Source: Planctomycetota bacterium
Lineage (GTDB): Bacteria; Planctomycetota; SZUA-567; H5-PLA8
DNA: 64,000 nucleotides
Direction: 5' to 3'
Assembly (NCBI GenBank): GCA_038227875.1
Contig: JBBRPR010000014.1
Span: 47,454-111,453, forward strand
Position numbers and translations under genes: made by a program. A model generated the notes under the pieces. It made no database searches and was not told the origin of the DNA. It saw nothing but the letters and a program-made list of their open reading frames with translations. Every line of letters begins with the position of its first letter. Position 1 is the first letter of the stretch. Positions 1 to 64,000 of the stretch are shown one piece after another.

Positions 1-469
1 TGCCGCGCACGCGCGTGTTGCGGGCGCGGATATCGATGCTCAGCGTGTACGTCGCCGGATTGGTAATGCCCCGCGCCGTGACCTGAAAGGAGTACGTCAC
101 GATCTGCGGCGTGGTGTTCTCCGGGACGGTGAACTGCAGCAGTCCCGTGTTTGGATCGAATCGATCGATGGTGACCACGTCGCTGAGCGGAGTCATGTTG
201 ATGAAAATCGGCTGCGCGCCTGGATCAAAGCCCACGACCACATAGTTGAATGAACCCGGCCGCACGACGAGAATCTGGTTCCAGGAGAACGGATCGTTCA
301 GCGGCACCGCGCCCGAAGGACCGTCGCGCGGCCCGACCGGCGAGGGTGGCGGCGTCGCGGCGGCATAATCAGGAAACGACGGATGCAGCACCGGCGCGGG
401 CGCATCGTCAGCCGCACGCAGCAGGGAGAAACTCAGCACACCGCACAGCACTGCGAAGATCCGGGACAT
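1..469 (-). CDS. exported surface-type protein, N-terminal part only (gene runs off the left edge)
   Basis: Not in the ORF track because it has no stop inside the window. Reverse-complement reading from ATG (469-467) stays open to position 2: MSRIFAVLCGVLSFSLLRAADDAPAPVLHPSF...TYSFQVTARGITNPATYTLSIDIRARNTRVRG. The N-terminus is signal-peptide-like. Overlapping plus-strand ORFs 250..717 and 383..637 are Arg/Pro-rich antisense artefacts. Confidence 0.5.
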   Translation of the reverse strand, partial: MSRIFAVLCGVLSFSLLRAADDAPAPVLHPSFPDYAAATPPPSPVGPRDGPSGAVPLNDPFSWNQILVVRPGSFNYVVVGFDPGAQPIFINMTPLSDVVTIDRFDPNTGLLQFTVPENTTPQIVTYSFQVTARGITNPATYTLSIDIRARNTRVRG

Positions 470-908
470 GTTGCGAGACAATTTCATTCCTCGCCTTTCA
501 CGTTGACAGCCCATTCCAATTTTTCCACACTCCAAGTTCCGGGAACTGTTCCACGGAATTGGCCGCACTGTTCGTGCACTCTGATGAACGAATGCCTTAC
601 CAGCATCCCGTTGTTCGTCCCTCTGCCTGCGCCGTGAAACACCTTTACTCCGAGCGTTTCGCGGAGAAACCGGGCAGAATCGACGTTTTACCGGGCTGCC
701 CACATCCTACGGCATGAGGCGGCGGAATAAAAGACGCGGTACGGGTCCGCCGGCTTCATGTATCGGTTTTATTTCAGAAGTTCGATAGGCGCCAGCACTG
801 GCGAGTATCCATAAAAGGGTCGCGCTGGCAATGTATCACAGGCGCCCCGGGTCACTCAGCGCGGGGGATGGCGTGCTGATTTCCAAGACCGTGGACTGGA
901 GTGCCTCG

Positions 909-945
909 AAAAAAAGCAGGCGCGGCCATTTCTGGTCGCGCCTGC
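909..945 (-). terminator. rho-independent terminator after the EF-hand gene
   Basis: On the minus-strand transcript there is a 12-bp GC-rich stem (916-927 / 934-945, one G-U pair) with a 6-nt loop. It is followed by a run of 7 U (A909-A915 on plus) and lies 28 nt downstream of the stop at 973. Confidence 0.7.
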
Positions 946-972
946 ACTTCCCTGGCTTGTAACGCGTCAGTA

Positions 973-1377
973 CTACTTCTTCTCGCGCTTCTCCCGACGG
1001 TGATGCAGCCGTTCGCCCAGGCGATGATACAGCACCGGGTCGCTGGCCTTCAGAGCCGCGTAAGCCTTGCGGAATTCGCCGTCGTCAACCTTGCCGTCCT
1101 TGTTGGTGTCGAGCTTCGCGCGCAAGGCCTGGAGCGCTTTGCGCTGTTCGCCGTGATCGATCTTGCCGTCTTTATCGGCATCGATCGCGCCAATCTCTTC
1201 GTCGAGCGCCGCGCGGAGCTCCCCGTGGTCGAGCTTGCCGTCCTTATCGGTGTCCAATTCCGGATCCTTCTCCGCCGCGCGTTCGCGCCGGCGTTCTTCA
1301 GAAGCCGTCGCCTTCGTGGCGGTGAACGTCAACAGGGTCAGCATGGCCAGCAGCGCAAGAGCAGTAGTCCGGAACAT
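973..1377 (-). CDS. exported EF-hand calcium-binding protein
   Basis: Three canonical EF-hand loops: DTDKDGKLDHGE, DADKDGKIDHGE, DTNKDGKVDDGE. Signal peptide MFRTTALALLAMLTLLTFTATKATA. I prefer ATG 1377 (GGAG 7 nt upstream) over the TTG at 1395 used by the track. Confidence 0.8.
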   Translation of the reverse strand: MFRTTALALLAMLTLLTFTATKATASEERRRERAAEKDPELDTDKDGKLDHGELRAALDEEIGAIDADKDGKIDHGEQRKALQALRAKLDTNKDGKVDDGEFRKAYAALKASDPVLYHRLGERLHHRREKREKK

Positions 1378-1502
1378 CGGCGATCTCCAATCCAATAAAA
1401 GGGGTGTTTTTAACCAGTGACATTAACAAGGAGGCCATATATACCGGTTGCGTTGGTCAATTTGTGAACTATTTTTCCGCCGTGAGCTTACGTCCCCAAT
1501 CC

Positions 1503-2435
1503 ATGCGCTTCATTCAGACGCTACTTGTTGTTTGGATTGGACTTGCGACCGCGCAGGCCGCCGATCCCTGGCCCCCGTCTCTTCGCAATCTAACAGTCTG
1601 GGAAGGCACCTACCCGCCCGAAACGCTCGACGAAAACCTCGCCGAACCCGGCACGTTCGTGGCGGTCGGCGCGTCGTTGATGCTCGGCCTGATTTTGTTC
1701 GTCGCGGTGAGCTCCATGATGCGCGGTCGCAGGCCGCGTTTCTCGCTGCGCGTGGCGCTGGCGTTCATGATTGCGGCGGGGATTTTTTTGTTCGGTGGCG
1801 TGCCGATGTGGAGTACGGATCGCGCGTCAGATCATGTTGCATGGAAAAGGAAAGTGCGTCAGTCGTTGAATACGCCTGTTTACGCAGGCATTGACGATAT
1901 GACACTTCCGCAAGCGGCGAGATCAATTCAAACTCAATCTCGCATTTTTATTGTTGTCAGTCCGTCGTTAGCCAATGAACCAATAAAGACGCCATTGGAA
2001 TTCGATCACGTTAGATTGTCCGATGCTCTCGATAAACTTTGCGAGCGTGTCAAAGCTAAGTGGTCCGTCTGCAACGGTGCCATCTTCATTTATCCTGAGA
2101 ATGTTTTGCCTCCTCAGCAACGGGTACCTCACGCGGACGAACCCTGGCAGTTGAACGTTGAGACCTCTATCCAGCGGCGTGTCAGTCTTGAATTTTTCGA
2201 CATGCCCTTCGACGAAGGTGTGAACTTTATAAGTGAAATTTCAGGAGTGGAGATACGAATCAGTCCAGACCTGCGTGAGGCAACACCGGTTATCCAATTT
2301 TGCCCAGTAAGTGAAATGCGCGTGGACGACGCCCTCACGTGGATGTGCCTGCTCGCCGACGCCCAATGGTCCCTCCGCAAAGGCCCCGACGGCAAAGGCG
2401 AAATCTACATCTCCCCCCGCGAACGGGAAAAATAG
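1503..2435 (+). CDS. membrane-anchored protein with two STN/secretin-N-like modules (possible anti-sigma/sensor-type protein)
   Basis: ATG 1503 gives MRFIQTLLVVWIGLATAQA (signal/anchor), followed by further hydrophobic stretches. Two similar modules then end in ...LSDALDKLCERVKAKWSV..AIFIYP and ...VDDALTWMCLLADAQWSL..EIYISP. These resemble the module after the TM helix of the ECF fusion at 15791..18325. Confidence 0.55.
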   Translation: MRFIQTLLVVWIGLATAQAADPWPPSLRNLTVWEGTYPPETLDENLAEPGTFVAVGASLMLGLILFVAVSSMMRGRRPRFSLRVALAFMIAAGIFLFGGVPMWSTDRASDHVAWKRKVRQSLNTPVYAGIDDMTLPQAARSIQTQSRIFIVVSPSLANEPIKTPLEFDHVRLSDALDKLCERVKAKWSVCNGAIFIYPENVLPPQQRVPHADEPWQLNVETSIQRRVSLEFFDMPFDEGVNFISEISGVEIRISPDLREATPVIQFCPVSEMRVDDALTWMCLLADAQWSLRKGPDGKGEIYISPREREK

Positions 2436-2580
2436 TTTGAACTCCATCGTGAAGCAGCACGTTGCACCTGCGCAACGTCAATATAATCAGAAAACACATG
2501 TTTATTGGATAAAAATTCTATTCTCTAATGGATAATCCATATCGTATAGTCCATTCAACGCATAAATGAGGAGCCTTACT

Positions 2581-3453
2581 ATGTCCGCAATCGCCAAACT
2601 CAGCCCTAATCCAGTCAATGGACATCATGCTCGAAAGAGCATCGGCAATACACAATTCAAAGGACCTCTTGAAAATCTTCCCTACCCCACTGGCCCCGTC
2701 TCAACGCAGGAAGCGGTCAAGTCGATGTACGAGGACGGTTACGCCATCCTCCCCAAAGTGCTGAACCGCGCCGAGGTCGCCGAGTTCCGGAAATTCATCG
2801 ATCAATCCGGCGGTGATGATGCTCAGTATCAGGTCAAAGACTGGTGCTTCAATAAACAACTACCGATGAACTTTCATCGGGATCCGGCCATTCTCAAATA
2901 CATGGATCCAGAACCGCTGATGCCAGTGTTGGATCAAATTCTGGGACCCGATGGCCACGTCATTTCCGGTTCGATGTGGGTCACGGGTTCCGGGCGAAGC
3001 ATGGGCATTCACGCCGATCATCTGTACTACAGCCTGCCTGAGGACATCCACAGCGACCCGCGTTTTACGTTGCCCATTTTTTCAGTTTCGGCCCATCTCT
3101 ACCTGAACGATATGACGGCGGAACTGGGACCGACCATACTCATCCCCGGCAGCCATCGCGCGGGTCGGCCGCCGAGCGATGAATGCACATGGAACGGCAT
3201 CACGCCAAAAGCCGTCATGGTCCAGGCCGGCGACATCTGCCTTTTCCGCCACGAAATCTGGCACGGCGCATGGGGCAATACCAGCAAAACCGATCGCCGC
3301 TACATGGTTCAGGTTGCATATGCGCACACGACAATTGCAACCTGGGGCAATCCTTCGCTGCGCTTCAAGGAACTCTACAATCCGGAAGTCCTGTCAAGCC
3401 TGACGCCGCGCCAGGCCCGCCTGCTGGGACCGGAGTTCAGTCCGAGTTACTGA
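2581..3453 (+). CDS. phytanoyl-CoA dioxygenase (PhyH) family Fe(II)/2-oxoglutarate dioxygenase
   Basis: PhyH-like layout: HADH (HxD facial-triad candidate), GPTILIPGSHRAG, distal HEIWHGAWGN. GAGGAG (2568-2573) lies 7 nt before ATG 2581, so this start is preferred over ATG 2566. Confidence 0.8.
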   Translation: MSAIAKLSPNPVNGHHARKSIGNTQFKGPLENLPYPTGPVSTQEAVKSMYEDGYAILPKVLNRAEVAEFRKFIDQSGGDDAQYQVKDWCFNKQLPMNFHRDPAILKYMDPEPLMPVLDQILGPDGHVISGSMWVTGSGRSMGIHADHLYYSLPEDIHSDPRFTLPIFSVSAHLYLNDMTAELGPTILIPGSHRAGRPPSDECTWNGITPKAVMVQAGDICLFRHEIWHGAWGNTSKTDRRYMVQVAYAHTTIATWGNPSLRFKELYNPEVLSSLTPRQARLLGPEFSPSY

Positions 3454-3576
3454 TTCCCAACACAGCCCGTCCATCGGCTTCGCGCATTTCGTTTCGCTGG
3501 CGCCGACGACGATCAGTTCGCCGTAGGCAAACGATTGATTCTAGCGAAAAAAGACTGTTCCTGTACAAGGTGCCGC

Positions 3577-5883
3577 ATGGGTGACCGCGGCTATCTCCCC
3601 CTCTTCCTATGTACTCTTGCTGCTTGTGCGTGTTGCGAAGCGGCGCAAGTCACTGGCGACGTGCTTCACGTGAGCGTCGATGGAACGACGGAGTATGCGA
3701 TACTCCTTGCCGCCGACGCGTCCGTTGCAGAGAAGCACGCGGCCGACGAGCTGGGCGCATACCTCAAACAGGTAACGGGCGCGGAATTTCAACGCGTGGC
3801 GAAGGCCCCGGATGGGAAGCCGGTCCTCGCGGTCGGTGCCGGCGCGGCGTTGGCAATCGAGCCGGGAATTGATCTGAAGGACCTCGGGCCGGAGGGCAAC
3901 GTCATCCGGATGACCGGGAAGAACATCATTCTTTCCGGTGGCGAGGGCGCGCCCCGCGGGACGCTCTACGCGGTCTACGCGTTTCTCGAAGATTTCGTCG
4001 ACATTCATTGGTGGACGCCGGATGCGACGCAAATTCCGAAGCAGCCAAATCTCGTGATTGCGCCTCGCGATAGTCGTTATCGCCCGGTGTTCGAATACCG
4101 CGACCCGTTCATCAAAAGTGCGTTTGATCCGGATTTTGCGGTCCGCAACCGCATCAATGGACTCTACCGCGATTTCGGCGACGCGCGCGGCGGAGCGATG
4201 TCGTATGCGAATTCGTTCGTTCACACGATGTATGACCTGGTCCCTCCGAAGGAGCATTTTGAAAAACATCCGGAGTGGTTTGCGGAGATCAACGGCAAGC
4301 GGACGGGCGGGGGATCCCAGTTGTGCGTGAGTAACCCCGAACTGCAAGCGTTTACGAAGCAGCGGGTGCGCGCATGGATCAAGGCCAATCCTCACGCGTC
4401 GATCGTCTCCGTATCGCAGAACGACTTCCCGATTCCCTGCCAGTGCAAACAATGCAAGGCGATTGAAGAGGAAGAAGGCAGCGCCGCGGGCCCGCTGCTG
4501 CGTTTTGTCAACGCCATCGCGTTGGATCTCGAAGCCGATTATCCGCACATCGCCGTGGATACGCTTGCCTACCAATACAGCCGCAAGGCGCCGAAGATCA
4601 CGAAGCCACGCGATAACGTCATCATCCGGTTGTGCTCGATTGAATGTTCGTTCCTGCAGCCGCTGGACAGCGCGGCCAATCAGAGTTTCCGCGCGGACAT
4701 TGAGGCCTGGTCGAAGATCGCGAAGAAGCTGTACGTGTGGGATTACGTCGTTAACTTTTCGCATTTCCTCGCACCGCATCCGAATCTGCGCGTGTTGGAG
4801 CCAAACATTCGCTTTTTTGCGGAACACCGCGTGGCTGGAATTCTCGAGCAGGGCGACAACCGGGCGCACTGCGGCGAATTTGCAGAGTTGAAAGCCTGGG
4901 TGCTGGCCAAATTGCTGTGGAACCCGCAGCTCAAGGCCGACGCCTTGATCGATCAGTTCCTGCGCGGTTATTACGGCGACGCGGCTCCATCGGTACGGGC
5001 CTGCATCGACCTGTTGCACAACACTGCGGAGCCGACCGGTTACTATTTGAAAATGGACGATGAAATGACCGCGCCGTATCTAACGGTGGAGTTGCTTGGG
5101 AAATCCGAAGCGCTGTTGCAAGCGGCGTTGAAAGCGGTGGACGGCGATCCTGTCCTGAAGCGGCGCGTGGAATGCGTTCAGCTGGGCGCGCGTTACGCCG
5201 CGGTCGTGCTCTGGCTGCAACTCCAGCGCGATGCGGCGCTGCGTGGCGCCGACTGGCCATTTTCGCGGACCCGGGATGAGTTGATCGCGGAGATCCGCCG
5301 CGTCTACACCGACAATAAAATCGAAGCGATGTTTGAAGACTGGAGTGGCGATCCTCGGCCGCACATCGACACGTTCGCGCTTCGCTATGGCAGCCGGAAG
5401 AAAGCCGTGCGCCCTGCCGGATTTGAACAGACCGGCGCCGCTGACTTTATCGATCTGCAAGATGAAAGCGCGACGATCTGGGGGCGGCCCGAAAAAGGGG
5501 ACTGGGCGCCCGACGCGAAGGCCTCCGACGGGAAAGCGATCTGGATGCCGTGCACGTACTACTCGTGGAGTTTCTATCTGCCGCTGAGCGCCCCGGTGGT
5601 GAACTGGGCCGCCGGGAGCGAGTGGACGGTTTATGCCGCCGTCCGCGCCACCAGGAAGGGCAACGAAGGGAATGCGTTCAGTCTTGGGATCTATGACAAC
5701 GCAAACAAGCGCGACCTTGCGACCGTCGTCACACCGTGTCGTGACGTGACGGGCGAATATCAGATCTACAAAGTGGGGGCGATCAAGCCGGCGGCTGGGA
5801 TTTACTTCTGGGCGTCGCCAGCCAACAATCCCGGCAATGCGGAAGCGGTGTGGGTGGATCGCTGGTTTTTGGTACGCCGCTGA
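3577..5883 (+). CDS. DUF4838-type glycan-active protein (GH20/alpha-glucuronidase-like N-domain)
   Basis: Cys-rich signal/lipoprotein-like N-terminus MGDRGYLPLFLCTLAACACC. The pattern EYAILLAADASVAEKHAADELGAYLKQVTGAEF...PVLAVG is typical of DUF4838 proteins. Start taken at ATG 3577; the track starts at 3535. Confidence 0.65.
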   Translation: MGDRGYLPLFLCTLAACACCEAAQVTGDVLHVSVDGTTEYAILLAADASVAEKHAADELGAYLKQVTGAEFQRVAKAPDGKPVLAVGAGAALAIEPGIDLKDLGPEGNVIRMTGKNIILSGGEGAPRGTLYAVYAFLEDFVDIHWWTPDATQIPKQPNLVIAPRDSRYRPVFEYRDPFIKSAFDPDFAVRNRINGLYRDFGDARGGAMSYANSFVHTMYDLVPPKEHFEKHPEWFAEINGKRTGGGSQLCVSNPELQAFTKQRVRAWIKANPHASIVSVSQNDFPIPCQCKQCKAIEEEEGSAAGPLLRFVNAIALDLEADYPHIAVDTLAYQYSRKAPKITKPRDNVIIRLCSIECSFLQPLDSAANQSFRADIEAWSKIAKKLYVWDYVVNFSHFLAPHPNLRVLEPNIRFFAEHRVAGILEQGDNRAHCGEFAELKAWVLAKLLWNPQLKADALIDQFLRGYYGDAAPSVRACIDLLHNTAEPTGYYLKMDDEMTAPYLTVELLGKSEALLQAALKAVDGDPVLKRRVECVQLGARYAAVVLWLQLQRDAALRGADWPFSRTRDELIAEIRRVYTDNKIEAMFEDWSGDPRPHIDTFALRYGSRKKAVRPAGFEQTGAADFIDLQDESATIWGRPEKGDWAPDAKASDGKAIWMPCTYYSWSFYLPLSAPVVNWAAGSEWTVYAAVRATRKGNEGNAFSLGIYDNANKRDLATVVTPCRDVTGEYQIYKVGAIKPAAGIYFWASPANNPGNAEAVWVDRWFLVRR

Positions 5884-5899
5884 ACCGTGACCCCGCTCC

Positions 5900-8473
5900 T
5901 CACGGCTGAACGTCGATCGTGAACTTCTGCGTCGCCGTCCCGACATGTTCCGTGGTCGTCGACGCCACTTTCTCGTCGCCCCACTTGAGCGCCCCCTCAT
6001 CCAGTTTTCGGACCTCGCGATCAATCGCGGCGCTCACCACGACCTCCGCGCTGCCCGCCGCGTCCGGCGTACCTGACAGCACGCCCGTCGCCGCGTCGAT
6101 CTTCAACCACGCCGGGCCTTGCTGGATGGAATACTTCGGTTTTTCGACATCCCAGAAGCTCGCCGTCTCCCCACCGTTGATCACACGCATGCGCAGATCG
6201 CCCAACGAACGGTTGGCGGCGAGTTGGAATTTGAAGTCGGCTTTGACTTTTGCCGCCGTCAGCGGCGTGCTGAAAATCACTGGGCGCGGCGCCGTCGCGT
6301 AGTCCGACGGCCCGCTGCGTTTCTCCTGATTGTCGATCGCCACCACGCGGTAATACGTCTTGTTGGCCGCCGGCAATTTCACACCAGGGCCGAGCACCGC
6401 CAACTCCGTCGCCGTGGTTTCCGCGATGAAGTTCGCCGGAAATTGCGGCGGCAGCTCTTTCGTCGTGCCGATCGGCGCCGTGTACGGAACGTCGCTGATC
6501 GAAAACCCTTTCTCATCGCTGCCATAGACGCGGTACTTCACCGGCGCGCGGCCGGCCGGATTGGCCTTCCAGCGCAGCGTGCCGATCGATTTGTCCTTGT
6601 CGAAATCCACCGCAACGTCGAGCGGATACTCCGGCGCGTGCGCGGTAAAGCTCCACGTTTTGCTCCACGGACCCCACACGCCCTTGTCGTTCTTCGCGCG
6701 CACATGCCAGTAGTATTTTTTCTCCGACGCCAGCAGCCCGGGCATCGGCAGCGTAAATTGCGCCTTGCCCTTGTCGCCGGTTCGCGAGATCAGCTTGTAA
6801 AAACTCGTCGAAAGCGGCCATTTCATGTCGGGCCGGTTGGCGAGTTCGAAGTGATAATCCGCGATCGTGTTTCCACCAAGATCGCTGGCCGGCGCCCACT
6901 GGAAAACGAGCTCCGTGCCGCTGCTCTCACCGTCGTCGGCCGGAGCAATGGCGGCTGGCGGCGCCGCCGGCGGTTTGGCTAGCGATCGTTCGACCCAACT
7001 ATGCGTAATCCGTATCTGCCGCTCGCCCTTCGTTTCGTCCGTGTAGACAAACGCGTTCTCGCCCACCTTCATCGACGGCAGCGCGAACGGCGCCATCTGG
7101 ATGTCATTGACGATGCGCACTTTTTTAAGCTGCGCGTCTCCGGCGAGCTGACACTTTAATTTGTACTCGTACACCGCCGGACCTTCCGGCGTAAAGAACG
7201 CATCGAGATTCGCCCCCGCATCTTTCCACGTCTTCCCATCCGTGGAGACCGCGAACTTCGCGCCCGCCGGTTCCGCTTCGATCCGGCCTCCGACGAAAAC
7301 ATAGGGACTCTTGATCGTCCAGGTCAGCGTGCCCGTCTTTCCGGACTCCGCCGTGAGCACCCCGCCAGATGCCGCGACGTTCTCAACCGCCGCGCCTTTG
7401 CGCCAGAGCTCCTTCGAAAAATCCGGCTGGTACTCCCAATTGCCGTTGTAGATCGTGTCCGGGTACAGCGGCTTGCGACCGCGGAATTTTCCCGGATTCA
7501 AATGCCCCCAGCGCCACGTGATCGCTTCGCCCGGGCGCAACGTCATGTTCATGGACGTGTCCATCTTCGCGTTGCGATCGCCGCCGATCGCGCCTTCAAA
7601 GACGTGCCGCGACGACTCGTACTGCTCCGAACTGCGCGTCTCCGGCTGCAGAATCCCCTGCGTGTGCGTGCGCGCAATCAGATCGTGATCGCGCACGATC
7701 TCCTGTTCGCTGGCGATCGTCTCGTTGTCGCGCAGCAGATAAAGCGTGTGCTCGTCGCCGTCCAGCAGATGCCAGCGCCCGTCGAAAAAAGCCTGCGTGA
7801 TGCAGTGCCCGATCACCAGCGCCGGCGCGATTTTCAGACCGGCCGTTTTCCACAATCCGGCCATGCAGATCGAATCGTTGCCGCAGGTGTTGTGCCCGTA
7901 GATGTTGAAGACTTTGACCGGATCGCCCAGCTCCGTGTTGTCGCCGGCCCAATGGTAGCGGTGCTGTATCTCCTGAAACCACAACGCCATCGCCTTCTCG
8001 CGGTCCTGCATTCCCGGCGTCACGGCCAACGCCACAAGCTCCGCGATCGTGCGCCCGGTGCGGCCATTCGAAAGCCACGGGTTCACCACGTCGCTCTCGC
8101 CCGTGTTCTCCAGCCGCACCGAACGGTTGGATTCCCACGTCTGCTCAAGGACGCCCTCGCGCGACAGCCCGCAGCCCAGCGGCGAGCGGCAGTTCTCGCC
8201 ATCCATCGTCCCGCCCTGTGTGACCGTGTATTTATGGGGCGAGGACGTCGTGACCGTTTCGACGTGCTGCTTCGGCGCGTCGCTCGGTTGCGTCATCGAC
8301 GCCCACGGTTCGCCGCCCTCGCTGGCCGACGCGTTCGCCGCGAGCAGCAGCACAAGACAATACGCAAAGCGAAATTTCGGTGGCGTGATCACGAGCTGAG
8401 CCTCCAGTAGTGCTGCTAGCCTACGCCCGAACCTGCACACGTATTTAGACAGAAACGACTCTGCATTTATCAA
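5900..8473 (-). CDS. exported multidomain protein: transglutaminase-like Cys/His/Asp core + FN3-like + He_PIG (putative Ig) domain
   Basis: NIYGHNTCGNDSICMAGLW...VIGHCITQAFFDGRWHLLDGDEH matches a C..H..D transglutaminase-like core. FN3-like segment WAPASDLGGNTIADYHFELANRPDM..YYWHVRAKN. C-terminal YSIQQGPAWLKIDAATGVLSGTPDAAGSAEVVV is He_PIG-like. A signal-like FRFAYCLVLLLAANASA means the real start may be GTG 8392. Confidence 0.65.
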   Translation of the reverse strand: MINAESFLSKYVCRFGRRLAALLEAQLVITPPKFRFAYCLVLLLAANASASEGGEPWASMTQPSDAPKQHVETVTTSSPHKYTVTQGGTMDGENCRSPLGCGLSREGVLEQTWESNRSVRLENTGESDVVNPWLSNGRTGRTIAELVALAVTPGMQDREKAMALWFQEIQHRYHWAGDNTELGDPVKVFNIYGHNTCGNDSICMAGLWKTAGLKIAPALVIGHCITQAFFDGRWHLLDGDEHTLYLLRDNETIASEQEIVRDHDLIARTHTQGILQPETRSSEQYESSRHVFEGAIGGDRNAKMDTSMNMTLRPGEAITWRWGHLNPGKFRGRKPLYPDTIYNGNWEYQPDFSKELWRKGAAVENVAASGGVLTAESGKTGTLTWTIKSPYVFVGGRIEAEPAGAKFAVSTDGKTWKDAGANLDAFFTPEGPAVYEYKLKCQLAGDAQLKKVRIVNDIQMAPFALPSMKVGENAFVYTDETKGERQIRITHSWVERSLAKPPAAPPAAIAPADDGESSGTELVFQWAPASDLGGNTIADYHFELANRPDMKWPLSTSFYKLISRTGDKGKAQFTLPMPGLLASEKKYYWHVRAKNDKGVWGPWSKTWSFTAHAPEYPLDVAVDFDKDKSIGTLRWKANPAGRAPVKYRVYGSDEKGFSISDVPYTAPIGTTKELPPQFPANFIAETTATELAVLGPGVKLPAANKTYYRVVAIDNQEKRSGPSDYATAPRPVIFSTPLTAAKVKADFKFQLAANRSLGDLRMRVINGGETASFWDVEKPKYSIQQGPAWLKIDAATGVLSGTPDAAGSAEVVVSAAIDREVRKLDEGALKWGDEKVASTTTEHVGTATQKFTIDVQP

Positions 8474-8485
8474 ATCATGACAACG

Positions 8486-9343
8486 CTACAGCGCCGAGGG
8501 TCGTTCCCGAAATTCGCTCGGATTGAGTTTCGTCTCGCGCAGGAACCAGCGCGAAAATCCGTGAATCGTCGGGAAGCCCAGCGTCTCTGCCACCTCCGTC
8601 ACGTTCATGCCGCCTGCCGCCAGCATGTCCTTGGCGCGCGCCAGGCGCCGCCGCGTGACGTACACATGCGGCGTGCAGCCCATCACCGCGGAGAACTGCC
8701 GGAAAAACTGACGCGGCGAAAGTGCCGCCACTTCCGCCATTTCGCGAATGTCCGGCGGCGACGTCAGGCATTCGTCGATCAGCTTCAGCACGGTGTCCAG
8801 CTTCCCCTTCGCCTCCGTCCAATCGTGCTCGCCCGGCATTTCACCTTTCGCGCCCGGCCAGACCGCAATGATCTCCGCCAGCGTGCTCAGCACCCCCAGC
8901 GACTGCTCCCGCCCCGTCGCGCACAACCATGCCACGCGCCGCATCGAGCGGATCAGCAGCCGCGGCGGCGCCGCCAAATGACAGAGCGTCGGAAACGCGC
9001 GATGCGTTACCGCCGGCGCGCGGGTCGAGACGGAAAGTTTGAACGTCAGCACTTCGGAGTCCGCGTTGAGGATCGTCAGCGCATGGCTGTGGCGTTCGCC
9101 CGGATAAAACACGTACGCGCTGGCCGCTTTCACCGCCATGCGCCGGCCTTCGCATTCCACGCTGCCGCCGCAGTGCAGCGCCAGATCGAACTGCATCAAA
9201 TCCGCATGCGCATGCGGCAAGGTCCGCAGCAGACCCGCGTCCAGCAATCGAGCCGCCTCGCGAATCTGCGCCGGCGCGCCGAAAACCCGCGCGCACAGTT
9301 CCCGGCGGCAGTCTTCCTGGCTGGGATTGGCCATCGCGAGCAA
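8486..9343 (-). CDS. AraC family transcriptional regulator
   Basis: Cupin-like N-domain plus C-terminal double HTH: LSPRQFFRQFSAVMGCTPHVYVTRRRLARAKDMLAAGGMNVTEVAETLGFPTIHGFSRWFLRETKLNPSEFR. TTG start. Divergent from the GH2/heparinase genes. Confidence 0.85.
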   Translation of the reverse strand: MLAMANPSQEDCRRELCARVFGAPAQIREAARLLDAGLLRTLPHAHADLMQFDLALHCGGSVECEGRRMAVKAASAYVFYPGERHSHALTILNADSEVLTFKLSVSTRAPAVTHRAFPTLCHLAAPPRLLIRSMRRVAWLCATGREQSLGVLSTLAEIIAVWPGAKGEMPGEHDWTEAKGKLDTVLKLIDECLTSPPDIREMAEVAALSPRQFFRQFSAVMGCTPHVYVTRRRLARAKDMLAAGGMNVTEVAETLGFPTIHGFSRWFLRETKLNPSEFRERPSAL

Positions 9344-9351
9344 CTCCTAAT

Positions 9352-9378
9352 GTAGTCCGGGCGTCCCGCCCGGTCTAA
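9352..9378. repeat. REP-like palindromic unit, left arm of a perfect 27-bp inverted repeat
   Basis: GTAGTCCGGGCGTCCCGCCCGGTCTAA. Internal hairpin CCGGGCG-TCC-CGCCCGG. The exact reverse complement occurs at 9506-9532. Confidence 0.85.
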
Positions 9379-9505
9379 CCTCGGCATACAGCAGGGCAGG
9401 TGAATTCGTTCGATGAACTTCGCTATCTTGCGAAGCAACAGCCCGTTGCTTTCGCGGTAGAACGCGCGCCGTTTGAACGCGCATGTCTCCCGTCATTAGG
9501 TGCGA

Positions 9506-9532
9506 TTAGACCGGGCGGGACGCCCGGACTAC
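9506..9532. repeat. REP-like palindromic unit, right arm of the 27-bp inverted repeat
   Basis: TTAGACCGGGCGGGACGCCCGGACTAC, which is the exact reverse complement of 9352-9378. The two arms bracket 127 bp. Confidence 0.85.
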
Positions 9533-9638
9533 AAAAGTCGGAGTATACTCCACTGGCGCTTTTTGATAAACAAAACGTCCGCTCCGAATAAGACATTACT
9601 TTCGTCGGCGGTGTATCGAGTCCACTGGAGAACCCACT

Positions 9639-12600
9639 ATGCCGCGGCGATCCCACCTGTTAGCTCTCTGCGTCCCGCTCCTCGCTCTGGCTTCCGCACG
9701 CGCGCAGGACCAAGGCAACGCGCCGCTGCCCAACGGTGTCAGCGCCGTCTGGGATCTCGAAAAAGCCTTTCGCGAAAGCACGCCGACTCAAGAACGCGTC
9801 TGCCTCAACGGACTCTGGCTCTGGCAACCGGCCAAGCCGGAGAAAGAGGAAACCCCGCCCACTACCGCGTGGGGCTGGTTCAAAGTTCCCGGCCCGTGGC
9901 CCGGCGGCACCAGTTGGATCATGGCCAATTCGCAGACGCTCTACCCGCACCCCAGCTGGCAGGATAAATTCTGGGGAACAAACTCCGCGTGGTACCAACG
10001 CGATTTTTTCGTCCCGAAAGAATGGGCCGGCCGGCGCATTACCCTCAGCGCCGAGTACCTCAACTCCTTCGCCTCCGTCTTTGTCGATGGAAAACGCGCC
10101 GGTAAAATGCAGTTCCCCGGCGGCGAGGTCGACCTTACGCCGCTCTGCCAAGCGGCGGGCAAACACGTCCTCGCGCTGCGCGTCGTCGCCGCGCCGTTGC
10201 GCGAAATCGCGGTGCTCTTCAACGACACCAACACGGAGAACTCGATCAAGGCCTCCGTCGAACGCCGCGGTCTCTGCGGTGACGTCTTCCTCAACGCCGC
10301 GCCCGTCGCCGCGCGCATCGACGACGTGAAAATCGATACGTCCGTGCGCAAAGGCGAAATCACGCTCGACGCCGTGCTCCAGGATCTCCCCGCCGAAGGC
10401 CCGTACACGTTGCGCGCCGCGATCACCGACCACGGCAAGCCGGTCAAGGAATTCACCAGCGCTCCCTTTAAGAAGGGCGATCTGAAAAACGGACGCTTCG
10501 CGTTTTCCGAAAAGTGGAAGGCCGAGAAACTCTGGGACACGAATACGCCGCAAAATACGTATGACCTGCAACTCTCGCTCCTGGATTCCGGCGGCAAAGT
10601 CGTGGACACCGCTTTGCCCCGGCGCTTCGGCTTCCGTGAATTCTGGATCGACGGCCGCGACTTTTATCTCAACGGCACGCGCATTTTCCTCTCGGTCGTG
10701 CCGACCGCGCTGGCCCAGGTCGCGACGCCCTTTGCCAGCTATGACACCGCGCTCGAATCGTTCAAGCGCCTGCAAACCGCCGGGGTGAACTGCGTCTACA
10801 CGCACAACTACGGCTGCGATCCCGGCGCGCACTTGAGTTTCACCGAAGTCCTCCGCGCCGCCGACGACGCCGGCATGCTCGTCTCGTTTACGCAGCCGCA
10901 TTTTGGCCAGTACGACTGGTCCGCGCCCGACGCCGATCAGGCCAACGGCTACGCCCGCCACGCCGCGTTCTACGTCCGCGCCGCGCAGAATCATCCGGCC
11001 GTCGTGATGTATGCCATGAGCCACAACGCGACCGGCTACGTCGAGGACTGCAATCCCGATCAGATCGGCAACGGCAAACCCGCGCCGCGCGAACAATGGG
11101 CGAGCAACAATGTCAAATCCGCGCTGCGCGCCGAGGCCATCGTCCACGCGCTCGATCCGGGCCGCATCGTTTATCATCACTCGTCGGGCGATTTGAACGC
11201 GATCTACAACATTAATTTCTATCCCAACTTTGCGCCTGTCCAGGAACTCTCCGACTGGTTCGAACCATGGGCGAAGAACGGCGTCAAGCCGGCCTTCCCC
11301 TGCGAATACGGCGCGCCGTGTACGTGGGATTTTTCGATGTACCGCGGCTGGTTCAAAGGCAAGCGGACCTTCGGCAACGCCAAAGTCCCCTGGGAATTCT
11401 GCCTCGCGGAATGGAAGTCGCAGTTCTACGGCGACAGCGCGTTTCATCTGGAGGAAAACGAGAAGACGGTGCTCCGTTCCGAAACTAAATGGCTCGCGGA
11501 AGGCCGCGAAGGCTGGAACCGCTGGGATTATCCGCGCGAAAAACCGGTCGCCGATTTTCAAGACGTCGCCGCGCTCTACTTCATCGACAACTGCCGTGCG
11601 ACCCGCACGTGGGGACTTTCCGCCTGCAATACCGCGTGGGAATTCGAGACCGCGTGGCTTCCCCGCGACGACGGCAAGCGCCCCCGCAAGGACCTGAAGA
11701 CCGATTGGGAGCACCTCCAGCGTCCCGGCTTCAGCCCCGATTTCATCGAACTGGGCCGCACCGACTACGCCGCGCGGCGTTGGGACATGTCGCTCGACCG
11801 CGCCGATTGGACGCCCACCGCGCTCGGCGCGGCGATGCTGCGCAACAACCAGCCGCTGCTCGGCTACATCGCCGGCAAGGCCGCGCATTTCACCAGCAAG
11901 GATCACAACTTTACGCCGGGAGAAAGCGTCGAAAAGCAACTGATCGTCCTGAACAATTCGCGCGTCACCGTTTCGTGCGAGTGCGAGTGGTCGCTGAATC
12001 TTCCCAAGCCGCTGAAGGGAAATCAGAAAGTCGAAGTCCCCACCGGCGACAAGCAAGCCGTTCCCATCCACATCGACCTTGGCGCGGACACACCGCCCGA
12101 CATCTACGAACTCAGCGCGAGCTTCAAATTCAGCAACGGCCAAACCCAGACCGGCACGTTCGCGCTGCACGTTCTGCCCTCACCGCCGACGCTCAAAATC
12201 GCCGCGAAAATCGCGGTCTTCGATCCTAGCGGCGCGGCCGGCAAGTGGCTCAGCGCCATGGGCGTGACTGCCGAGAGCGTCAGTGCGACTGACGATCTCA
12301 GCGCTTACACCGTGCTCGTGGTCGGAAAATCCGCGCTGACCGTCGAGGGCGCCGCTCCGGACATCACCCGCGTCCGCGACGGCCTGCGCGTCGTCATCTT
12401 CGAGCAGACTTCCGCCGTCCTGGAACAGCGCTTCGGATTCCGCGTCGAAGAGTACGGGCTGCGCAAGGTCTTCCGGCGCGTCGGCAACAGCCCTGCGCTG
12501 GGTGACGTCTCCAACGGATATTTGCGCGACTGGCGCGGCGAGGCCACGCTGCTGCCGCCGCGGCTGACCTACGCAACTTCCGGCGATAAATTCAACGGAT

Positions 12601-13562
12601 CGCCGACGGTGAAGTGGGCGGGGATCGATGTCCAGCGGACGTGGCGCAGCGGCTGCCGCGGCAGCGTCGCGTCGGTCCTGATCGAAAAGCCCGCGTGCGG
12701 CGATTTTTTTCCGCTCGTCGACGGCGGCTTCAGCCTGCAATACAGCCCGCTGCTGGAATACCGCGAAGGGAAGGGGATGGTCCTCTTCTGCCAGCTTGAC
12801 GTCAGCGGCCGCACCGAAAGCGATCCCGCCGCCGAAACCGTTGCGCGAAACATTCTTCAGTACGCCGCCGAGTGGAAACCCGCACCCGAGCGAACCGCCG
12901 TGTACGCCGGCGATCCCGCTGGACAGAAGCATCTCACCGCTGCTGGATTCTCCTGCGCCGCGTTCGCCGCCGGAAAACTCGCGCCCAATTCGGTGCTCGT
13001 CGTCGGTCCCGGCGGCGGAAAAACTCTCGCCGCCAACGCCGCTGCCATCGGCGACTGGCTCAAAGCCGGCGGTCACGTGCTGGCCATCGGTCTGGACGAA
13101 ACCGACGCCAACGATTTCCTCCCGAATAAGGTAAGCATGAAGAAGGGTGAATACATCGGTGACGATTTCTCGCCTAGAAACATTCACTCCCCGCTGGCCG
13201 GCGTAGGACCTGCCGATATTCACGTCCGCGATGTTCGCGAGATTCCGCTGATAACCGGCGGCGCGAATGCGTTGGCCGGCGGCGTTCTCGCCACTGCCGA
13301 AAATGGGAGCGTCGTCTTCTCGCAACTCGTGCCGTGGAAGTACGAGTACAAAATCCCGCAAGGCACCAAGCGGACCTTCCGCCGCACCGCGTTCCTGACC
13401 ACGCGCCTGCTCGCCAACCTGGGCGTCGCCGCAACCACGCCGCTGCTCGCCCGCTTCCACGACCCCGTCCCCGCCGCCAAACCCGAAAAGCGCTGGCTGA
13501 CCGGCCTATACCTGGACACGCCGGAAGAATGGGACGACCCCTACCGCGCGTTCGGGTGGTAG
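9639..13562 (+). CDS. glycoside hydrolase family 2-like large exported enzyme (1307 aa)
   Basis: Signal peptide MPRRSHLLALCVPLLALASARAQ. GH2 sugar-binding-domain pattern WYQRDFFVPKEWAGRRITLSAEYLNSFASVFVDGKRAGKMQFPGGEVDLTP. FGFREFWIDGRDFYLNGTRIFL precedes a TIM-barrel-like region. A long C-terminal extension follows. Confidence 0.7.
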   Translation: MPRRSHLLALCVPLLALASARAQDQGNAPLPNGVSAVWDLEKAFRESTPTQERVCLNGLWLWQPAKPEKEETPPTTAWGWFKVPGPWPGGTSWIMANSQTLYPHPSWQDKFWGTNSAWYQRDFFVPKEWAGRRITLSAEYLNSFASVFVDGKRAGKMQFPGGEVDLTPLCQAAGKHVLALRVVAAPLREIAVLFNDTNTENSIKASVERRGLCGDVFLNAAPVAARIDDVKIDTSVRKGEITLDAVLQDLPAEGPYTLRAAITDHGKPVKEFTSAPFKKGDLKNGRFAFSEKWKAEKLWDTNTPQNTYDLQLSLLDSGGKVVDTALPRRFGFREFWIDGRDFYLNGTRIFLSVVPTALAQVATPFASYDTALESFKRLQTAGVNCVYTHNYGCDPGAHLSFTEVLRAADDAGMLVSFTQPHFGQYDWSAPDADQANGYARHAAFYVRAAQNHPAVVMYAMSHNATGYVEDCNPDQIGNGKPAPREQWASNNVKSALRAEAIVHALDPGRIVYHHSSGDLNAIYNINFYPNFAPVQELSDWFEPWAKNGVKPAFPCEYGAPCTWDFSMYRGWFKGKRTFGNAKVPWEFCLAEWKSQFYGDSAFHLEENEKTVLRSETKWLAEGREGWNRWDYPREKPVADFQDVAALYFIDNCRATRTWGLSACNTAWEFETAWLPRDDGKRPRKDLKTDWEHLQRPGFSPDFIELGRTDYAARRWDMSLDRADWTPTALGAAMLRNNQPLLGYIAGKAAHFTSKDHNFTPGESVEKQLIVLNNSRVTVSCECEWSLNLPKPLKGNQKVEVPTGDKQAVPIHIDLGADTPPDIYELSASFKFSNGQTQTGTFALHVLPSPPTLKIAAKIAVFDPSGAAGKWLSAMGVTAESVSATDDLSAYTVLVVGKSALTVEGAAPDITRVRDGLRVVIFEQTSAVLEQRFGFRVEEYGLRKVFRRVGNSPALGDVSNGYLRDWRGEATLLPPRLTYATSGDKFNGSPTVKWAGIDVQRTWRSGCRGSVASVLIEKPACGDFFPLVDGGFSLQYSPLLEYREGKGMVLFCQLDVSGRTESDPAAETVARNILQYAAEWKPAPERTAVYAGDPAGQKHLTAAGFSCAAFAAGKLAPNSVLVVGPGGGKTLAANAAAIGDWLKAGGHVLAIGLDETDANDFLPNKVSMKKGEYIGDDFSPRNIHSPLAGVGPADIHVRDVREIPLITGGANALAGGVLATAENGSVVFSQLVPWKYEYKIPQGTKRTFRRTAFLTTRLLANLGVAATTPLLARFHDPVPAAKPEKRWLTGLYLDTPEEWDDPYRAFGW

Positions 13563-13695
13563 AAAGTTCATCTGAACAATATCCAAAAAAACGTTCATTC
13601 AATCTGAATCCCAGCCATTTCCTCGCTGGCGCTGATCAGCGATAAGGGATATTCACATCTCCACCTGTCACCCGGCCCAAAGCCCGCGAGGTCTC

Positions 13696-15735
13696 ATGCC
13701 TTATTATCCGGTCAACACCCCTCTTCCTGAAGCCTGGCGCGGTATTCCCAAGCAGCATCCGCGGCTCTTCGGTTCGCTGGAACGACTCAAGCAACTGGCG
13801 CTCGCGCGGCCCGAGGCCTACCGCCGCACGCAGATCATCGCGCGCGAGAAGGGCGTCGACGACACGTCCGAGCCGGTGATGGAATCCCGCCTTGTCCACC
13901 GCGAGAACAAGCTCATCTCCATGGCGCTGGTCGCCGCGATTGATGGCGACGCGGCGCTCGCTCGGCGCACGGTGGACGTCTGCCTCGATTGGCACGTCGA
14001 CCGCACGCCGCATCTCGGGCACACTGGCTGGGCCGGCGACATGGTCTCGTGCTCGCTGGTCTTCGATCTCTGTCACGAAGCGTGGACGCCGTCCGAACGG
14101 CTGCGCCTGTTCCGCTATTTCGGTGCGTGCCGCGATGCCAACATCAACGAAGAGCCCTGTCCGTTTCACAACGGCTGGTACGCCATGCGCCACAACGGCT
14201 ACGGCGCGGCGGGGCTGGCCACTATGCACGAATGGGAGCGCGCTCCGGCATTTCTGGCGGAAGTCGATCACGCGCTGAAAACGCTCGGCCATCCCGCGCT
14301 CGATTTCGCCGGCAACGGCGGCTGCTTCACCGAAGGCTTCTACACGCAGTACTGGATTGAAAGCTGGGTGATGTTCCTGGCGATGGTCCACCACGCTTCG
14401 GGTCTCGATCTGTTTGCCGCGTGTCCGTCGTTCTACAAAAATCGCGCCGTGGCCAGCATGTTCGAATGCTACCCGGGCCTGCAGGAACGCGGTTCGCGCC
14501 GGGGCGTCGCGTTTGGCGATGCCGGCGGCCGCTACTTCGGCCACCAGCGCGAACGCGACCGCAATCGCACCGCGCGCAACATCCTGATCAATCACTTCCG
14601 CGACGATGCCGATCACCAATCCGTCGCCAGTTTTCAGGACACCAGTCCCGGCTGCGGCGCCGATGAGAGCGCCTGGAAAGATTTCATGTTCGCCGACGCC
14701 ACCGTGCCGCGCCGCGATCACAAAAAATTCAAGCTCTCCCACTTCGGCCGCGGAGCCGGCATGGTCCACGCGCGCAGTTCGTGGGAAGAAGATGCGACTT
14801 ACTTCGCCTTCAAATGCGCGGGCCGTTTCTCCGGCCACGAACACCTCGACAACGGTCACTTCTACATCGTGAAGCACAAAGAGCTGGCCACGCGCAGCGG
14901 CCAGTACTACGAATTCGGCGGCGAACACGACGTCAACTTTCACTGCCGTTCGATCGCGCACAACACGATGCTGATCCACGACCCATCAGAAGTCTTTCCC
15001 TTCTTCTTAAAGGGCTACCCCGGCTGGCCGGCCAACGACGGCGGCCAGGCGTGGCCGTGGGTCGGCACGCCGTTCCGGCACAACGGCTGGGCCGAGAGCA
15101 AAGAGATGTGGCTTGAGCACCGTGAACTCGGCGACACCGGCCGCATGACCGCGTACCACGACGCCGGGCCGTGGCTCTACACCGGCGGCGACCTGACGCG
15201 CGCGTACTCCGCGAAGAAACTCAAGGTGTTCACGCGGCAGATCGTCTTCATCCGACCGGGAACGTTCGTCGTCTTCGACCGCGTCGAATCGACCGATCCG
15301 TCGTTCAAAAAAACGTGGCTGCTCCACGCCGCGAAACCGCCGAGCGTAGCGAACGGCCGCCTGACCATCGCGCACGGACTCGGTCGCTTGACCGTCGACC
15401 CGCTGCTGCCGGCCAATCCGCTCGTCACGGTCAACACGGGTGAAGACCAGTACACGTACGGCGGCCGCCGTTTCATTCCCGCGCGCAGCGTCGGACCGTG
15501 CGCGGAGTGCCGCATTGATATCTCCCCGCGCACACCGGCCACGTTCGATTATTTCCTGAACGTGCTGACCGCCGACGACGCAAACACGCCAGCTCCGGCC
15601 GCGGCCACGGTGGTGGAACACTCCGATCGCGTCGAAGTCTCCGTCGCCGGCGCGGTGATCACATTTACCCGCGCTGCGTTTGGCGGCTCCATCAAGATCG
15701 GCGGAAAGGAAACCTCGCTGCCGGCCCTTTCGTAG
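13696..15735 (+). CDS. heparinase II/III-like (polysaccharide lyase-type) protein
   Basis: N-terminal alginate-lyase-like helical region (PKQHPRLFGSLERLKQLA). C-terminal GHEHLDNGHFYIVKHKELATRSGQYY...HNTMLIH is typical of the heparinase II/III C-domain. Confidence 0.7.
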   Translation: MPYYPVNTPLPEAWRGIPKQHPRLFGSLERLKQLALARPEAYRRTQIIAREKGVDDTSEPVMESRLVHRENKLISMALVAAIDGDAALARRTVDVCLDWHVDRTPHLGHTGWAGDMVSCSLVFDLCHEAWTPSERLRLFRYFGACRDANINEEPCPFHNGWYAMRHNGYGAAGLATMHEWERAPAFLAEVDHALKTLGHPALDFAGNGGCFTEGFYTQYWIESWVMFLAMVHHASGLDLFAACPSFYKNRAVASMFECYPGLQERGSRRGVAFGDAGGRYFGHQRERDRNRTARNILINHFRDDADHQSVASFQDTSPGCGADESAWKDFMFADATVPRRDHKKFKLSHFGRGAGMVHARSSWEEDATYFAFKCAGRFSGHEHLDNGHFYIVKHKELATRSGQYYEFGGEHDVNFHCRSIAHNTMLIHDPSEVFPFFLKGYPGWPANDGGQAWPWVGTPFRHNGWAESKEMWLEHRELGDTGRMTAYHDAGPWLYTGGDLTRAYSAKKLKVFTRQIVFIRPGTFVVFDRVESTDPSFKKTWLLHAAKPPSVANGRLTIAHGLGRLTVDPLLPANPLVTVNTGEDQYTYGGRRFIPARSVGPCAECRIDISPRTPATFDYFLNVLTADDANTPAPAAATVVEHSDRVEVSVAGAVITFTRAAFGGSIKIGGKETSLPALS

Positions 15736-15758
15736 TCCGGGCGGTTCGCCCGGTATCT
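15732..15758. repeat. third copy of the REP-like palindromic unit; likely bidirectional terminator hairpin
   Basis: GTAGTCCGGGCGGTTCGCCCGGTATCT. It matches the 9352 copy at 21/27 positions; both stem arms are identical and the loop differs. It overlaps the TAG stop (15733-15735) and sits between convergent genes. Confidence 0.7.
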
Positions 15759-15790
15759 CAAACCACGCAGTGAGACGGATTCGCCCCGAC

Positions 15791-18325
15791 TCAAAAATCT
15801 CCGTTCCCCGCTTGCGGGGGACGGTTGCGAGCGGCGAACTTTTCCAGCGCGGTGATGATCTTCTCCCGCTCGGCCAGTCGGGTGCAGCTCAAGTATGGGC
15901 GCAGGGAACTCGCTGCGATGGGGGCCATCCAGTTTTTTGGAGCCTCGGTGAGAAATCCGATCAGGGCGTCGACGGCCCGGGTATTTCCGTGTCGCGACAA
16001 GGTCATCGCCGCGTTCCAGCGAGTGGAAAGATCGCCGTGGCTTAGCGCGTTTTCGACAGCGTCCAGCGACCGCGGCGTGCGCAGTGCCTCCAGCGCCTGC
16101 ACCGCCAACTGGGTCTGCGCGGGATCGGTGCTTTTCATCATTTCAAGCAACATGCTTTCCGTGCGTTCGTCGCGAATTTCGCCCAGCGCCCGGACGAAGT
16201 AGTGCGTCGCGGTGGTGGTCTTCGCCAAACGCGAATAATTGTCCAGCACGTAAGTTACCGCCTCGTCGGTGCGCACGGCGGCGAGCGTTTCGAACGCGCT
16301 CTGTCGCGCTGCCGAATCGGGTTGCGTGTCGATAAAGCGGATCAGATCTTTTGCGGCATGGGGATGATCGCAATTTGCGAATGCCCAGGTTGCGTTCTCG
16401 GCTACTTTCGCGTCTTTGGAATTATTGAGCAGTTCCAACAAAGCCGCATAAGCCAGATCGCGCGACGGTCCGCGCACAAAGGACAGCACGGTGGCGGCGT
16501 TGCACTTTTCGGCGCTGCTCCCCTTGTCCAGGATGCGCTGCAATTCCGTTTGAATCTTTTCATAGGGGTAAGCGGCAATGGCGGCGCCTTCGTTGGTAAA
16601 GAAGTAGCTCCGATCCAGCAGCTTGAGAAGTTTCTTCAACGCTTCATCACTGGGATTCATCCGTGCGTAGTCGGCGGCAAAGTATCGAACGTTCTCATTC
16701 TTGTTGCCAATAAGCGGAAGCATGGCTGCTTTGGCCGAGGGCGAATCGTAATGTTGGAGCATCTCGGCCGCCGCTTCACATTCAGCGTCATCGGTGCCGG
16801 AAAGCATGCCGATCAGCACTTTTTCAGCCCCTGGATCGCGCGTGGCGCCGAGCAGTTGCAGCCACGCGGCGCGATATTCGCCCGCGGGCGGATTTTCGGC
16901 GATCAGGCGGGCGGCCAGACCCTCAGGCACGCCCGTGTAGTAAAGCGTGTCGCGAAAATTCGCGAGGCTGAACACCGCCCATTTTCGGACCTCCGCATCC
17001 GGATCCTTCAGCGCTGACAACAGCAGCGCACAACCGCGCGGATCGGCCACGGCGCCGAGCGAACAGACCGTCTCGCGGCGCATGTTCACGTCGGCGTCGC
17101 GCATTTTCGTTTCGAATTCATCCCACTGCGCGGCGGGGAGCGTCTTCCAGACCAGCACCGCGTCGGCGCGAACTTCGAACGTTACTTTTGTTTCGCGGGC
17201 GAACGCCGCGAGGACTTCACGGACGGGAGTCTGTCGCGCGGAAAAAGTCACGAAGGGATACCGCGCCGAAATCGGTGCGGCCCATTTCAACCCGGCGACC
17301 TGCTTGAGCTGATCGAGCGCTTGAACGAGCAAATCACGACGCCAGACCTTGTCGATTTTCGTGTCGAGAATCGCGTTGAGCCTGGCGTCGGCCTTGCCGA
17401 ATGGGTCGGCAGCGCCGAGCGACGGCGATGTGGGCGCGTCGCCGCCGGCAGTGACGGGAACGGGAGCTCCGCCGTGTGGAACTCTCCGGCGCATCAGGTT
17501 CGTGCGCCCCACCAGGAAACTCGCGAGGAACAGCGTGGCCAGGACGCCAATGACCAGTTTCGCGGCGGAACCCTTGGCGGTCACGGCTGAGACCGCCTTC
17601 GCCGCCTTCGCCGCCTTCGCCGCGTGGGCTGCCTGGGCGGATTTCAAGGTGGCCAGCAGTTTCGGTGGCGCGTTTTCGAGCGGCACCTGGCTCAGCAGTT
17701 CCGGCAGGCCGGCCACGGCAGCGGAAAATCCGGCCGCCGTCAGCGCGTCGCGGAGCTGCTCCAGACCGCGGCTGATCTGGCTGCGGATCGTTTTTTCGGG
17801 AATGTTCAGCACCGTGGAAATATCGGCGATCGAAAAGCCGTCCAGGTGATGCATCACGATCGGCGTGCGGTAAAGCGCCGGCAGCGCCTGCACGCCGCGG
17901 CACGCCGCCTGCACCAATTCCGCGCGCTCCGGATCGGCTGCCCCGGCTGGCGTTCGCGCGCCGGCAGATTCCTGTTCGCGAGCGCGGCGGCTGGTGTCGC
18001 TGCGCAGTTTCATCCGCGCGGCATTGGCAACAATGGTCATGATCCACCCCCTCAGATTGTTTTGATCCGGGCGGAGGTTGTGATCCTGGCGTGCGAGAAT
18101 CTGGACGAACGCGCTCTGGACGATCTCTTCGGCATCGGCCGAATTTCCAGAGATCGAGAGCGCCAGCCGATAGGCGGGGTGGACGTGGCGGGCGAAGAGC
18201 GCATCCATGGCCGCGCGGTCGCCGGTTGCGCCGAAGCGCCGGAAGAGCACCTCATCCGATTCGCCCGACGCGGTGGATTCCGGCGCGTGATTCATAACGC
18301 TCACCCATAACCCCATACTCGGCAT
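15791..18325 (-). CDS. ECF-type sigma-70 factor fused to a TM helix, an STN-like module and a HEAT-repeat domain (844 aa)
   Basis: Sigma region 2 (AYRLALSISGNSADAEEIVQSAFVQIL, NLRGWIMTIVANAARMKLR). Region 4 (LPALYRTPIVMHHLDGFSIADISTVLNIPEKTIRSQISRGLEQLRDAL). Ala/Lys linker and TM LVIGVLATLFLASFLV. Then about 400 aa of HEAT/PBS-lyase-like repeats (e.g. DPDAEVRKWAVFSLANF, NENVRYFAADYARM). Confidence 0.8.
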   Translation of the reverse strand: MPSMGLWVSVMNHAPESTASGESDEVLFRRFGATGDRAAMDALFARHVHPAYRLALSISGNSADAEEIVQSAFVQILARQDHNLRPDQNNLRGWIMTIVANAARMKLRSDTSRRAREQESAGARTPAGAADPERAELVQAACRGVQALPALYRTPIVMHHLDGFSIADISTVLNIPEKTIRSQISRGLEQLRDALTAAGFSAAVAGLPELLSQVPLENAPPKLLATLKSAQAAHAAKAAKAAKAVSAVTAKGSAAKLVIGVLATLFLASFLVGRTNLMRRRVPHGGAPVPVTAGGDAPTSPSLGAADPFGKADARLNAILDTKIDKVWRRDLLVQALDQLKQVAGLKWAAPISARYPFVTFSARQTPVREVLAAFARETKVTFEVRADAVLVWKTLPAAQWDEFETKMRDADVNMRRETVCSLGAVADPRGCALLLSALKDPDAEVRKWAVFSLANFRDTLYYTGVPEGLAARLIAENPPAGEYRAAWLQLLGATRDPGAEKVLIGMLSGTDDAECEAAAEMLQHYDSPSAKAAMLPLIGNKNENVRYFAADYARMNPSDEALKKLLKLLDRSYFFTNEGAAIAAYPYEKIQTELQRILDKGSSAEKCNAATVLSFVRGPSRDLAYAALLELLNNSKDAKVAENATWAFANCDHPHAAKDLIRFIDTQPDSAARQSAFETLAAVRTDEAVTYVLDNYSRLAKTTTATHYFVRALGEIRDERTESMLLEMMKSTDPAQTQLAVQALEALRTPRSLDAVENALSHGDLSTRWNAAMTLSRHGNTRAVDALIGFLTEAPKNWMAPIAASSLRPYLSCTRLAEREKIITALEKFAARNRPPQAGNGDF

Positions 18326-18411
18326 TGATCAAGCCTCCACTTTCGAAGAGAACAATGCAGTGGAGGGTCCGCTTGCCGCACGAATTTCGAAAATTCTTTT
18401 AAAGACATAAA

Positions 18412-18453
18412 CCCGGACCGCCCAGCGTCTGCGTCGCGCCAGGGCGGTCCGGG
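18412..18453 (-). terminator. hairpin terminator after the ParB-like gene
   Basis: 12-bp perfect stem CCCGGACCGCCC / GGGCGGTCCGGG (18412-18423 / 18442-18453), 10 nt after the stop at 18464. A T-rich tract (TTTATGTCTTTAAAAG) follows on the minus strand. Confidence 0.55.
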
Positions 18454-18463
18454 AACCAGCACT

Positions 18464-19531
18464 TCACGCGAGTAGACGCGTGAAGTAGACGCCGCGGTCG
18501 AGCAACTGCTGGAGGTACTCGGCGTTGGCGATCGTGACGGCTTCGTCGCGCCAGTTGAGCTCGGAAAGTTCCACCACGAATCCGCGCTCGTGCATCCGTA
18601 TTTGGGCGTTGAGGCATTGGAAGCGATCGAGCAGCCGGCGGTGTTCCTCCGGCTCGTCCTCGACGCTCCATTTCCGCCTGGGCGCCGGTGCGGGGACCGG
18701 TTTCCGCAGCGCCTTCGCCAACTCGCTTTTGCTCAGCGCGAGGAGGCGGAGTTGCTCCGGGTGGGGGAGGGCTGCGATCTTGGCGGCGGGGACCACCGTG
18801 ATCACGCCTTGATCCACGCGGGAGATCAACTCCGGAACGCCTTTCTGCAGGACAATGCAAGCACGCGAAACACTCCTGCCGGAAATGTTGAGACATTTGC
18901 CTGCATGCTCGCGAGCTTGTCGACCTTCAGGGGAGGACTCAGGACTCAAGTCCTGAGTCCCCTCAACCTTTCTTAGGTGCTCTTTCTTCTGCACTTCCGC
19001 CTCAAAATGCGGCAACATGCGCGCGGCCACCATCGCGCGCTGATTTTCCTTGAGGTGCCGTCGCCGCAGGTTGACCGAGATGACGAACTCGAGCAGCGAG
19101 CCTTGGCCGTCCCATTCGCGCGTTTTGGGTGTGAGGCCCAGTTCCTTGCACGCGCGGAGGCGGTGGCGTCCGTCGATGACTTTGCCGTTCCACGTCCAGA
19201 TGGCCTCGAGCTGGCCCCGTTCGCGGATGTCGGCGACGAGCGCCGCATAATCGGCCTCGCGCATCAACGGAAAGATCGCCGCCGTCTCGTGCACTCCTTC
19301 GACAGGCTCAGGACGGGCCCCTTCGACAGGCTCAGGGCAAGCCCCGTCGATAGGCTCAGGGCTGATTCCCCTTACTGGCGGCGGGCTGGCCCAGGGATCC
19401 GGCTCCGGGCCAACGGACTGTTGCGCCTGCGGGGCAGGCATGGCTAGAGGCTCAGTGCGAGCCCCTTCGGCCAGCACAGGGCTGGCCCCTTCAATAAGCT
19501 CATGGCGAGCTTCGTGGTGAGGGCGGTCCAT
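18464..19531 (-). CDS. ParB/Srx-like N-terminal (nuclease-type) domain protein with HTH-like middle region
   Basis: AAIFPLMREADYAALVADIRERGQLEAIWTWNGKVIDGRHRLRACKELGL is a ParB-like N-domain with a DGRHR motif. ATG 19531 has AGGAGG 9 nt upstream. The N-terminal ~80 aa are encoded by degenerate 24-bp repeats (PEPIDGACPEPVEGARPEPVEG). Confidence 0.7.
   Translation of the reverse strand: MDRPHHEARHELIEGASPVLAEGARTEPLAMPAPQAQQSVGPEPDPWASPPPVRGISPEPIDGACPEPVEGARPEPVEGVHETAAIFPLMREADYAALVADIRERGQLEAIWTWNGKVIDGRHRLRACKELGLTPKTREWDGQGSLLEFVISVNLRRRHLKENQRAMVAARMLPHFEAEVQKKEHLRKVEGTQDLSPESSPEGRQAREHAGKCLNISGRSVSRACIVLQKGVPELISRVDQGVITVVPAAKIAALPHPEQLRLLALSKSELAKALRKPVPAPAPRRKWSVEDEPEEHRRLLDRFQCLNAQIRMHERGFVVELSELNWRDEAVTIANAEYLQQLLDRGVYFTRLLA
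19296..19367. repeat. three tandem 24-bp units inside the 5' end of the ParB-like CDS; degenerate copies continue to about 19515
   Basis: CCTTCGACAGGCTCAGGACGGGCC / CCTTCGACAGGCTCAGGGCAAGCC / CCGTCGATAGGCTCAGGGCTGATT. The period of 24 is divisible by 3. The minus frame reads PEPVEG-type peptides and the plus frame reads FDRLR-type peptides. Confidence 0.8.
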
Positions 19532-19867
19532 GGCGGACTACCTCCTGACAAGAGTGGTCTTCATCTGAAGAACCGAGTTACTAGAGTATACGCCTAAGAT
19601 AATACTAAATTCAATAAAAAACCGAGAAAATATGTTTCAATTTTGCCGGCGCGTTCATAAATTAAACTTCTTACCGGGTTTACGATCTAAAATTTTTATG
19701 CATCGAGACCCCACGATTGCGCTCTTTCCAGCTACCTCTTTCCGCCTTGATTATCGCGTCCCGCCGGTGATACACCCGTATGCTCCATTCTTTGAGTTTC
19801 GGTAAAATAGGTGTATTGGATTGTACGTTTACGTTGTATTCGCCGTTCCAAGTTTGAGGTCGTCCCC

Positions 19868-21400
19868 ATGAATCGGTGTGCGCGGATACTGCTGGCGGGT
19901 TTGCTGTTTGGGCTGGGCTGCAGCGCCCCGGCCAGCGAGCCGGTGTTGCTGGGAGCGTCCACGTTCGCGCCGTCGGCCGACCACCCCGTCGGCTGGCGCG
20001 GCGATTGGACGGGGAAATATCCGGGCGCCACGCCGCCTCTGGAATGGTCAATCGGCAAGGATTTGAAGGGAAAAAATATCGCCTGGGCCACGCAACTTCC
20101 GGTGTACTGCGGCGGCAGCGGCGCTTCGGCGCCGATCGTGGTGGGTGAGCGGATTTATTTCTGCTTCGCGTCGAAGGACGCCGGACTGGGGCCGGTCAGT
20201 CTCTGCTGCATCAACAGCACGGATGGGAAGATTCTGTGGATCCGGGGACTCACGTGTTACGACGTCGCGCCGGACGAGGACCGCAAGAAAGTCGCCGCTG
20301 CCGTCGATCCGCTGCGCGCGACGCTGGAGAAAAACACGCTCGCGCTGGTCGATGCGCTCAACAAGCGCACCGCCAACGCCGGTGACTGGCACAAGAATGC
20401 CGTCGGTCAGTACATCGACGCGGGGTGGGGGATCAACGCGCAGTTCGCCACCGTCGATCGCTCCCGCTACAAGATGGGCGATCGCAACGACTGGGGCTAT
20501 GCCTCCGCGGCGCCGTGCAGCGACGGAAAATTCATCTATGTCTGGTTCTCCAACCGCATCGGCGCGTGTTTCGATCTCGATGGAAAATTGATCTGGGCGA
20601 CGATGGAACCGACCGCCGTGCGCGGCGCCGGCGAACACGGCAGCCACGCCTCACCGGTGCTGCTGCCCGACCGCTTCGTGGTGATGTACGGGACGCTGGT
20701 CCAGGCGCTGGACAAGAAGACCGGCAAGGTGCTGTGGACGTCGGAAGCCGAAGGTTCGTGGGGCCTGCCGCAGAGTTCGCTGACGGCCACGAAACTTTCC
20801 GACTGCTACCTGATTCTCGTGGCGCAGGGCCAGGGACTCCGCGCCGACACCGGCGTTTCCTTGTGGGGAAAATTTGGCGGCTATGCCGGCGAAAACACCA
20901 CACCCGTGGTCGAAAACGGCACGCTCGCCACGTACGAACGCAGTGGCATCAGCACGTTCAAGCTGCCCACGGCCATCGCGGGCGGAACGATCACGCCGAC
21001 GGCCGCGTACAAATTCGCCACGCAGTTCGTCGACTACCAGATCGCTTCACCGCTGGTTTACGACGGACTGGTTTACTGCGTCAACGAAACCGGCAAGCTC
21101 CGCGTCTTCGATCCGGCGGAGAAAGGCACGCTGCTCTACGAACAGCAACTGGAGCTGAAAGGCGAGCACGGTTGGGTCGGCGCGCCGGGCGTGAGCGCCA
21201 GTCCGGCCATCGCGGGGAAAAATCTGTATGTGATGGACAACCAGGGCACGGTGGTGGTGCTGGAACCCGGCCGCACGTACAAGCCGCTGGCGCACAACGT
21301 CAGCGAAGCCGGCGACCAGATGGTCGTCTCGCCGGTCTTCAGCGGCAAGCGCGTGATCATGCGCGGGCAGCAGAACATTTACTGTGTCACCGCGCCTTAG
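19868..21400 (+). CDS. PQQ-like/BamB-like beta-propeller lipoprotein
   Basis: ATG 19868 gives MNRCARILLAGLLFGLGCSAP (lipobox LGC). Repeated propeller-blade signatures: SAPIVVGERIYF, SDGKFIYVWF, SPLVYDGLVYCVNETGKLRVFD, SPAIAGKNLYVMDNQGTVVVL, SPVFSGKRVIMRG. Confidence 0.7.
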   Translation: MNRCARILLAGLLFGLGCSAPASEPVLLGASTFAPSADHPVGWRGDWTGKYPGATPPLEWSIGKDLKGKNIAWATQLPVYCGGSGASAPIVVGERIYFCFASKDAGLGPVSLCCINSTDGKILWIRGLTCYDVAPDEDRKKVAAAVDPLRATLEKNTLALVDALNKRTANAGDWHKNAVGQYIDAGWGINAQFATVDRSRYKMGDRNDWGYASAAPCSDGKFIYVWFSNRIGACFDLDGKLIWATMEPTAVRGAGEHGSHASPVLLPDRFVVMYGTLVQALDKKTGKVLWTSEAEGSWGLPQSSLTATKLSDCYLILVAQGQGLRADTGVSLWGKFGGYAGENTTPVVENGTLATYERSGISTFKLPTAIAGGTITPTAAYKFATQFVDYQIASPLVYDGLVYCVNETGKLRVFDPAEKGTLLYEQQLELKGEHGWVGAPGVSASPAIAGKNLYVMDNQGTVVVLEPGRTYKPLAHNVSEAGDQMVVSPVFSGKRVIMRGQQNIYCVTAP

Positions 21401-21478
21401 CCTTTTTGAAAGCGTTCGCCTCTTGATCTTTCGCTTTTCACGCCGTAGCGTCAGCGGAAGACCTCAAGGAAGAATCCC

Positions 21479-22150
21479 ATGGCGATGATCGCTTTCACGC
21501 GCAACTACCACGACCATTCCAACAACACCGGCTACCAGTTCGAATTCTTCTGCGACAAATGCGGCAACGGGCACCGTTCGCATTTCAAAGCCAGCAAGCT
21601 CGGCATGGCCGGCGAATTCATGCGCGCTGCGGGTAGTTTGTTCGGCGGCGCGTTCGGCAGCGCAGCCAGCGCCAGCGATCACATCAAGGACGCGCTACGC
21701 GGCCCGGCGTGGGACGACGCGTACAACCAGTGCGTCGAGGAAGCCAAGAGCCACTTCAAGCAGTGTACTCATTGTGGCAAGTGGGTCTGCCCGGAAGTGT
21801 GCTGGAACGCCGACCGCGGACAGTGCAAAGACTGCTCCCCGGACCTGATCGAGGAAGCGACGTCGGCCCAGGCTCACGCCGCCAAGGAACAAGTCCAGGA
21901 AAAAGCGCGCGCCAGCGATCAGACCGATGGGTTGGACCTGACCAAGCACATCTCGGTTCCCGCGCCGGCACCCGCTGCGCCTGCGCCGCACCTCTTGACC
22001 TGCCCGAGCTGCCACGCGGCGGGGCAGAGCGGAAAATTCTGCGCCGAATGCGGCAAGCCGCTGGTTCCGCCGAAAACCGAATGCGGCACGTGCCACGCCA
22101 AGCTGGAAGCCAACGCGAAATTCTGCGGGGAGTGCGGCGCGAAAGTGTAG
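21479..22150 (+). CDS. zinc-ribbon domain protein
   Basis: Several CxxC pairs: FFCDKCGNG, CTHCGKWVCPEVCWNADRGQCKDC. C-terminal double zinc ribbon CPSCHAAGQSGKFCAECGKPLVPPKTECGTCHAKLEANAKFCGECGAKV. Confidence 0.7.
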   Translation: MAMIAFTRNYHDHSNNTGYQFEFFCDKCGNGHRSHFKASKLGMAGEFMRAAGSLFGGAFGSAASASDHIKDALRGPAWDDAYNQCVEEAKSHFKQCTHCGKWVCPEVCWNADRGQCKDCSPDLIEEATSAQAHAAKEQVQEKARASDQTDGLDLTKHISVPAPAPAAPAPHLLTCPSCHAAGQSGKFCAECGKPLVPPKTECGTCHAKLEANAKFCGECGAKV

Positions 22151-22195
22151 TTCGCGTTGTTTGAGCAGTGGGGATATGGAGCCGCGGGATGATGG

Positions 22196-22813
22196 ATGTT
22201 TTTTGACTGCGTCAAATTATGGACGCGGCTGGGCGCGCAGTCGGACGCCGCGCCGGTGTTCCAGGACCTGCACACCCGCTACGCCGAGCGGCATCGGTAC
22301 TATCACAATCTCAAGCATATCGGCGCCGTGCTGGTGGAATTCGCCTCGGCGCGGGAATTCTGCGCGCATCCCGATGACGTGGAAGTGGCGGCCTGGTTTC
22401 ACGACGCGATTTACGATCCGAAAGCGAAGGACAACGAAGAACAGAGCGCCAAGCTCTGCGCGCACGCGCTGCTTAACGGCCGCGTCCATTCGGAGATCAT
22501 CACCCGCGTCCACGCACTGATCCTGGCGACGAAGCACACGGCGGTGCCGGCGAATTCCGACGCCGCGGTGCTGGTCGATGCCGATCTGTCGATCCTGGGA
22601 CAGCCGAAGGCCGATTTCGACGCGTACGAAGTTGCGATCCGGCAGGAGTATGCGTGGGTCGACGAGGCCGCGTTCCGCGAAGGCCGCGCCGCCATCCTGC
22701 AATCGTTCCTGGACCGCCCGAAGATTTTCACCACCGATTTTTTCGCGGGACGCTATGAGGCGGAGGCGCGGAAGAATTTGAGGCGCTCGCTCAGGGTGTT
22801 GAGGGCGAAGTGA
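22196..22813 (+). CDS. HD-superfamily metal-dependent phosphohydrolase-like protein (COG4339-type)
   Basis: YHNLKHIGAVL...AAWFHDAIYDP...DADLSILG pattern (an H...HD...D arrangement). Confidence 0.55.
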   Translation: MFFDCVKLWTRLGAQSDAAPVFQDLHTRYAERHRYYHNLKHIGAVLVEFASAREFCAHPDDVEVAAWFHDAIYDPKAKDNEEQSAKLCAHALLNGRVHSEIITRVHALILATKHTAVPANSDAAVLVDADLSILGQPKADFDAYEVAIRQEYAWVDEAAFREGRAAILQSFLDRPKIFTTDFFAGRYEAEARKNLRRSLRVLRAK

Positions 22814-23143
22814 GCGGATTGCGTGCGGACGTTGTAACCGAATGGCGACGTGGTGTTGCGCTCGGCTCGGCGCTACGCTCTGCGCTCCGCTCGGCGTGCT
22901 GTGCTAGGTACTCTTCACTTCAAAATTGATAATTCAAAATTGCTCACCGTTGCAGCCGGAGTCTTCGCGGCGGGTGCTCGTGCGGGTGCGCCAATTCTGC
23001 AATGCATTTTCCCCTGCGTGGGAACGCGGGGTGACTTAGGCCGCATTGTTCACCTATGACCTTTATTCCCCACGGATGGCATGGAGGGTGCCCGAAGGTC
23101 GAGCGCATTGCGATTTTGTGCGCTCTAAGTGGAGGAGCATGCC

Positions 23144-26100
23144 ATGCTTCACCTTCCATCTCGGGTCCATCCCGTCACGCTCACGGCTCTCTTTTCATTC
23201 TGCTTCTTCGCGGCGATTCCGGCGTGGGGCGCCAGCGCGCCGCCGTTTCGGGTGCCGCAACTTCCGACCAACGGACAGCAACCGGGGCCGATCGCAACTC
23301 TGGGAAACGGATACATCGCCATTCCGTACCAGGACCTGAGTAACCCCGCTCTGTTCAATCAAGTGGGTGTCAGTGTGTTTGATACCAATGGCGTGCGGGT
23401 CGGCGCGGAGATCATCGATCCCACGGCGCTCAATTATTCACCGGCGGCGGTGGCCGGCAGCGCCAGTAATACCTTCTGGGTGGTGTCCGATGTCTTCGAC
23501 TTAAACAATCCTCCCGGTATGGGCAACTTCACCCGGATCATCGCCACGCTTTACACGGTCAGCGGCAACACCGTTACGCGCGGCGTGGTCAAGACGATTG
23601 TCGACGACAGTTTCGACGGCTCCGACGACGAATCGGTCTCCGTCGCGCGACTGGCGAATGGAAATTACGTCGTCGCGTGGGGACATACCTCGGCGGATTT
23701 CGGCAGCGGTTCCACCCAAACGCGGACTTTCGACAGCAACTTTGCGCCGCTGAGTCCCCGCACCACGATCAGCTCGGGAGCGACCAGCACGCCGTTTACC
23801 TTCGAAGTCTCCGTCACGTCCAACGGGACGAACGTCGACGTGACGTATAAGCCCAATTCCAACACCGGAATTTATGGTGTGGCGTTCACGGTGAACTCCG
23901 GCGGCGCGATTTCAGGCATCTCCGCGCCGGTCAACGTCTCAGCGGCGCTGGGCGGCAATCAGTCCTGGGGGCATCAGGAGCTGCCCGACGGAACAATTGT
24001 GGTTTTGTACAATACGCCGCAGGTGGGCGCGACCGGTGGCGATATGTACGGCGCCATCTTCGGCGCGGGGTTCTCCGGGACGCCGTCGACGTTCCTGATC
24101 GCCACGGGCACGCCGGTGCCGCCCAACGGCGTGTATCAACCCGTGAGCGCGCAGGCGACGCTTTTTCCCAATGGCGGATTCATCGTGACGTACGCGCGGC
24201 CGACCGGCGGGCACCAGGCGGAGATTTACGCGCGGTTCTACGATTCGAATCACGCGCCACTGACCAACGAGTTCCTGGTCACCGTTCCGCAGGGCACGCC
24301 GGCCAACGGTGTTGAGAATCTGCGGCCGTATGTGACATCCGGAGTCGCGGGAGGCGGCGGGCTGGCGATTGCGTGGATGACGATGGACTTCACCGCCAGT
24401 TCCAACCCGAACACGGATGTGTACGCGCGGGTCTATGCCGACATCGGCCCGACCTCCAGCGGCGGAACGTCGTCGCTGGCAGCAGCGCTGGAAGATTCCA
24501 ATCCGACTGGAGCCTCCGTCTCCTCGCTGATCACGGGGAATCAATACAAATCGATGCTGAATCATCCGTTCGCCGGCGTGGCGGTGGTGGGCAATGCGGC
24601 GACGGCGCCGCAGGGTCAGTGGCAATATTCTTCGAATGCCGGAGCGTCCTGGAGCAGTGTGGCGACGACCGTCTCCGCAACCAACGCCACGATCATCGGC
24701 GCGGGCGATTTGATCCGCTTCCAACCCAGCAGCAATTGGAACGGAACGCCGGGCGCTCTGACTGTGCGCGTCTGGGACGGGCAGGATGGCTTCGTCGCCG
24801 ACTCCACGGCGCAGAACATTTCTCAATACATTTTTGATACGAGCGGAATCACGCAGACGACAGCGTCGTTCACCGGAGCTTTTGCCGGAACGACTGTTTT
24901 CTTCGCTACCAGCATCACGGCGGTGAACGACGCGCCAATGACGACGGGAAGTGCGGTGACATTGACCGCGATCAACGAAGACACGCTGAATCCTGCCGGA
25001 CAAGCGGTCTCGTCGGCGGTTGCGGCGCTGTTCTCTGATGCGACAGACGCGGTCGCGGGCGGGTCGTCGGCCAATACGCTGGCCGGCATCGCGATTTCCG
25101 GAAATGCGGAAGCGGGGGAAGGCACGTGGCAGTGGTTCAACGGTTCTTCGTTCGTCAACGTGGGAACGTCGGTCTCCAACAGTTCGGCGCTGATCCTGGC
25201 TGCGGGAACCACCGTGCGCTTCGTTCCGGCGCTGAATTTCAATGGCGCGGCACCACAGCTCACGGCGCGTCTGATCGACAATTCCAGCGGTGCGGTGACG
25301 GCGGGAAGCACGGTAAACTTCGTCGCGACGGGAACTGGCGGGACCACGCCATACAGCGCGGCGACGTTTGGAATCGGCGAGGTGATCAATCCCGTCAACG
25401 ATCCGCCCGTGCTGGTCAACACCGCCACGCCTGTGGCTGCCACCGAGCAGACTGCGGCGCTGCTCAGCAGCACCATCACGGTCAGCGACGTGGAACTGGA
25501 TGCGTTGAACGGCGGGGCGGGGGACTATGCCGGTGCCACACTGACTGTCGCGCGGCTGGTGGGGCAGATGCCGGAGGACGTGTTCGGCTTCGATCCGGCC
25601 GGCGCGGGGTTCACGATCTCAAGTGGGAACCTGCAAAGTGGCGGGCTGTCTTTTGGATCGTTCACCAGCGGGTCGGGTGTGTTGAACATCACATTCACCA
25701 GTTCTGGAACCGCTGCGACCCAGGCCTTGGTGCGCAGCGTTTTGCAGCACATCACGTATACCAACACCAGCGACGATCCGCCGGCGACCGTCTCGTTTAC
25801 CTATGTTTTTCACGACGGCAATACCGGCAGCCAGGGTTCTGGCGGTACGCTGGTCGGACAGGCTGTGGCCGTGGTGAATATCGCGGGGGTCAACGACGCG
25901 CCGTGGGTGACCGTACCCCTTGGCATTCAGACGGCGCTTAAAGAGGCCGACGCGCCGATCGTTGGAATTGTCTGCTACGATTTGGATGCGGGTGCCGGCT
26001 CGATCACCGCGACGTTGTTTGTCTCCCACGGCACGCTGAATGTCGTGGCCAGCGGCGGCGCGTCGATCACCGGCAATTCGACGGGGACGCTCACGATCAG

Positions 26101-29100
26101 CGGCACGCTCACGCAGGTCAACACAGCGCTCACCGCCTTCAACAATTTCCTATACCACGGTAATGCTGGATACACGGGCGTGGATCAGGTGAGCATTAAT
26201 GTCAACGACAACGGCAACACGGGAGCCGGCGGACCGCTGCAGGCGCAGGGCAGCATCACGCTATACGTGGTCGAGCCGGTGACGGTGACCAGCGGCAACC
26301 TTGCGACATTCACCGTCGGGTTACCGGGGACGTTCACGGTGACCACCAGCGCGTCGTTCCCCACCGCGGCCTTGAGTGAAGTCGGCGCGCTGCCTGCAGG
26401 GGTGACGTTCGTCGACAACGGCGACGGCACCGCGACACTCAGCGGCACGCCAGGTCCAGGAACCGGCGGGGTTTACCCATTGGTCATTGCTGCCCTGAAT
26501 GGCGTGCCGCCGGTCGCACTCCAGAATTTCACGCTCTCGGTCAATCAGGCGCCGACGTTCACCAGCGCCAATGCCTTCTCCTTTGTCGCCGGACAACTGG
26601 GACAATTCTATGTCACCACCGGGCCGGATTACCCCACCGCCACGACGCTTACCTGTGCGGAACCATTGCCCATTGGCCTGCATTTCCACGATCTCCATAA
26701 CGGCACAGCGTTCCTGGTCGGAATAGCGAATGCCGGAACCGGCGGCGTGTACACGCTGCATTTCACCGCCAGCAACGGAGTTGCTCCGGACGCGACGCAA
26801 ACGTTTACGCTGACGGTTTACGAAGCGCCCACGATCAGCAGTGTTGACTCCGCCACATTCACGGCGGGGGTGGCTGGGACCTTTACGGTGACGACCGCGC
26901 ACTGTTACCCCGTGGCCTCGTTTATGCTGATGCCCTCGTTGCCTGCAGGCTTGAACTTTGTAGACGCGGGAGATGGCACGGCCACGATCAGTGGAACCCC
27001 AGCGTCGGGATTCAGCGGAATTCACCCGCAATTAATTCTGGCCAACAACGGCGTTTCGCCCCTCGGAGCACAAACACTTATTCTCACGATCAATGAGGGC
27101 CCGTCGATCACCAGCAATACCACCACCACATTTACCGTGGGAAGTCTGGGACAGTTCACCATCACCACCGGACTGCACTTCCCGCTAAATACGGTGCTCA
27201 GTTGTTCGGGCGCGCTGCCCGCGGGTGTTCATTTTATCGATGACTCAGACGGCACGGGGCGATTGATTGGAATTCCAAGCGCTGGTACCGGTGGCGCGTA
27301 CAGCCTCACGCTCACCGCCAGCAATGGCATCGTTCCAGATGGGACGCAGACGTTCACGCTCGTCGTCCGGGAAGCACCGCGGATCAGCAGCGCCGATACA
27401 GCCATGTTCACTGCCAGCCAGGCCGGAACGTTTACAATTACCACCGACCGCGGTTACCCGGCGCCTGCGCTGTCCATCACGGGCGCACTGCCGAGCGGCG
27501 TGAGCTGCGTGGATGCTGGCAACGGTACCGCGACGCTCAGCGGAACGCCGGCCGCGGGAACAGGCGGCGTTTACAGCGTCACGATCACCGCGCAGAATGG
27601 CATCTCGTCCAATGCGACTCAGAACTTCACGCTCACCGTCAATGAAGCGCCGTCGTTCACCAGCGCCAACGCGGCGACGTTCGTCGCCGGAGCCGCTCAT
27701 ACGTTCACCGTCACCACGGGGCATGCGTATCCGGCGGCCGTGACGGTCAGCTCGTCGGGAACCTTGCCGACGGGCGTGACCTTCACCGACAACGGCAACG
27801 GCACGGCGACTCTGGCCGGAACTCCCGCCGATGGCACGGGCGGTCTTTTCTCGCTGCCCTTCACCGCCAGCAACGGTATCGCGCCGGATGCGACGCAGAA
27901 CTTCATACTGACCGTCAATGAAGCGCCGACGATCACCAGCGCCAACGGGGCCACGTTCGCGGTGGGAAGCGCGGGCAGCTTTACGATCACCACCGGACAT
28001 TGCTACCCGGTGCCTGCGCTGTCGCAGCTGGGGTTCCTGATTCCGAATTTGAGCGTCGTGGATCGGGGCGACGGCACCGCGACGTTGAGCGGAACGCCGG
28101 CTGCTGAAACCGCGGGGGTGTTTACCTTCACGCTCGTCGCCAGCAATGGGGTGGCTCCCGATGCGCATCAGGTTTTCTTTCTGATCGTCAACGTGCCGAC
28201 AATCACGGTCTCTCCCACCACGTTGAAGAAGGGCACGGTGGGCACCCCGTACAGTCAGACCGTGTCGGCGGCGGGTGCCGGTTCGGTCGCGCCGTACAGC
28301 TTTGCCGTCTCGTCCGGTGCGCTGCCGGGCGGGCTGAACTTGTCGAGTGCCGGCGTGATCAGTGGGACGCCGACGACCAAGGGCGTCTTCACCTTTACGG
28401 TGCAGGCGACGGATTCCAGTGGTGGGTCCGGTCCTTATCAAGGCGCATCGGCGGTCACGATTCTGATCGACGAACGCACGCCGCCGGTGGTGACGCAGCA
28501 GCCTTCCGGAATCAGCATCTTCACTGGAATGACCGCGACGCTGACGGTGGCCGCCAGCGGCCAGTCGCTCAGCTATCAGTGGTATCAGGGCGGCAGCGGG
28601 GACACGAGCCAGCCCGTCGCTGGTGCGACCGGCAATGCGTTTACTACGCCTGCTCAGACGGTCACCACGTCGTACTGGGTGCGTGTCAGCAACTCGGGTG
28701 GCTTCACCGACAGCAATGCAGCGCTGGTTACCGTCGTGCCGCCGCCGCTGATCAATGGCGGTTCGCCCAGTGGCGAAGTGGGCACCGGTGGGCCGATCAT
28801 CAACGCGCAGATGCCGTTCAGCGTCGATGTTCCAGGCGGCACCACGGTGACCTGGAACTTCGGCGACGGCTCCACGGCAACCGGTTCCAGCGCCATCCAC
28901 ATCTACACTGCGCCAGGCACGTACACGGTGACGACGACGCTGACCGACCCAAGCGGCCAGCAGACGGCACAAACGTCGACGATCGTGATCAAGCCCACGC
29001 CGATGCGCATCACGTCGGGCAACTTCATTCTGAATTCCGGCAACGATCGCGCGATCCTGACGGGACTGGTTCACGTGGCGGGTGGTTCGGTGCTCAATCA

Positions 29101-29431
29101 ACAGACGGTGACCGTCGACGTGGGTGGCAACGTTCAGACCTTCACGCTGAATGCGCGGGGTCAAGGCCGCAGCGGAGCCAGTTCCTTCAGTCTCCGCGCG
29201 CGAATGAAGGGCAATTCAAAAGTGACAGCCGACTACGAAGCGCCGATCAAGATCGTGTTGAGCGGAGAATTGGGGACGGCGCTGCGTGCGAATTCCAGCC
29301 TCGATGCGCAGGGGTTCCCGACACGCGTGACAGTGCTGGTGCAGTTTAACGGTGGATATTTTGGAGACTCCGCACCGCTGAAATTCAAAGTCGGACCCAA
29401 CGGTGTCGCGACGGCGAAGGGAAAATTCTGA
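23144..29431 (+). CDS. giant exported adhesin-like protein (cadherin-like VNDAP modules, 7-8 He_PIG domains, Ig-like, PKD)
   Basis: GGAGGAG lies 6 nt before ATG 23144. Signal peptide MLHLPSRVHPVTLTALFSFCFFAAIPAWGA. VNDAP/VNDPP boundaries. Tandem ~92-aa units ending ...NGTATLSGTPxxGTGGVY...QNFTLTVNEAP. YQWY Ig-like domain. PKD signature VTWNFGDGSTATGSSAIHIYTAPGTYTVTTTLTD. Confidence 0.85.
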   Translation: MLHLPSRVHPVTLTALFSFCFFAAIPAWGASAPPFRVPQLPTNGQQPGPIATLGNGYIAIPYQDLSNPALFNQVGVSVFDTNGVRVGAEIIDPTALNYSPAAVAGSASNTFWVVSDVFDLNNPPGMGNFTRIIATLYTVSGNTVTRGVVKTIVDDSFDGSDDESVSVARLANGNYVVAWGHTSADFGSGSTQTRTFDSNFAPLSPRTTISSGATSTPFTFEVSVTSNGTNVDVTYKPNSNTGIYGVAFTVNSGGAISGISAPVNVSAALGGNQSWGHQELPDGTIVVLYNTPQVGATGGDMYGAIFGAGFSGTPSTFLIATGTPVPPNGVYQPVSAQATLFPNGGFIVTYARPTGGHQAEIYARFYDSNHAPLTNEFLVTVPQGTPANGVENLRPYVTSGVAGGGGLAIAWMTMDFTASSNPNTDVYARVYADIGPTSSGGTSSLAAALEDSNPTGASVSSLITGNQYKSMLNHPFAGVAVVGNAATAPQGQWQYSSNAGASWSSVATTVSATNATIIGAGDLIRFQPSSNWNGTPGALTVRVWDGQDGFVADSTAQNISQYIFDTSGITQTTASFTGAFAGTTVFFATSITAVNDAPMTTGSAVTLTAINEDTLNPAGQAVSSAVAALFSDATDAVAGGSSANTLAGIAISGNAEAGEGTWQWFNGSSFVNVGTSVSNSSALILAAGTTVRFVPALNFNGAAPQLTARLIDNSSGAVTAGSTVNFVATGTGGTTPYSAATFGIGEVINPVNDPPVLVNTATPVAATEQTAALLSSTITVSDVELDALNGGAGDYAGATLTVARLVGQMPEDVFGFDPAGAGFTISSGNLQSGGLSFGSFTSGSGVLNITFTSSGTAATQALVRSVLQHITYTNTSDDPPATVSFTYVFHDGNTGSQGSGGTLVGQAVAVVNIAGVNDAPWVTVPLGIQTALKEADAPIVGIVCYDLDAGAGSITATLFVSHGTLNVVASGGASITGNSTGTLTISGTLTQVNTALTAFNNFLYHGNAGYTGVDQVSINVNDNGNTGAGGPLQAQGSITLYVVEPVTVTSGNLATFTVGLPGTFTVTTSASFPTAALSEVGALPAGVTFVDNGDGTATLSGTPGPGTGGVYPLVIAALNGVPPVALQNFTLSVNQAPTFTSANAFSFVAGQLGQFYVTTGPDYPTATTLTCAEPLPIGLHFHDLHNGTAFLVGIANAGTGGVYTLHFTASNGVAPDATQTFTLTVYEAPTISSVDSATFTAGVAGTFTVTTAHCYPVASFMLMPSLPAGLNFVDAGDGTATISGTPASGFSGIHPQLILANNGVSPLGAQTLILTINEGPSITSNTTTTFTVGSLGQFTITTGLHFPLNTVLSCSGALPAGVHFIDDSDGTGRLIGIPSAGTGGAYSLTLTASNGIVPDGTQTFTLVVREAPRISSADTAMFTASQAGTFTITTDRGYPAPALSITGALPSGVSCVDAGNGTATLSGTPAAGTGGVYSVTITAQNGISSNATQNFTLTVNEAPSFTSANAATFVAGAAHTFTVTTGHAYPAAVTVSSSGTLPTGVTFTDNGNGTATLAGTPADGTGGLFSLPFTASNGIAPDATQNFILTVNEAPTITSANGATFAVGSAGSFTITTGHCYPVPALSQLGFLIPNLSVVDRGDGTATLSGTPAAETAGVFTFTLVASNGVAPDAHQVFFLIVNVPTITVSPTTLKKGTVGTPYSQTVSAAGAGSVAPYSFAVSSGALPGGLNLSSAGVISGTPTTKGVFTFTVQATDSSGGSGPYQGASAVTILIDERTPPVVTQQPSGISIFTGMTATLTVAASGQSLSYQWYQGGSGDTSQPVAGATGNAFTTPAQTVTTSYWVRVSNSGGFTDSNAALVTVVPPPLINGGSPSGEVGTGGPIINAQMPFSVDVPGGTTVTWNFGDGSTATGSSAIHIYTAPGTYTVTTTLTDPSGQQTAQTSTIVIKPTPMRITSGNFILNSGNDRAILTGLVHVAGGSVLNQQTVTVDVGGNVQTFTLNARGQGRSGASSFSLRARMKGNSKVTADYEAPIKIVLSGELGTALRANSSLDAQGFPTRVTVLVQFNGGYFGDSAPLKFKVGPNGVATAKGKF
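26279..28210 (+). repeat. seven tandem ~276-285-bp coding repeats (He_PIG-type domains) inside the giant CDS
   Basis: Successive units start at VTVTSGNLATFTV, ANAFSFVAG, VDSATFTAG, NTTTTFTVG, ADTAMFTAS, ANAATFVAG, ANGATFAVG. They are divergent at the DNA level but collinear at the protein level. Confidence 0.8.
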
Positions 29432-29481
29432 GGCCATTATTGACCACGGTGCGCTGGGGTCAGCGCAGCGGTGACGGACAG

Positions 29482-29521
29482 GTCAGGAAGAAATTCTCGC
29501 AGCTGAGAATTTCTTCCTGAC
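29482..29521 (+). terminator. perfect 17-bp hairpin after the giant CDS
   Basis: GTCAGGAAGAAATTCTC-GCAGCT-GAGAATTTCTTCCTGAC, 50 nt after the stop at 29431. There is no clear T-run. A lower-GC promoter-like region follows, up to the hydrogenase operon. Confidence 0.6.
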
Positions 29522-29686
29522 GTTGAGAACGTTAAAATTTATGCAGTGGGGATGGCTCAAATTACAAAGATCAAATCGAACTGGACTTGCATGTAATTTC
29601 AGGCACAAACACGGCTGGCACTTTATGTGCACATCCCGATCACAGCAGATGCACGTCAAAACGTTCAACTCCTGGCAGGATGAACC

Positions 29687-30832
29687 GTGTCGAACCTGTG
29701 TAAAGTCGGCGAGAACTGGGTGCTGTCGCGAGCGAAGCTCCAGGGCTTAATCGATGCGCTGACGGGCAGCGGGTACCAGGTGATCGCACCCACGGTTCGC
29801 GATCAGGCTATCGTCTACGACCGGATTTTCAACGAGCGCGAATTGCCGGTGGGCTTCACCGACGAACAGGACGGCGGGAAGTACCGCCTCAAGCGGCGCA
29901 GCGACGAGTCCGTGTTTGGATTCGCTGTCGGGCCGACCTCGTGGAAGCGGTTTTTGCATCCGCCCATTTTTAAACTCTGGGGCGCTGCGAAAACGGACGT
30001 CGGCATCGCCTTCAAACCCAACACGGATCCCGTGCCGAAGTACGCTTTTCTGGGCGTGCGGGCGTGCGAACTTCAGGCCATCGGTGTTCAAGATCGCGTG
30101 TTCATGACGCCGCCGTTTATCGATTCGGTTTACGCTCAGCGCCGCGAACTGGCGTTGATCGTAGCGTTGAATTGTTCGATGTCGGGCGGGACGTGTTTTT
30201 GTGCGTCGATGAACACCGGACCGAAAGTCAGCTCCGGCTACGACCTGGCGCTGACGGAACTGCTCGGCGGCGGCGCGCACAACTTTCTGCTGCATGTCGG
30301 TTCGGAAAAAGGCGCGCAGATCGCGTCGCAGCTCGAACTGGAGCCGGCCACCGCCACGCACACCAACGCCGCGGACGCGGTCGTCGCGCACACGGCCAGC
30401 ACGATGGGCCGTCAGCTGGATATCAGTGGCGTAAAGGAATTGCTGGCGTCGAATCTGGAGCACCCTCGCTGGGATGCCGTCGCGGCGCGCTGCGAATCGT
30501 GCGCAAATTGTACGATGGTTTGCCCGACCTGCTTCTGTACGACGGTTGAGGACGTGACCGATCTGGCCGGACAGAATACCGAGCACCAGCGGCGCTGGGA
30601 TTCGTGCTTCACGTCTGATTTTTCGCACGTTCACGGCGGCAGCGTGCGGCAGAGCACCAAGTCGCGCTACCGCCAGTGGCTGACGCACAAGCTCTCGACG
30701 TGGCACGATCAGTTTGGAACTTCCGGCTGTGTGGGTTGCGGGCGCTGCATCACGTGGTGTCCGGTGGGCATTGATCTGACCGAGGAAGTGCGTGCCATTC
30801 GCGAAGAACCGAAAGCGGAGGCGAAAGCGTAA
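29687..30832 (+). CDS. hydB: [NiFe]-hydrogenase group-3b-type beta subunit (4Fe-4S dicluster protein)
   Basis: [16 protein letters not shown] and [12 protein letters not shown] ferredoxin-type motifs. It is ~380 aa and the first gene of a beta-(cNBD)-gamma-delta-alpha array, like sulfhydrogenase hydBGDA. GTG start. Confidence 0.75.
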
Positions 30833-30834
30833 TC

Positions 30835-31338
30835 ATGGAGACACTCGAGCCGATTCTTTCCGAACATCCATTTTTCAAAGACCTGCCGCAGTCGTATCTG
30901 CATCTGATTACGGGCTGCGCGTCGAATACCACGTTTGAGGAAGGGGAATTCATTTTTCGGGAAGGACACGAAGCGAATAATTTCTATCTGCTCCGCCAGG
31001 GCCGCGTGGCGCTGGAAATTTCCGTTCCCTCGCACGCACCGATTGTGCTCAAGACGCTGGACGCCGGGGAGATCCTGGGCTGGTCGTGGCTGGTCTCTCC
31101 CTACCATTGGATGATGGACGCACGCGCGGTGGAATTGACGCGCGCCATCGCACTGGACGGACCGTGCCTGCGCAAGAAATGCGAAGCCGACGGTGCTCTG
31201 GGCTACGATCTGCTGAAACGCTTTGCGCACGTCATGGAGCAGGAACTTCAGGCGGCGCGGTTGCAGTTGATTGATGTCTACGGCCGGCCCACGGCTCCGG
31301 CTGCGCCTGGCGCCATCGGAAAGGAGCGGAAAGCATGA
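30835..31338 (+). CDS. stand-alone cyclic-nucleotide-binding (CAP effector-type) domain protein, no HTH
   Basis: [51 protein letters not shown]...[12 protein letters not shown] is a cNMP-binding beta-barrel pattern. At only 167 aa it has no DNA-binding domain. Start is 3 nt after the hydB stop; its stop overlaps the hydG start (ATGA). Confidence 0.8.
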
Positions 31339-32174
31339 GCTGCGTTTCCGATCCGATGCTGCCGAAGTCTTTCCGCGTCAGCCGCGTGAAGACCGAGACC
31401 GCCGATACGTTCACGCTGGATCTGCATCCGCAGGATGATGCCGCCATGGGCATGGCTTTTGAGCCCGGGCAATTCAACATGCTCTACGTTTTCGGCCAGG
31501 GTGAAGTGCCGATTTCGATCAGCGGCGATCCGGCTCAACCGAACACGCTGGTACACACCATTCGCGCAGTCGGCGGCGTGACGGAAGCGCTGCAGCGTTG
31601 CCGCAAAGGTGACATGATCGGCGTACGTGGGCCGTTTGGTACGCCGTGGCCGGTCAGCGCCGCACACGGGAAGGACGTAATCATCGCCGCGGGCGGGCTG
31701 GGGCTCGCGCCGCTGCGCCCGGTGGTCTACCAGGTGTTGAACACGCGCGAAAAGTTCGGCAAGGTGACGCTGCTTTACGGAACGCGGTCGCCCGACGACA
31801 TTTTGTTCGAAAAGGAATTGGAGAAGTGGCGCGGGCGCTTCGATTTCGACGTTCACGTTGCCGTGGCGACCGCGACGCCGAAGTGGCGCGGCATCGTCGG
31901 CTTCATCACGGCGTTGATTCCGAAAGCGAATTTCGACCCGGCCAACGCCGCGGTCTTCGCCTGCGGTCCGGAATTGATGATGCGCGTGACGGCCAACGAA
32001 TTCATCAAGCGCGGCGTGCCGCTGAATCAGACCTTTGTTTCGATGGAACGGAACATGAAATGCGCTGTGGGATTCTGTGGCCATTGCCAGCTTGGTCCCA
32101 CCTTCATCTGCAAGGACGGGCCGGTCTTTCCGTACAACCGCATCCGCGATTTGATGCTCGTGAGGGAGCTCTGA
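31335..32174 (+). CDS. hydG: hydrogenase gamma subunit (FAD/NAD(P)-binding, 2Fe-2S; PyrK-like)
   Basis: Ferredoxin-reductase-like fold: FTLDLHP..., [18 protein letters not shown]-terminal cluster motif [23 protein letters not shown]. Confidence 0.85.
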
Positions 32175-32179
32175 TCCCC

Positions 32180-32962
32180 ATGTCACGCGCTCATCGAAAA
32201 CCCAAACTGGCGGTCTGGAAATTCGCTTCCTGCGACGGCTGCCAGCTTTCGCTGCTCGACTGCGAAGACGAACTGCTCGCGATTGCCGGCGAGATCGAGA
32301 TCGCCAACTTTGTCGAAGCGTCGCGGGCCGTGGTGAAAGGTCCGTACGACCTCTCGCTGGTGGAAGGCTCGATCACCACAGGGCACGACGAGGCGCGGAT
32401 TCAGCACGTGCGGAAAATGTCGAAGCATCTGGTCACTATCGGCGCGTGTGCGACGGCCGGCGGGATTCAGGCGCTGCGCAATTTCAAGGATGTGAAGGAA
32501 TTCACGTCGATTGTTTACGCCAAGCCGGAGTACATCGAAACGCTGGCGACGTCGACCCCGATCTCCGCTCACGTCCGCGTGGATTTCGAGCTGCGCGGCT
32601 GCCCGATCAACAAAACTCAATTGCTGGAAGTGCTGACCGCGTTTCTGCACGGCCGGCGGCCCAACATTCCCGACCAGAGCGTGTGCATGGAATGTAAATT
32701 GAAGGGCAACGTCTGCGTCATGGTCGCGCACGGTACGCCGTGCCTGGGACCGGTGACGCACTCGGGCTGCGGAGCGCTGTGCCCGTCGTACGACCGGGGT
32801 TGTTACGGCTGCTTCGGGCCGAAGGAGAACGCCAACACGGCCGCGCTGGGCACATGGCTGCACGACAAGGGCATGCCGCACGCCGACATCATGCGCAGCT
32901 TTCAGACCTACAACGCCGCCGCCACGCCGTTCCGAAAGGAAAGCGAAGCGCATGAAGAGTAG
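32180..32962 (+). CDS. hydD: [NiFe]-hydrogenase small (delta) subunit, NuoB/20-kDa-like
   Basis: [30 protein letters not shown]-terminal Cys-rich [11 protein letters not shown]...[19 protein letters not shown]. No twin-arginine signal. The real start is ATG 32180, not the 31646 start given by the track. Confidence 0.85.
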
Positions 32963-34241
32963 AACGATCAAGGTCGATTATCTCGCGCGCGTGGAAGGCG
33001 AAGGCAGCCTGCGCGTCAAGATTAAAGACAATGTGCTGAAGGATGTGCAGCTCAAAATTTTCGAGCCGCCGCGCTTTTTCGAAGCGTTTCTGCGCGGGCG
33101 CACGTACATGGAAGCGCCGGACATCACCGCGCGCATCTGCGGCATCTGCCCGGTCGCATATCAAATGAGCGCCGTGCATGCGATCGAAAGTGCGTTCGAC
33201 GTGAAGGTGCCGGAGCCGATCCGTCTACTGCGCCGTTTGCTGTACTGCGGCGAATGGGTTGAAAGTCATGCCTTGCACATTTACATGCTGCATGCGCCGG
33301 ACTTTTTGAATTTTGAAGACGCCGTGCAGATGGCCAAGAAATTTCCGGAGATCGTCAAGCGCGGCCTGCAGTTGAAGAAGGCCGGCAACGCGATTGTGGC
33401 GCTGCTTGGCGGGCGCGAGATTCACCCAATCAATGTCCGCGTGGGCGGATTCTACCGCACGCCGTCGCGCAACGAATTGCTCACGCTGCTGGATTCGCTG
33501 AAGTGGGCGCGCGACGCGTCCGTCGAAACCGTGCGCTTTGCGGCGACGCTGCCGTTTCCGGATTTCGAATGCGACTACGAATTTGTCTCGCTGAGGCACG
33601 AGAAGGATTATCCGTTCAGTGAAGGGAGCATTGTTTCCAACCGTGGCCTGAACATTGCGACAGATCAGTTCGATGCGCATTTTGCCGAGGAGCATGTCCA
33701 GCATTCCAACGCGCTCCACTGCTTGCTCAAAGAACGTGGTGCGTACTTTGTCGGGCCGATGGCACGGTACAATTTGAACTTCGATCGCCTCTCGAAGCTG
33801 GCGCGCGATGCCGCGATCGAGGCGAAGCTGGGGCCGGTTTGCAACAATCCATTCAAGAGCATTATCATTCGGAGCGTGGAGCTGGTGCAGGTGTTTGATG
33901 AGGCGATTCGCATCGTGGAAGGCTACGAGCCGCCGTCCGCTCCGTTTGTGGCGATGACGCCGCGGAAATCCGTCGGCTACGCGGCCACCGAAGCGCCGCG
34001 CGGCATGCTCGTGCATCGCTATGCGCTCGACGATGCGGGGATCATCACCGACGCGCGGATTGTGCCGCCGACGTCGCAGAATCAGAAGACCATCGAGAAT
34101 GACCTGTGGCAGTTCGTGCCGCGAAATCTCCACCTCAATAACGCCGATCTGACGTGGCGCTGCGAGCAGGCCATTCGAAATTACGATCCGTGTATTTCGT
34201 GTGCGACACATTTTCTCAAAATGGACGTGGAACGGAGCTGA
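32952..34241 (+). CDS. hydA: [NiFe]-hydrogenase large (alpha) subunit
   Basis: N-terminal LARVEGEG and [17 protein letters not shown] (CxxC Ni ligands). C-terminal [18 protein letters not shown] (CxxC-x2-H plus a short tail for endopeptidase cleavage). Confidence 0.9.
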
Positions 34242-34245
34242 CAAA

Positions 34246-37002
34246 ATGACTCATCAAGATACTCATCAAGATACTCATCAAGATACTCATCAAGATACTC
34301 ATCAAGATACTCATCAACTACGCCGGGCGCTGGATCCTATTTTCACCCCGCGCAGCGTCGCGCTGATCGGCGCGACGGAAAAGCCCGGCAGTGTCGGGCG
34401 TACGATATTGCAGAACCTGACGGGGGCGAATTTCTCCGGGCCGATCTATCCCGTGAATCCCAAGCGCGAGACCGTGTTGGGTTTCAAAGCGTATCCCTCG
34501 CTCACCAGCATCGGCAAGCCGGTCGATCTCGTCGTGATCGTGACGCCTGCAACCAACGTGCCGGCATTGATCGCCGAAAGCGTGGCGTGTGGCGTGCCCG
34601 GCGCGATCATTATCTCCGCGGGATTCAAGGAGACGGGGCCCGAGGGCGTGGAGCTCGAGCGCCAGGTTCGCGAGGCCGCGGCGGGGAAGATCCGCATCAT
34701 CGGCCCCAATTGCCTGGGCGTGATGAACCCGCTCACGGGTTTAAACGCGACGTTCGCCAGCACCATCGCGCGGCCGGGCAATGTCGGATTCATCAGCCAG
34801 AGTGGCGCGCTCTGCACCGCGATTCTGGACTGGAGCCTGCGTGAAAATGTCGGCTTCAGCGCGTTCGTCTCGACCGGCTCGATGCTCGACATCGGCTGGG
34901 GCGATCTGATCTACCATCTCGGCGACGATCCCAAAACCGAGAGCATCGTGATCTACATGGAGTCCGTCGGCGACGCGCGCAGTTTCATGTCCGCCGCGCG
35001 CGAAATCGCGCTGTCCAAGCCGATCATCGTGATCAAGGCCGGCCGGACGCAGGCCGCCGCCAAGGCCGCCGCGTCGCACACGGGCGCGCTGGCCGGCAGC
35101 AACGATGTGCTCGACGCCGCGTTCCGCCGGTGCGGCGTGCTGCGCGTAAACAACATTTCAGAACTGTTCGCGCTGGCGGCGACGCTGGCCAAGCAGCCGC
35201 GCCCGCGCGGTCCGCGACTGACGGTGCTCACCAACGCCGGCGGTCCCGGAGTACTCGCGACCGATGCGCTGATCAGCGCCGGTGGAACTCTTTCCGAATT
35301 GTCGACGCAGACCTCCGCTCAGCTCAATGCGATTCTGCCGTCGCATTGGAGCCACTCCAATCCGGTCGACGTGCTGGGCGATGCCGATCCCGAGCGCTAC
35401 GTGAAGGCCTTTGAAATCGCCGCGTGCGATGAGAACAGCGACGGCACATTGGTGATTTTGACGCCGCAGGCGATGACGAATCCCACCGGGTTTGCCGAAC
35501 GGATGGCCGGTGCGAAGCGGCCGGCGGGCAAGCCGGTGCTCGCCAGTTGGATGGGCGGCGATGACGTGGCCCCTGGCATCGAACTGCTCAACCGGGCCGG
35601 CATCCCCACCTTCTCCTATCCCGATGAAGCGGCGGAAGCGTTCGCGTACATGTGGCAGTACAGCGCCAATCTTCAGCGCTTGTATGAGACGCCTGAACTC
35701 AGCGCCGATGACCCGGCGGCGGCCAGTCCGCTGCCGCAGGTCGAATCATTGTTGACCTCCGCGCGGCGCGACGGCCGTACGTTGCTGACGGAAGTCGAAT
35801 CGAAACACCTGCTGCAGGCATACGGTCTGCCTGTGGTGGCGACGCATCTGGCGAGAACGGTTGACGAGGCGGTGACGTTCGCGGACTCACTGCGCTACCC
35901 TGTGGTGCTGAAACTGTATTCGCACACGATCACGCACAAGACGGATGTCGGCGGCGTGCAGTTAAATCTCGCCAGTTCCGAGGACGTGCGCCGCGCATTT
36001 GCGCTGATCGAACACAACGTGGCGACGCATGCGGGCCGCGAGCATTTCCAGGGCGTGACGGTGCAGCGTATGGAGAAGCTGGAAGGCTACGAGATCATCC
36101 TGGGCAGCAGCATCGATCCGCAATTCGGACCGGTGTTGTTGTTTGGCCTCGGCGGACAGCTGGTGGAAGTGTTCAAGGACCGCGCGCTCGCGCTTCCGCC
36201 GCTGACGACAACGCTGGCGCGGCAGATGATGGAACGGACGAAAATTTTCACCGCGCTGCAGGGTGTGCGCGGGCGCAAGGCCGTGGACCTGGCGAAGCTG
36301 GAACGCATTCTCGTGCGCTTCAGCCAGCTGGTGGCCGAACAGCCGCGCATCAAGGAACTGGATATCAACCCGCTGCTCGTGTCACCCGACAACATCGTCG
36401 CGCTGGACGCGCGCGTGGTGTTGCACGATTGGGCCGTGAACGATGCCGCGCTGCCGCGCACGGCGATCCGGCCGTATCCGCGCAAGTACGTCTCGGAATT
36501 TAAAACGAGCAATGGTATCGCGGTGACGGTGCGGCCGATCCGGCCCGAAGACGAACCGCTGATCGTACAGTTTCATGAAACCTTGTCTGAGCAGACTGTG
36601 CGGCTGCGCTACCTGCACAACTTGAAATTCGACGAACGCGTTGCGCACCAGCGGCTGATGCGCATCTGTTTCATCGATTACGACCGCGAGCTGTCGCTGG
36701 TCGCCGAGGTCAAGGATGCCGCGGGTCAGGCGCGGATTGTCGGCGTGGGCCGATTGAACAAACTGCACGGCGGAAATGCCGCGCACATTTATCTGGTGAT
36801 CTCCGATGCGTTCCAAGGGAAGGGTATCGGGCGCGAATTGACAACGCGAATGCTGCAGGCTGCCCGGGACGAGAAGGTTCAAACCGTGTTCGCGGAACTT
36901 CTGCCCGATGCCGCGGGGATGCAGAAGTTGTGCCGGACGTTTGGATTCAGCATTGCCCCGGCTCAATCCGGCGGAAACTTGTATGCGGAATTGGCGTTAT
37001 GA
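34246..37002 (+). CDS. Pat-type fusion: ADP-forming acyl/acetyl-CoA synthetase (CoA-binding + ATP-grasp) with C-terminal GNAT acetyltransferase
   Basis: CoA-binding [16 protein letters not shown]. Ligase-CoA loop [14 protein letters not shown]-grasp [18 protein letters not shown]...VVLK. C-terminal GNAT with [17 protein letters not shown] 34246 is 4 nt after the hydA stop. The stop overlaps the next start (ATGA). Confidence 0.85.
34249..34320 (+). repeat. 12-bp tandem repeat (ACTCATCAAGAT x5 perfect + 1 imperfect) encoding (THQD)5-THQL
   Basis: Read directly: units at 34249, 34261, 34273, 34285, 34297, and an imperfect one at 34309. They lie at codons 2-25 of the Pat-type CDS. Confidence 0.95.
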
Positions 37003-37472
37003 ACGGCGCGCCGGACACGCTGGTGGTTGGCATCGGCAACGGATTTCGCGGCGATGATGCAGCCGGTCTGCTGGCGGCGCGGTTGCTCGCCCCCGGAGCG
37101 CCGGACGGCACGCGGGTGATCGAACACAACGGCGATGGCATGCTGCTGATGTCCGAATGGCAGCGTTTCCGGCGCGTGATCGTCATCGATGCGCTGCATG
37201 TCGCAGGCAATCCCGGCGAGATCCTGCGCTTTGATGCGAGTGAAAAACCACTGGCGATCAAGGGCGGGCATTCGTCGACGCACGCGCTGAGTATTGGCGA
37301 TACGATCGAGCTGGCGCGAACGCTGGGGGAACTTCCAGCGCAGATGATCGTGTACGGGATCGTCGGAGCGACTTTTGAAATCGGCGCGGCTCCTACGGTT
37401 GCGGTCTCAGAGGCGGTGAAGGTGCTGGCCGCTCGCGTGCGCGAGGAATTATTAGACGGAGGAAAAATTTGA
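36999..37472 (+). CDS. hydrogenase maturation endopeptidase (HycI/HoxW family)
   Basis: [18 protein letters not shown]...VIVIDAL...HSSTHALS pattern. ATG 36999 overlaps the upstream stop. Confidence 0.8.
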
Positions 37473-37736
37473 ATGCATGAATTTTCACTGATCAACGATT
37501 TGATGCGCAAGATCGCGGCGATCGCCACGGAGCAGAAGGCCGAGAAGGTCACGAGCGTCACCGTGCGGTTGGGGGCGCTGGCGCATATTTCCGCCGACCA
37601 TTTCCGCGAGCATTTTGTTCACGCCGCGCGGAATACCGTCGCCGATGGCGCGCAATTGAAAGTGCTGACGTCCACCGACGAGGCCGATCCGCGCGCGCAG
37701 GATATTCTTCTGGAGAGCGTGGACGTTGCGGACTGA
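37473..37736 (+). CDS. hypA: HypA-like nickel chaperone, short form without zinc-binding cysteines
   Basis: MHEFSL N-terminus (the MHE Ni-binding motif). VTSVTVRLGALAHISADHF is collinear with HypA. It is only 87 aa with zero Cys. The start directly abuts the protease stop (TGAATG). Confidence 0.65.
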   Translation: MHEFSLINDLMRKIAAIATEQKAEKVTSVTVRLGALAHISADHFREHFVHAARNTVADGAQLKVLTSTDEADPRAQDILLESVDVAD

Positions 37737-40005
37737 CGCGCCGGCCACATCGACGCACGCTGAACGCCGCCGCATCAGCCTGACCGGCTGCGTGCAGGGC
37801 GTGGGTTTCCGTCCGTTTGTGTATCGTCTCGCGAAGCAACTGATGCTGAGCGGCTGGGTGAACAACACGCCGCAGGGCGTCGAGATCGAAATTGAAGGCG
37901 CGGCTGGGACGATCGATCTGTTTGAGAAACAACTTCAGGGCGAGGCGCCGGTGCACGCGCGGATTCACACGCTGAACAGTCAGCGCGTCGCGCCGCTTGG
38001 CGTTGTGGGGTTTGAAATTCGGGAAAGTGCGGCATCGGGAGTAATCGGCACCATTCCGCCTGACCTCGCCGTCTGTGCGGAGTGCGCGCGTGAGATTTTT
38101 GAGCCGCAGAATCGGCGCTATCGATATCCCTTCACCAATTGCACCCACTGCGGGCCGCGCTTTTCGATATTGGAACGCGCGCCGTATGATCGCGCCAACA
38201 CGTCGATGAAGTGTTTCGAGATGTGTGCGGCGTGTGCGGTGGAGTACGGCGATCCGGCCGACCGACGATTTCATGCGCAGCCCAACGCGTGTCCGGCGTG
38301 CGGACCGCAGTTGCAGCTTTGGGACGCTGCCGGCCGCACTCTCGCGCAACGCGACGATGCGCTGAATGCAGCGGCGGCCGCGATCCAGGCGGGAAAAATC
38401 GTCGCGGTGAAGGGCATCGGTGGCTTTCAGTTGATGGTCGATGCCCGCTCGGATTCCGCGATCGCCCGCTTGCGGGAGCGGAAGCACCGCGACGCGAAGC
38501 CTTTCGCGCTGATGTTTCCGTTGCTTGATGCGATACGCGTGGAATGTGAGGTCGATACCCTTGAGGCTGAACTGCTGACCTCGGCGGCAGCGCCGATCGT
38601 GATTTTGCAGCGCAGTGCCGCTTCGCGGTTGCCGGAAATTTTAGCGCCGCGCCATCCGACGCTGGGCGCGATGCTTCCGTATTCGCCGCTTCATATCTTA
38701 CTGCTCGATGCGCTGAAGGCGCCGGTCGTAGCCACGAGCGGCAATGTTTCCGACGAGCCGATTTGCATTGATGAACACGAGGCGCTGCGAAGGCTGGCGG
38801 GTCTCGCGGACTTATTTCTCGTTCACGACCGGCCGATTGTCCGTGCGGTGGACGACTCGGTGGTGCGCGTGTTTGCGGGCCGAGAGATGATGCTCCGTCG
38901 CGCGCGCGGTTACGCGCCGCTGCCGATTCGCGTAGGCTTCACGCTGCCTGGCATCACTGCGTTTGGCGCGCATGTGAAGAACAGCGTGGCAATTTCGCGC
39001 GGCGATGAAGTGATCGTGAGTCAGCATGTCGGTGATCTGGAGACGGCTGAAGCGCGCGCCGCACTGGAAACTACGCTGCGCGACCTGCCGCGGCTGTTTG
39101 AACACGAAGCGGAGCTTAGCGCCGCGGATGTGCATCCGGATTACGCGTCGACGCGGTTGGCGCTGCGCACCGGCGCGCCGGTGCTCGTGCAGCATCATTA
39201 CGCGCACGTTCTTTCGTGCATGGCGGAGAACGAACTACAGGCGCCGGTGCTCGGCGTGGCCTGGGACGGCGCGGGATTGGGCCTCGACGGCGCAAGTTGG
39301 GGCGGGGAATTTCTCGCTATTAATGCCAGCGGTTTCGAGCGCGTCGCGCACTTGCGTCCGTTTCTGCTTCCCGGTGGTGATGCGGCCGCACGCGAGCCAC
39401 GCCGCACTGCGCTGGGCGTGCTGTATGAGATTTTTGGCACTGAGGTGTTTGAGCGGACGGAGCTCGCACCCGTTCAAGCATTCAGCGCCCACGAACGAAT
39501 GCAGTTGCTGACGGTGTTGTCCAGAAAAGTAAACACGCACGAAACCACGAGCATTGGGCGGCTCTGCGACGCGGTGGCTGCGCTGCTGAAACTTTGCCCA
39601 GTCTCCTCGTTCGAAGGTCAGGCGGCGATGCTGCTCGAATTTGCCATCGGCGAGGTTGCGACCGACGCGAGTTACGCGATGCCGCTGCGCGGTACGATCG
39701 TCGATTGGGAACCGGCGGTGCGGGAGATTCTCGCGGATCTGAGCGATCACGTCTCTGTCGCGTTGATCGCGGCAAAATTTCACAACGCGCTGGTGGAAGC
39801 AATTATTTCGGTTGCGCGAGCCAGCGGGCAAAGCGCGGTTGCGTTGAGCGGCGGTTGCTTTCAAAACAAGTACCTGACAGAACGCGCTGTGGCGCGCTTG
39901 CGTGCATCCGGGTTCACGCCGTACTGGCATCGGCGGGTGCCACCCAACGATGGCGGCATCGCCTTGGGTCAGATTCTCGCGGCCGCGCGGTCGCTGGAGA
40001 CTTAA
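37726..40005 (+). CDS. hypF: carbamoyltransferase HypF
   Basis: Acylphosphatase-like ISLTGCVQGVGFRPFVYRLA. Two zinc-finger pairs: CAECAREIFEPQNRRYRYPFTNCTHCGPRFS and CAACAVEYGDPADRRFHAQPNACPACGP. YrdC-like and Kae1-like C-terminal regions. TTG start overlapping the hypA end. Confidence 0.9.
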   Translation: MRTDAPATSTHAERRRISLTGCVQGVGFRPFVYRLAKQLMLSGWVNNTPQGVEIEIEGAAGTIDLFEKQLQGEAPVHARIHTLNSQRVAPLGVVGFEIRESAASGVIGTIPPDLAVCAECAREIFEPQNRRYRYPFTNCTHCGPRFSILERAPYDRANTSMKCFEMCAACAVEYGDPADRRFHAQPNACPACGPQLQLWDAAGRTLAQRDDALNAAAAAIQAGKIVAVKGIGGFQLMVDARSDSAIARLRERKHRDAKPFALMFPLLDAIRVECEVDTLEAELLTSAAAPIVILQRSAASRLPEILAPRHPTLGAMLPYSPLHILLLDALKAPVVATSGNVSDEPICIDEHEALRRLAGLADLFLVHDRPIVRAVDDSVVRVFAGREMMLRRARGYAPLPIRVGFTLPGITAFGAHVKNSVAISRGDEVIVSQHVGDLETAEARAALETTLRDLPRLFEHEAELSAADVHPDYASTRLALRTGAPVLVQHHYAHVLSCMAENELQAPVLGVAWDGAGLGLDGASWGGEFLAINASGFERVAHLRPFLLPGGDAAAREPRRTALGVLYEIFGTEVFERTELAPVQAFSAHERMQLLTVLSRKVNTHETTSIGRLCDAVAALLKLCPVSSFEGQAAMLLEFAIGEVATDASYAMPLRGTIVDWEPAVREILADLSDHVSVALIAAKFHNALVEAIISVARASGQSAVALSGGCFQNKYLTERAVARLRASGFTPYWHRRVPPNDGGIALGQILAAARSLET

Positions 40006-40007
40006 AA

Positions 40008-40262
40008 ATGTGCCTCGCCATTCCCGGGCAGATCCACAGCGTCTCCGGCGACGATCCGCTGACGCGATTGGGTAAAGTGTCGTTTGGCGGCATCGTCAAA
40101 GAGATCAATCTCGCTTTCGTGCCGGAAGCGAACGTGGGCGATTTCGTGCTGGTCCACGTCGGCTTTGCGATCTCGCGCATCGACGAAGCCGAAGCGCGCC
40201 GCACCTTTGAGTATTTGAAGCAGGCCGGGGAAGCCGAGGAGCTTCAGGCGGATGATTCATGA
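40008..40262 (+). CDS. hypC: hydrogenase assembly chaperone HypC/HupF
   Basis: [10 protein letters not shown]-terminus (essential Cys2), 84 aa. Confidence 0.9.
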
Positions 40263-41365
40263 AGTACCTCGACGAATTCCGCGACCAGGCTGCGATCGAA
40301 GCGTGCGCGAAAGCGATTCGCGCCGTGGTGCGGCAGCCGTGGACGATCATGGAAGTCTGCGGCGGCCAGACGCACAGCATCGTCAAGCACGGGCTCGACC
40401 GACTGCTGCCGGAATCCGTGACGCTGGTGCACGGTCCGGGTTGTCCGGTCTGCGTGACGCCGGTGGGCATCATCGACAAGGCGCTGGATTTGGCGGCGCG
40501 CAAAGATGTGATTTTCTGTTCGTTCGGCGACATGCTCCGCGTGCCCGGTACGCGCGGCGATTTGTTCTCGGTCAAAGCGGGCGGTGGTGACGTGCGGATG
40601 GTCTATTCGCCGATGGACGCGTTGGCGCTGGCGAAACGGCAGCCGGAAAAGGAGATCGTTTTCTTCGCCGTGGGTTTCGAAACGACCGCGCCGGCCAACG
40701 CGATGGCCGCGTATCAGGCGCGCCAGCAGAACGTTCGCAACTTTTCGCTGCTGGTGTCGCACGTGCTGGTGCCGCCAGCGATGGAAGCGATCTTGAGCGC
40801 CCCGAAAAATCGCGTGCAGGGATTTCTCGCGCCGGGGCATGTCTGCGCCATTGTCGGGTATGCGGAGTACGAAGAACTGGCGCGGCGCTTCCGCGTTCCC
40901 ATCGTCGTCACGGGATTCGAGCCGGTCGATATTCTGCAGGGAATATTGCTGTGTCTGACGCAACTCGAAGAGAGTCGCAGCGTCGTTGAGAATCAGTACA
41001 CGCGTTTTGTGCGTCGCGATGGCAATGAGACGGCGTTGCGGTTGCTGCGCGAGGTCTTCACGGTCGTGCCGCGAAAGTGGCGCGGCGTGGGTGAGATTTC
41101 CGCGAGCGGACTGGCACTGTCCGATGCATTTGCGGACTTCGACGCCGAGAAGCGCTTCGGACTTTCGCCGAACTCCGCCGACGAATCGACGGAGTGCATC
41201 AGCGGGGAAATTCTGCAGGGGTTGAAGAAGCCGCCCGACTGCCCTGCATTCGGTTCGCGTTGCACGCCCGATCAGCCGCTTGGCGCGACGATGGTCTCTT
41301 CGGAAGGCGCCTGCGCGGCGTATTTTCGCTACAGGCGGTTTCAGCAGCAGAGGGCCGATGCGTGA
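40259..41365 (+). CDS. hypD: hydrogenase formation protein HypD
   Basis: [33 protein letters not shown] motifs. ATGA overlap with hypC. Confidence 0.9.
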
Positions 41366-42414
41366 CCACACCCGACGTACCGTTCGGCTCATGCCCGCTG
41401 CCGCACTCCAACGCCTCGTCGATCATGCTCGGGCATGGCGGCGGCGGCACCCTGACGCAGTCGCTAATCGAAACCGTGTTTCTTCCAGCGTTCGCGAACT
41501 CTGCGCTTTCAGCGCGGCATGACAGCGCAGTGCTGGAAGTTAACGGCCAGCGCCTTGCGTTCACCACCGATTCGTATGTGGTCCGGCCGCTGTTTTTTCC
41601 CGGCGGCGACATTGGCAAACTCGCCGTCACGGGCACGATCAACGATCTGGCGATGGCCGGCGCGCGGCCGCTGTACTTGAGTGCCGGGTTCATCATCGAA
41701 GAAGGCTTCGCCAAATCCGATCTCGCGAAAATCGTGGCGTCGATGCAGGCTGCCGCGACTGAAGCCGGCGTGCAGATCGTGACCGGCGACACAAAGGTCG
41801 TCGACAAGGGCAAAGGCGACGGAGTGTTCATCAACACGGCGGGAATTGGCGTGATCGAAACGCCGCTGACGATTGCGCCCGGCAGCGCCAGGGCGGGGGA
41901 TGCGATCATTCTCAGCGGGGACATCGGCCGTCACGGCATCGCGATCATGGCGGTGCGCGAGGGGCTCGAATTCGAGAGCACCATCGAAAGCGATTGCGCT
42001 TCGTTGCACGCTCCGGTGGCGGCGTTGTTGCGCGCAGGCGTGGACGTGCATTGTCTTCGCGACCTGACGCGCGGCGGCCTGGCGTCGGCGCTCAACGAGA
42101 TCGCACAAGCTGCGGCGGTGGGCGTGGAGATCACGGAGCGGGAAATCCCTGTCGATACACAAGTTCGCGGTGCCTGCGAGATTCTCGGGCTCGATCCGCT
42201 TTATGTCGCCAACGAAGGACGCTTCGTCGCCTTCGTGGCGGCTGGAGATGCGGAGCGTGCAGTGAAAATTCTGCGCGGCGAACCGGTCAGCTTTGACGCA
42301 CGAATGATTGGACAGACTGTTACCGGCACGGCGCAAGTTGTCCTGCGCACGGCGATCGGGGGGAATCGTGTCGTCGACATGCTCAGCGGCGAGCAACTTC
42401 CGAGAATCTGTTAG
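41362..42414 (+). CDS. hypE: hydrogenase expression/formation protein HypE
   Basis: LGHGGGG near the N-terminus, AIR-synthase-like fold, C-terminal GEQLPRIC (PRIC cysteine). GTG 41362 overlaps the hypD stop (GTGA). The 41194 start in the track is rejected. Confidence 0.88.
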
Positions 42415-42420
42415 GCGCCG

Positions 42421-43524
42421 TCAATCGCCCAGGCAGATTCCGAGCTCGCGGGCGGTCAGCACGGTGTCGGAATTGACGTCGACGCACTTTCGTCCTCCGA
42501 TGGTGGACTCCAGAGATGTCGATGTCATCCCGGGCGGCTGGAATGAAACCATCTGCCCCCAGCGTCCGGCTTCCGCCAGCCGCACGGCAGCCGTGCCGTA
42601 GCGGAGGCCCAGGAGCCGGTCGTAGGTCGTCGGAGATCCACCCCGCTGGATGTGGCCCAGGACCAGAGCGCGCGTGTCGGCGCCGGTGCGTTGTTCGATC
42701 TGCGTGGCGACGTACTGACCTGCTCCGCCCAGCAGTGGTTCGTGGCCCTTGACGGTTTTCTTCTGCAGAATTTCCGCCCCTTCGCGTTCCCGGGCGCCTT
42801 CCGCAACGACCACGATGGCCGAGGCTCGTCCGGATTTGCGCCGTTCGTTGAGAAACGCGGCGACGTTTTTCATCGTGTAAGGAATTTCGGGAATCAAAAT
42901 CACATCGGCGGAAGCGGAGATGCCCGCGTGGAGCGCGATCCAGCCGGCGTGGCGGCCCATGACCTCAATGACCATGGTGCGGCCGTGCGCCTGGGCGGTG
43001 GTCTGCAGCTTGTCGATGCAATCCGTCGCGGTGGCGACGGCGGTATCGAAGCCAAACGTCCGCTCGGTGCCGAGCAGATCGTTGTCGATGGTTTTGGGAA
43101 CGCCGATCACCTGCACACCCATGCGGTACAAACGGTAGGCGATGCTCATGGATCCGTCGCCACCGATGGCGATCACGCCATCGATCTTCTGACGCTTGAG
43201 TTCGCTCACGACAATTTCCGCGGCAAGGGCCCGCCGCGTGGAGCCAGGAAAGTGTGTGCGGAACTCAAAGGGATTGGCGCAATTGGTGGTGCCCAGGATT
43301 GTACCGCCGAGACCCGCGATGCTGCGTACAGTCTCGCGAACCAGCGGAATGCACGGTTCGCCGGCAATGATTCCGCAATAGCCGTCGCGAATGCCAACCA
43401 CTTCCAAACCGCGATTGAGCGCGGATTGCGTTGCGGCGCGGATCACTGCGTTCAGTCCGGGTGCATCGCCGCCGCCCGTGGTGAGGGCCAGACGCTTCAA
43501 GGGGTGTCGTGACGTTTGGGACAT
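42421..43524 (-). CDS. pfkA: ATP-dependent 6-phosphofructokinase
   Basis: GGDAPGLNAVIRA, IGGDGSM, PKTIDNDL, MGRHAGW motifs. GGDGS (Gly rather than Asp) favours the ATP-dependent type. Confidence 0.9.
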   Translation of the reverse strand: MSQTSRHPLKRLALTTGGGDAPGLNAVIRAATQSALNRGLEVVGIRDGYCGIIAGEPCIPLVRETVRSIAGLGGTILGTTNCANPFEFRTHFPGSTRRALAAEIVVSELKRQKIDGVIAIGGDGSMSIAYRLYRMGVQVIGVPKTIDNDLLGTERTFGFDTAVATATDCIDKLQTTAQAHGRTMVIEVMGRHAGWIALHAGISASADVILIPEIPYTMKNVAAFLNERRKSGRASAIVVVAEGAREREGAEILQKKTVKGHEPLLGGAGQYVATQIEQRTGADTRALVLGHIQRGGSPTTYDRLLGLRYGTAAVRLAEAGRWGQMVSFQPPGMTSTSLESTIGGRKCVDVNSDTVLTARELGICLGD

Positions 43525-43770
43525 AGGGTTGCTTTCTTCTGCCTGGGTTCATGAATGGGCACAATTACTTCCGCCACATGGGGCTAAGTGCGCACAGTAA
43601 GGGCCATTGCGGACGCGTGCGTGCGCATCGGCTGTCATCCCTGCAAAGCATTCAAGCGGACGATATTAAGGCGCGGGGCGAGGGGTTTATTTTGAACGTG
43701 AGAAGTCGTGCGTCTCTCATGCTTGAGAAGGCTATTCCCAAGGACGCGAAGTCTGGATGGGGTGCGATGG

Positions 43771-44763
43771 TTATGGCCCAGGGACCGTTGCGCAGGATGG
43801 CTGGTCGACGGTTGCAACGGCGGCGGTCGGGTGTGAAGGCGCGGTGTTGGTCTTCAACCGTTCTTGACGCTGCCACCATCCGGCCAGCCCAATCAGACCC
43901 AAGCCCAGGGCGCTGAGTGCAAACGGAAATATCGCAGGGTTGTCGGTAAGCCGGTAGCAGAGGTAGACCAGGTAACCGCAGGCGCCGAGACTTCCAAACA
44001 CGCCAAAGGCCCGTCGACGGATTACAAAGGCCAGCGCAATCAGTCCGAGATTCAATGTGAAGTAAATCAAGCGATTGCGTTCGTTCTCACCGTCACCGAG
44101 CGACAGGGCCACCCAGAACGAGAGTAGTCCAAAGAGATCCAACCAGAATCCGTAGTCGGCCCATCCCCGCCGGTCGGCGAAACGCGAAATTCCAAGGAGC
44201 ACCACGCCGAAGGTCATCGACACCTGCAGCGCCTGCTCCCATGAGAGATTGTCCTGGCCCAGTGCGAGCGCCACGAGATCCTGCGCGAGCATCCAAAGTC
44301 CCAACGTGAGCGGAAACGTGAGAAATGGAAAGCGGATTCGATGGAGCGCCACGCTGCTGGCTGCGATCAGCGCCAGTTCCATCAGTATCCAGCTCGTCCG
44401 TGCTTCGCGGTGGTACGCGGCGTAACTTCCCAGATTGGTTTGAGGCCACAAACCGGTCAGGCGCTCAATGGCGTGGATGGAGACTGGAACAATGCAGACG
44501 GCCAGCGTGCAAAGGAGTCCGCCATGAACGCGCGCATGTCCGCGCTGCAGCAGCCGAAGCCCCAGCCAGAGCAGTCCGCAAATTTGAAGCAGTGACAGCA
44601 CCAATTGCGCAGTCGCACTGAGTTGCCTGCCCAGCGTATCGGAGAGACTCCACCCGTTTGCCCCGATGATGATGACTGCGCCAAGGTAGTAGCCAATCGG
44701 CGGAAATTTCCACGTTCCAGAGTCGATGTCCTTGGTATGCAGTTCCATAAATCTCCCATTCAC
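43771..44763 (-). CDS. polytopic membrane protein of unknown function
   Basis: About 9-10 hydrophobic helices throughout (e.g. YYLGAVIIIGANGW, LVLSLLQICGLLWLGL, LLCTLAVCIVPV, FGVVLLGI, LDLFGLLSFWVAL). The start may be the downstream ATG (MELHTKD). Confidence 0.55.
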   Translation of the reverse strand: MNGRFMELHTKDIDSGTWKFPPIGYYLGAVIIIGANGWSLSDTLGRQLSATAQLVLSLLQICGLLWLGLRLLQRGHARVHGGLLCTLAVCIVPVSIHAIERLTGLWPQTNLGSYAAYHREARTSWILMELALIAASSVALHRIRFPFLTFPLTLGLWMLAQDLVALALGQDNLSWEQALQVSMTFGVVLLGISRFADRRGWADYGFWLDLFGLLSFWVALSLGDGENERNRLIYFTLNLGLIALAFVIRRRAFGVFGSLGACGYLVYLCYRLTDNPAIFPFALSALGLGLIGLAGWWQRQERLKTNTAPSHPTAAVATVDQPSCATVPGP

Positions 44764-45045
44764 TACATGATCATGAATAGGTCACAAATTCGGTGCCACT
44801 CGCCAACCGTATGGGGCGAGCGAAAAAGATGTCCGGTTTCACTCGAAATACGTGTGTGTGTTGCAAGCAGAAGGAAGAAATTCAGCCAAGGAACGTTATT
44901 AAAATTGGGAGTGACATTGCATGAACTGCGAATTTAGGATGTAGACATCCTCTTCTAAACTGCGTCCCGACAGGCGTTAGCAATATCGCGCACTGGCATG
45001 GTGAATGCGTTTTGGTCGAACAACACTTGTGCCGGAGATGGCACC

Positions 45046-46314
45046 ATGCGTCGACTTAAGTATGGATTGATGATTGGATTCGCTGCAATTCTAGCAGTCG
45101 GAATTGCCGAGCGGCTGAACAGCAGGCCGCTGGAGACGTCAAAGTCGACGTGGTCGCAGAAATTAAAAGACGCCGCACAAAATAAACTGCAGCAGCACCT
45201 GCGTGAACGTGCGGAGAACGCGAACTTCGCCACGAGCATGAACACCGCGGAAATGATCGCGGGACTATTTGATGAACGGGTCGAGGCCACCGAGCGCTAC
45301 CGACACGCTTATCGGCTGGCCAAGTCCGGAAGCCCGGAAGCCATCGAGGCCCTCAAGCGCTATTTTAAACAGGCGAGTTCCAGCGAGAAGGCGGCCATCG
45401 CACAATTGATGGGTGCCTGGGGCAACGCAGAGCACAAGCCGTGGCTCTGGCCGTTGCTGGAGGATCCGGAACTCGACGTGCGCCTCGGCGCCATCCGGGC
45501 CTTGAGTTCGATCGGCGGTGACGATGTGGTCGAAAGGTGGGACCGCGCGATTCGAGGCGACCAAGCTTCGGATGCGGAAAAGGTGGCGATGATCGAGGGC
45601 CTGGGCACGATCCGATCGCCTTTCGCTTACCGAGTTGTGATGGCGCAGATCAACGCCCGAAGCGATGTCCGGTTCACTTCCGCATTGCTCGACAGCCTCT
45701 CGCGATTTCCCTTTACGCCGGAGACCGAACAGTACTTTAGAAACTGGGATGCGGCAGCAGGCACGCCGTTGGAGCAGCGTGTGGCCGCGATGACAAGTCT
45801 GGCGCATTCCGACGAACGCGCCGTTCCGTTCCTGCTGGATACCGCGCGTACCAGCACGCAATGGGCCGTGCGAGCGGAAGCCGCGTGGGCGCTGAGCGCG
45901 CAGACTGTTCCGCATCTCGCGGATTCGCTGGTGGAACTGGCGGCCAGCGAGCGCAATGAAATTGTGCGCCGCCGTCTGCTTGAAGCAATCGTGCCGCAGA
46001 CCGATACACCGATCGAGCCGTTGTACGGAATTCTTGTCCACGAGGAAGACGAGGCGGTGCGCGTGGCGGTCTTCAATGCGCTGGGCGCGGCGGCCGGGCG
46101 CCAGCCGGATCAGGCGCAGCGTTTCGACGATGAAGCAGTTCCGGAGTTGTTGCGCCTGGCGGTCTCAGAAAATCCCGTCAATTTGCGCATGCGTGCGGTG
46201 TTCGCGTTGAGGAGGGCGCATACACCCGGCGCGCTGGAAGCCCTGGGCACGATTGCCGGGGTCAAGGACGAGCGGGTGGCCATCGCCGCCGCGCATGGAT
46301 TAAGTCCAGACTAA
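45046..46314 (+). CDS. membrane-anchored HEAT-repeat protein
   Basis: MRRLKYGLMIGFAAILAVGIA anchor. Repeated HEAT/PBS-lyase-like units: DPELDVRLGAIRALSSIG, QWAVRAEAAWALSA, DEAVRVAVFNALGAAAG, NLRMRAVFALRRA. Confidence 0.65.
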   Translation: MRRLKYGLMIGFAAILAVGIAERLNSRPLETSKSTWSQKLKDAAQNKLQQHLRERAENANFATSMNTAEMIAGLFDERVEATERYRHAYRLAKSGSPEAIEALKRYFKQASSSEKAAIAQLMGAWGNAEHKPWLWPLLEDPELDVRLGAIRALSSIGGDDVVERWDRAIRGDQASDAEKVAMIEGLGTIRSPFAYRVVMAQINARSDVRFTSALLDSLSRFPFTPETEQYFRNWDAAAGTPLEQRVAAMTSLAHSDERAVPFLLDTARTSTQWAVRAEAAWALSAQTVPHLADSLVELAASERNEIVRRRLLEAIVPQTDTPIEPLYGILVHEEDEAVRVAVFNALGAAAGRQPDQAQRFDDEAVPELLRLAVSENPVNLRMRAVFALRRAHTPGALEALGTIAGVKDERVAIAAAHGLSPD

Positions 46315-46332
46315 TTTGAAGGAGGCACGAAC

Positions 46333-47514
46333 ATGTCTACCACAAGTTTGAAAAACACAGTCGTTGCCCTGTTGCTCTGCGGTTGCATTTCAAGCATTCA
46401 GGCCGCGACCATCACGTGGAAGGTTTTGATTGGGCCCAAGAATGCCGGAACGGTCGCGTGGCAAACCAGTTCGCCCTCGGCCAGTGGCTCGCTGTCTGCG
46501 AGCGGCAAGATCACCTTCAACGCCGGTGCCTTCGTTGATTTGACCTTCAACGCCAATCCAGGCTTCACGCTGACCCTGGTCACGAAGAATGCCGACAACA
46601 TCACCGCATCGTTGGACTCCAAGCATCATTTCCGGTTTGGACCGGTCGACAGTCCACACACCATCGGCGTGCTGTTCAGCGGCAGCGGCGGCGGAACCGG
46701 AAGTGTCGATGTGCCCACCGGCGCATTTGGTTTTGCGTTTCCGTCATCAAGTTCCACGCTCGCGCCTGTGTTCGATATTTCCGGGAACTACAGCGGCGTG
46801 ACGCCCACCGCCACCAAGCGAAACTACAATTTTGATGTGGCCATGGATGAATTCGGAAAAGTGTCGACGATGGGCACGCTGACCGGCGTTACCAATGCCG
46901 ACGGCAGCAGCCTGCTGTCAGCCGACATCGGCGCCATCAAGACTGTCGACAATAAGCCCACCAACTTCTTCAAAACGAAGTTCAAAGGCACTGCCGACGG
47001 CAAACCGGTGGCAGGCAGCGCGGACGGCAGCGGACCGGTGCCGACGACAGTCACCAACGGTGTCGCGGTCGTGGCTGGAACCGGCAGCTATAAGGGAACG
47101 CTTGACGGTGTGAAGTACGCGAACGACAACGTTCCGGTTCAAGCGCCGCTCTCGGTGGTGCAGACGAAAAATCTGAGCAAGGCGTGGAACATCCAGATCA
47201 GCATTCTTAACGAAGCGACCGGATCCAAGAGCAAGCCGGTGGCGTCTGCGCAGCTGACACTGCCCAGCGGCGACGTCATTTCCTTTGCGAAGAAGACGGC
47301 GAAGTACTCGAGCACCAAGGGCTATTCGCTTTCTTTCAAGAGCGGCACCAACATTTCCCGCAGCCCGGCCGCGAAGGACAAGTCCTCCGTGCAGATCACG
47401 GGCATGACGTTCAGTAAGAGTGGAACGACATGGACGGTGACTGGCGGGACCATCACGTACAAGTTCCTGGGCCAGAACGGCAGCGGAAACTTGAACGAGT
47501 TCTTGAAGAATTAG
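46333..47514 (+). CDS. exported Ser/Thr/Gly-rich protein of unknown function
   Basis: AGGAGG lies 8 nt before the ATG. Signal peptide MSTTSLKNTVVALLLCGCISSIQA. Beta-rich composition. No motif recognised. Confidence 0.55.
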   Translation: MSTTSLKNTVVALLLCGCISSIQAATITWKVLIGPKNAGTVAWQTSSPSASGSLSASGKITFNAGAFVDLTFNANPGFTLTLVTKNADNITASLDSKHHFRFGPVDSPHTIGVLFSGSGGGTGSVDVPTGAFGFAFPSSSSTLAPVFDISGNYSGVTPTATKRNYNFDVAMDEFGKVSTMGTLTGVTNADGSSLLSADIGAIKTVDNKPTNFFKTKFKGTADGKPVAGSADGSGPVPTTVTNGVAVVAGTGSYKGTLDGVKYANDNVPVQAPLSVVQTKNLSKAWNIQISILNEATGSKSKPVASAQLTLPSGDVISFAKKTAKYSSTKGYSLSFKSGTNISRSPAAKDKSSVQITGMTFSKSGTTWTVTGGTITYKFLGQNGSGNLNEFLKN

Positions 47515-47525
47515 AAGGGTCGAGC

Positions 47526-48311
47526 ATGTTCTTCAACCGGCGCGAATTTTTGACCTTAGCGGTGGTGATGGCGGGAACGCTGGGAATCAACGGCGCGTCC
47601 CGCTTTCACACCTCAGGCGCCGCCGCGGTTTCCGCGATGCCGTCGCCGGCCATGAACACGCTCCAAACGCAGCTTCAGCCGGGCGATATTGTGTTGTTGC
47701 GCCGACGCAGCCTGAGCATCAATGCGTGGGTTCCCGGCTACTGGTCGCATGTCGCGCTCTATGTGGGAAGTGTGGGTGAGCTCAAAAAACTCGGCCTCGA
47801 TCACGATCCACGAGTGGCCACCCATCTTGGCGCCTTCGCTGAATCTGGAGCGGGCGGCCAGCCGCATGTCATGATCGAGGCATTGCTGGAAGGGGTTCGT
47901 TTTCATTCGCTGAGCGGATCGTTGCAGAGCACGGAAGCCGTCGCCGTGCTGCGGCCAAGGCTTCAGCCAGAGCAAATCAACGAAGCCATCGCCCGCGCTT
48001 TTACGCATGCGGGCAAGCCGTTTGATCTGGACTTCGATTTCGAGCACGACGACAAACTCGCCTGCACGGAATTGGTTTATCGCGCGTACGAGGGTGTGCT
48101 TTCACTGCAATTCAGTGATGCCATGGGCCGCCGTGTGATCACGCCGACCGAGTTCGCGCGGACCTTTGGATCCGAGCGACTCACGTCATCCCAGCAATTC
48201 GATCTGGTTCTGTTCATAGACGGCAGCGTGTTCTCCGCGGAGGCGCGGCCGGGGCAGCCAGATGCGTTTGTTGAAACGACGCGCCGGCCTGCGGTGGATT
48301 GGCCGCGCTAA
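47526..48311 (+). CDS. YiiX/YaeF-like permuted papain-fold (NlpC/P60 superfamily) protein with Tat-like signal
   Basis: MFFNRREFLTLAVVMAGTLGINGA (RREFL twin-arginine motif). GDIVLLRRRS...GYWSHVALYVG...CTELVYRAY is arranged as in YiiX-type enzymes. Confidence 0.6.
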   Translation: MFFNRREFLTLAVVMAGTLGINGASRFHTSGAAAVSAMPSPAMNTLQTQLQPGDIVLLRRRSLSINAWVPGYWSHVALYVGSVGELKKLGLDHDPRVATHLGAFAESGAGGQPHVMIEALLEGVRFHSLSGSLQSTEAVAVLRPRLQPEQINEAIARAFTHAGKPFDLDFDFEHDDKLACTELVYRAYEGVLSLQFSDAMGRRVITPTEFARTFGSERLTSSQQFDLVLFIDGSVFSAEARPGQPDAFVETTRRPAVDWPR

Positions 48312-48424
48312 GATTCGGCGGCATAGATCGTCCTGCGCAGGTGCGTTTCTTGAGTGGTGAAAAATAGCATTTCTGCGCTTCAATGCACACCGTCCCGCAC
48401 GATCTATCAATCAGGAGGTGTGTT

Positions 48425-48610
48425 ATGAATGTAGGAGCTGTTTCTTCCGGAGTGACGGGTGCGTTGTCCTCGGCTGGTGATCAGCAGACGACTCTGCTCA
48501 AGAAGGCTCAGGACACCGATAAGGATATTGCGTCCCGCCTGCTCGCCGCCATTCCCCCACCGCCGGATCCGAATTCCGGAGCGGGATCGAAGTTGAATAC
48601 GTACGCTTAA
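48425..48610 (+). CDS. small YjfB-like (putative motility protein family) protein
   Basis: AGGAGG lies 7 nt before ATG 48425. The 61-aa product MNVGAVSSGVTGALSSAGDQQTTLLKKAQDTDKDIASRLLAAIPPPPDPNSGAGSKLNTYA resembles the YjfB pattern (a ...LKKAxD... core). This call comes from memory of the family. Confidence 0.5.
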   Translation: MNVGAVSSGVTGALSSAGDQQTTLLKKAQDTDKDIASRLLAAIPPPPDPNSGAGSKLNTYA

Positions 48611-48775
48611 ACAGCAGGGGTCAGGGGCCAGACGGGTTTAAGCGTATTCAGTCAGTGAGCCGCCGCGACGATGTTTGTCGCGGCGGCGAAGCTTTAGGGG
48701 CAGATCTTAGCTCTTGGGGCCGCGCCCCCCTTCTCAGGGTCACGCATACCTTTGTGCCCAAAGGCACAAAGGTCC

Positions 48776-48910
48776 CGTCCCGCCTGCTCGCCGCCATTCC
48801 CCCACCACCGGACGTGAATTCCGATGTACGCTTAAACGGCAGGGGTCAGACGGGTTTAAGCGTATTCAGTCCGTGAGCCGCCGCGACGATGTTTGTCACG
48901 GCGGCGAAGC
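48776..48910 (+). pseudogene. decayed duplicate of the 3' end and downstream hairpins of the YjfB-like gene
   Basis: 48776-48910 aligns with 48531-48692 apart from a ~19-bp and a 7-bp deletion and a few substitutions. The deletion puts the TAA out of frame. No N-terminal part is present. Confidence 0.6.
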
Positions 48911-48999
48911 GAAGCACGGTGTTGATATTTTGTGTTTTGAATGTCTTGCGCAGTGCTCGAATCAATTTCAACTCAAAACTAAAAACTCACAACTCAAAA

Positions 49000-50382
49000 C
49001 TATTTCTGCCTATGCATCTGCGGTCCGCTGCGACTTTTGGATGTCGTAAACGTCCACTCTTTCTTGAACGGTTTACCGTCGATGTCCGCGGTGGCTTCGG
49101 CGACGTAGATCGTGCCGGGCTTCAGCGGAGTTTTGGCGATCAGGCAAATCGTGTTCATATTGTCGCCGAACATTTTGTCGGCAGGCTTTTCGGGCGTCGA
49201 GACCCAGGCGTCGACGGCGGCTCCGGAGAGGCTGCCTTCGTGAAGCGTCAGCGCGCCGTTCTTCACTTTCTGGCCATTGGGGAAGGTGATCGTCACGGTC
49301 TCGCCGACGCCGCCACTGGGTGTTTCGGGAATGGGGCTGGGGCCTTCACGGCCGTTCCAACCGGTGCGGACATTTGTGGCGTCCGGGGGCGGATAGCAGA
49401 AGGGCTCTTTCATCGTCACTTTTTTCTTCGGGCCGTCGTGAACGTTGACGGTGGTGAACCCATCTCCGTTGTTGATGCCGGTGACGGCCAGGTCGGACTC
49501 CAGCATGGAGATGCGATGGAAAAACGTGTCGAGGAGATTGATCACACCCGAGCGTGCGTCGCCGGGATTGCCGCTGATCACGCAGCCCATGCCGGCCTTG
49601 GCGCCATCGGCGCTGTATTCCGGCGCAGCCTTGTCTTCGACATGGGTGATGCCGTGCTTGGCCATGTACTTGATGTGAAGCGCGCCAATGCGTTCGAGTT
49701 CCGGATCGCGCTTAAGGGGCTGTAGTTTCAGGACCGCGCGGACGCCGTTGAGCACCGTCAGCGCGCCCTCGGCGCTGCCATCGCCGGAAGCGAGAAGGGC
49801 GCCGAAGTCTCCGCCCTTGGAAAACGTGATCGAATTACCCGAGGGCGAAATCTTTACGCTCCATTCATCGTTGCCGATTTTCACAGGATCGCCCGGATTC
49901 AGGACGGTGGTTTTGTCGAGCACCATCTGATCGCCTTCACCGTCAAAACGGCCGTCGGAATTCACATCGATCAATGCGATCGGTTTGCCCTGAAACGTGC
50001 CGAGGCGCGCCTGGACGCTCACGACAGTGTAGCCGTCGCCTTTCTTATCGAGCTTGTAGCGGTAGGAATCGGTGGTGTTGTCGGAGTAAGTGGCGGTGAC
50101 GTTCCAGATGCCACCGGCGGGCATCAGCTTGGTGCCGTTCATGCCGAGGTTGACGTACACGCCTTCGGGTGCGACGCGCGCGGTAATGGGCTTGCCGCTG
50201 CTGTCGTTGAGAGGGAGCGAGCCATCAAACTTGAGCTCTGTTGGCGTCTTGATCTGCCAGTCCTTGAGCTCTTCGAAGCTGACGGCGTGCATGGGAACTT
50301 TGACGACGTCCTCCGCAGAAGCCGAAGCAACGGCAAAGAAACATAAGACGCACACGTGCGTCCGTAAGGCAGTGAACCGCAT
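49000..50382 (-). CDS. exported protein with probable CAP/SCP-like domain
   Basis: Signal peptide MRFTALRTHVCVLCFFAVASASA. The segment LNGVRAVLKLQPLKRDPELERIGALHIKYMAKHGITHVED...FFHRISML fits the bacterial CAP-domain pattern (N.xR...L.PL....L...A..H..YM). The domain call is tentative. Confidence 0.55.
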   Translation of the reverse strand: MRFTALRTHVCVLCFFAVASASAEDVVKVPMHAVSFEELKDWQIKTPTELKFDGSLPLNDSSGKPITARVAPEGVYVNLGMNGTKLMPAGGIWNVTATYSDNTTDSYRYKLDKKGDGYTVVSVQARLGTFQGKPIALIDVNSDGRFDGEGDQMVLDKTTVLNPGDPVKIGNDEWSVKISPSGNSITFSKGGDFGALLASGDGSAEGALTVLNGVRAVLKLQPLKRDPELERIGALHIKYMAKHGITHVEDKAAPEYSADGAKAGMGCVISGNPGDARSGVINLLDTFFHRISMLESDLAVTGINNGDGFTTVNVHDGPKKKVTMKEPFCYPPPDATNVRTGWNGREGPSPIPETPSGGVGETVTITFPNGQKVKNGALTLHEGSLSGAAVDAWVSTPEKPADKMFGDNMNTICLIAKTPLKPGTIYVAEATADIDGKPFKKEWTFTTSKSRSGPQMHRQK

Positions 50383-50573
50383 AGTTTTCTCCCGCGCGTT
50401 AAGGCATGTCGCCAGGAAGGGCGACGTGACGTAAAACTATATACACCAGATGTAAAAGCCGCGCAGGAAAGTGGAATTATATCTGCACATGAGCGCCGTG
50501 CGCGTTGGCGAAAGCGTGCTACACTGTTGCAAATTTGCAGCAGGATCCGGCCGACTTAGAGGTCTTGAATGTT

Positions 50574-51266
50574 ATGAGTGACGAAGACAAGCCCAATCCC
50601 AAACCCAAGGGGCCGCGCGAATATGTGGTCAACACGGAGCGCGAAAAAGCGACGCGCAAGCCGCGCACGCGCTTCCTATTCAAATTTATCGCGCTGATTC
50701 TGGTGCTGCTGATGGGCGCGTGGGGTTGGTATTCTTACAAGAGCGGCAAGCCCATCGACCTCAGCGACGCCAAGCAGCGTGACGAGACCCTCGACGCAGC
50801 GCGCAAGGACGCGGAACTGGCTGCAGCGAAAACCAAAGAGGTTGGCACCGAAGCCATTGCGTGGGCGCAACGGAGCCTCGGCGACCTGGCGAAGATCATC
50901 AAAGGCAAGCCGCCGGAGACGAAAGAGGAAATCAAAGTGCTCGTCGATGAGTCGAAACAAGCCGTGGAGACTGCCAAGCCGGCCACTGCAACCCCGGTGG
51001 CTCCGCCTGTCGTGAGCCCCATCGCCGACGCGCAGGCCGAGTACCGCATTGGGCAGGAATATTATGCGAAGACCGACCCAATGGCTTCTCAGAAGCAAGT
51101 TCAGTCGAATCTGCATCTGGCCGAGCCGCACTTTTCAAAGTGTCTGGATCTGCTTGAAGCCGCACGCACGCGAAAAGTAAACGGAGCGGAGATCGATCGG
51201 CTGGAACAAGCGGCGGCGCGACGGCTGTACGACTGCCGAAAACGTATGGAGTTGCAGCGGAATTAA
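50574..51266 (+). CDS. membrane-anchored coiled-coil/TPR-like protein of unknown function
   Basis: ATG 50574. A Lys/Pro-rich N-terminus, then TM FLFKFIALILVLLMGAWGWY, then a charged helical region. Confidence 0.45.
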   Translation: MSDEDKPNPKPKGPREYVVNTEREKATRKPRTRFLFKFIALILVLLMGAWGWYSYKSGKPIDLSDAKQRDETLDAARKDAELAAAKTKEVGTEAIAWAQRSLGDLAKIIKGKPPETKEEIKVLVDESKQAVETAKPATATPVAPPVVSPIADAQAEYRIGQEYYAKTDPMASQKQVQSNLHLAEPHFSKCLDLLEAARTRKVNGAEIDRLEQAAARRLYDCRKRMELQRN

Positions 51267-51406
51267 CGTCCGAGGCCTCCGAAAATCGGACGGCGCGCCC
51301 ACCGAAATTCAATCAGTGTCTCGTCTTATAGAGGCATGTCGTTCGCCTTTCCTTCGCAATTTTAGGAACGCAAATTGCTCAAAGTGGTTCGGTTTTTGGA
51401 GCCATC

Positions 51407-51853
51407 ATGGATTCGACCGTTCGCGGCAATGTTCTGGTTGTAGAAGACGATCAGGACTGCGGCCATATGATTGTCAGGATTCTCAGCAATGCTGGGTATG
51501 GAGTACGATGGGCGCCGACGCGCGAAGCGGCGGTCGCGGCATTGGGTCGTTATCTTTACGATTACATCATTCTTGATCTGCGCATGCCGGGAATGCCGAC
51601 GGAAGTGTTTTTGAAAATCGTCGGGGCCTCGTCGCGCGAGATCAACATCGTTCTGACCACCGCCGAAACCGACGCTGCTCGCGAAGCCAAGCGGCTGGGG
51701 ATTGCAAACTTTCTGGGCAAACCATTCATGCCCGAAGATCTGCTGGCTGTCCTGCGCAAGCTTTCGTCAGGCGTGCGGAAAATTCCCGAAGGATTTCGGC
51801 CTCCGCCACCACCAACAACGCCGTCACCCACACCCACGCCCAAATCGAACTAA
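51407..51853 (+). CDS. single-domain response regulator (receiver only)
   Basis: VLVVEDDQD...YDYIILDLRMPGM...LTTAE...FLGKPF are the canonical receiver motifs. A Pro-rich tail follows. Confidence 0.85.
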   Translation: MDSTVRGNVLVVEDDQDCGHMIVRILSNAGYGVRWAPTREAAVAALGRYLYDYIILDLRMPGMPTEVFLKIVGASSREINIVLTTAETDAAREAKRLGIANFLGKPFMPEDLLAVLRKLSSGVRKIPEGFRPPPPPTTPSPTPTPKSN

Positions 51854-53193
51854 AGCACTTTATTTTCGCGCGTGACCTGCGCGTACCATTTGGCGCTGAG
51901 CTTGGGCTTTCGTTCCAAGGTATTGAAGTCGGTGTGGTAGATGCCAAAGCGCTTGCTGTAGCCTTCGGCCCATTCGAAATTGTCCATCAGCGACCAGAGG
52001 AAGTAGCCTTTCAGATCGACGCCGTCGGTGGTGGCGCGCTGGGCTGCTCTCAAATAGGCGCGGAGAAACTCCAGGCGGTCGACGTCGAGGCATTCGCCTT
52101 TGGTATTCAACGCATCGAACGCGCAGCAGCCGTTCTCGCTGATGAACAACGGCTTCTTTATGAGTTCGCCGACGAAGCGCAGCGTCCAGTACAGGCAGTC
52201 GGGTGTGTGCTTGAGCCAGCCGATGTTGTAGGTCGGGTAACTCTCCGTCATGTCAATGGCTTCCGGTCCGGTGGCCGTGGCGCGGGCGAACGATCCCGAA
52301 TAAATGTTGAGCGCGACGAAATCGAGCGGCCGGGAAATCTGCGCCATGTCGCCGGCTTCCATTTTCGGCGGCGTGACTTTCTGCAGTTCAAACCAGAGCG
52401 GATTGTACTGGCCGGTGAGCACCGGGACGAGCATGCCGCCGTTGTTGATGTTGAAGCATTTTCGCGCCGCGTCGATGTGTTCGGGCGTTTCCATCACGGG
52501 CATGTAGTTGGACGGATTTTCGGCCAGGCCCACGTTGACCTTGCGCGGCGCGTTGGCGCGGATGGCATCGACACTTAAGCCATGCCCCAGCAGCGCATGA
52601 TGGATGATCGGGACGAGTCGCTGGTTGTCGACCTTTTCGCCCGGTGCATGAATGCCGCGGCCGTAACTGAGCGCCGTGAAGCACACAAATTCGTTGATCG
52701 TCATCCAGTTCTCAACGCGGTCGCCGAGCGCCTTGGCGCAAATGCCGGCGTAACGCGCGAGATCGTAGGCGCTCTGCCGGCCATGCCAGCCGCCGTGCTT
52801 TTTGTACGTGGCCTCGGGCATATCCCAGTGGTAGCAGGTCGCGTAGGGAGTGATGCCGGCTTCGAGCAGCGCGTCGACGAGGCGGCTGTAGAAATCCAAC
52901 CCCTTCTGATTAACCGCCCCATCGCCGTCGGGAACCACGCGCGGCCAGGCAATCGAAAAGCGGTACATCGAGACACCGAGGTCCTTCATCAACTGGATGT
53001 CTTCTTTGAAGCGATGGTAATGATCGCAGGCGACGTTGCCGGTGTCGCCGTTCTTCACTTTGCCGACCGTGTGACTGAACGTGTCCCAGACGGAAGGTTT
53101 ACGGCCATCCTCGTTATGCGCGCCTTCGATCTGGTAACTGGCGGTGGCGACGCCCCATTTGAAATTGGTCGGGAAAGAAAAGTTGGACGGCAT
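51850..53193 (-). CDS. GH1 beta-glucosidase
   Basis: FKWGVATASYQIEGA, acid/base TINEF, nucleophile ISENG, WSLMDNFEW motifs. Confidence 0.9.
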   Translation of the reverse strand: MPSNFSFPTNFKWGVATASYQIEGAHNEDGRKPSVWDTFSHTVGKVKNGDTGNVACDHYHRFKEDIQLMKDLGVSMYRFSIAWPRVVPDGDGAVNQKGLDFYSRLVDALLEAGITPYATCYHWDMPEATYKKHGGWHGRQSAYDLARYAGICAKALGDRVENWMTINEFVCFTALSYGRGIHAPGEKVDNQRLVPIIHHALLGHGLSVDAIRANAPRKVNVGLAENPSNYMPVMETPEHIDAARKCFNINNGGMLVPVLTGQYNPLWFELQKVTPPKMEAGDMAQISRPLDFVALNIYSGSFARATATGPEAIDMTESYPTYNIGWLKHTPDCLYWTLRFVGELIKKPLFISENGCCAFDALNTKGECLDVDRLEFLRAYLRAAQRATTDGVDLKGYFLWSLMDNFEWAEGYSKRFGIYHTDFNTLERKPKLSAKWYAQVTRENKVL

Positions 53194-53294
53194 GCGCTGC
53201 TCCTGAAGTTTTGGCTAGAGTCCCCGTGACTGCCAGAGCTAACACGTACGTCGGATTTTGAAACCGAAAGCATGAAATTGTTCCACGCGCGAGC

Positions 53295-54134
53295 CTACAC
53301 CGAGCGGCGGAATTCCGCGGGCGTCTGTCCGGTGACCTGCTTGAACTGGCGGCTGAAAAAATAGAGATCGCAGTAGCCCAGGCGTTCGGCAATGGCCTTG
53401 ATCGGCAGGTGTTCGGCCAACAGCGTTTTGGCGAGATCGATGCGCCGCAGCAGGCGATAGCGGACGGGCGAGACGCCGACCTCCGCAGTGAAGCGTTTAC
53501 GGAAGCGCTCGTAACTGAGGTGGAATTGATCCGCGATGGCAGGAAGGTCCAGCTCGCGTTCAAGTTCCTGTTCGAGGAGCGCGGACGCGGAGCGCCCGAA
53601 GTTGCCGCCGACGCTCGACAGTCGCTGCGAATCGTGGAGGTCGAGGATCTCGGCGATGAGCACATGAATGCGCGCGGTCATGATCGCATCGCTGGGCAGC
53701 TGATTGGTGATGAAGTCGTGGATCAAACGATTAAAGGATGCGATCAGAGTCGGCGCGAGGCCCGGCTTCCACACGGGCTCAGTACGCTTGAGCAGTCCGT
53801 CGCGTTCAAGCTGCTGAAAAATGTTGCCTTGGAATGTGACGAACGATTCATGCCATTGCGGCGTCGGCCAGTAGCTGTGACGCAGACCGGGGAAGAGGAC
53901 CAGGACGTCGCCGGGCGCGACAGGGAAGGCGCCGTTCTGAAGATCTTCGTAGTGGCCGCTGCCGCCGGTGACGTAAACGAGCGCGTATGCCATAAGGTCG
54001 CGCTGGTTGGTGAAATTGTCCTGCGGCTTGGCATGAATATGCCCCGCGGAAATGACGGCGGCGGTCTTCCGATTCAAGGCATGACGGAACCGCGTCTGCG
54101 CGGTCATCGGCTTTGGTTTTGGAGGTTTTCGCAC
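53295..54134 (-). CDS. AraC family transcriptional regulator (cupin + HTH)
   Basis: C-terminal LDLPAIADQFHLSYERFRKRFTAEVGVSPVRYRLLRRIDLAKTLLAEHLPIKAIAERLGYCDLYFFSRQFKQVTGQTPAEFRR. Confidence 0.85.
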   Translation of the reverse strand: MRKPPKPKPMTAQTRFRHALNRKTAAVISAGHIHAKPQDNFTNQRDLMAYALVYVTGGSGHYEDLQNGAFPVAPGDVLVLFPGLRHSYWPTPQWHESFVTFQGNIFQQLERDGLLKRTEPVWKPGLAPTLIASFNRLIHDFITNQLPSDAIMTARIHVLIAEILDLHDSQRLSSVGGNFGRSASALLEQELERELDLPAIADQFHLSYERFRKRFTAEVGVSPVRYRLLRRIDLAKTLLAEHLPIKAIAERLGYCDLYFFSRQFKQVTGQTPAEFRRSV

Positions 54135-54307
54135 CGCGCATTGCCCTTCCTGTCAGATACTCAAATGACCATCTAACACAAAACGATGACCAGTCAATCC
54201 ATTGATGCACAAGCGCCATTGCTGTTTAATGTTACCATGCAGGGGCGAGACAGCTCCGGTAACCAAAAATCACAACAGCGTCATTTGAACGATGGAGATA
54301 AAAAGCG

Positions 54308-55225
54308 ATGGTCGCGACTGCGGAAAAGCTGGTTCTGCCGGTGGGCACGCGTCAGATGGAGCTCGGAAAGGACATCTTTCTGCTGCGCGAAAGCAACGAC
54401 GTGCTCCATGACGTCGAAGCCTTGCGCGCCCGAATGAAGGAAGACGGCTACCTCTTCATTCGCGGCCTGCACGACAAGGATCAGGTGCTGGCCACCCGCC
54501 GCCGCATGCTCGAGAAACTCGCCGAAAACGGTGCGCTCGATCCGAAAGCGCCGCTGATGGATGCGGTGATCAATACGGCCAATCCGCGCGGCAAATTCTT
54601 CGGCGGCACCAATCAGCTCACCACGCTGCCTGAGTTTCAAGAGCTGGTGAAGTCGCAGCGTTTGATGAATTTCTTCGAACGCTTCCTCGGCGGTCCGGCC
54701 CTGACGTTTGATTACAAGTGGCTTCGTGTTGTCTCCAACGGCGATTTTACCGGTGCGCATTACGACGTCGTCTACATGGGCCGTGGCACGCATAACCTCT
54801 ACACCACGTGGACGCCGATCGGCGACTGTACGTGGGATCTGGCACCGCTGGCGGTTTGCTCCGGTTCGCACAAGGACGAGTTCCGCAAACTTCACGACAC
54901 CTATTGCAAGATGGACGTCGACCGCGACCACGTCCAGGGCTCGTTCTCCGACGATCCGTACGAGATCAGCGAGAAGTTCGGCGGGCAGTGGCAGACGGCG
55001 GAATTCAAAGCCGGCGACGCGCTGGTCTTTGGTATGCACACGCTCCACATGTCGCTGAAGCACACCGGTAAGTCGTACCGCATCAGTTCCGATACGCGCT
55101 ACCAGCTGGCCGCGGATCCCGTGGACGAACGGTGGGTCGGCGAAAATCCGAAGGCGCACTACGCCTGGCATAATCCCGAGAAGAACAAGTCGATGGCCGA
55201 AGCGCGCAAGGAATGGGGCGTGTAG
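54308..55225 (+). CDS. PhyH-family Fe(II)/2OG dioxygenase, paralog 1
   Basis: GAHYDVVYMGRG (HxD) and HMSLKH (distal His candidate). 305 aa. Divergent from the AraC gene. Confidence 0.75.
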   Translation: MVATAEKLVLPVGTRQMELGKDIFLLRESNDVLHDVEALRARMKEDGYLFIRGLHDKDQVLATRRRMLEKLAENGALDPKAPLMDAVINTANPRGKFFGGTNQLTTLPEFQELVKSQRLMNFFERFLGGPALTFDYKWLRVVSNGDFTGAHYDVVYMGRGTHNLYTTWTPIGDCTWDLAPLAVCSGSHKDEFRKLHDTYCKMDVDRDHVQGSFSDDPYEISEKFGGQWQTAEFKAGDALVFGMHTLHMSLKHTGKSYRISSDTRYQLAADPVDERWVGENPKAHYAWHNPEKNKSMAEARKEWGV

Positions 55226-55278
55226 GGAATGTCGAAGTCTGAATGTCGAATGTCGAATTGAAAACACGGAGCGACGCA

Positions 55279-56196
55279 ATGGTGACGATCTGCACAAAGA
55301 ACACGGTCCTGCCGGTGGGCAAGGCGCAGATGGAATTGGGCAAGGACATTCTGCTGCTCCGTGAAAGCAACGACATTCAGCACGATCCCGAAGCGCTGAA
55401 CGCGCGGATGAAAGAAGACGGGTATCTGTTCATCCGAGGGCTTCACGCGCGAAACGAAGTTCTCGAAGCGCGCCGGCAGATGCTCGAGAAGCTCGCTGAA
55501 AACGGCGCGATCAAGCCGGAAACGGATTTGATGGATGGCGTGATCAACACGGAAGCGAAGAGCGGCTTTTTTGGCGGCACAAACCAACTGACGACGCGGC
55601 CGGGATTTCAGCACCTGGTGAAATCACCGCGGATCATGGGCTACTTCGATCAGTTCTTGGGCGAGAAGGCGCTGACGTTCGATTTCAAATGGCTGCGCGT
55701 GGTCAGCACCGGCGATTTCACGGGCGCGCATTACGACGTCGTCTACATGGGGCGCGGCACGCCGAACCTGTACACCTGCTGGACACCGATCGGCGATACG
55801 CCGTTCGAGCTCGGACCGCTGGCCATCTGCGTCGGCTCGCACAAATCCGAATTCGCGCGGCTGCACGAAACCTACGGCCGGATGGACGTAGATCGCGATC
55901 ACGTTCACGGCTGGTTCTCCGACGACCCCAAGGAGGTCGTGAATCAGTTCGGCGGCAAGTGGCACACGGCAGAATTCCAGGCTGGCGACGCGCTGATTTT
56001 CGGAATGTACACCATGCATATGTCGCTGAAGCACACCGGCTCGCGCTATCGCATTAGCGCGGACACGCGCTACCAGCGCGCCAGCGAAGCGGTGGACGAA
56101 CGCTGGATCGGCGAAAAGCCGAAAGCGCACTACGCATGGAACAACCCCGAGAAGAACAAGACGATGGAACAGGCGCGGAAGGAATGGGGCGTGTAG
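55279..56196 (+). CDS. PhyH-family Fe(II)/2OG dioxygenase, paralog 2 (tandem duplicate)
   Basis: Collinear with paralog 1 from MVTICTKNTVLPVGKAQMELGKD to KEWGV, roughly 70% identical by eye. ATG 55279 gives the same 305-aa length; the track starts at 55243. Confidence 0.75.
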   Translation: MVTICTKNTVLPVGKAQMELGKDILLLRESNDIQHDPEALNARMKEDGYLFIRGLHARNEVLEARRQMLEKLAENGAIKPETDLMDGVINTEAKSGFFGGTNQLTTRPGFQHLVKSPRIMGYFDQFLGEKALTFDFKWLRVVSTGDFTGAHYDVVYMGRGTPNLYTCWTPIGDTPFELGPLAICVGSHKSEFARLHETYGRMDVDRDHVHGWFSDDPKEVVNQFGGKWHTAEFQAGDALIFGMYTMHMSLKHTGSRYRISADTRYQRASEAVDERWIGEKPKAHYAWNNPEKNKTMEQARKEWGV

Positions 56197-56235
56197 GAAT
56201 GTTGAAGAAGTGAATGTCGAATGTCGAATGTCGAA

Positions 56236-56255
56236 GCGCGCGGAACTTCGCGCGC
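56236..56255 (+). terminator. GC hairpin after the second PhyH paralog
   Basis: GCGCGCG-GAACTT-CGCGCGC, directly after the GAATGTC heptamer tract. There is no T-run. Confidence 0.4.
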
Positions 56256-56335
56256 AGTAAATTAGTAGTCTAATCCGACCTACTCAAGCGCCGCCCTATC
56301 CTGTAGGGTGGCTGTTCTCTTGAGGGGTCGACGTT

Positions 56336-57430
56336 ATGAAGCGGCTGAGTTTTCTCTCCCTTATTATTGGCGCTGTTCTAATTTCATCACACGCATTTGG
56401 AGCTGCGGTCGACGACGCGCGCACGTTGCAAAGCGAGGCGACGGCGATTTTGCGGGCGTCCAGCGGCGCGGTGGCCGATCCGAAGGTCTACGCGGAAGCG
56501 GTACGCAAGCTGGAGAAAGCGCAGTCGCTGCTCGACGAGGCGGAAAAAGCCAAAACGCCGAACATCGATTCGCTGCAGCAGGAGGTGTCGTCGGCGCTCT
56601 TCTGGGCGCGGAAATTCTCGACGGTGCAGGTCATTGACGAACTGGCCGGCAAGCCGTCGAAGCCACCGGACACAAATGGCGCCGACGCGGCATTCAAGCG
56701 CGCCGAGCAATTCGAATCGCAACACAGCGGCGACGACTACGCGATTGCGCTGCGTTGGTTCCAATTTTCATCCGAATACAGCGGCACGGAACTGGCCCTG
56801 CGCGGACTGGCGCGCGCGCGGGAAGCGCAGTCCCGCTATCAGGCCGTGGAGGCCGCGAAGAAGCAGGCCGCCGAACCGCAGACAGCCGAGAGCAAGTTGC
56901 TCGACGAAGGCAACGCCCTCTTTCAGCAGAAGAAATTCGACGAGGCGCTGGCAAAATTCAATGAAGCGAAGAAGGCCGCGGACTCCACGCTGGTCGAACG
57001 GCGCATCGGCCATACGTACGTGGAGCAAGGCCACGCGCTGCGCGACCAGTATGCGGCGCAGTACCTGCCCGTGTTAAAGGAGTACAACGACGCGAAGCAG
57101 AAGGGCGACCAGCGCGCGATGGTGGCGCTGACGCAGAAGGCTCGCGATGTGGTCACCAAATTGAAGCCGGTGGAGGATGCGGCGTTTAAAGCGTATGCGA
57201 ACGCGGAACTGGCGTTTCAGAAGGGACTGGATCTGGCGAAGAACAAGGATCTGGAATGCGAAGCCTACATCGCTTTCAACAATTACGACCGCGGCAAGGA
57301 CAAACACCAGCGTGCGAAATTGCAATTGGCGGAGCTCTTTGGTAAGTACCAACCGGCCAACGACGAAGAGCGCTCGACGTTTGAGTTTGCCAAGAATCTG
57401 TTCCGCCAGCTCGGTGGAGTTTTGAAGTAA
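56336..57430 (+). CDS. exported helical/TPR-like protein of unknown function
   Basis: Signal peptide MKRLSFLSLIIGAVLISSHAFGA. Ala/Lys/Glu-rich helical repeats (e.g. GNALFQQKKFDEALAKFNEAKK). Confidence 0.5.
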   Translation: MKRLSFLSLIIGAVLISSHAFGAAVDDARTLQSEATAILRASSGAVADPKVYAEAVRKLEKAQSLLDEAEKAKTPNIDSLQQEVSSALFWARKFSTVQVIDELAGKPSKPPDTNGADAAFKRAEQFESQHSGDDYAIALRWFQFSSEYSGTELALRGLARAREAQSRYQAVEAAKKQAAEPQTAESKLLDEGNALFQQKKFDEALAKFNEAKKAADSTLVERRIGHTYVEQGHALRDQYAAQYLPVLKEYNDAKQKGDQRAMVALTQKARDVVTKLKPVEDAAFKAYANAELAFQKGLDLAKNKDLECEAYIAFNNYDRGKDKHQRAKLQLAELFGKYQPANDEERSTFEFAKNLFRQLGGVLK

Positions 57431-57441
57431 ATTGCGCCATG

Positions 57442-57570
57442 CATGGATGTGTGGATGTATGCGCGTAGCGAAAACAGCCGCTCATCCGTGCCGGGGCGCA
57501 CAGAGTTGGCTGAGCATAACGCACGGATGAGCGAATTCCTTCGCTACGCTTAGGAATTCGCACATCCATG
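57442..57570 (+). promoter_or_regulatory. nested three-stem RNA structure with an alternative hairpin, spanning the start codon of the decarboxylase gene
   Basis: Perfect stems: 57442-57451/57561-57570 (10 bp, includes ATG 57568), 57463-57472/57540-57549 (10 bp), 57480-57491/57521-57532 (12 bp). A mutually exclusive 9-bp hairpin (57531-57539/57553-57561) covers an AGGA. Confidence 0.4.
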
Positions 57571-58986
57571 GCACAAAGGACGATGATGGATCATCTGAAG
57601 AAGGCCTACGACACGAAGTACCTCGAAAGAGCGCTCGCCGACGTCGCAAGAATCGCGACGGAAGAAGTGGATCGCGCACTACGCCGCGACGGGAAAGTGC
57701 TGATCCAGAAGCCGATGGCCGAGATCGCTCGCGAGCTGGATCTGGAACGCGTAATTCAGGACGGCAACGCCGATCTGTCGCACTTGGCGCGTGTGTTCCT
57801 GCAGAATTGCAATCATCTCCACAACCCGCGATACATGGGGCACCAGGTTGCGGTGCCGATGCTGCCGTCGAGCATCGGGGATTTTCTCGGCGGCGTCGTG
57901 AACAACGGCATGGCCGTCTACGAGATGGGCCCGGCCGGCACGACGATCGAGCGAGGCTTGATTCAATGGATGCTGAAAAAAGTCGGCGCATCGTGGGCGG
58001 AGACCGGCAGCGGGATTCTCACCCACGGCGGCAGTCTCGCCAACCTGAGCGGCCTGATCGCGGCGCGCGCGAAGGTAATTCCGGAGAGTTGGGCTGACGG
58101 CACGCCGCCGGGATTCGTCTTCCTTGCGTCGGAAGCGTCGCACTATTCGGTGGCGCGGGCGGCGTCGATTCTCGGGTTCGGCAGCAAGGCGGTGATCAAA
58201 GTCGGTGTCGACCTCGAGCTGCGCGTCTCTGCCGAGAACGTAAAAGCAGCGTACAAAACCGCGCGAGCCGGCGGCAAGCGGGTGCTTGCGGTGATCGCGA
58301 ACGCCGGCGCGACGCCGACGGGAATCTTCGATCCGCTGCGCGCGATCGGGGAATTCTGCCGTGCGGAGAACCTGTGGTTTCACGTCGATGGCGCGCACGG
58401 AGCTTCGGCGCTCGTTTCGCCGAAGTACCGCGAGTTGCTCGACGGCGTAGAGCTTGCGGATTCTCTCGCATGGGATACGCACAAACTGCTAGGCACATCG
58501 ACGCTCTGCGCCGCGGCGCTCTTTCGCGACAAGCAGACGTTGGAATGCAGTTACGCGCAGCATGCGCCGTATCTGTTCACCGAGGCGGAGAAGCCCGGCG
58601 AAGATTTGTCCAAGGTCACGTTTGAATGCACGAAGTCATCGCTGGCGTTGAAGCTGTTTTTCAATCTCGCCGTGATCGGCGAGCGCGGCATGGCGGCTCA
58701 TGTGGAGAAACTGTTCGACAACACGCGCACGTTTTACGAGCTGATTCGCGCGCGCAAGGGCTTTCAGACCATCCACGAACCGCAGTCGAATATTCTCTGC
58801 TTCCGCTACGGCAGCGATTCCGCGGTTCAGGACCGCGTGCGTCAGCAGTTGGTCAACGACGGAAATTTTTACATCACGCGCGCTACCCTGCATGGCGAAG
58901 CGTATCTGCGGACAGTGTTTATGAATCCGTTTACGACGACGGAGGACGTGTCGGCGCTGTGCGATGAGATTGAGCGGCTGGCGTAG
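57568..58986 (+). CDS. group II pyridoxal-phosphate-dependent decarboxylase family protein
   Basis: HNPRYMGHQV, GGSLANL, HVDGAHGA, SLAWDTHKLL (the PLP lysine context). Confidence 0.85.
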   Translation: MAQRTMMDHLKKAYDTKYLERALADVARIATEEVDRALRRDGKVLIQKPMAEIARELDLERVIQDGNADLSHLARVFLQNCNHLHNPRYMGHQVAVPMLPSSIGDFLGGVVNNGMAVYEMGPAGTTIERGLIQWMLKKVGASWAETGSGILTHGGSLANLSGLIAARAKVIPESWADGTPPGFVFLASEASHYSVARAASILGFGSKAVIKVGVDLELRVSAENVKAAYKTARAGGKRVLAVIANAGATPTGIFDPLRAIGEFCRAENLWFHVDGAHGASALVSPKYRELLDGVELADSLAWDTHKLLGTSTLCAAALFRDKQTLECSYAQHAPYLFTEAEKPGEDLSKVTFECTKSSLALKLFFNLAVIGERGMAAHVEKLFDNTRTFYELIRARKGFQTIHEPQSNILCFRYGSDSAVQDRVRQQLVNDGNFYITRATLHGEAYLRTVFMNPFTTTEDVSALCDEIERLA

Positions 58987-59066
58987 AATCTGGACGGAAT
59001 TTCTGCAACCCATCGCTTTCTCAAGCATCCAAAAGAGCACGGAATGTTCCCTCTCGGAGTCCCCGC

Positions 59067-59933
59067 ATGAAATTCGCTCTGCTTGCCATGACTCTTCTGG
59101 CTATGACCCACGTTTGCCGCGCGGCGGAGTTGGCCGATGGTCTTTACTGGCAGACGGACGGCAAATCCGGCCAAAAAATCACAACGTTGAACAGAGGCGA
59201 CGTGTTCGTCGGTGAGAAATGGGACGTGAAGCCCCTGGAAGTGATGGTGTCATCTCAAGACAACGCGAACACCAATTTTTATGTGTCGCTGAAGTGTGCG
59301 TACGAAATCAAAATCTCTGACTCTTTTATAAACACGGTGCTGATCTGCGGCGGACGATCATATGCGCAGGGAGGCAGTGGCAGCAACGGTAAGGAGATTT
59401 CGTTCGCGGATTATTCCATCGCGGGACAAGAGGGTGCCGATGCGGTGGCGAAGTATTTCGGCACGACGACGCGCGTGCGACAGCACCCAGGCTACGCGTT
59501 TCGCGTGAGCTTTACGCCTGACAAGAAGGAGTATGCGCCCGGCGAGGAAGTCGCCGCGACGCTGCGCATCGAAAACATCAGTGACAAAACGGTCGCCTTT
59601 CAAAAGGGCGGACACAATCGAGCCGAGCGCGATACGCAGTACCATTTCACTGCACAGCTGAACGGCAAGAGCGTGCCGGACATCGGCACGGATATGAAAT
59701 TTGGCGGGCTTTCCGTCAATCGCGTACTGAAGCCGAATGAGATTTTTGAAGACAAGATCGTTCTCAACAAATGGTTCGCGTTTAAAGACGCGGGAACCTA
59801 CGACATTCTAGGATCGTATTTAATGGAGTTCTTTGAACCCGGTGAGAAGCATTATTTTATGATCTGGCAGGATTACGCGACGGCCGAATTCAGGGTGACG
59901 ATTAAAACCCCGGCGGCAAAGGCGGAGAAATAG
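59067..59933 (+). CDS. exported protein of unknown function
   Basis: Signal peptide MKFALLAMTLLAMTHVCRA. GGAG upstream. No recognised motif. Confidence 0.5.
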   Translation: MKFALLAMTLLAMTHVCRAAELADGLYWQTDGKSGQKITTLNRGDVFVGEKWDVKPLEVMVSSQDNANTNFYVSLKCAYEIKISDSFINTVLICGGRSYAQGGSGSNGKEISFADYSIAGQEGADAVAKYFGTTTRVRQHPGYAFRVSFTPDKKEYAPGEEVAATLRIENISDKTVAFQKGGHNRAERDTQYHFTAQLNGKSVPDIGTDMKFGGLSVNRVLKPNEIFEDKIVLNKWFAFKDAGTYDILGSYLMEFFEPGEKHYFMIWQDYATAEFRVTIKTPAAKAEK

Positions 59934-59979
59934 CGGCGGGGTTGCTCCATCGCCGAAAGCGTGGTAAGTTTGCCGCGCC

Positions 59980-61278
59980 ATGCCCTCACGAACTCTTGCC
60001 TGGATTGCCCTGGTCGTTCTGCTCCTCACGTTGGGACTGCGTCTGCACGCGCTGTTCTCGGGGTCGCACGTCGATGAACTGACGCGCGAGCAGGCCACGT
60101 ACCGGTTGGTGCGCGAAACGATCCGCGAACGCTACGTCAACAACGTCGACGACAAGGTGGAGAAGAAATTATTTTACGGTGCGCTGGAAGGCATGGCTTC
60201 GCAGTTGGACCAGCACACGCAGTTCATTCCGCCCGATGAGTACGAAGCTTCCGATGCGCGCATCACCGGCGAAATCGAAGGCGTCGGCATGGAAATCGAT
60301 CAGGACAGCAAGGGTCTGTTCGTCGTCACGCCGTGGATGGGCACGCCGGCGTACGAGCGCGGAGTCCTGCCCGGCGACCGCCTGCTGATGATCGACGGCG
60401 TGGCCACGCAGGGCATGGATAGCGACGAGGCGCGCAAGCGCATCACTGGCAAGGCCGGCACGGAAGTGAAGCTGACCTTGCTGCATGAAGGCGACGAGAA
60501 GCCCGTGGAGCTGGTGCTGCTGCGCGCGGCGATCATCGCGCAGTCCATTCAGGCGGCGGAAATTCTGTCGACCGAATGGGTGCCGGATCCGGCGACGAAA
60601 ATCGGTTTTGTACAGATCGCGCAGTTTCAAAAACACACAGCGATCGATCTGGATGCGGCGCTGAAAAAGCTGGAAGGGCAGGGGATGCAGGCGTTGATTC
60701 TCGATCTGCGCCAGAATCGCGGCGGGATGCTCGACGCGGCAACCGGAGTCGCGGAACTGTTTCTGAAGGACGGCCCGATCGTCAGCGTGTTTGAAAAGGG
60801 CGAAGGCGGGCGCATTAATGAAGAGGCGCACAAGTCCAGCGGCACCAAAACGCATCCCGAATGCCCGCTCGTAATCCTGACCGATTCACTGAGCGCATCG
60901 GCGTCAGAGATTGTGTCCGGTGCGCTGCGCGAACGTGGGCGCGCGACGCTGGTGGGCGGACGGACGTACGGAAAGTTTTCGGTGCAGACGATCATCCGCA
61001 TCCCCATGGGCGGCAACGAGGGTCTGGCCGCGTTGAAGCTGACCACCGCGCGCTATAAAACGCCGACGGGCAAATGCATCGACGGGCAGGGCATCGTTCC
61101 GGATGTGCTGGTGCCATCGACGGCCGAGCAGCAGAAAGCCCTGCTGATCTACCGCAATCAGCGCCATCTGCAGGACAACAATCCTCGTCACACGGCGCCG
61201 AAGCCCGGTGCGTTTGTAGATACGCAATTGAAGAAGGCCGTCGAAGTAATTCTGACCAAAGTCAAGAAGCCGGAATAG
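59980..61278 (+). CDS. S41 family C-terminal processing peptidase
   Basis: N-terminal anchor, PDZ-like GDRLLMIDGV, LDLRQNRGG, catalytic-Ser region DSLSASASEIVSGAL, and ...GKFSVQT. Confidence 0.85.
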   Translation: MPSRTLAWIALVVLLLTLGLRLHALFSGSHVDELTREQATYRLVRETIRERYVNNVDDKVEKKLFYGALEGMASQLDQHTQFIPPDEYEASDARITGEIEGVGMEIDQDSKGLFVVTPWMGTPAYERGVLPGDRLLMIDGVATQGMDSDEARKRITGKAGTEVKLTLLHEGDEKPVELVLLRAAIIAQSIQAAEILSTEWVPDPATKIGFVQIAQFQKHTAIDLDAALKKLEGQGMQALILDLRQNRGGMLDAATGVAELFLKDGPIVSVFEKGEGGRINEEAHKSSGTKTHPECPLVILTDSLSASASEIVSGALRERGRATLVGGRTYGKFSVQTIIRIPMGGNEGLAALKLTTARYKTPTGKCIDGQGIVPDVLVPSTAEQQKALLIYRNQRHLQDNNPRHTAPKPGAFVDTQLKKAVEVILTKVKKPE

Positions 61279-62563
61279 CGCGCCGCGCGGCGTCGATCAC
61301 CGTTTGAATTGATACGCCCTTCTCCAACGCGCTGGCACGGCAATCCTCGTATTCCGGATGGAATGATGTATCGCGCCCCTGCCACGATCCGATTTTCACA
61401 CGCACGGCGCCGAACGGCGTCTCCACCGTGATCATGCGCCGCGACAGTTTCATCCGCGACAGCGTCTGGCAGCGGATCCCGAATGTTGGACACTCTTTGA
61501 AAATGAGGTCCGCCAGCGCATCGAGCTGTGCGGGTTCGGCGAGAACCGTCAGCATCGACCCGGGGCGGAATTTTTTCATCTGAATCGGTGTCAGGAAGAC
61601 ATCCAGCGCGCCGCGCGCGAGCAATGTCTCGCAAAGGAAACCGAGGACTTCCGGCGTGGCGTCGTCGATGTTCGCGGAGATTTCGACGATGCTGTCGGTC
61701 GATTCCGAATCGCGAGCGGTTGTCGGTTCCGAGAGCGTGCCCAAGGCCACGCGCAGAATGTTCGGAAACGGTTGGTTCTCGCGCGTGCCGGCGCCGTAAC
61801 CCAGATTCGTAATCGTCATCGCCGGTAGCGGACCGAAGTGTTTCACCAGCGCCGCCGCGAGCGCCGCACCTGTCGGCGTAGTGAGTTCTTTCTGAAACGT
61901 CGTCTCGCGGATCGGCAGACCTTTCATCAGCTCCAGTGTTGCGGGCGCGGGAACAGGCATCTGCCCATGAGCGCATTTGACGAAGCCGCCCGAACCCAGC
62001 GCGATGGGGCCGGACCAGACTTCGTCGATCCCCAGTGCTTCCAGACCGATGCAGACGCCGACCATATCGACGATGCTGTCGATCGCGCCGACTTCGTGAA
62101 AGCCGACGTCTTCCGGCGGCATGTTGTGCATGCGGCCCTCGGCGATCGCGAGTTTGTAAAACGCGGCGATGCTGTTGGCCTTTACCGCGGGGCTCAGCGT
62201 TGAATTTTCGATCAGCTTCTTGATGTCCGCGTAGGTGCGGTGCGCATGCGAGCCGGACGCGCTTTCGCCGTGATGCGCATGACCGTGATCGGCATCGCCG
62301 TGCGAATGGCCGTGATCGTGTGCAGGTCCATGTTCATGCGCGCCAGTTTCCTGAGGCGCGCCGTCGATTGTCACATCAAATTTTGTAGCGGCAATCGCTC
62401 CTCGGAGCACACGCTTGGAACCGAGGTGATAGCCGGCGACGTTGAGTTTCGAGAGCTCAAAATGGAGCCGGGCCAGATCGAGTCCCAGATCCAACAGTGC
62501 CGCGACAAACATGTCTCCGGCAATGCCGCTGAATGGATCGAGGTAGAGTATTGTCTTGCTCAC
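61262..62563 (-). CDS. larC: nickel-pincer cofactor nickel-insertion protein LarC (DUF111)
   Basis: VSKTILYLDPFSGIAGDMFVAALLDLG N-terminus. His-rich tract HEHGPAHDHGHSHGDADHGHAHHGE. I prefer GTG 62563; the track ORF start at 62809 would overlap the trpC 3' end. Confidence 0.8.
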   Translation of the reverse strand: MSKTILYLDPFSGIAGDMFVAALLDLGLDLARLHFELSKLNVAGYHLGSKRVLRGAIAATKFDVTIDGAPQETGAHEHGPAHDHGHSHGDADHGHAHHGESASGSHAHRTYADIKKLIENSTLSPAVKANSIAAFYKLAIAEGRMHNMPPEDVGFHEVGAIDSIVDMVGVCIGLEALGIDEVWSGPIALGSGGFVKCAHGQMPVPAPATLELMKGLPIRETTFQKELTTPTGAALAAALVKHFGPLPAMTITNLGYGAGTRENQPFPNILRVALGTLSEPTTARDSESTDSIVEISANIDDATPEVLGFLCETLLARGALDVFLTPIQMKKFRPGSMLTVLAEPAQLDALADLIFKECPTFGIRCQTLSRMKLSRRMITVETPFGAVRVKIGSWQGRDTSFHPEYEDCRASALEKGVSIQTVIDAARRAIPAS

Positions 62564-62612
62564 GCCGTACCGTCCCGTTCCCGCTCCAGTTCCGCGTCGA
62601 ACTTGGAGAAAA

Positions 62613-64000
62613 TCAGATTGAGAAGTCGTCGAAGCCCATAATTTCCCGCACCTTGTCGCCAATATTCGGGGCGCGCATGAACGTTTCGCCGATGAGCACG
62701 GCATCAATGCCGGCTTCCGCCAAGCGCAGCGTGTCGGCGCGATTGCTGATTCCCGACTCGCTGACCAGAAGGATTCCGTTGCGGCTGGAGCGCGGCAGCT
62801 TTTCGGCAAGGCGGAACGTGGTCTCCAGATCCGTCTGCAGCGTTTTCAAATTACGGTTGTTGATGCCGACGATGTTCGCGCCGCTGTTCAGCGCGATTTC
62901 CAGCTCCGCTTCGTCGTGTACTTCCACCAGCGCATCGAGGCCTTCGCCTTCGGCGGCTTCGCGGAAATCGCGCAACTGGGCCAGGTCCAGGCAGGCGACA
63001 ATCAGCAGCACGGCATCAGCACCAAAGCGCTCGGCTTCAACGATCTGGTACTCGTCGATGATGAAGTCCTTGCGCAGGATCGGCAGCTTGGTGGCTTCAC
63101 GCGCGAGGTTCAGGTGGTCGAGCGACCCCTTGAAATACTTGGTGTTGGTCAGCACCGACAAAGCCGATGCATTGGCGCCTTCATAAATTTGCGCGATTGC
63201 CGCTGGATCAAAATCCGCGCGCAACAGTCCGCCGGACGGGCTGGCCTTCTTGATTTCTGCAATGAGTGAGAGTCCCGGCGACGCCAGCGCCTTGCGGAAC
63301 GACCGGGGCGCGGTGCGTTTGGACTGATTTGCGCGCAGTGCGGAGAGCGGCGCGGCGCTCTTGACCAGCGCGACTTCCTCGCGCTTGTTCTCCACAATTT
63401 CCTGCAGGACGTCGGATGCTGAATTCAATGGCCGGCCTGCGCCGCCGCCCTGTCCACCCACTCCCATGCGCGAGCTCTCCTTGCGACGAATGTCCGCCTC
63501 GAGTTCCAGGATGCGTTCGAGCATCGGATCGGGCAAATTGGTCTGTTCGAGATTGAGCGCCGGAACGCGTTGACCGCCCGAGGCGACGACGCGTCCGGGA
63601 ATTCCCACCACCGTTGAACCCGGCGGCACGGCGTGTAGCACAACCGATCCGGCGCCGATGCGCGAATTCTGGCCGACGACAATGTTACCCAGCACTTTCG
63701 AACCCGCGCCCAGCGACACGCCGTCTTGAATCGTAGGATGGCGCTTGCCGGTTTCCTTTCCCGTTCCGCCCAGCGTGACCTGGTGGAGCATCGAAACATT
63801 GTTGCCGAGGATCGCCGTTTCGCCGATCACGACGCCGTGAGCGTGGTCGATGAAAATGCCGCGACCAAATTTCGCGCCTGGATGAATGTCAGCCCCGGTA
63901 AGGAAACGCGCGTAGAAATTCACCAATCGCGCCGGCGTGCGCAGTCCCCAACTATATAAGGGGTGCGCGGCGAGGCGATGAAGTGTCAGCGCCCACCAGC
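62613..64000 (-). CDS. trpC: continuous reading frame: serine O-acetyltransferase (CysE, 5' end outside window) fused in frame to indole-3-glycerol-phosphate synthase (TrpC)
   Basis: The upstream part has a hexapeptide-repeat CysE core, TGADIHPGAKFGRGIFIDHAHGVVIGETA...IPGRVV, plus an LPDPMLERILELEADI tail. The frame stays open through 63998 (..WWALTLHRLAAHPLYSWGLRTPARLVNFY). A Gly-rich linker MGVGGQGGGAG follows. Then TrpC: LQEIVENKREEV, LIAEIKKASPSGG, LRKDFIIDEYQI, VEVHDE, GINNRNL. There is no stop between the two. An internal ATG at 63467 with AAGGAG upstream could also yield TrpC alone (62613..63467). Confidence 0.75.
   Translation of the reverse strand, partial: WWALTLHRLAAHPLYSWGLRTPARLVNFYARFLTGADIHPGAKFGRGIFIDHAHGVVIGETAILGNNVSMLHQVTLGGTGKETGKRHPTIQDGVSLGAGSKVLGNIVVGQNSRIGAGSVVLHAVPPGSTVVGIPGRVVASGGQRVPALNLEQTNLPDPMLERILELEADIRRKESSRMGVGGQGGGAGRPLNSASDVLQEIVENKREEVALVKSAAPLSALRANQSKRTAPRSFRKALASPGLSLIAEIKKASPSGGLLRADFDPAAIAQIYEGANASALSVLTNTKYFKGSLDHLNLAREATKLPILRKDFIIDEYQIVEAERFGADAVLLIVACLDLAQLRDFREAAEGEGLDALVEVHDEAELEIALNSGANIVGINNRNLKTLQTDLETTFRLAEKLPRSSRNGILLVSESGISNRADTLRLAEAGIDAVLIGETFMRAPNIGDKVREIMGFDDFSI

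Follow-up and report, generated by a model that had tools for sequence, protein, structure and literature searches.

What does a protein with the domain order of a Pat-type lysine acetyltransferase do inside a [NiFe]-hydrogenase operon? The window, a 64,000-nt stretch of a Planctomycetota contig (JBBRPR010000014.1), raises this question at positions 29687-42414, where 12 plus-strand genes are tightly coupled, with junctions from -11 to +5 nt (an 11-nt overlap up to a 5-nt gap). Frames, strand and packing agree with a preliminary description of the locus, and Pfam and NCBIfam back all 12 gene assignments:

29687-30832, plus strand: hydB, Fe-S beta subunit of the diaphorase module (381 aa, GTG start; Pfam Fer4_22, 1e-32)
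30835-31338, plus strand: stand-alone cNMP-binding-domain protein, cNBD (167 aa; Pfam PF00027, 9.7e-13)
31335-32174, plus strand: hydG, FAD/NAD(P)-binding gamma subunit with 2Fe-2S site (279 aa; Pfam NAD_binding_1, DHODB_Fe-S_bind)
32180-32962, plus strand: hydD, hydrogenase small (delta) subunit (260 aa; Pfam Oxidored_q6)
32952-34241, plus strand: hydA, [NiFe] large (alpha) subunit (429 aa; NCBIfam and PDB matches, motifs)
34246-37002, plus strand: ACD-GNAT fusion (918 aa; domain order and key residues)
36999-37472, plus strand: large-subunit C-terminal maturation endopeptidase, "protease" (157 aa; Pfam HycI, TIGR00072, 1.6e-30)
37473-37736, plus strand: hypA-like gene, mini-HypA (87 aa; partial Pfam HypA match)
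37726-40005, plus strand: hypF carbamoyltransferase (759 aa, TTG start; TIGR00143, 796 bits, above cut-off)
40008-40262, plus strand: hypC chaperone (84 aa; Pfam, NCBIfam)
40259-41365, plus strand: hypD (368 aa; Pfam HypD, 1e-151)
41362-42414, plus strand: hypE (350 aa, GTG start; Pfam AIRS, AIRS_C)
42421-43524, minus strand: convergent phosphofructokinase gene marking the 3' end of the operon (Pfam PFK, 1e-97)

The operon's hydrogenase is an NAD(P)-linked, cytosolic [NiFe] enzyme that belongs to group 3b and to a widespread bacterial clade. Sulfhydrogenase alpha subunits are the best matches of HydA both in NCBIfam (ShyA with 274 and HydA with 225 bits, against 154 for FrhA and 153 for VhuA) and in the PDB, where the group 3b proteins of T. 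kodakarensis (199 bits) and P. furiosus (198 bits) score above MvhA (187 bits). Beta, gamma and delta partners are encoded as well: hydB best matches sulfhyd_HydB, ShyB and AsrA, hydG matches "hydrogenase subunit gamma", HydG and AsrB, and hydD matches ShyD and HydD at 1e-49. The group 3b assignment made earlier is thus well founded. The L1 motif RICGIC (33132-33149) and the L2 motif DPCISCATH (34185-34211) occupy columns that are invariant in the HydA homologue alignment, and the C-terminus carries a 9-residue extension for the endopeptidase. In M. smegmatis, the group 3b enzyme Hyh is hypoxia-induced, fermentative and H2-evolving, with a regulon that takes in PEP synthase and PfkB (bioRxiv 10.1101/2023.09.11.557286). 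Related 3b clusters are flanked by PEP-utilising, PFK, Usp and CBS genes, with glycolytic and PEP-utilising neighbours for example at loci L161 and L166.

The maturation set is HypB-less and features a mini-HypA. The latter keeps the MHE nickel-binding N-terminus, contains no cysteines and lacks the Zn-finger half, covering only positions 1-66 of the 112 in the Pfam HypA profile; its orthologues (n = 17) are 82-92 aa long with 0-1 Cys. No hypB was found, either among these genes or in the rest of the window. The maturation genes listed in the preliminary description hence stand for the protease and hypF, hypC, hypD and hypE, with hypA to be read as an N-terminal half of 87 aa.

A 255-nt intergenic region upstream of hydB holds the following elements:

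29482-29521, no strand assigned: perfect 17-bp inverted repeat (hairpin) with a 6-nt loop, 50 nt past the stop codon of a preceding 2100-aa gene
29616-29631, plus strand: sigma-54-like -24/-12 element TGGCAC-N5-GTGCA, 56 nt upstream of the hydB start codon

The hairpin is terminator-like and sets the 2100-aa gene apart from the hydrogenase operon. The sigma-54-like element is a weak lead: the pattern occurs twice in the window against 2.27 expected matches, among 72 relatives it shows no conservation ahead of hydB, and only its position speaks for it. At L165, the cluster is headed by a CBS gene with a similar motif upstream, and at L173 a sigma-54 activator two-component pair is encoded upstream. 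Inside our cluster, neither promoter-like consensus matches (4 against 3.4 in shuffled sequence) nor terminator-like ones (21 against 17 ± 5) are in excess, which makes a single transcript plausible. To this extent the earlier proposal of one transcript stands, although coding sequence may still hold promoters.

Could the cNBD protein explain the presence of an acetyltransferase domain? It might serve as an in-trans ligand sensor of the GNAT, like the mycobacterial cAMP-Pat, and so place hydrogenase acetylation under cyclic-nucleotide control. The two genes share one operon, the GNAT is weakly similar to mycobacterial Pat (NCBIfam NF058543, 3.6e-10; PDB 4ava), and at L155 a second cNBD paralogue directly follows the fusion gene. 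However, L155 is the sole exception among 80 fusion loci, which otherwise show no cNBD homologue beside the fusion, whereas 71 of 73 related 3b loci carry the cNBD gene between hydB and hydG, almost all of them without a GNAT. The gene, whose recurrence in bacterial 3b clusters had been surmised before, is therefore not specifically paired with the acetyltransferase, and we consider such gating highly improbable. Rather than being special to the window, it belongs to bacterial 3b operons as a conserved fifth gene; three papers already mention it, and we found no characterisation in the literature. As described earlier, the protein lacks a DNA-binding domain, and its phosphate-binding cassette is non-canonical (Pfam; alignment to PKG). 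At the two positions that hold the canonical cassette residues Glu and Arg in PKG, it has the invariant Trp83 (31081-31083) and Trp92 (31108-31110), so that tryptophans stand where residues for the cyclic phosphate and ribose would be expected, a further point against cyclic-nucleotide gating. An AF2 model (pLDDT 81) has the CRP/PKA fold, and the nearest analogue is HoxI (25% identity). The cNBD protein most likely is a HoxI-like accessory subunit or regulator binding a nucleotide or redox cofactor rather than a cAMP/cGMP sensor.

The fusion protein combines CoA_binding, Succ_CoA_lig, Ligase_CoA_2 and ATP-grasp_5 domains with a GNAT domain that starts at about 36502. It aligns with E. coli PatZ from end to end (E 5.6e-147), in agreement with the Pat domain order proposed for it. 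In contrast to PatZ, which has lost the SHTG phosphohistidine loop, the fusion keeps this loop and both catalytic histidines of ADP-forming acetyl-CoA synthetases, His278 in SHTG (35077-35079) and His564 in HKTDVGGV (35935-35937). The peptide SHTGALAG quoted in the preliminary description, like the 22-residue cassette peptide of the cNBD protein, is present in the translations. All 81 family members checked have both histidines, which are kept also at L174, at L168 and in Anabaena. According to a review, type I/II Pat ACD domains are inactive since the loop histidine is missing (PMC8556138); the fusion is thus not an ordinary Pat. In the GNAT part, motif A (QGKGIG, 36814-36831) is intact and invariant, whereas His847 (36784-36786) takes the position of the PatZ catalytic Glu (E809), a general-base position where family members have E, R, Q, H or A. 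The ACD part is also the more conserved one (~65% against ~50% identity). Judged from its residues, the fusion apparently is bifunctional, joining a catalytically competent ADP-forming acyl/acetyl-CoA synthetase to a Pat-type GNAT. Acetyl specificity is only putative, because the protein, with 538.6 bits, falls short of the 567.15 bits that NCBIfam sets as its curated cut-off for acetate--CoA ligase alpha. We found no expression or enzymatic report on fusion family members in the literature. One feature at the N-terminus was absent from the aligned fusion homologues:

34249-34317, plus strand: perfect tandem repeat of a 12-nt unit (5.8 copies) that codes for (THQD)n

Placement of the fusion after hydA is uncommon, yet recurrent. 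Its position between large subunit and protease had been thought unfamiliar; it is not unique, as L174 shows the same 12-gene order, L165 has the fusion after hydA, and L168 reads hydA-Usp-fusion-protease-hypA-hypF-hypC-PFOR. Other positions are seen in Acidobacteriota, and across the loci surveyed the fusion lies between hydD and hydA (L074), upstream of hydB (L155) or downstream of the 3b operon as Usp-fusion-PFOR (L005). It is also contained in a group 3d hox/hyp cluster (L093) and precedes hypCDE (L160); in Anabaena variabilis ATCC 29413 it neighbours a group 3d Hox cluster, with hoxH at a distance of 1.7 kb. PFOR is encoded directly downstream of it in 3-5 of 80 metagenome loci. Nevertheless, most 3b operons do without the fusion, and most fusion genes do not lie beside hydrogenase genes: among 80 3b genome loci, the fusion occurs within 10 kb of hydA in two, ACD alone in two and GNAT alone in one, and hydrogenase genes adjoin the fusion in four of 80 loci surveyed for its neighbourhood (50 of them with at least 6 kb of flank).

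The fusion gene might be a mere passenger that is co-transcribed from a permissive intergenic site in one lineage, with no functional tie to the hydrogenase. A sister operon in the Planctomycetota MAG GCA_035308565.1 (L167) indeed has the same order without the fusion, whose gene lies at another site of the genome (L164); the L175 operon lacks it too, and neighbourhoods across the fusion family are mostly unconserved. Yet linkage occurs at six or more positions, in three hydrogenase groups (3b, 3d and uptake type) and on distant branches of the family tree, and this scatter of hydrogenase-linked members suggests several independent linkages. By a rough calculation for genomes of 5-8 Mb, chance alone would bring the two within 10 kb of each other in ~0.3-0.4 cases per 80 loci, against the 4-5 observed. 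Furthermore, the tight junctions and the ATGA overlap between fusion stop and protease start suggest that the gene is built into the translational unit. We regard a passenger as improbable.

A functional tie could also run through acetylation alone. The fusion would then be a Pat-type lysine acetyltransferase with an ACD-like part that serves only as a sensor of acetyl-CoA or nucleotides, and with a GNAT that acetylates hydrogenase, maturation or same-regulon proteins to tune H2 metabolism to acetyl-CoA status. Full-length PatZ homology and the intact motif A fit such a role. Pat-type GNAT-only genes lie between hydA and the protease gene at L048 and divergent from hydB at L161 (Rhodococcus), implying that acetyltransferase or sensor function alone can be a selected partner; the hydA|protease insertion point is common to the window, L165, L168, L174 and L048. 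At L173, a variant has lost both ACD histidines and 75 ATP-grasp residues, but it retains its GNAT and is still linked to genes for hydrogenase, ferredoxin and PFOR. However, conservation of both ACD histidines in every one of the 81 members checked is unexpected for a pure sensor; PatZ has lost the loop, and the better conserved ACD part and the variable general base point the same way. ACD genes without GNAT also follow 3b operons (L033, L040), and more than 90% of 3b operons do without any GNAT. A purely regulatory fusion therefore seems to us rather unlikely, if worth keeping in mind.

We lean, by a modest degree, toward a co-expressed low-oxygen fermentative module, in which NAD(P)H is converted to H2 and acetyl-CoA to acetate and ATP, with acetylation as an added output. 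Under a shortage of oxygen or other electron acceptors, the whole operon would be switched on together. The hydrogenase would re-oxidise NAD(P)H and release H2, and the ACD half would convert acetyl-CoA, ADP and Pi to acetate, ATP and CoA, probably fed by pyruvate oxidation, in relatives often through a PFOR encoded beside the fusion. The GNAT half might draw on the same acetyl-CoA pool. Its simplest candidate target is the canonical Pat target, AMP-forming acetyl-CoA synthetase, because inactivating this enzyme would stop a futile acetate cycle. Two proposals had been made for the locus, and the acetate, ATP and H2 module is better backed than acyl-lysine control, with invariant ACD histidines and PFOR or soluble hydrogenases repeatedly adjacent; of acyl-lysine control, ligand gating finds no support, the cNBD being near-universal in 3b operons, and an acetylation role may persist in view of L048, L161 and L173. 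Against the module speaks that the hydrogenase is NAD(P)-linked but PFOR reduces ferredoxin, the electron path between both not being encoded at the locus. The GNAT-only genes and the L173 linkage, which persists despite the lost ACD histidines, weigh on the same side. Still, recurrent pairing across several bacterial groups, here in a soil-type host, suggests an undescribed link that would tie the release of H2 to the use of acetyl-CoA under oxygen scarcity.

Between 29687 and 42414, twelve plus-strand reading frames follow each other with overlaps of up to 11 nt and gaps of at most 5 nt. Frames, junctions and Pfam and NCBIfam families all agree with the compact hydrogenase operon of the preliminary description, which thus proved accurate. 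In gene order, the products and their families are:

Products of the cluster at 29687-42414, all on the + strand (Pfam, NCBIfam)
HydB: AsrA-like 4Fe-4S protein
30835-31338, +: cNBD, 167 aa, cNMP_binding
HydG: NAD_binding_1 and 2Fe-2S site
HydD: Oxidored_q6
HydA: NiFeSe_Hases
34246-37002, +: ACD-GNAT fusion, 918 aa, CoA_binding, Succ_CoA_lig, Ligase_CoA_2, ATP-grasp_5 and GNAT
Protease: HycI-type endopeptidase
Maturation set: HypA-like protein, HypF, HypC, HypD and HypE

A 255-nt spacer with a perfect 17-bp hairpin (29482-29521) lies upstream of the cluster, and the 3' end of the cluster abuts a convergent phosphofructokinase gene. Scans for consensus promoters and terminators found sites within the cluster no more often than in shuffled sequence, and Rfam and tRNA scans over the whole window gave no match. 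The gene of the fusion (ACD, ADP-forming acetyl-CoA synthetase) has a GGAG 10 nt 5' of its ATG and a stop codon that overlaps the protease start (ATGA). From this it follows that the fusion gene is part of the translational unit, and a single transcript for all twelve genes would be the natural reading.

A sigma-54-like -24/-12 motif (TGGCAC-N5-GTGCA) is found at 29616-29631, 56 nt 5' of hydB. We rejected a sigma-54 promoter as a conserved feature of these operons because the motif occurs at chance level window-wide and is missing 5' of hydB in 71 of 72 relatives; it may hence serve as a weak lead only. No sigma-54 activator gene was found in the window. Among the homologous loci fetched for comparison (L-numbers; genomes, metagenomes or plasmids), the cluster of the closest relative, L165, features a motif resembling sigma-54 -24/-12 about 62 nt 5' of a CBS gene at 5774. 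In L173, a PAS histidine kinase and a sigma-54 activator are encoded as a pair 5' of the operon (273-3117), separated from hydB by genes for response-regulator-Usp and cytochrome c.

The closest named relative of the window is a Planctomycetota MAG, with an identity of only 63-73%. Directly 5' of the operon, a 2100-aa secreted-looking protein with many Thr/Gly/Ala-rich Ig-like repeats is encoded (23129-29431); it has no similarity to the 2138-aa protein encoded ahead of the fusion gene of L163, and we thus discarded synteny between the two. A second nickel-handling gene, for a LarC-type 'Ni_insertion' protein (61262-62809, minus strand; PF01969 at 1.9e-138), lies 19 kb off the hydrogenase operon. 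Furthermore, the window contains three PhyH-family (phytanoyl-CoA dioxygenase-like) genes (2566-3453, and in tandem 54308-55225 and 55243-56196) near glycoside hydrolase, DUF4838 and heparinase-like genes, and two HEAT-repeat proteins, one of them fused to an ECF sigma factor (15791-18325, minus strand).

In soil and sediment bacteria, few hydrogenases are as widespread as those of group 3b, which are thought to help aerobes survive oxygen shortage via fermentative H2 release. Against NCBIfam, HydA scored best with the Pyrococcus sulfhydrogenase alpha models (ShyA 274 bits, HydA 225) compared with FrhA (154) and VhuA (153). Among PDB entries, the 3b large subunits of T. kodakarensis (5yxy, 199 bits) and P. 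furiosus (9nez, 198; 9e15 also among the best) ranked above MvhA (187) and the NAD-reducing 3d enzyme (143). The top models for HydB, HydG and HydD were sulfhydrogenase beta, gamma and delta (NCBIfam), so that the full alpha/delta/beta/gamma gene set is present. Best scores against 3b references and matching partner subunits support the group 3b assignment proposed from the sequence, with a modest lead over 3c in profile and PDB scores. The metal-binding motifs L1 (RICGIC, residues 61-66) and L2 (DPCISCATH, 412-420) are invariant in the homologue alignment, and the C-terminal extension is present. HydA homologues of about 70% identity occur in KSB1, Planctomycetota, Verrucomicrobiota, Acidobacteriota, Nitrospinota, Bacteroidota, Brocadia and others; the window operon is a member of a known, widespread bacterial 3b clade. 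NAD(P)H-linked reversible H2 turnover is predicted from this membership.

Known archaeal and mycobacterial 3b systems (P. furiosus sulfhydrogenases I/II, HydBGDA and ShyBCDA; T. kodakarensis Hyh; M. smegmatis Hyh) have the same alpha/delta/beta/gamma set, and share with the window HydA the L1/L2 CxxC motifs, the C-terminal extension and a dedicated endopeptidase. Unlike them, the window operon carries the inserted ACD-GNAT gene, encodes a 'mini-HypA' devoid of the Zn finger and has no HypB; no hypB gene was found within the window. Mini-HypA proteins of 82-92 aa are encoded in the window (37473-37736) and in L001, L003, L004, L021, L032, L041, L166, L168 and L173-L175. They keep the MHE nickel-binding N-terminus, and the entire CxxC...CxxC zinc domain is gone (0-1 Cys). 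Mini-HypA together with the missing hypB suggests that nickel insertion in this hydrogenase clade may be HypB-independent or differently partnered.

A fifth conserved gene, encoding the stand-alone cNMP-fold protein cNBD, lies between hydB and hydG throughout the bacterial 3b clade. We know of no archaeal 3b operon with this gene and, to our knowledge, bacterial 3b enzymes have never been purified together with this fifth component. The twelve window proteins were mapped onto 80 genome loci that surround relatives of HydA (61-70% identity, from many phyla), and the cNBD gene occupied this slot in 71 of the 73 loci having both hydB and hydG, with L024 (Anaerolineae) and L076 (Chloroflexi) as exceptions. 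The recurrence of cNBD in bacterial 3b clusters, proposed in the preliminary description, is thus borne out, and the gene is a standard member of the clade. Its product is as conserved as HydB and HydG (median identity 55% across loci), and the protein collection holds more than 4300 homologues with a typical length of 153 aa. The cNBD gene has already been noticed in Rhodococcus equi (PMC13332983) and in the alphaproteobacterial methanotroph "M. acidophilus" 29, where it was called HoxI (PMC12319191), yet it was never characterised.

cNBD matches PF00027 at 48 bits, over the Pfam cut-off. Its AlphaFold model (AF2, pLDDT 81) features a canonical CRP/PKA-type beta-roll and a long C-helix, with no DNA-binding domain, and superimposes on CRP, GlxR and PKG with TM 0.6-0.7 and on 3mdp with TMt 0.89. 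The model thus points to a cyclic-nucleotide-binding fold, an eight-stranded beta-roll with C-helix. In functional cAMP/cGMP sensors, Gly-Glu and Arg-[ST]-Ala of the phosphate-binding cassette touch the ribose and the cyclic phosphate. This canonical cassette is absent from cNBD in a profile alignment with PKG, which places W83 at the Glu and W92 at the Arg position. Both tryptophans are invariant in 30 homologues within the signature G-W-S-W-L-x-P-P-Y-x-W-x-F-D-A, and with invariant Trp in place of these two cassette residues, cNBD is unlikely to bind cAMP or cGMP in the canonical manner. We consider it extremely improbable that cNBD, although encoded in one operon with the fusion, gates acetylation. 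Apparent cNBD-HydG and cNBD-HydD fusions (L037, L043) were dismissed as a sign of a physical complex, since the long reading frames contain stop codons; a 512-aa reading frame 5' of hydG in L175 had no Pfam match. L155 encodes two similar cNBD paralogues, each with about 57% identity to the window protein, one directly after the ACD-GNAT gene and the other in the usual hydB-hydG slot (4125-4679 and 5924-6448), and a NicO-like nickel transporter 3' of the protease gene.

The nearest functional precedent for cNBD is HoxI of the group 3d soluble NAD-reducing hydrogenase of Cupriavidus necator (Ralstonia eutropha). Like cNBD, HoxI is a 167-aa stand-alone cNMP-fold protein encoded within the operon of a soluble pyridine-nucleotide-linked [NiFe]-hydrogenase, and both have no canonical cassette Arg. 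In contrast, the HoxI gene follows the protease gene in C. necator, whereas cNBD lies between hydB and hydG, and only the 3b family has the W-S-W...P-Y-x-W signature. The HoxI sequence taken from pHG1 is 25% identical to cNBD over 114 residues (pairwise E 2e-7), and a cNBD tblastn search of the plasmid collection, which includes pHG1, did not retrieve HoxI at E<=1e-3. From this low identity, HoxI would be an analogue, at best a distant homologue. On HoxI, PMC12319191 cites Burgdorf et al. 2005 for the binding of NADP as well as NAD+. By analogy, a HoxI-like subunit role and NADPH binding are candidate functions for the 3b cNBD.

The 918-aa fusion belongs to a large, well conserved NCBI family, 'bifunctional acetate--CoA ligase family protein/GNAT family N-acetyltransferase', with members 60-66% identical over the full length in Acidobacteriota, Anaerolineae, Nostoc/Anabaena and Planctomycetota. 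Its closest solved relative is E. coli PatZ (residues 26-903, E 5.6e-147), followed by ADP-forming 4-hydroxybutyrate- and acetyl-CoA synthetases. The fusion shares domain order, a length of about 900 aa and GNAT motif A with type I Pat/PatZ (E. coli PatZ, PDB 9it0/9isq; S. enterica Pat). However, four residues are deleted in PatZ precisely where the phosphohistidine loop would be; the window protein retains the SHTG histidine of this loop (His278), which is missing from the ACD-like region of type I Pat. The second relay histidine is also present (His564, HKTDVGGV), and both are invariant in 81 of 81 family members. Fused alpha-beta order and the two phosphoryl-relay histidines are likewise found in ACD enzymes (Ca. 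Korarchaeum ACD1, 4xyl; Nitrosopumilus 4-hydroxybutyrate--CoA ligase, 8wzu, E 1.2e-138; Pyrococcus ACD), and the ACD subdomain set (CoA_binding, Succ_CoA_lig, Ligase_CoA_2, ATP-grasp_5) is complete. In contrast to these enzymes, the fusion adds a C-terminal GNAT domain and scores below the curated equivalog cut-offs (TIGR02717, acetate--CoA ligase alpha, 538.6 vs 567.15; NF045493, 553 vs 1300). ADP-forming acetyl-CoA synthetase activity and acetyl specificity are hence predicted functions.

In the GNAT domain, motif A reads Q857-G-K-G860-I-G862 (QGKGIG) in invariant columns and fits Q/R-x-x-G-x-G/A, whereas the catalytic Glu809 of PatZ is replaced by His847, at a position that is E, R, Q, H or A across the family. 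Of the active-site residues compared, the ACD histidines and motif A are thus kept, and the PatZ glutamate is not. We discarded a tie between the His847 substitution and hydrogenase linkage, as linked members have E, R or H. By analogy with Pat, acetylation of AMP-forming acyl-CoA synthetases is a putative activity. Type I/II Pat have been defined by an inactive ACD domain without the catalytic histidine (PMC8556138), and the PatZ structure paper describes ATP binding as structurally possible yet functionally irrelevant (PMC12184503). With Pat architecture and kept histidines, the window protein departs from Pat in one defining feature and carries the catalytic residues of an ACD. In our literature searches, no characterised ACD-GNAT with an active ACD turned up, and no account of its hydrogenase link. 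The window copy differs from its NCBI family by the His at the GNAT general-base position and by a (THQD)n stretch at the extreme N-terminus, encoded by a perfect, in-frame 12-nt tandem repeat (ACTCATCAAGAT, 5.8 copies, 34249-34317). Homologue N-termini are unrelated and of similar length; the repeat length could vary by slippage.

How often is the fusion found beside a hydrogenase? Near hydA it is rare among the 80 HydA-relative genome loci, where full fusions occur in L074 (Bryobacteraceae; between hydD and hydA) and L005 (Acidobacteriaceae; Usp-fusion-PFOR about 4 kb downstream of hydA; PFOR, ferredoxin-reducing pyruvate oxidation enzyme). In L033 and L040, ACD-only genes (42% identity) follow the operon, with SHTG in both and the second-histidine motif in L033 only. 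Six of the closest HydA relatives had usable context. L174 (HydA 71%) has the same twelve-gene order as the window, and in L165 (75%) the fusion starts one base past the hydA stop, with an ACD part 75% identical to that of the window. L168 (72%) reads hydA-Usp-fusion-protease-hypA-hypF-hypC-PFOR, and in L173 (71%) the fusion follows hypE, with ferredoxin and PFOR genes next. In L166/L167 (73%, Planctomycetota MAG) and in L175, the operon is the same except that the fusion is missing; the MAG encodes its copy elsewhere. The position between large subunit and protease, for which the preliminary description gave no precedent, is thus indeed rare in the 80-locus survey; it is not unique, as it recurs in identical order in L174.

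A fusion-centred survey of 80 metagenome loci (50 with at least 6 kb of flank) gave four with hydrogenase or hyp neighbours, namely L155 (fusion-cNBD-hydB-cNBD-hydG-hydD-hydA-protease), L093 (fusion inside a hoxF/Y/H-hypA-hypB...hypF cluster), L160 (fusion-hypC-hypD-hypE, then an uptake-type large subunit) and L115 (fusion-PFOR, hypFCDE 7 kb away). PFOR directly 3' of the fusion was the most frequent conserved neighbour among these 80 loci, and four fusion loci contain a formate-dehydrogenase-like gene, assigned by eye from sequence, with HydB/HydG-like partners. The observed hydrogenase linkage is about tenfold above a rough chance estimate that ignores kinship (0.3-0.4 per 80 loci within 10 kb). 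With this excess on one side and close relatives of the operon without the gene on the other, we regard it as very unlikely that the fusion is a functionless passenger. Hydrogenase-linked fusions as one clade were rejected, since they lie dispersed in a neighbour-joining tree of the family.

In the cultured cyanobacterium Anabaena (Trichormus) variabilis ATCC 29413, a fusion orthologue is found at a distance of 1.7 kb from hoxH and runs convergently towards the hox cluster, and as this organism is genetically tractable, the idea is directly testable there. The locus (L171, CP034058.1; 8001-10757 and 12500-15268) encodes an orthologue 63% identical to the window protein; next come a second GNAT gene and a RidA gene, then convergent hoxH, CBS-CP12 and hoxY of the bidirectional hydrogenase cluster.

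A bifunctional low-oxygen fermentative module is the most economical reading, which we hold with somewhat better than even confidence. ACD yields one ATP per acetyl-CoA. The ACD half would thus turn acetyl-CoA into ATP, with PFOR, often adjoining the fusion, as the acetyl-CoA supply, while the hydrogenase would dispose of reducing equivalents and the GNAT half might add an acetyl-CoA-dependent output. Purely by inference, its favoured target would be AMP-forming acetyl-CoA synthetase, which Pat classically modifies, since with this enzyme blocked, acetate would not be futilely re-activated. In M. smegmatis, the group 3b Hyh is DosR-induced, evolves H2 and sustains substrate-level phosphorylation in hypoxia, and PEP synthase and PfkB belong to the Hyh regulon (bioRxiv 10.1101/2023.09.11.557286). 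Similar genes flank the clusters studied here, i.e., PFK in the window, PEP-utilising enzymes in L166 and ppsA, pfkB and CBS in L161; further flanking genes are Usp (L005, L168, L173) and CBS (L165). L161, on a 592-kb plasmid of Rhodococcus qingshengii (NZ_CP077418.1, 1-9729), has CBS, ppsA, pfkB and a small Pat-like GNAT gene divergent from hydB-cNBD-hydG-hydD-hydA-protease, in the gene company of the mycobacterial hypoxia regulon.

Alternatively, the fusion might be chiefly regulatory and Pat-like. GNAT-only genes at 3b operons are in favour of this, one of Pat type between hydA and the protease gene (L048), the other divergent from hydB beside pfkB and ppsA (L161). So is the L173 variant, which has lost both histidines and 75 ATP-grasp residues and still lies between hypE and ferredoxin-PFOR. 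This 838-aa protein (15308-17824) has SQVA for SHTG, its 75-residue deletion takes the second histidine, and the GNAT domain is intact; as judged from its sequence, the ACD half has here, in a hydrogenase cluster, naturally decayed to a 'Pat-like' state. On the other hand, a large family filed beside Pat keeps all residues needed for ACD catalysis, which questions the textbook view that such acetyltransferases have a large domain with a purely regulatory role. We hence consider a chiefly regulatory role less likely, although it should be taken seriously; it is compatible with the fermentative module, and the two do not exclude each other.

New in this work are the embedded, apparently translationally coupled ACD-GNAT gene in a 3b operon and the recurrence, in several phyla, of its pairing with PFOR and with hydrogenases of groups 3b and 3d, as read from gene neighbourhoods, which the papers searched do not describe. 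An operon that hard-wires a hydrogenase to an enzyme able to consume acetyl-CoA, for ATP and for protein acetylation, offers a concrete, testable link of carbon flux and H2 release. The recurrent linkage and a histidine-retaining 'Pat' would be noteworthy, and testable, for specialists in hydrogenases or acetylation. No known principle is overturned, and the functions are those we infer.

We may speculate further, with decided reserve, that histidine-retaining ACD-GNATs are active enzymes in a conserved, hitherto undescribed partnership with soluble pyridine-nucleotide-linked 3b/3d hydrogenases and PFOR, combine ATP formation with acetylation, and that PatZ is a degenerate descendant. If true, such partnerships would occur in Acidobacteriota, Planctomycetota-like lineages, cyanobacteria and others; the Pat/PatZ of enterobacteria would have descended from this kind of enzyme and kept only the regulatory role, and L173 would present the same decay under way. 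Acetylated by the fusion would then be the hydrogenase, the proteins that mature it or an acetate-activating enzyme in competition with it, and acetyl-CoA supply would directly gate fermentative H2 release.
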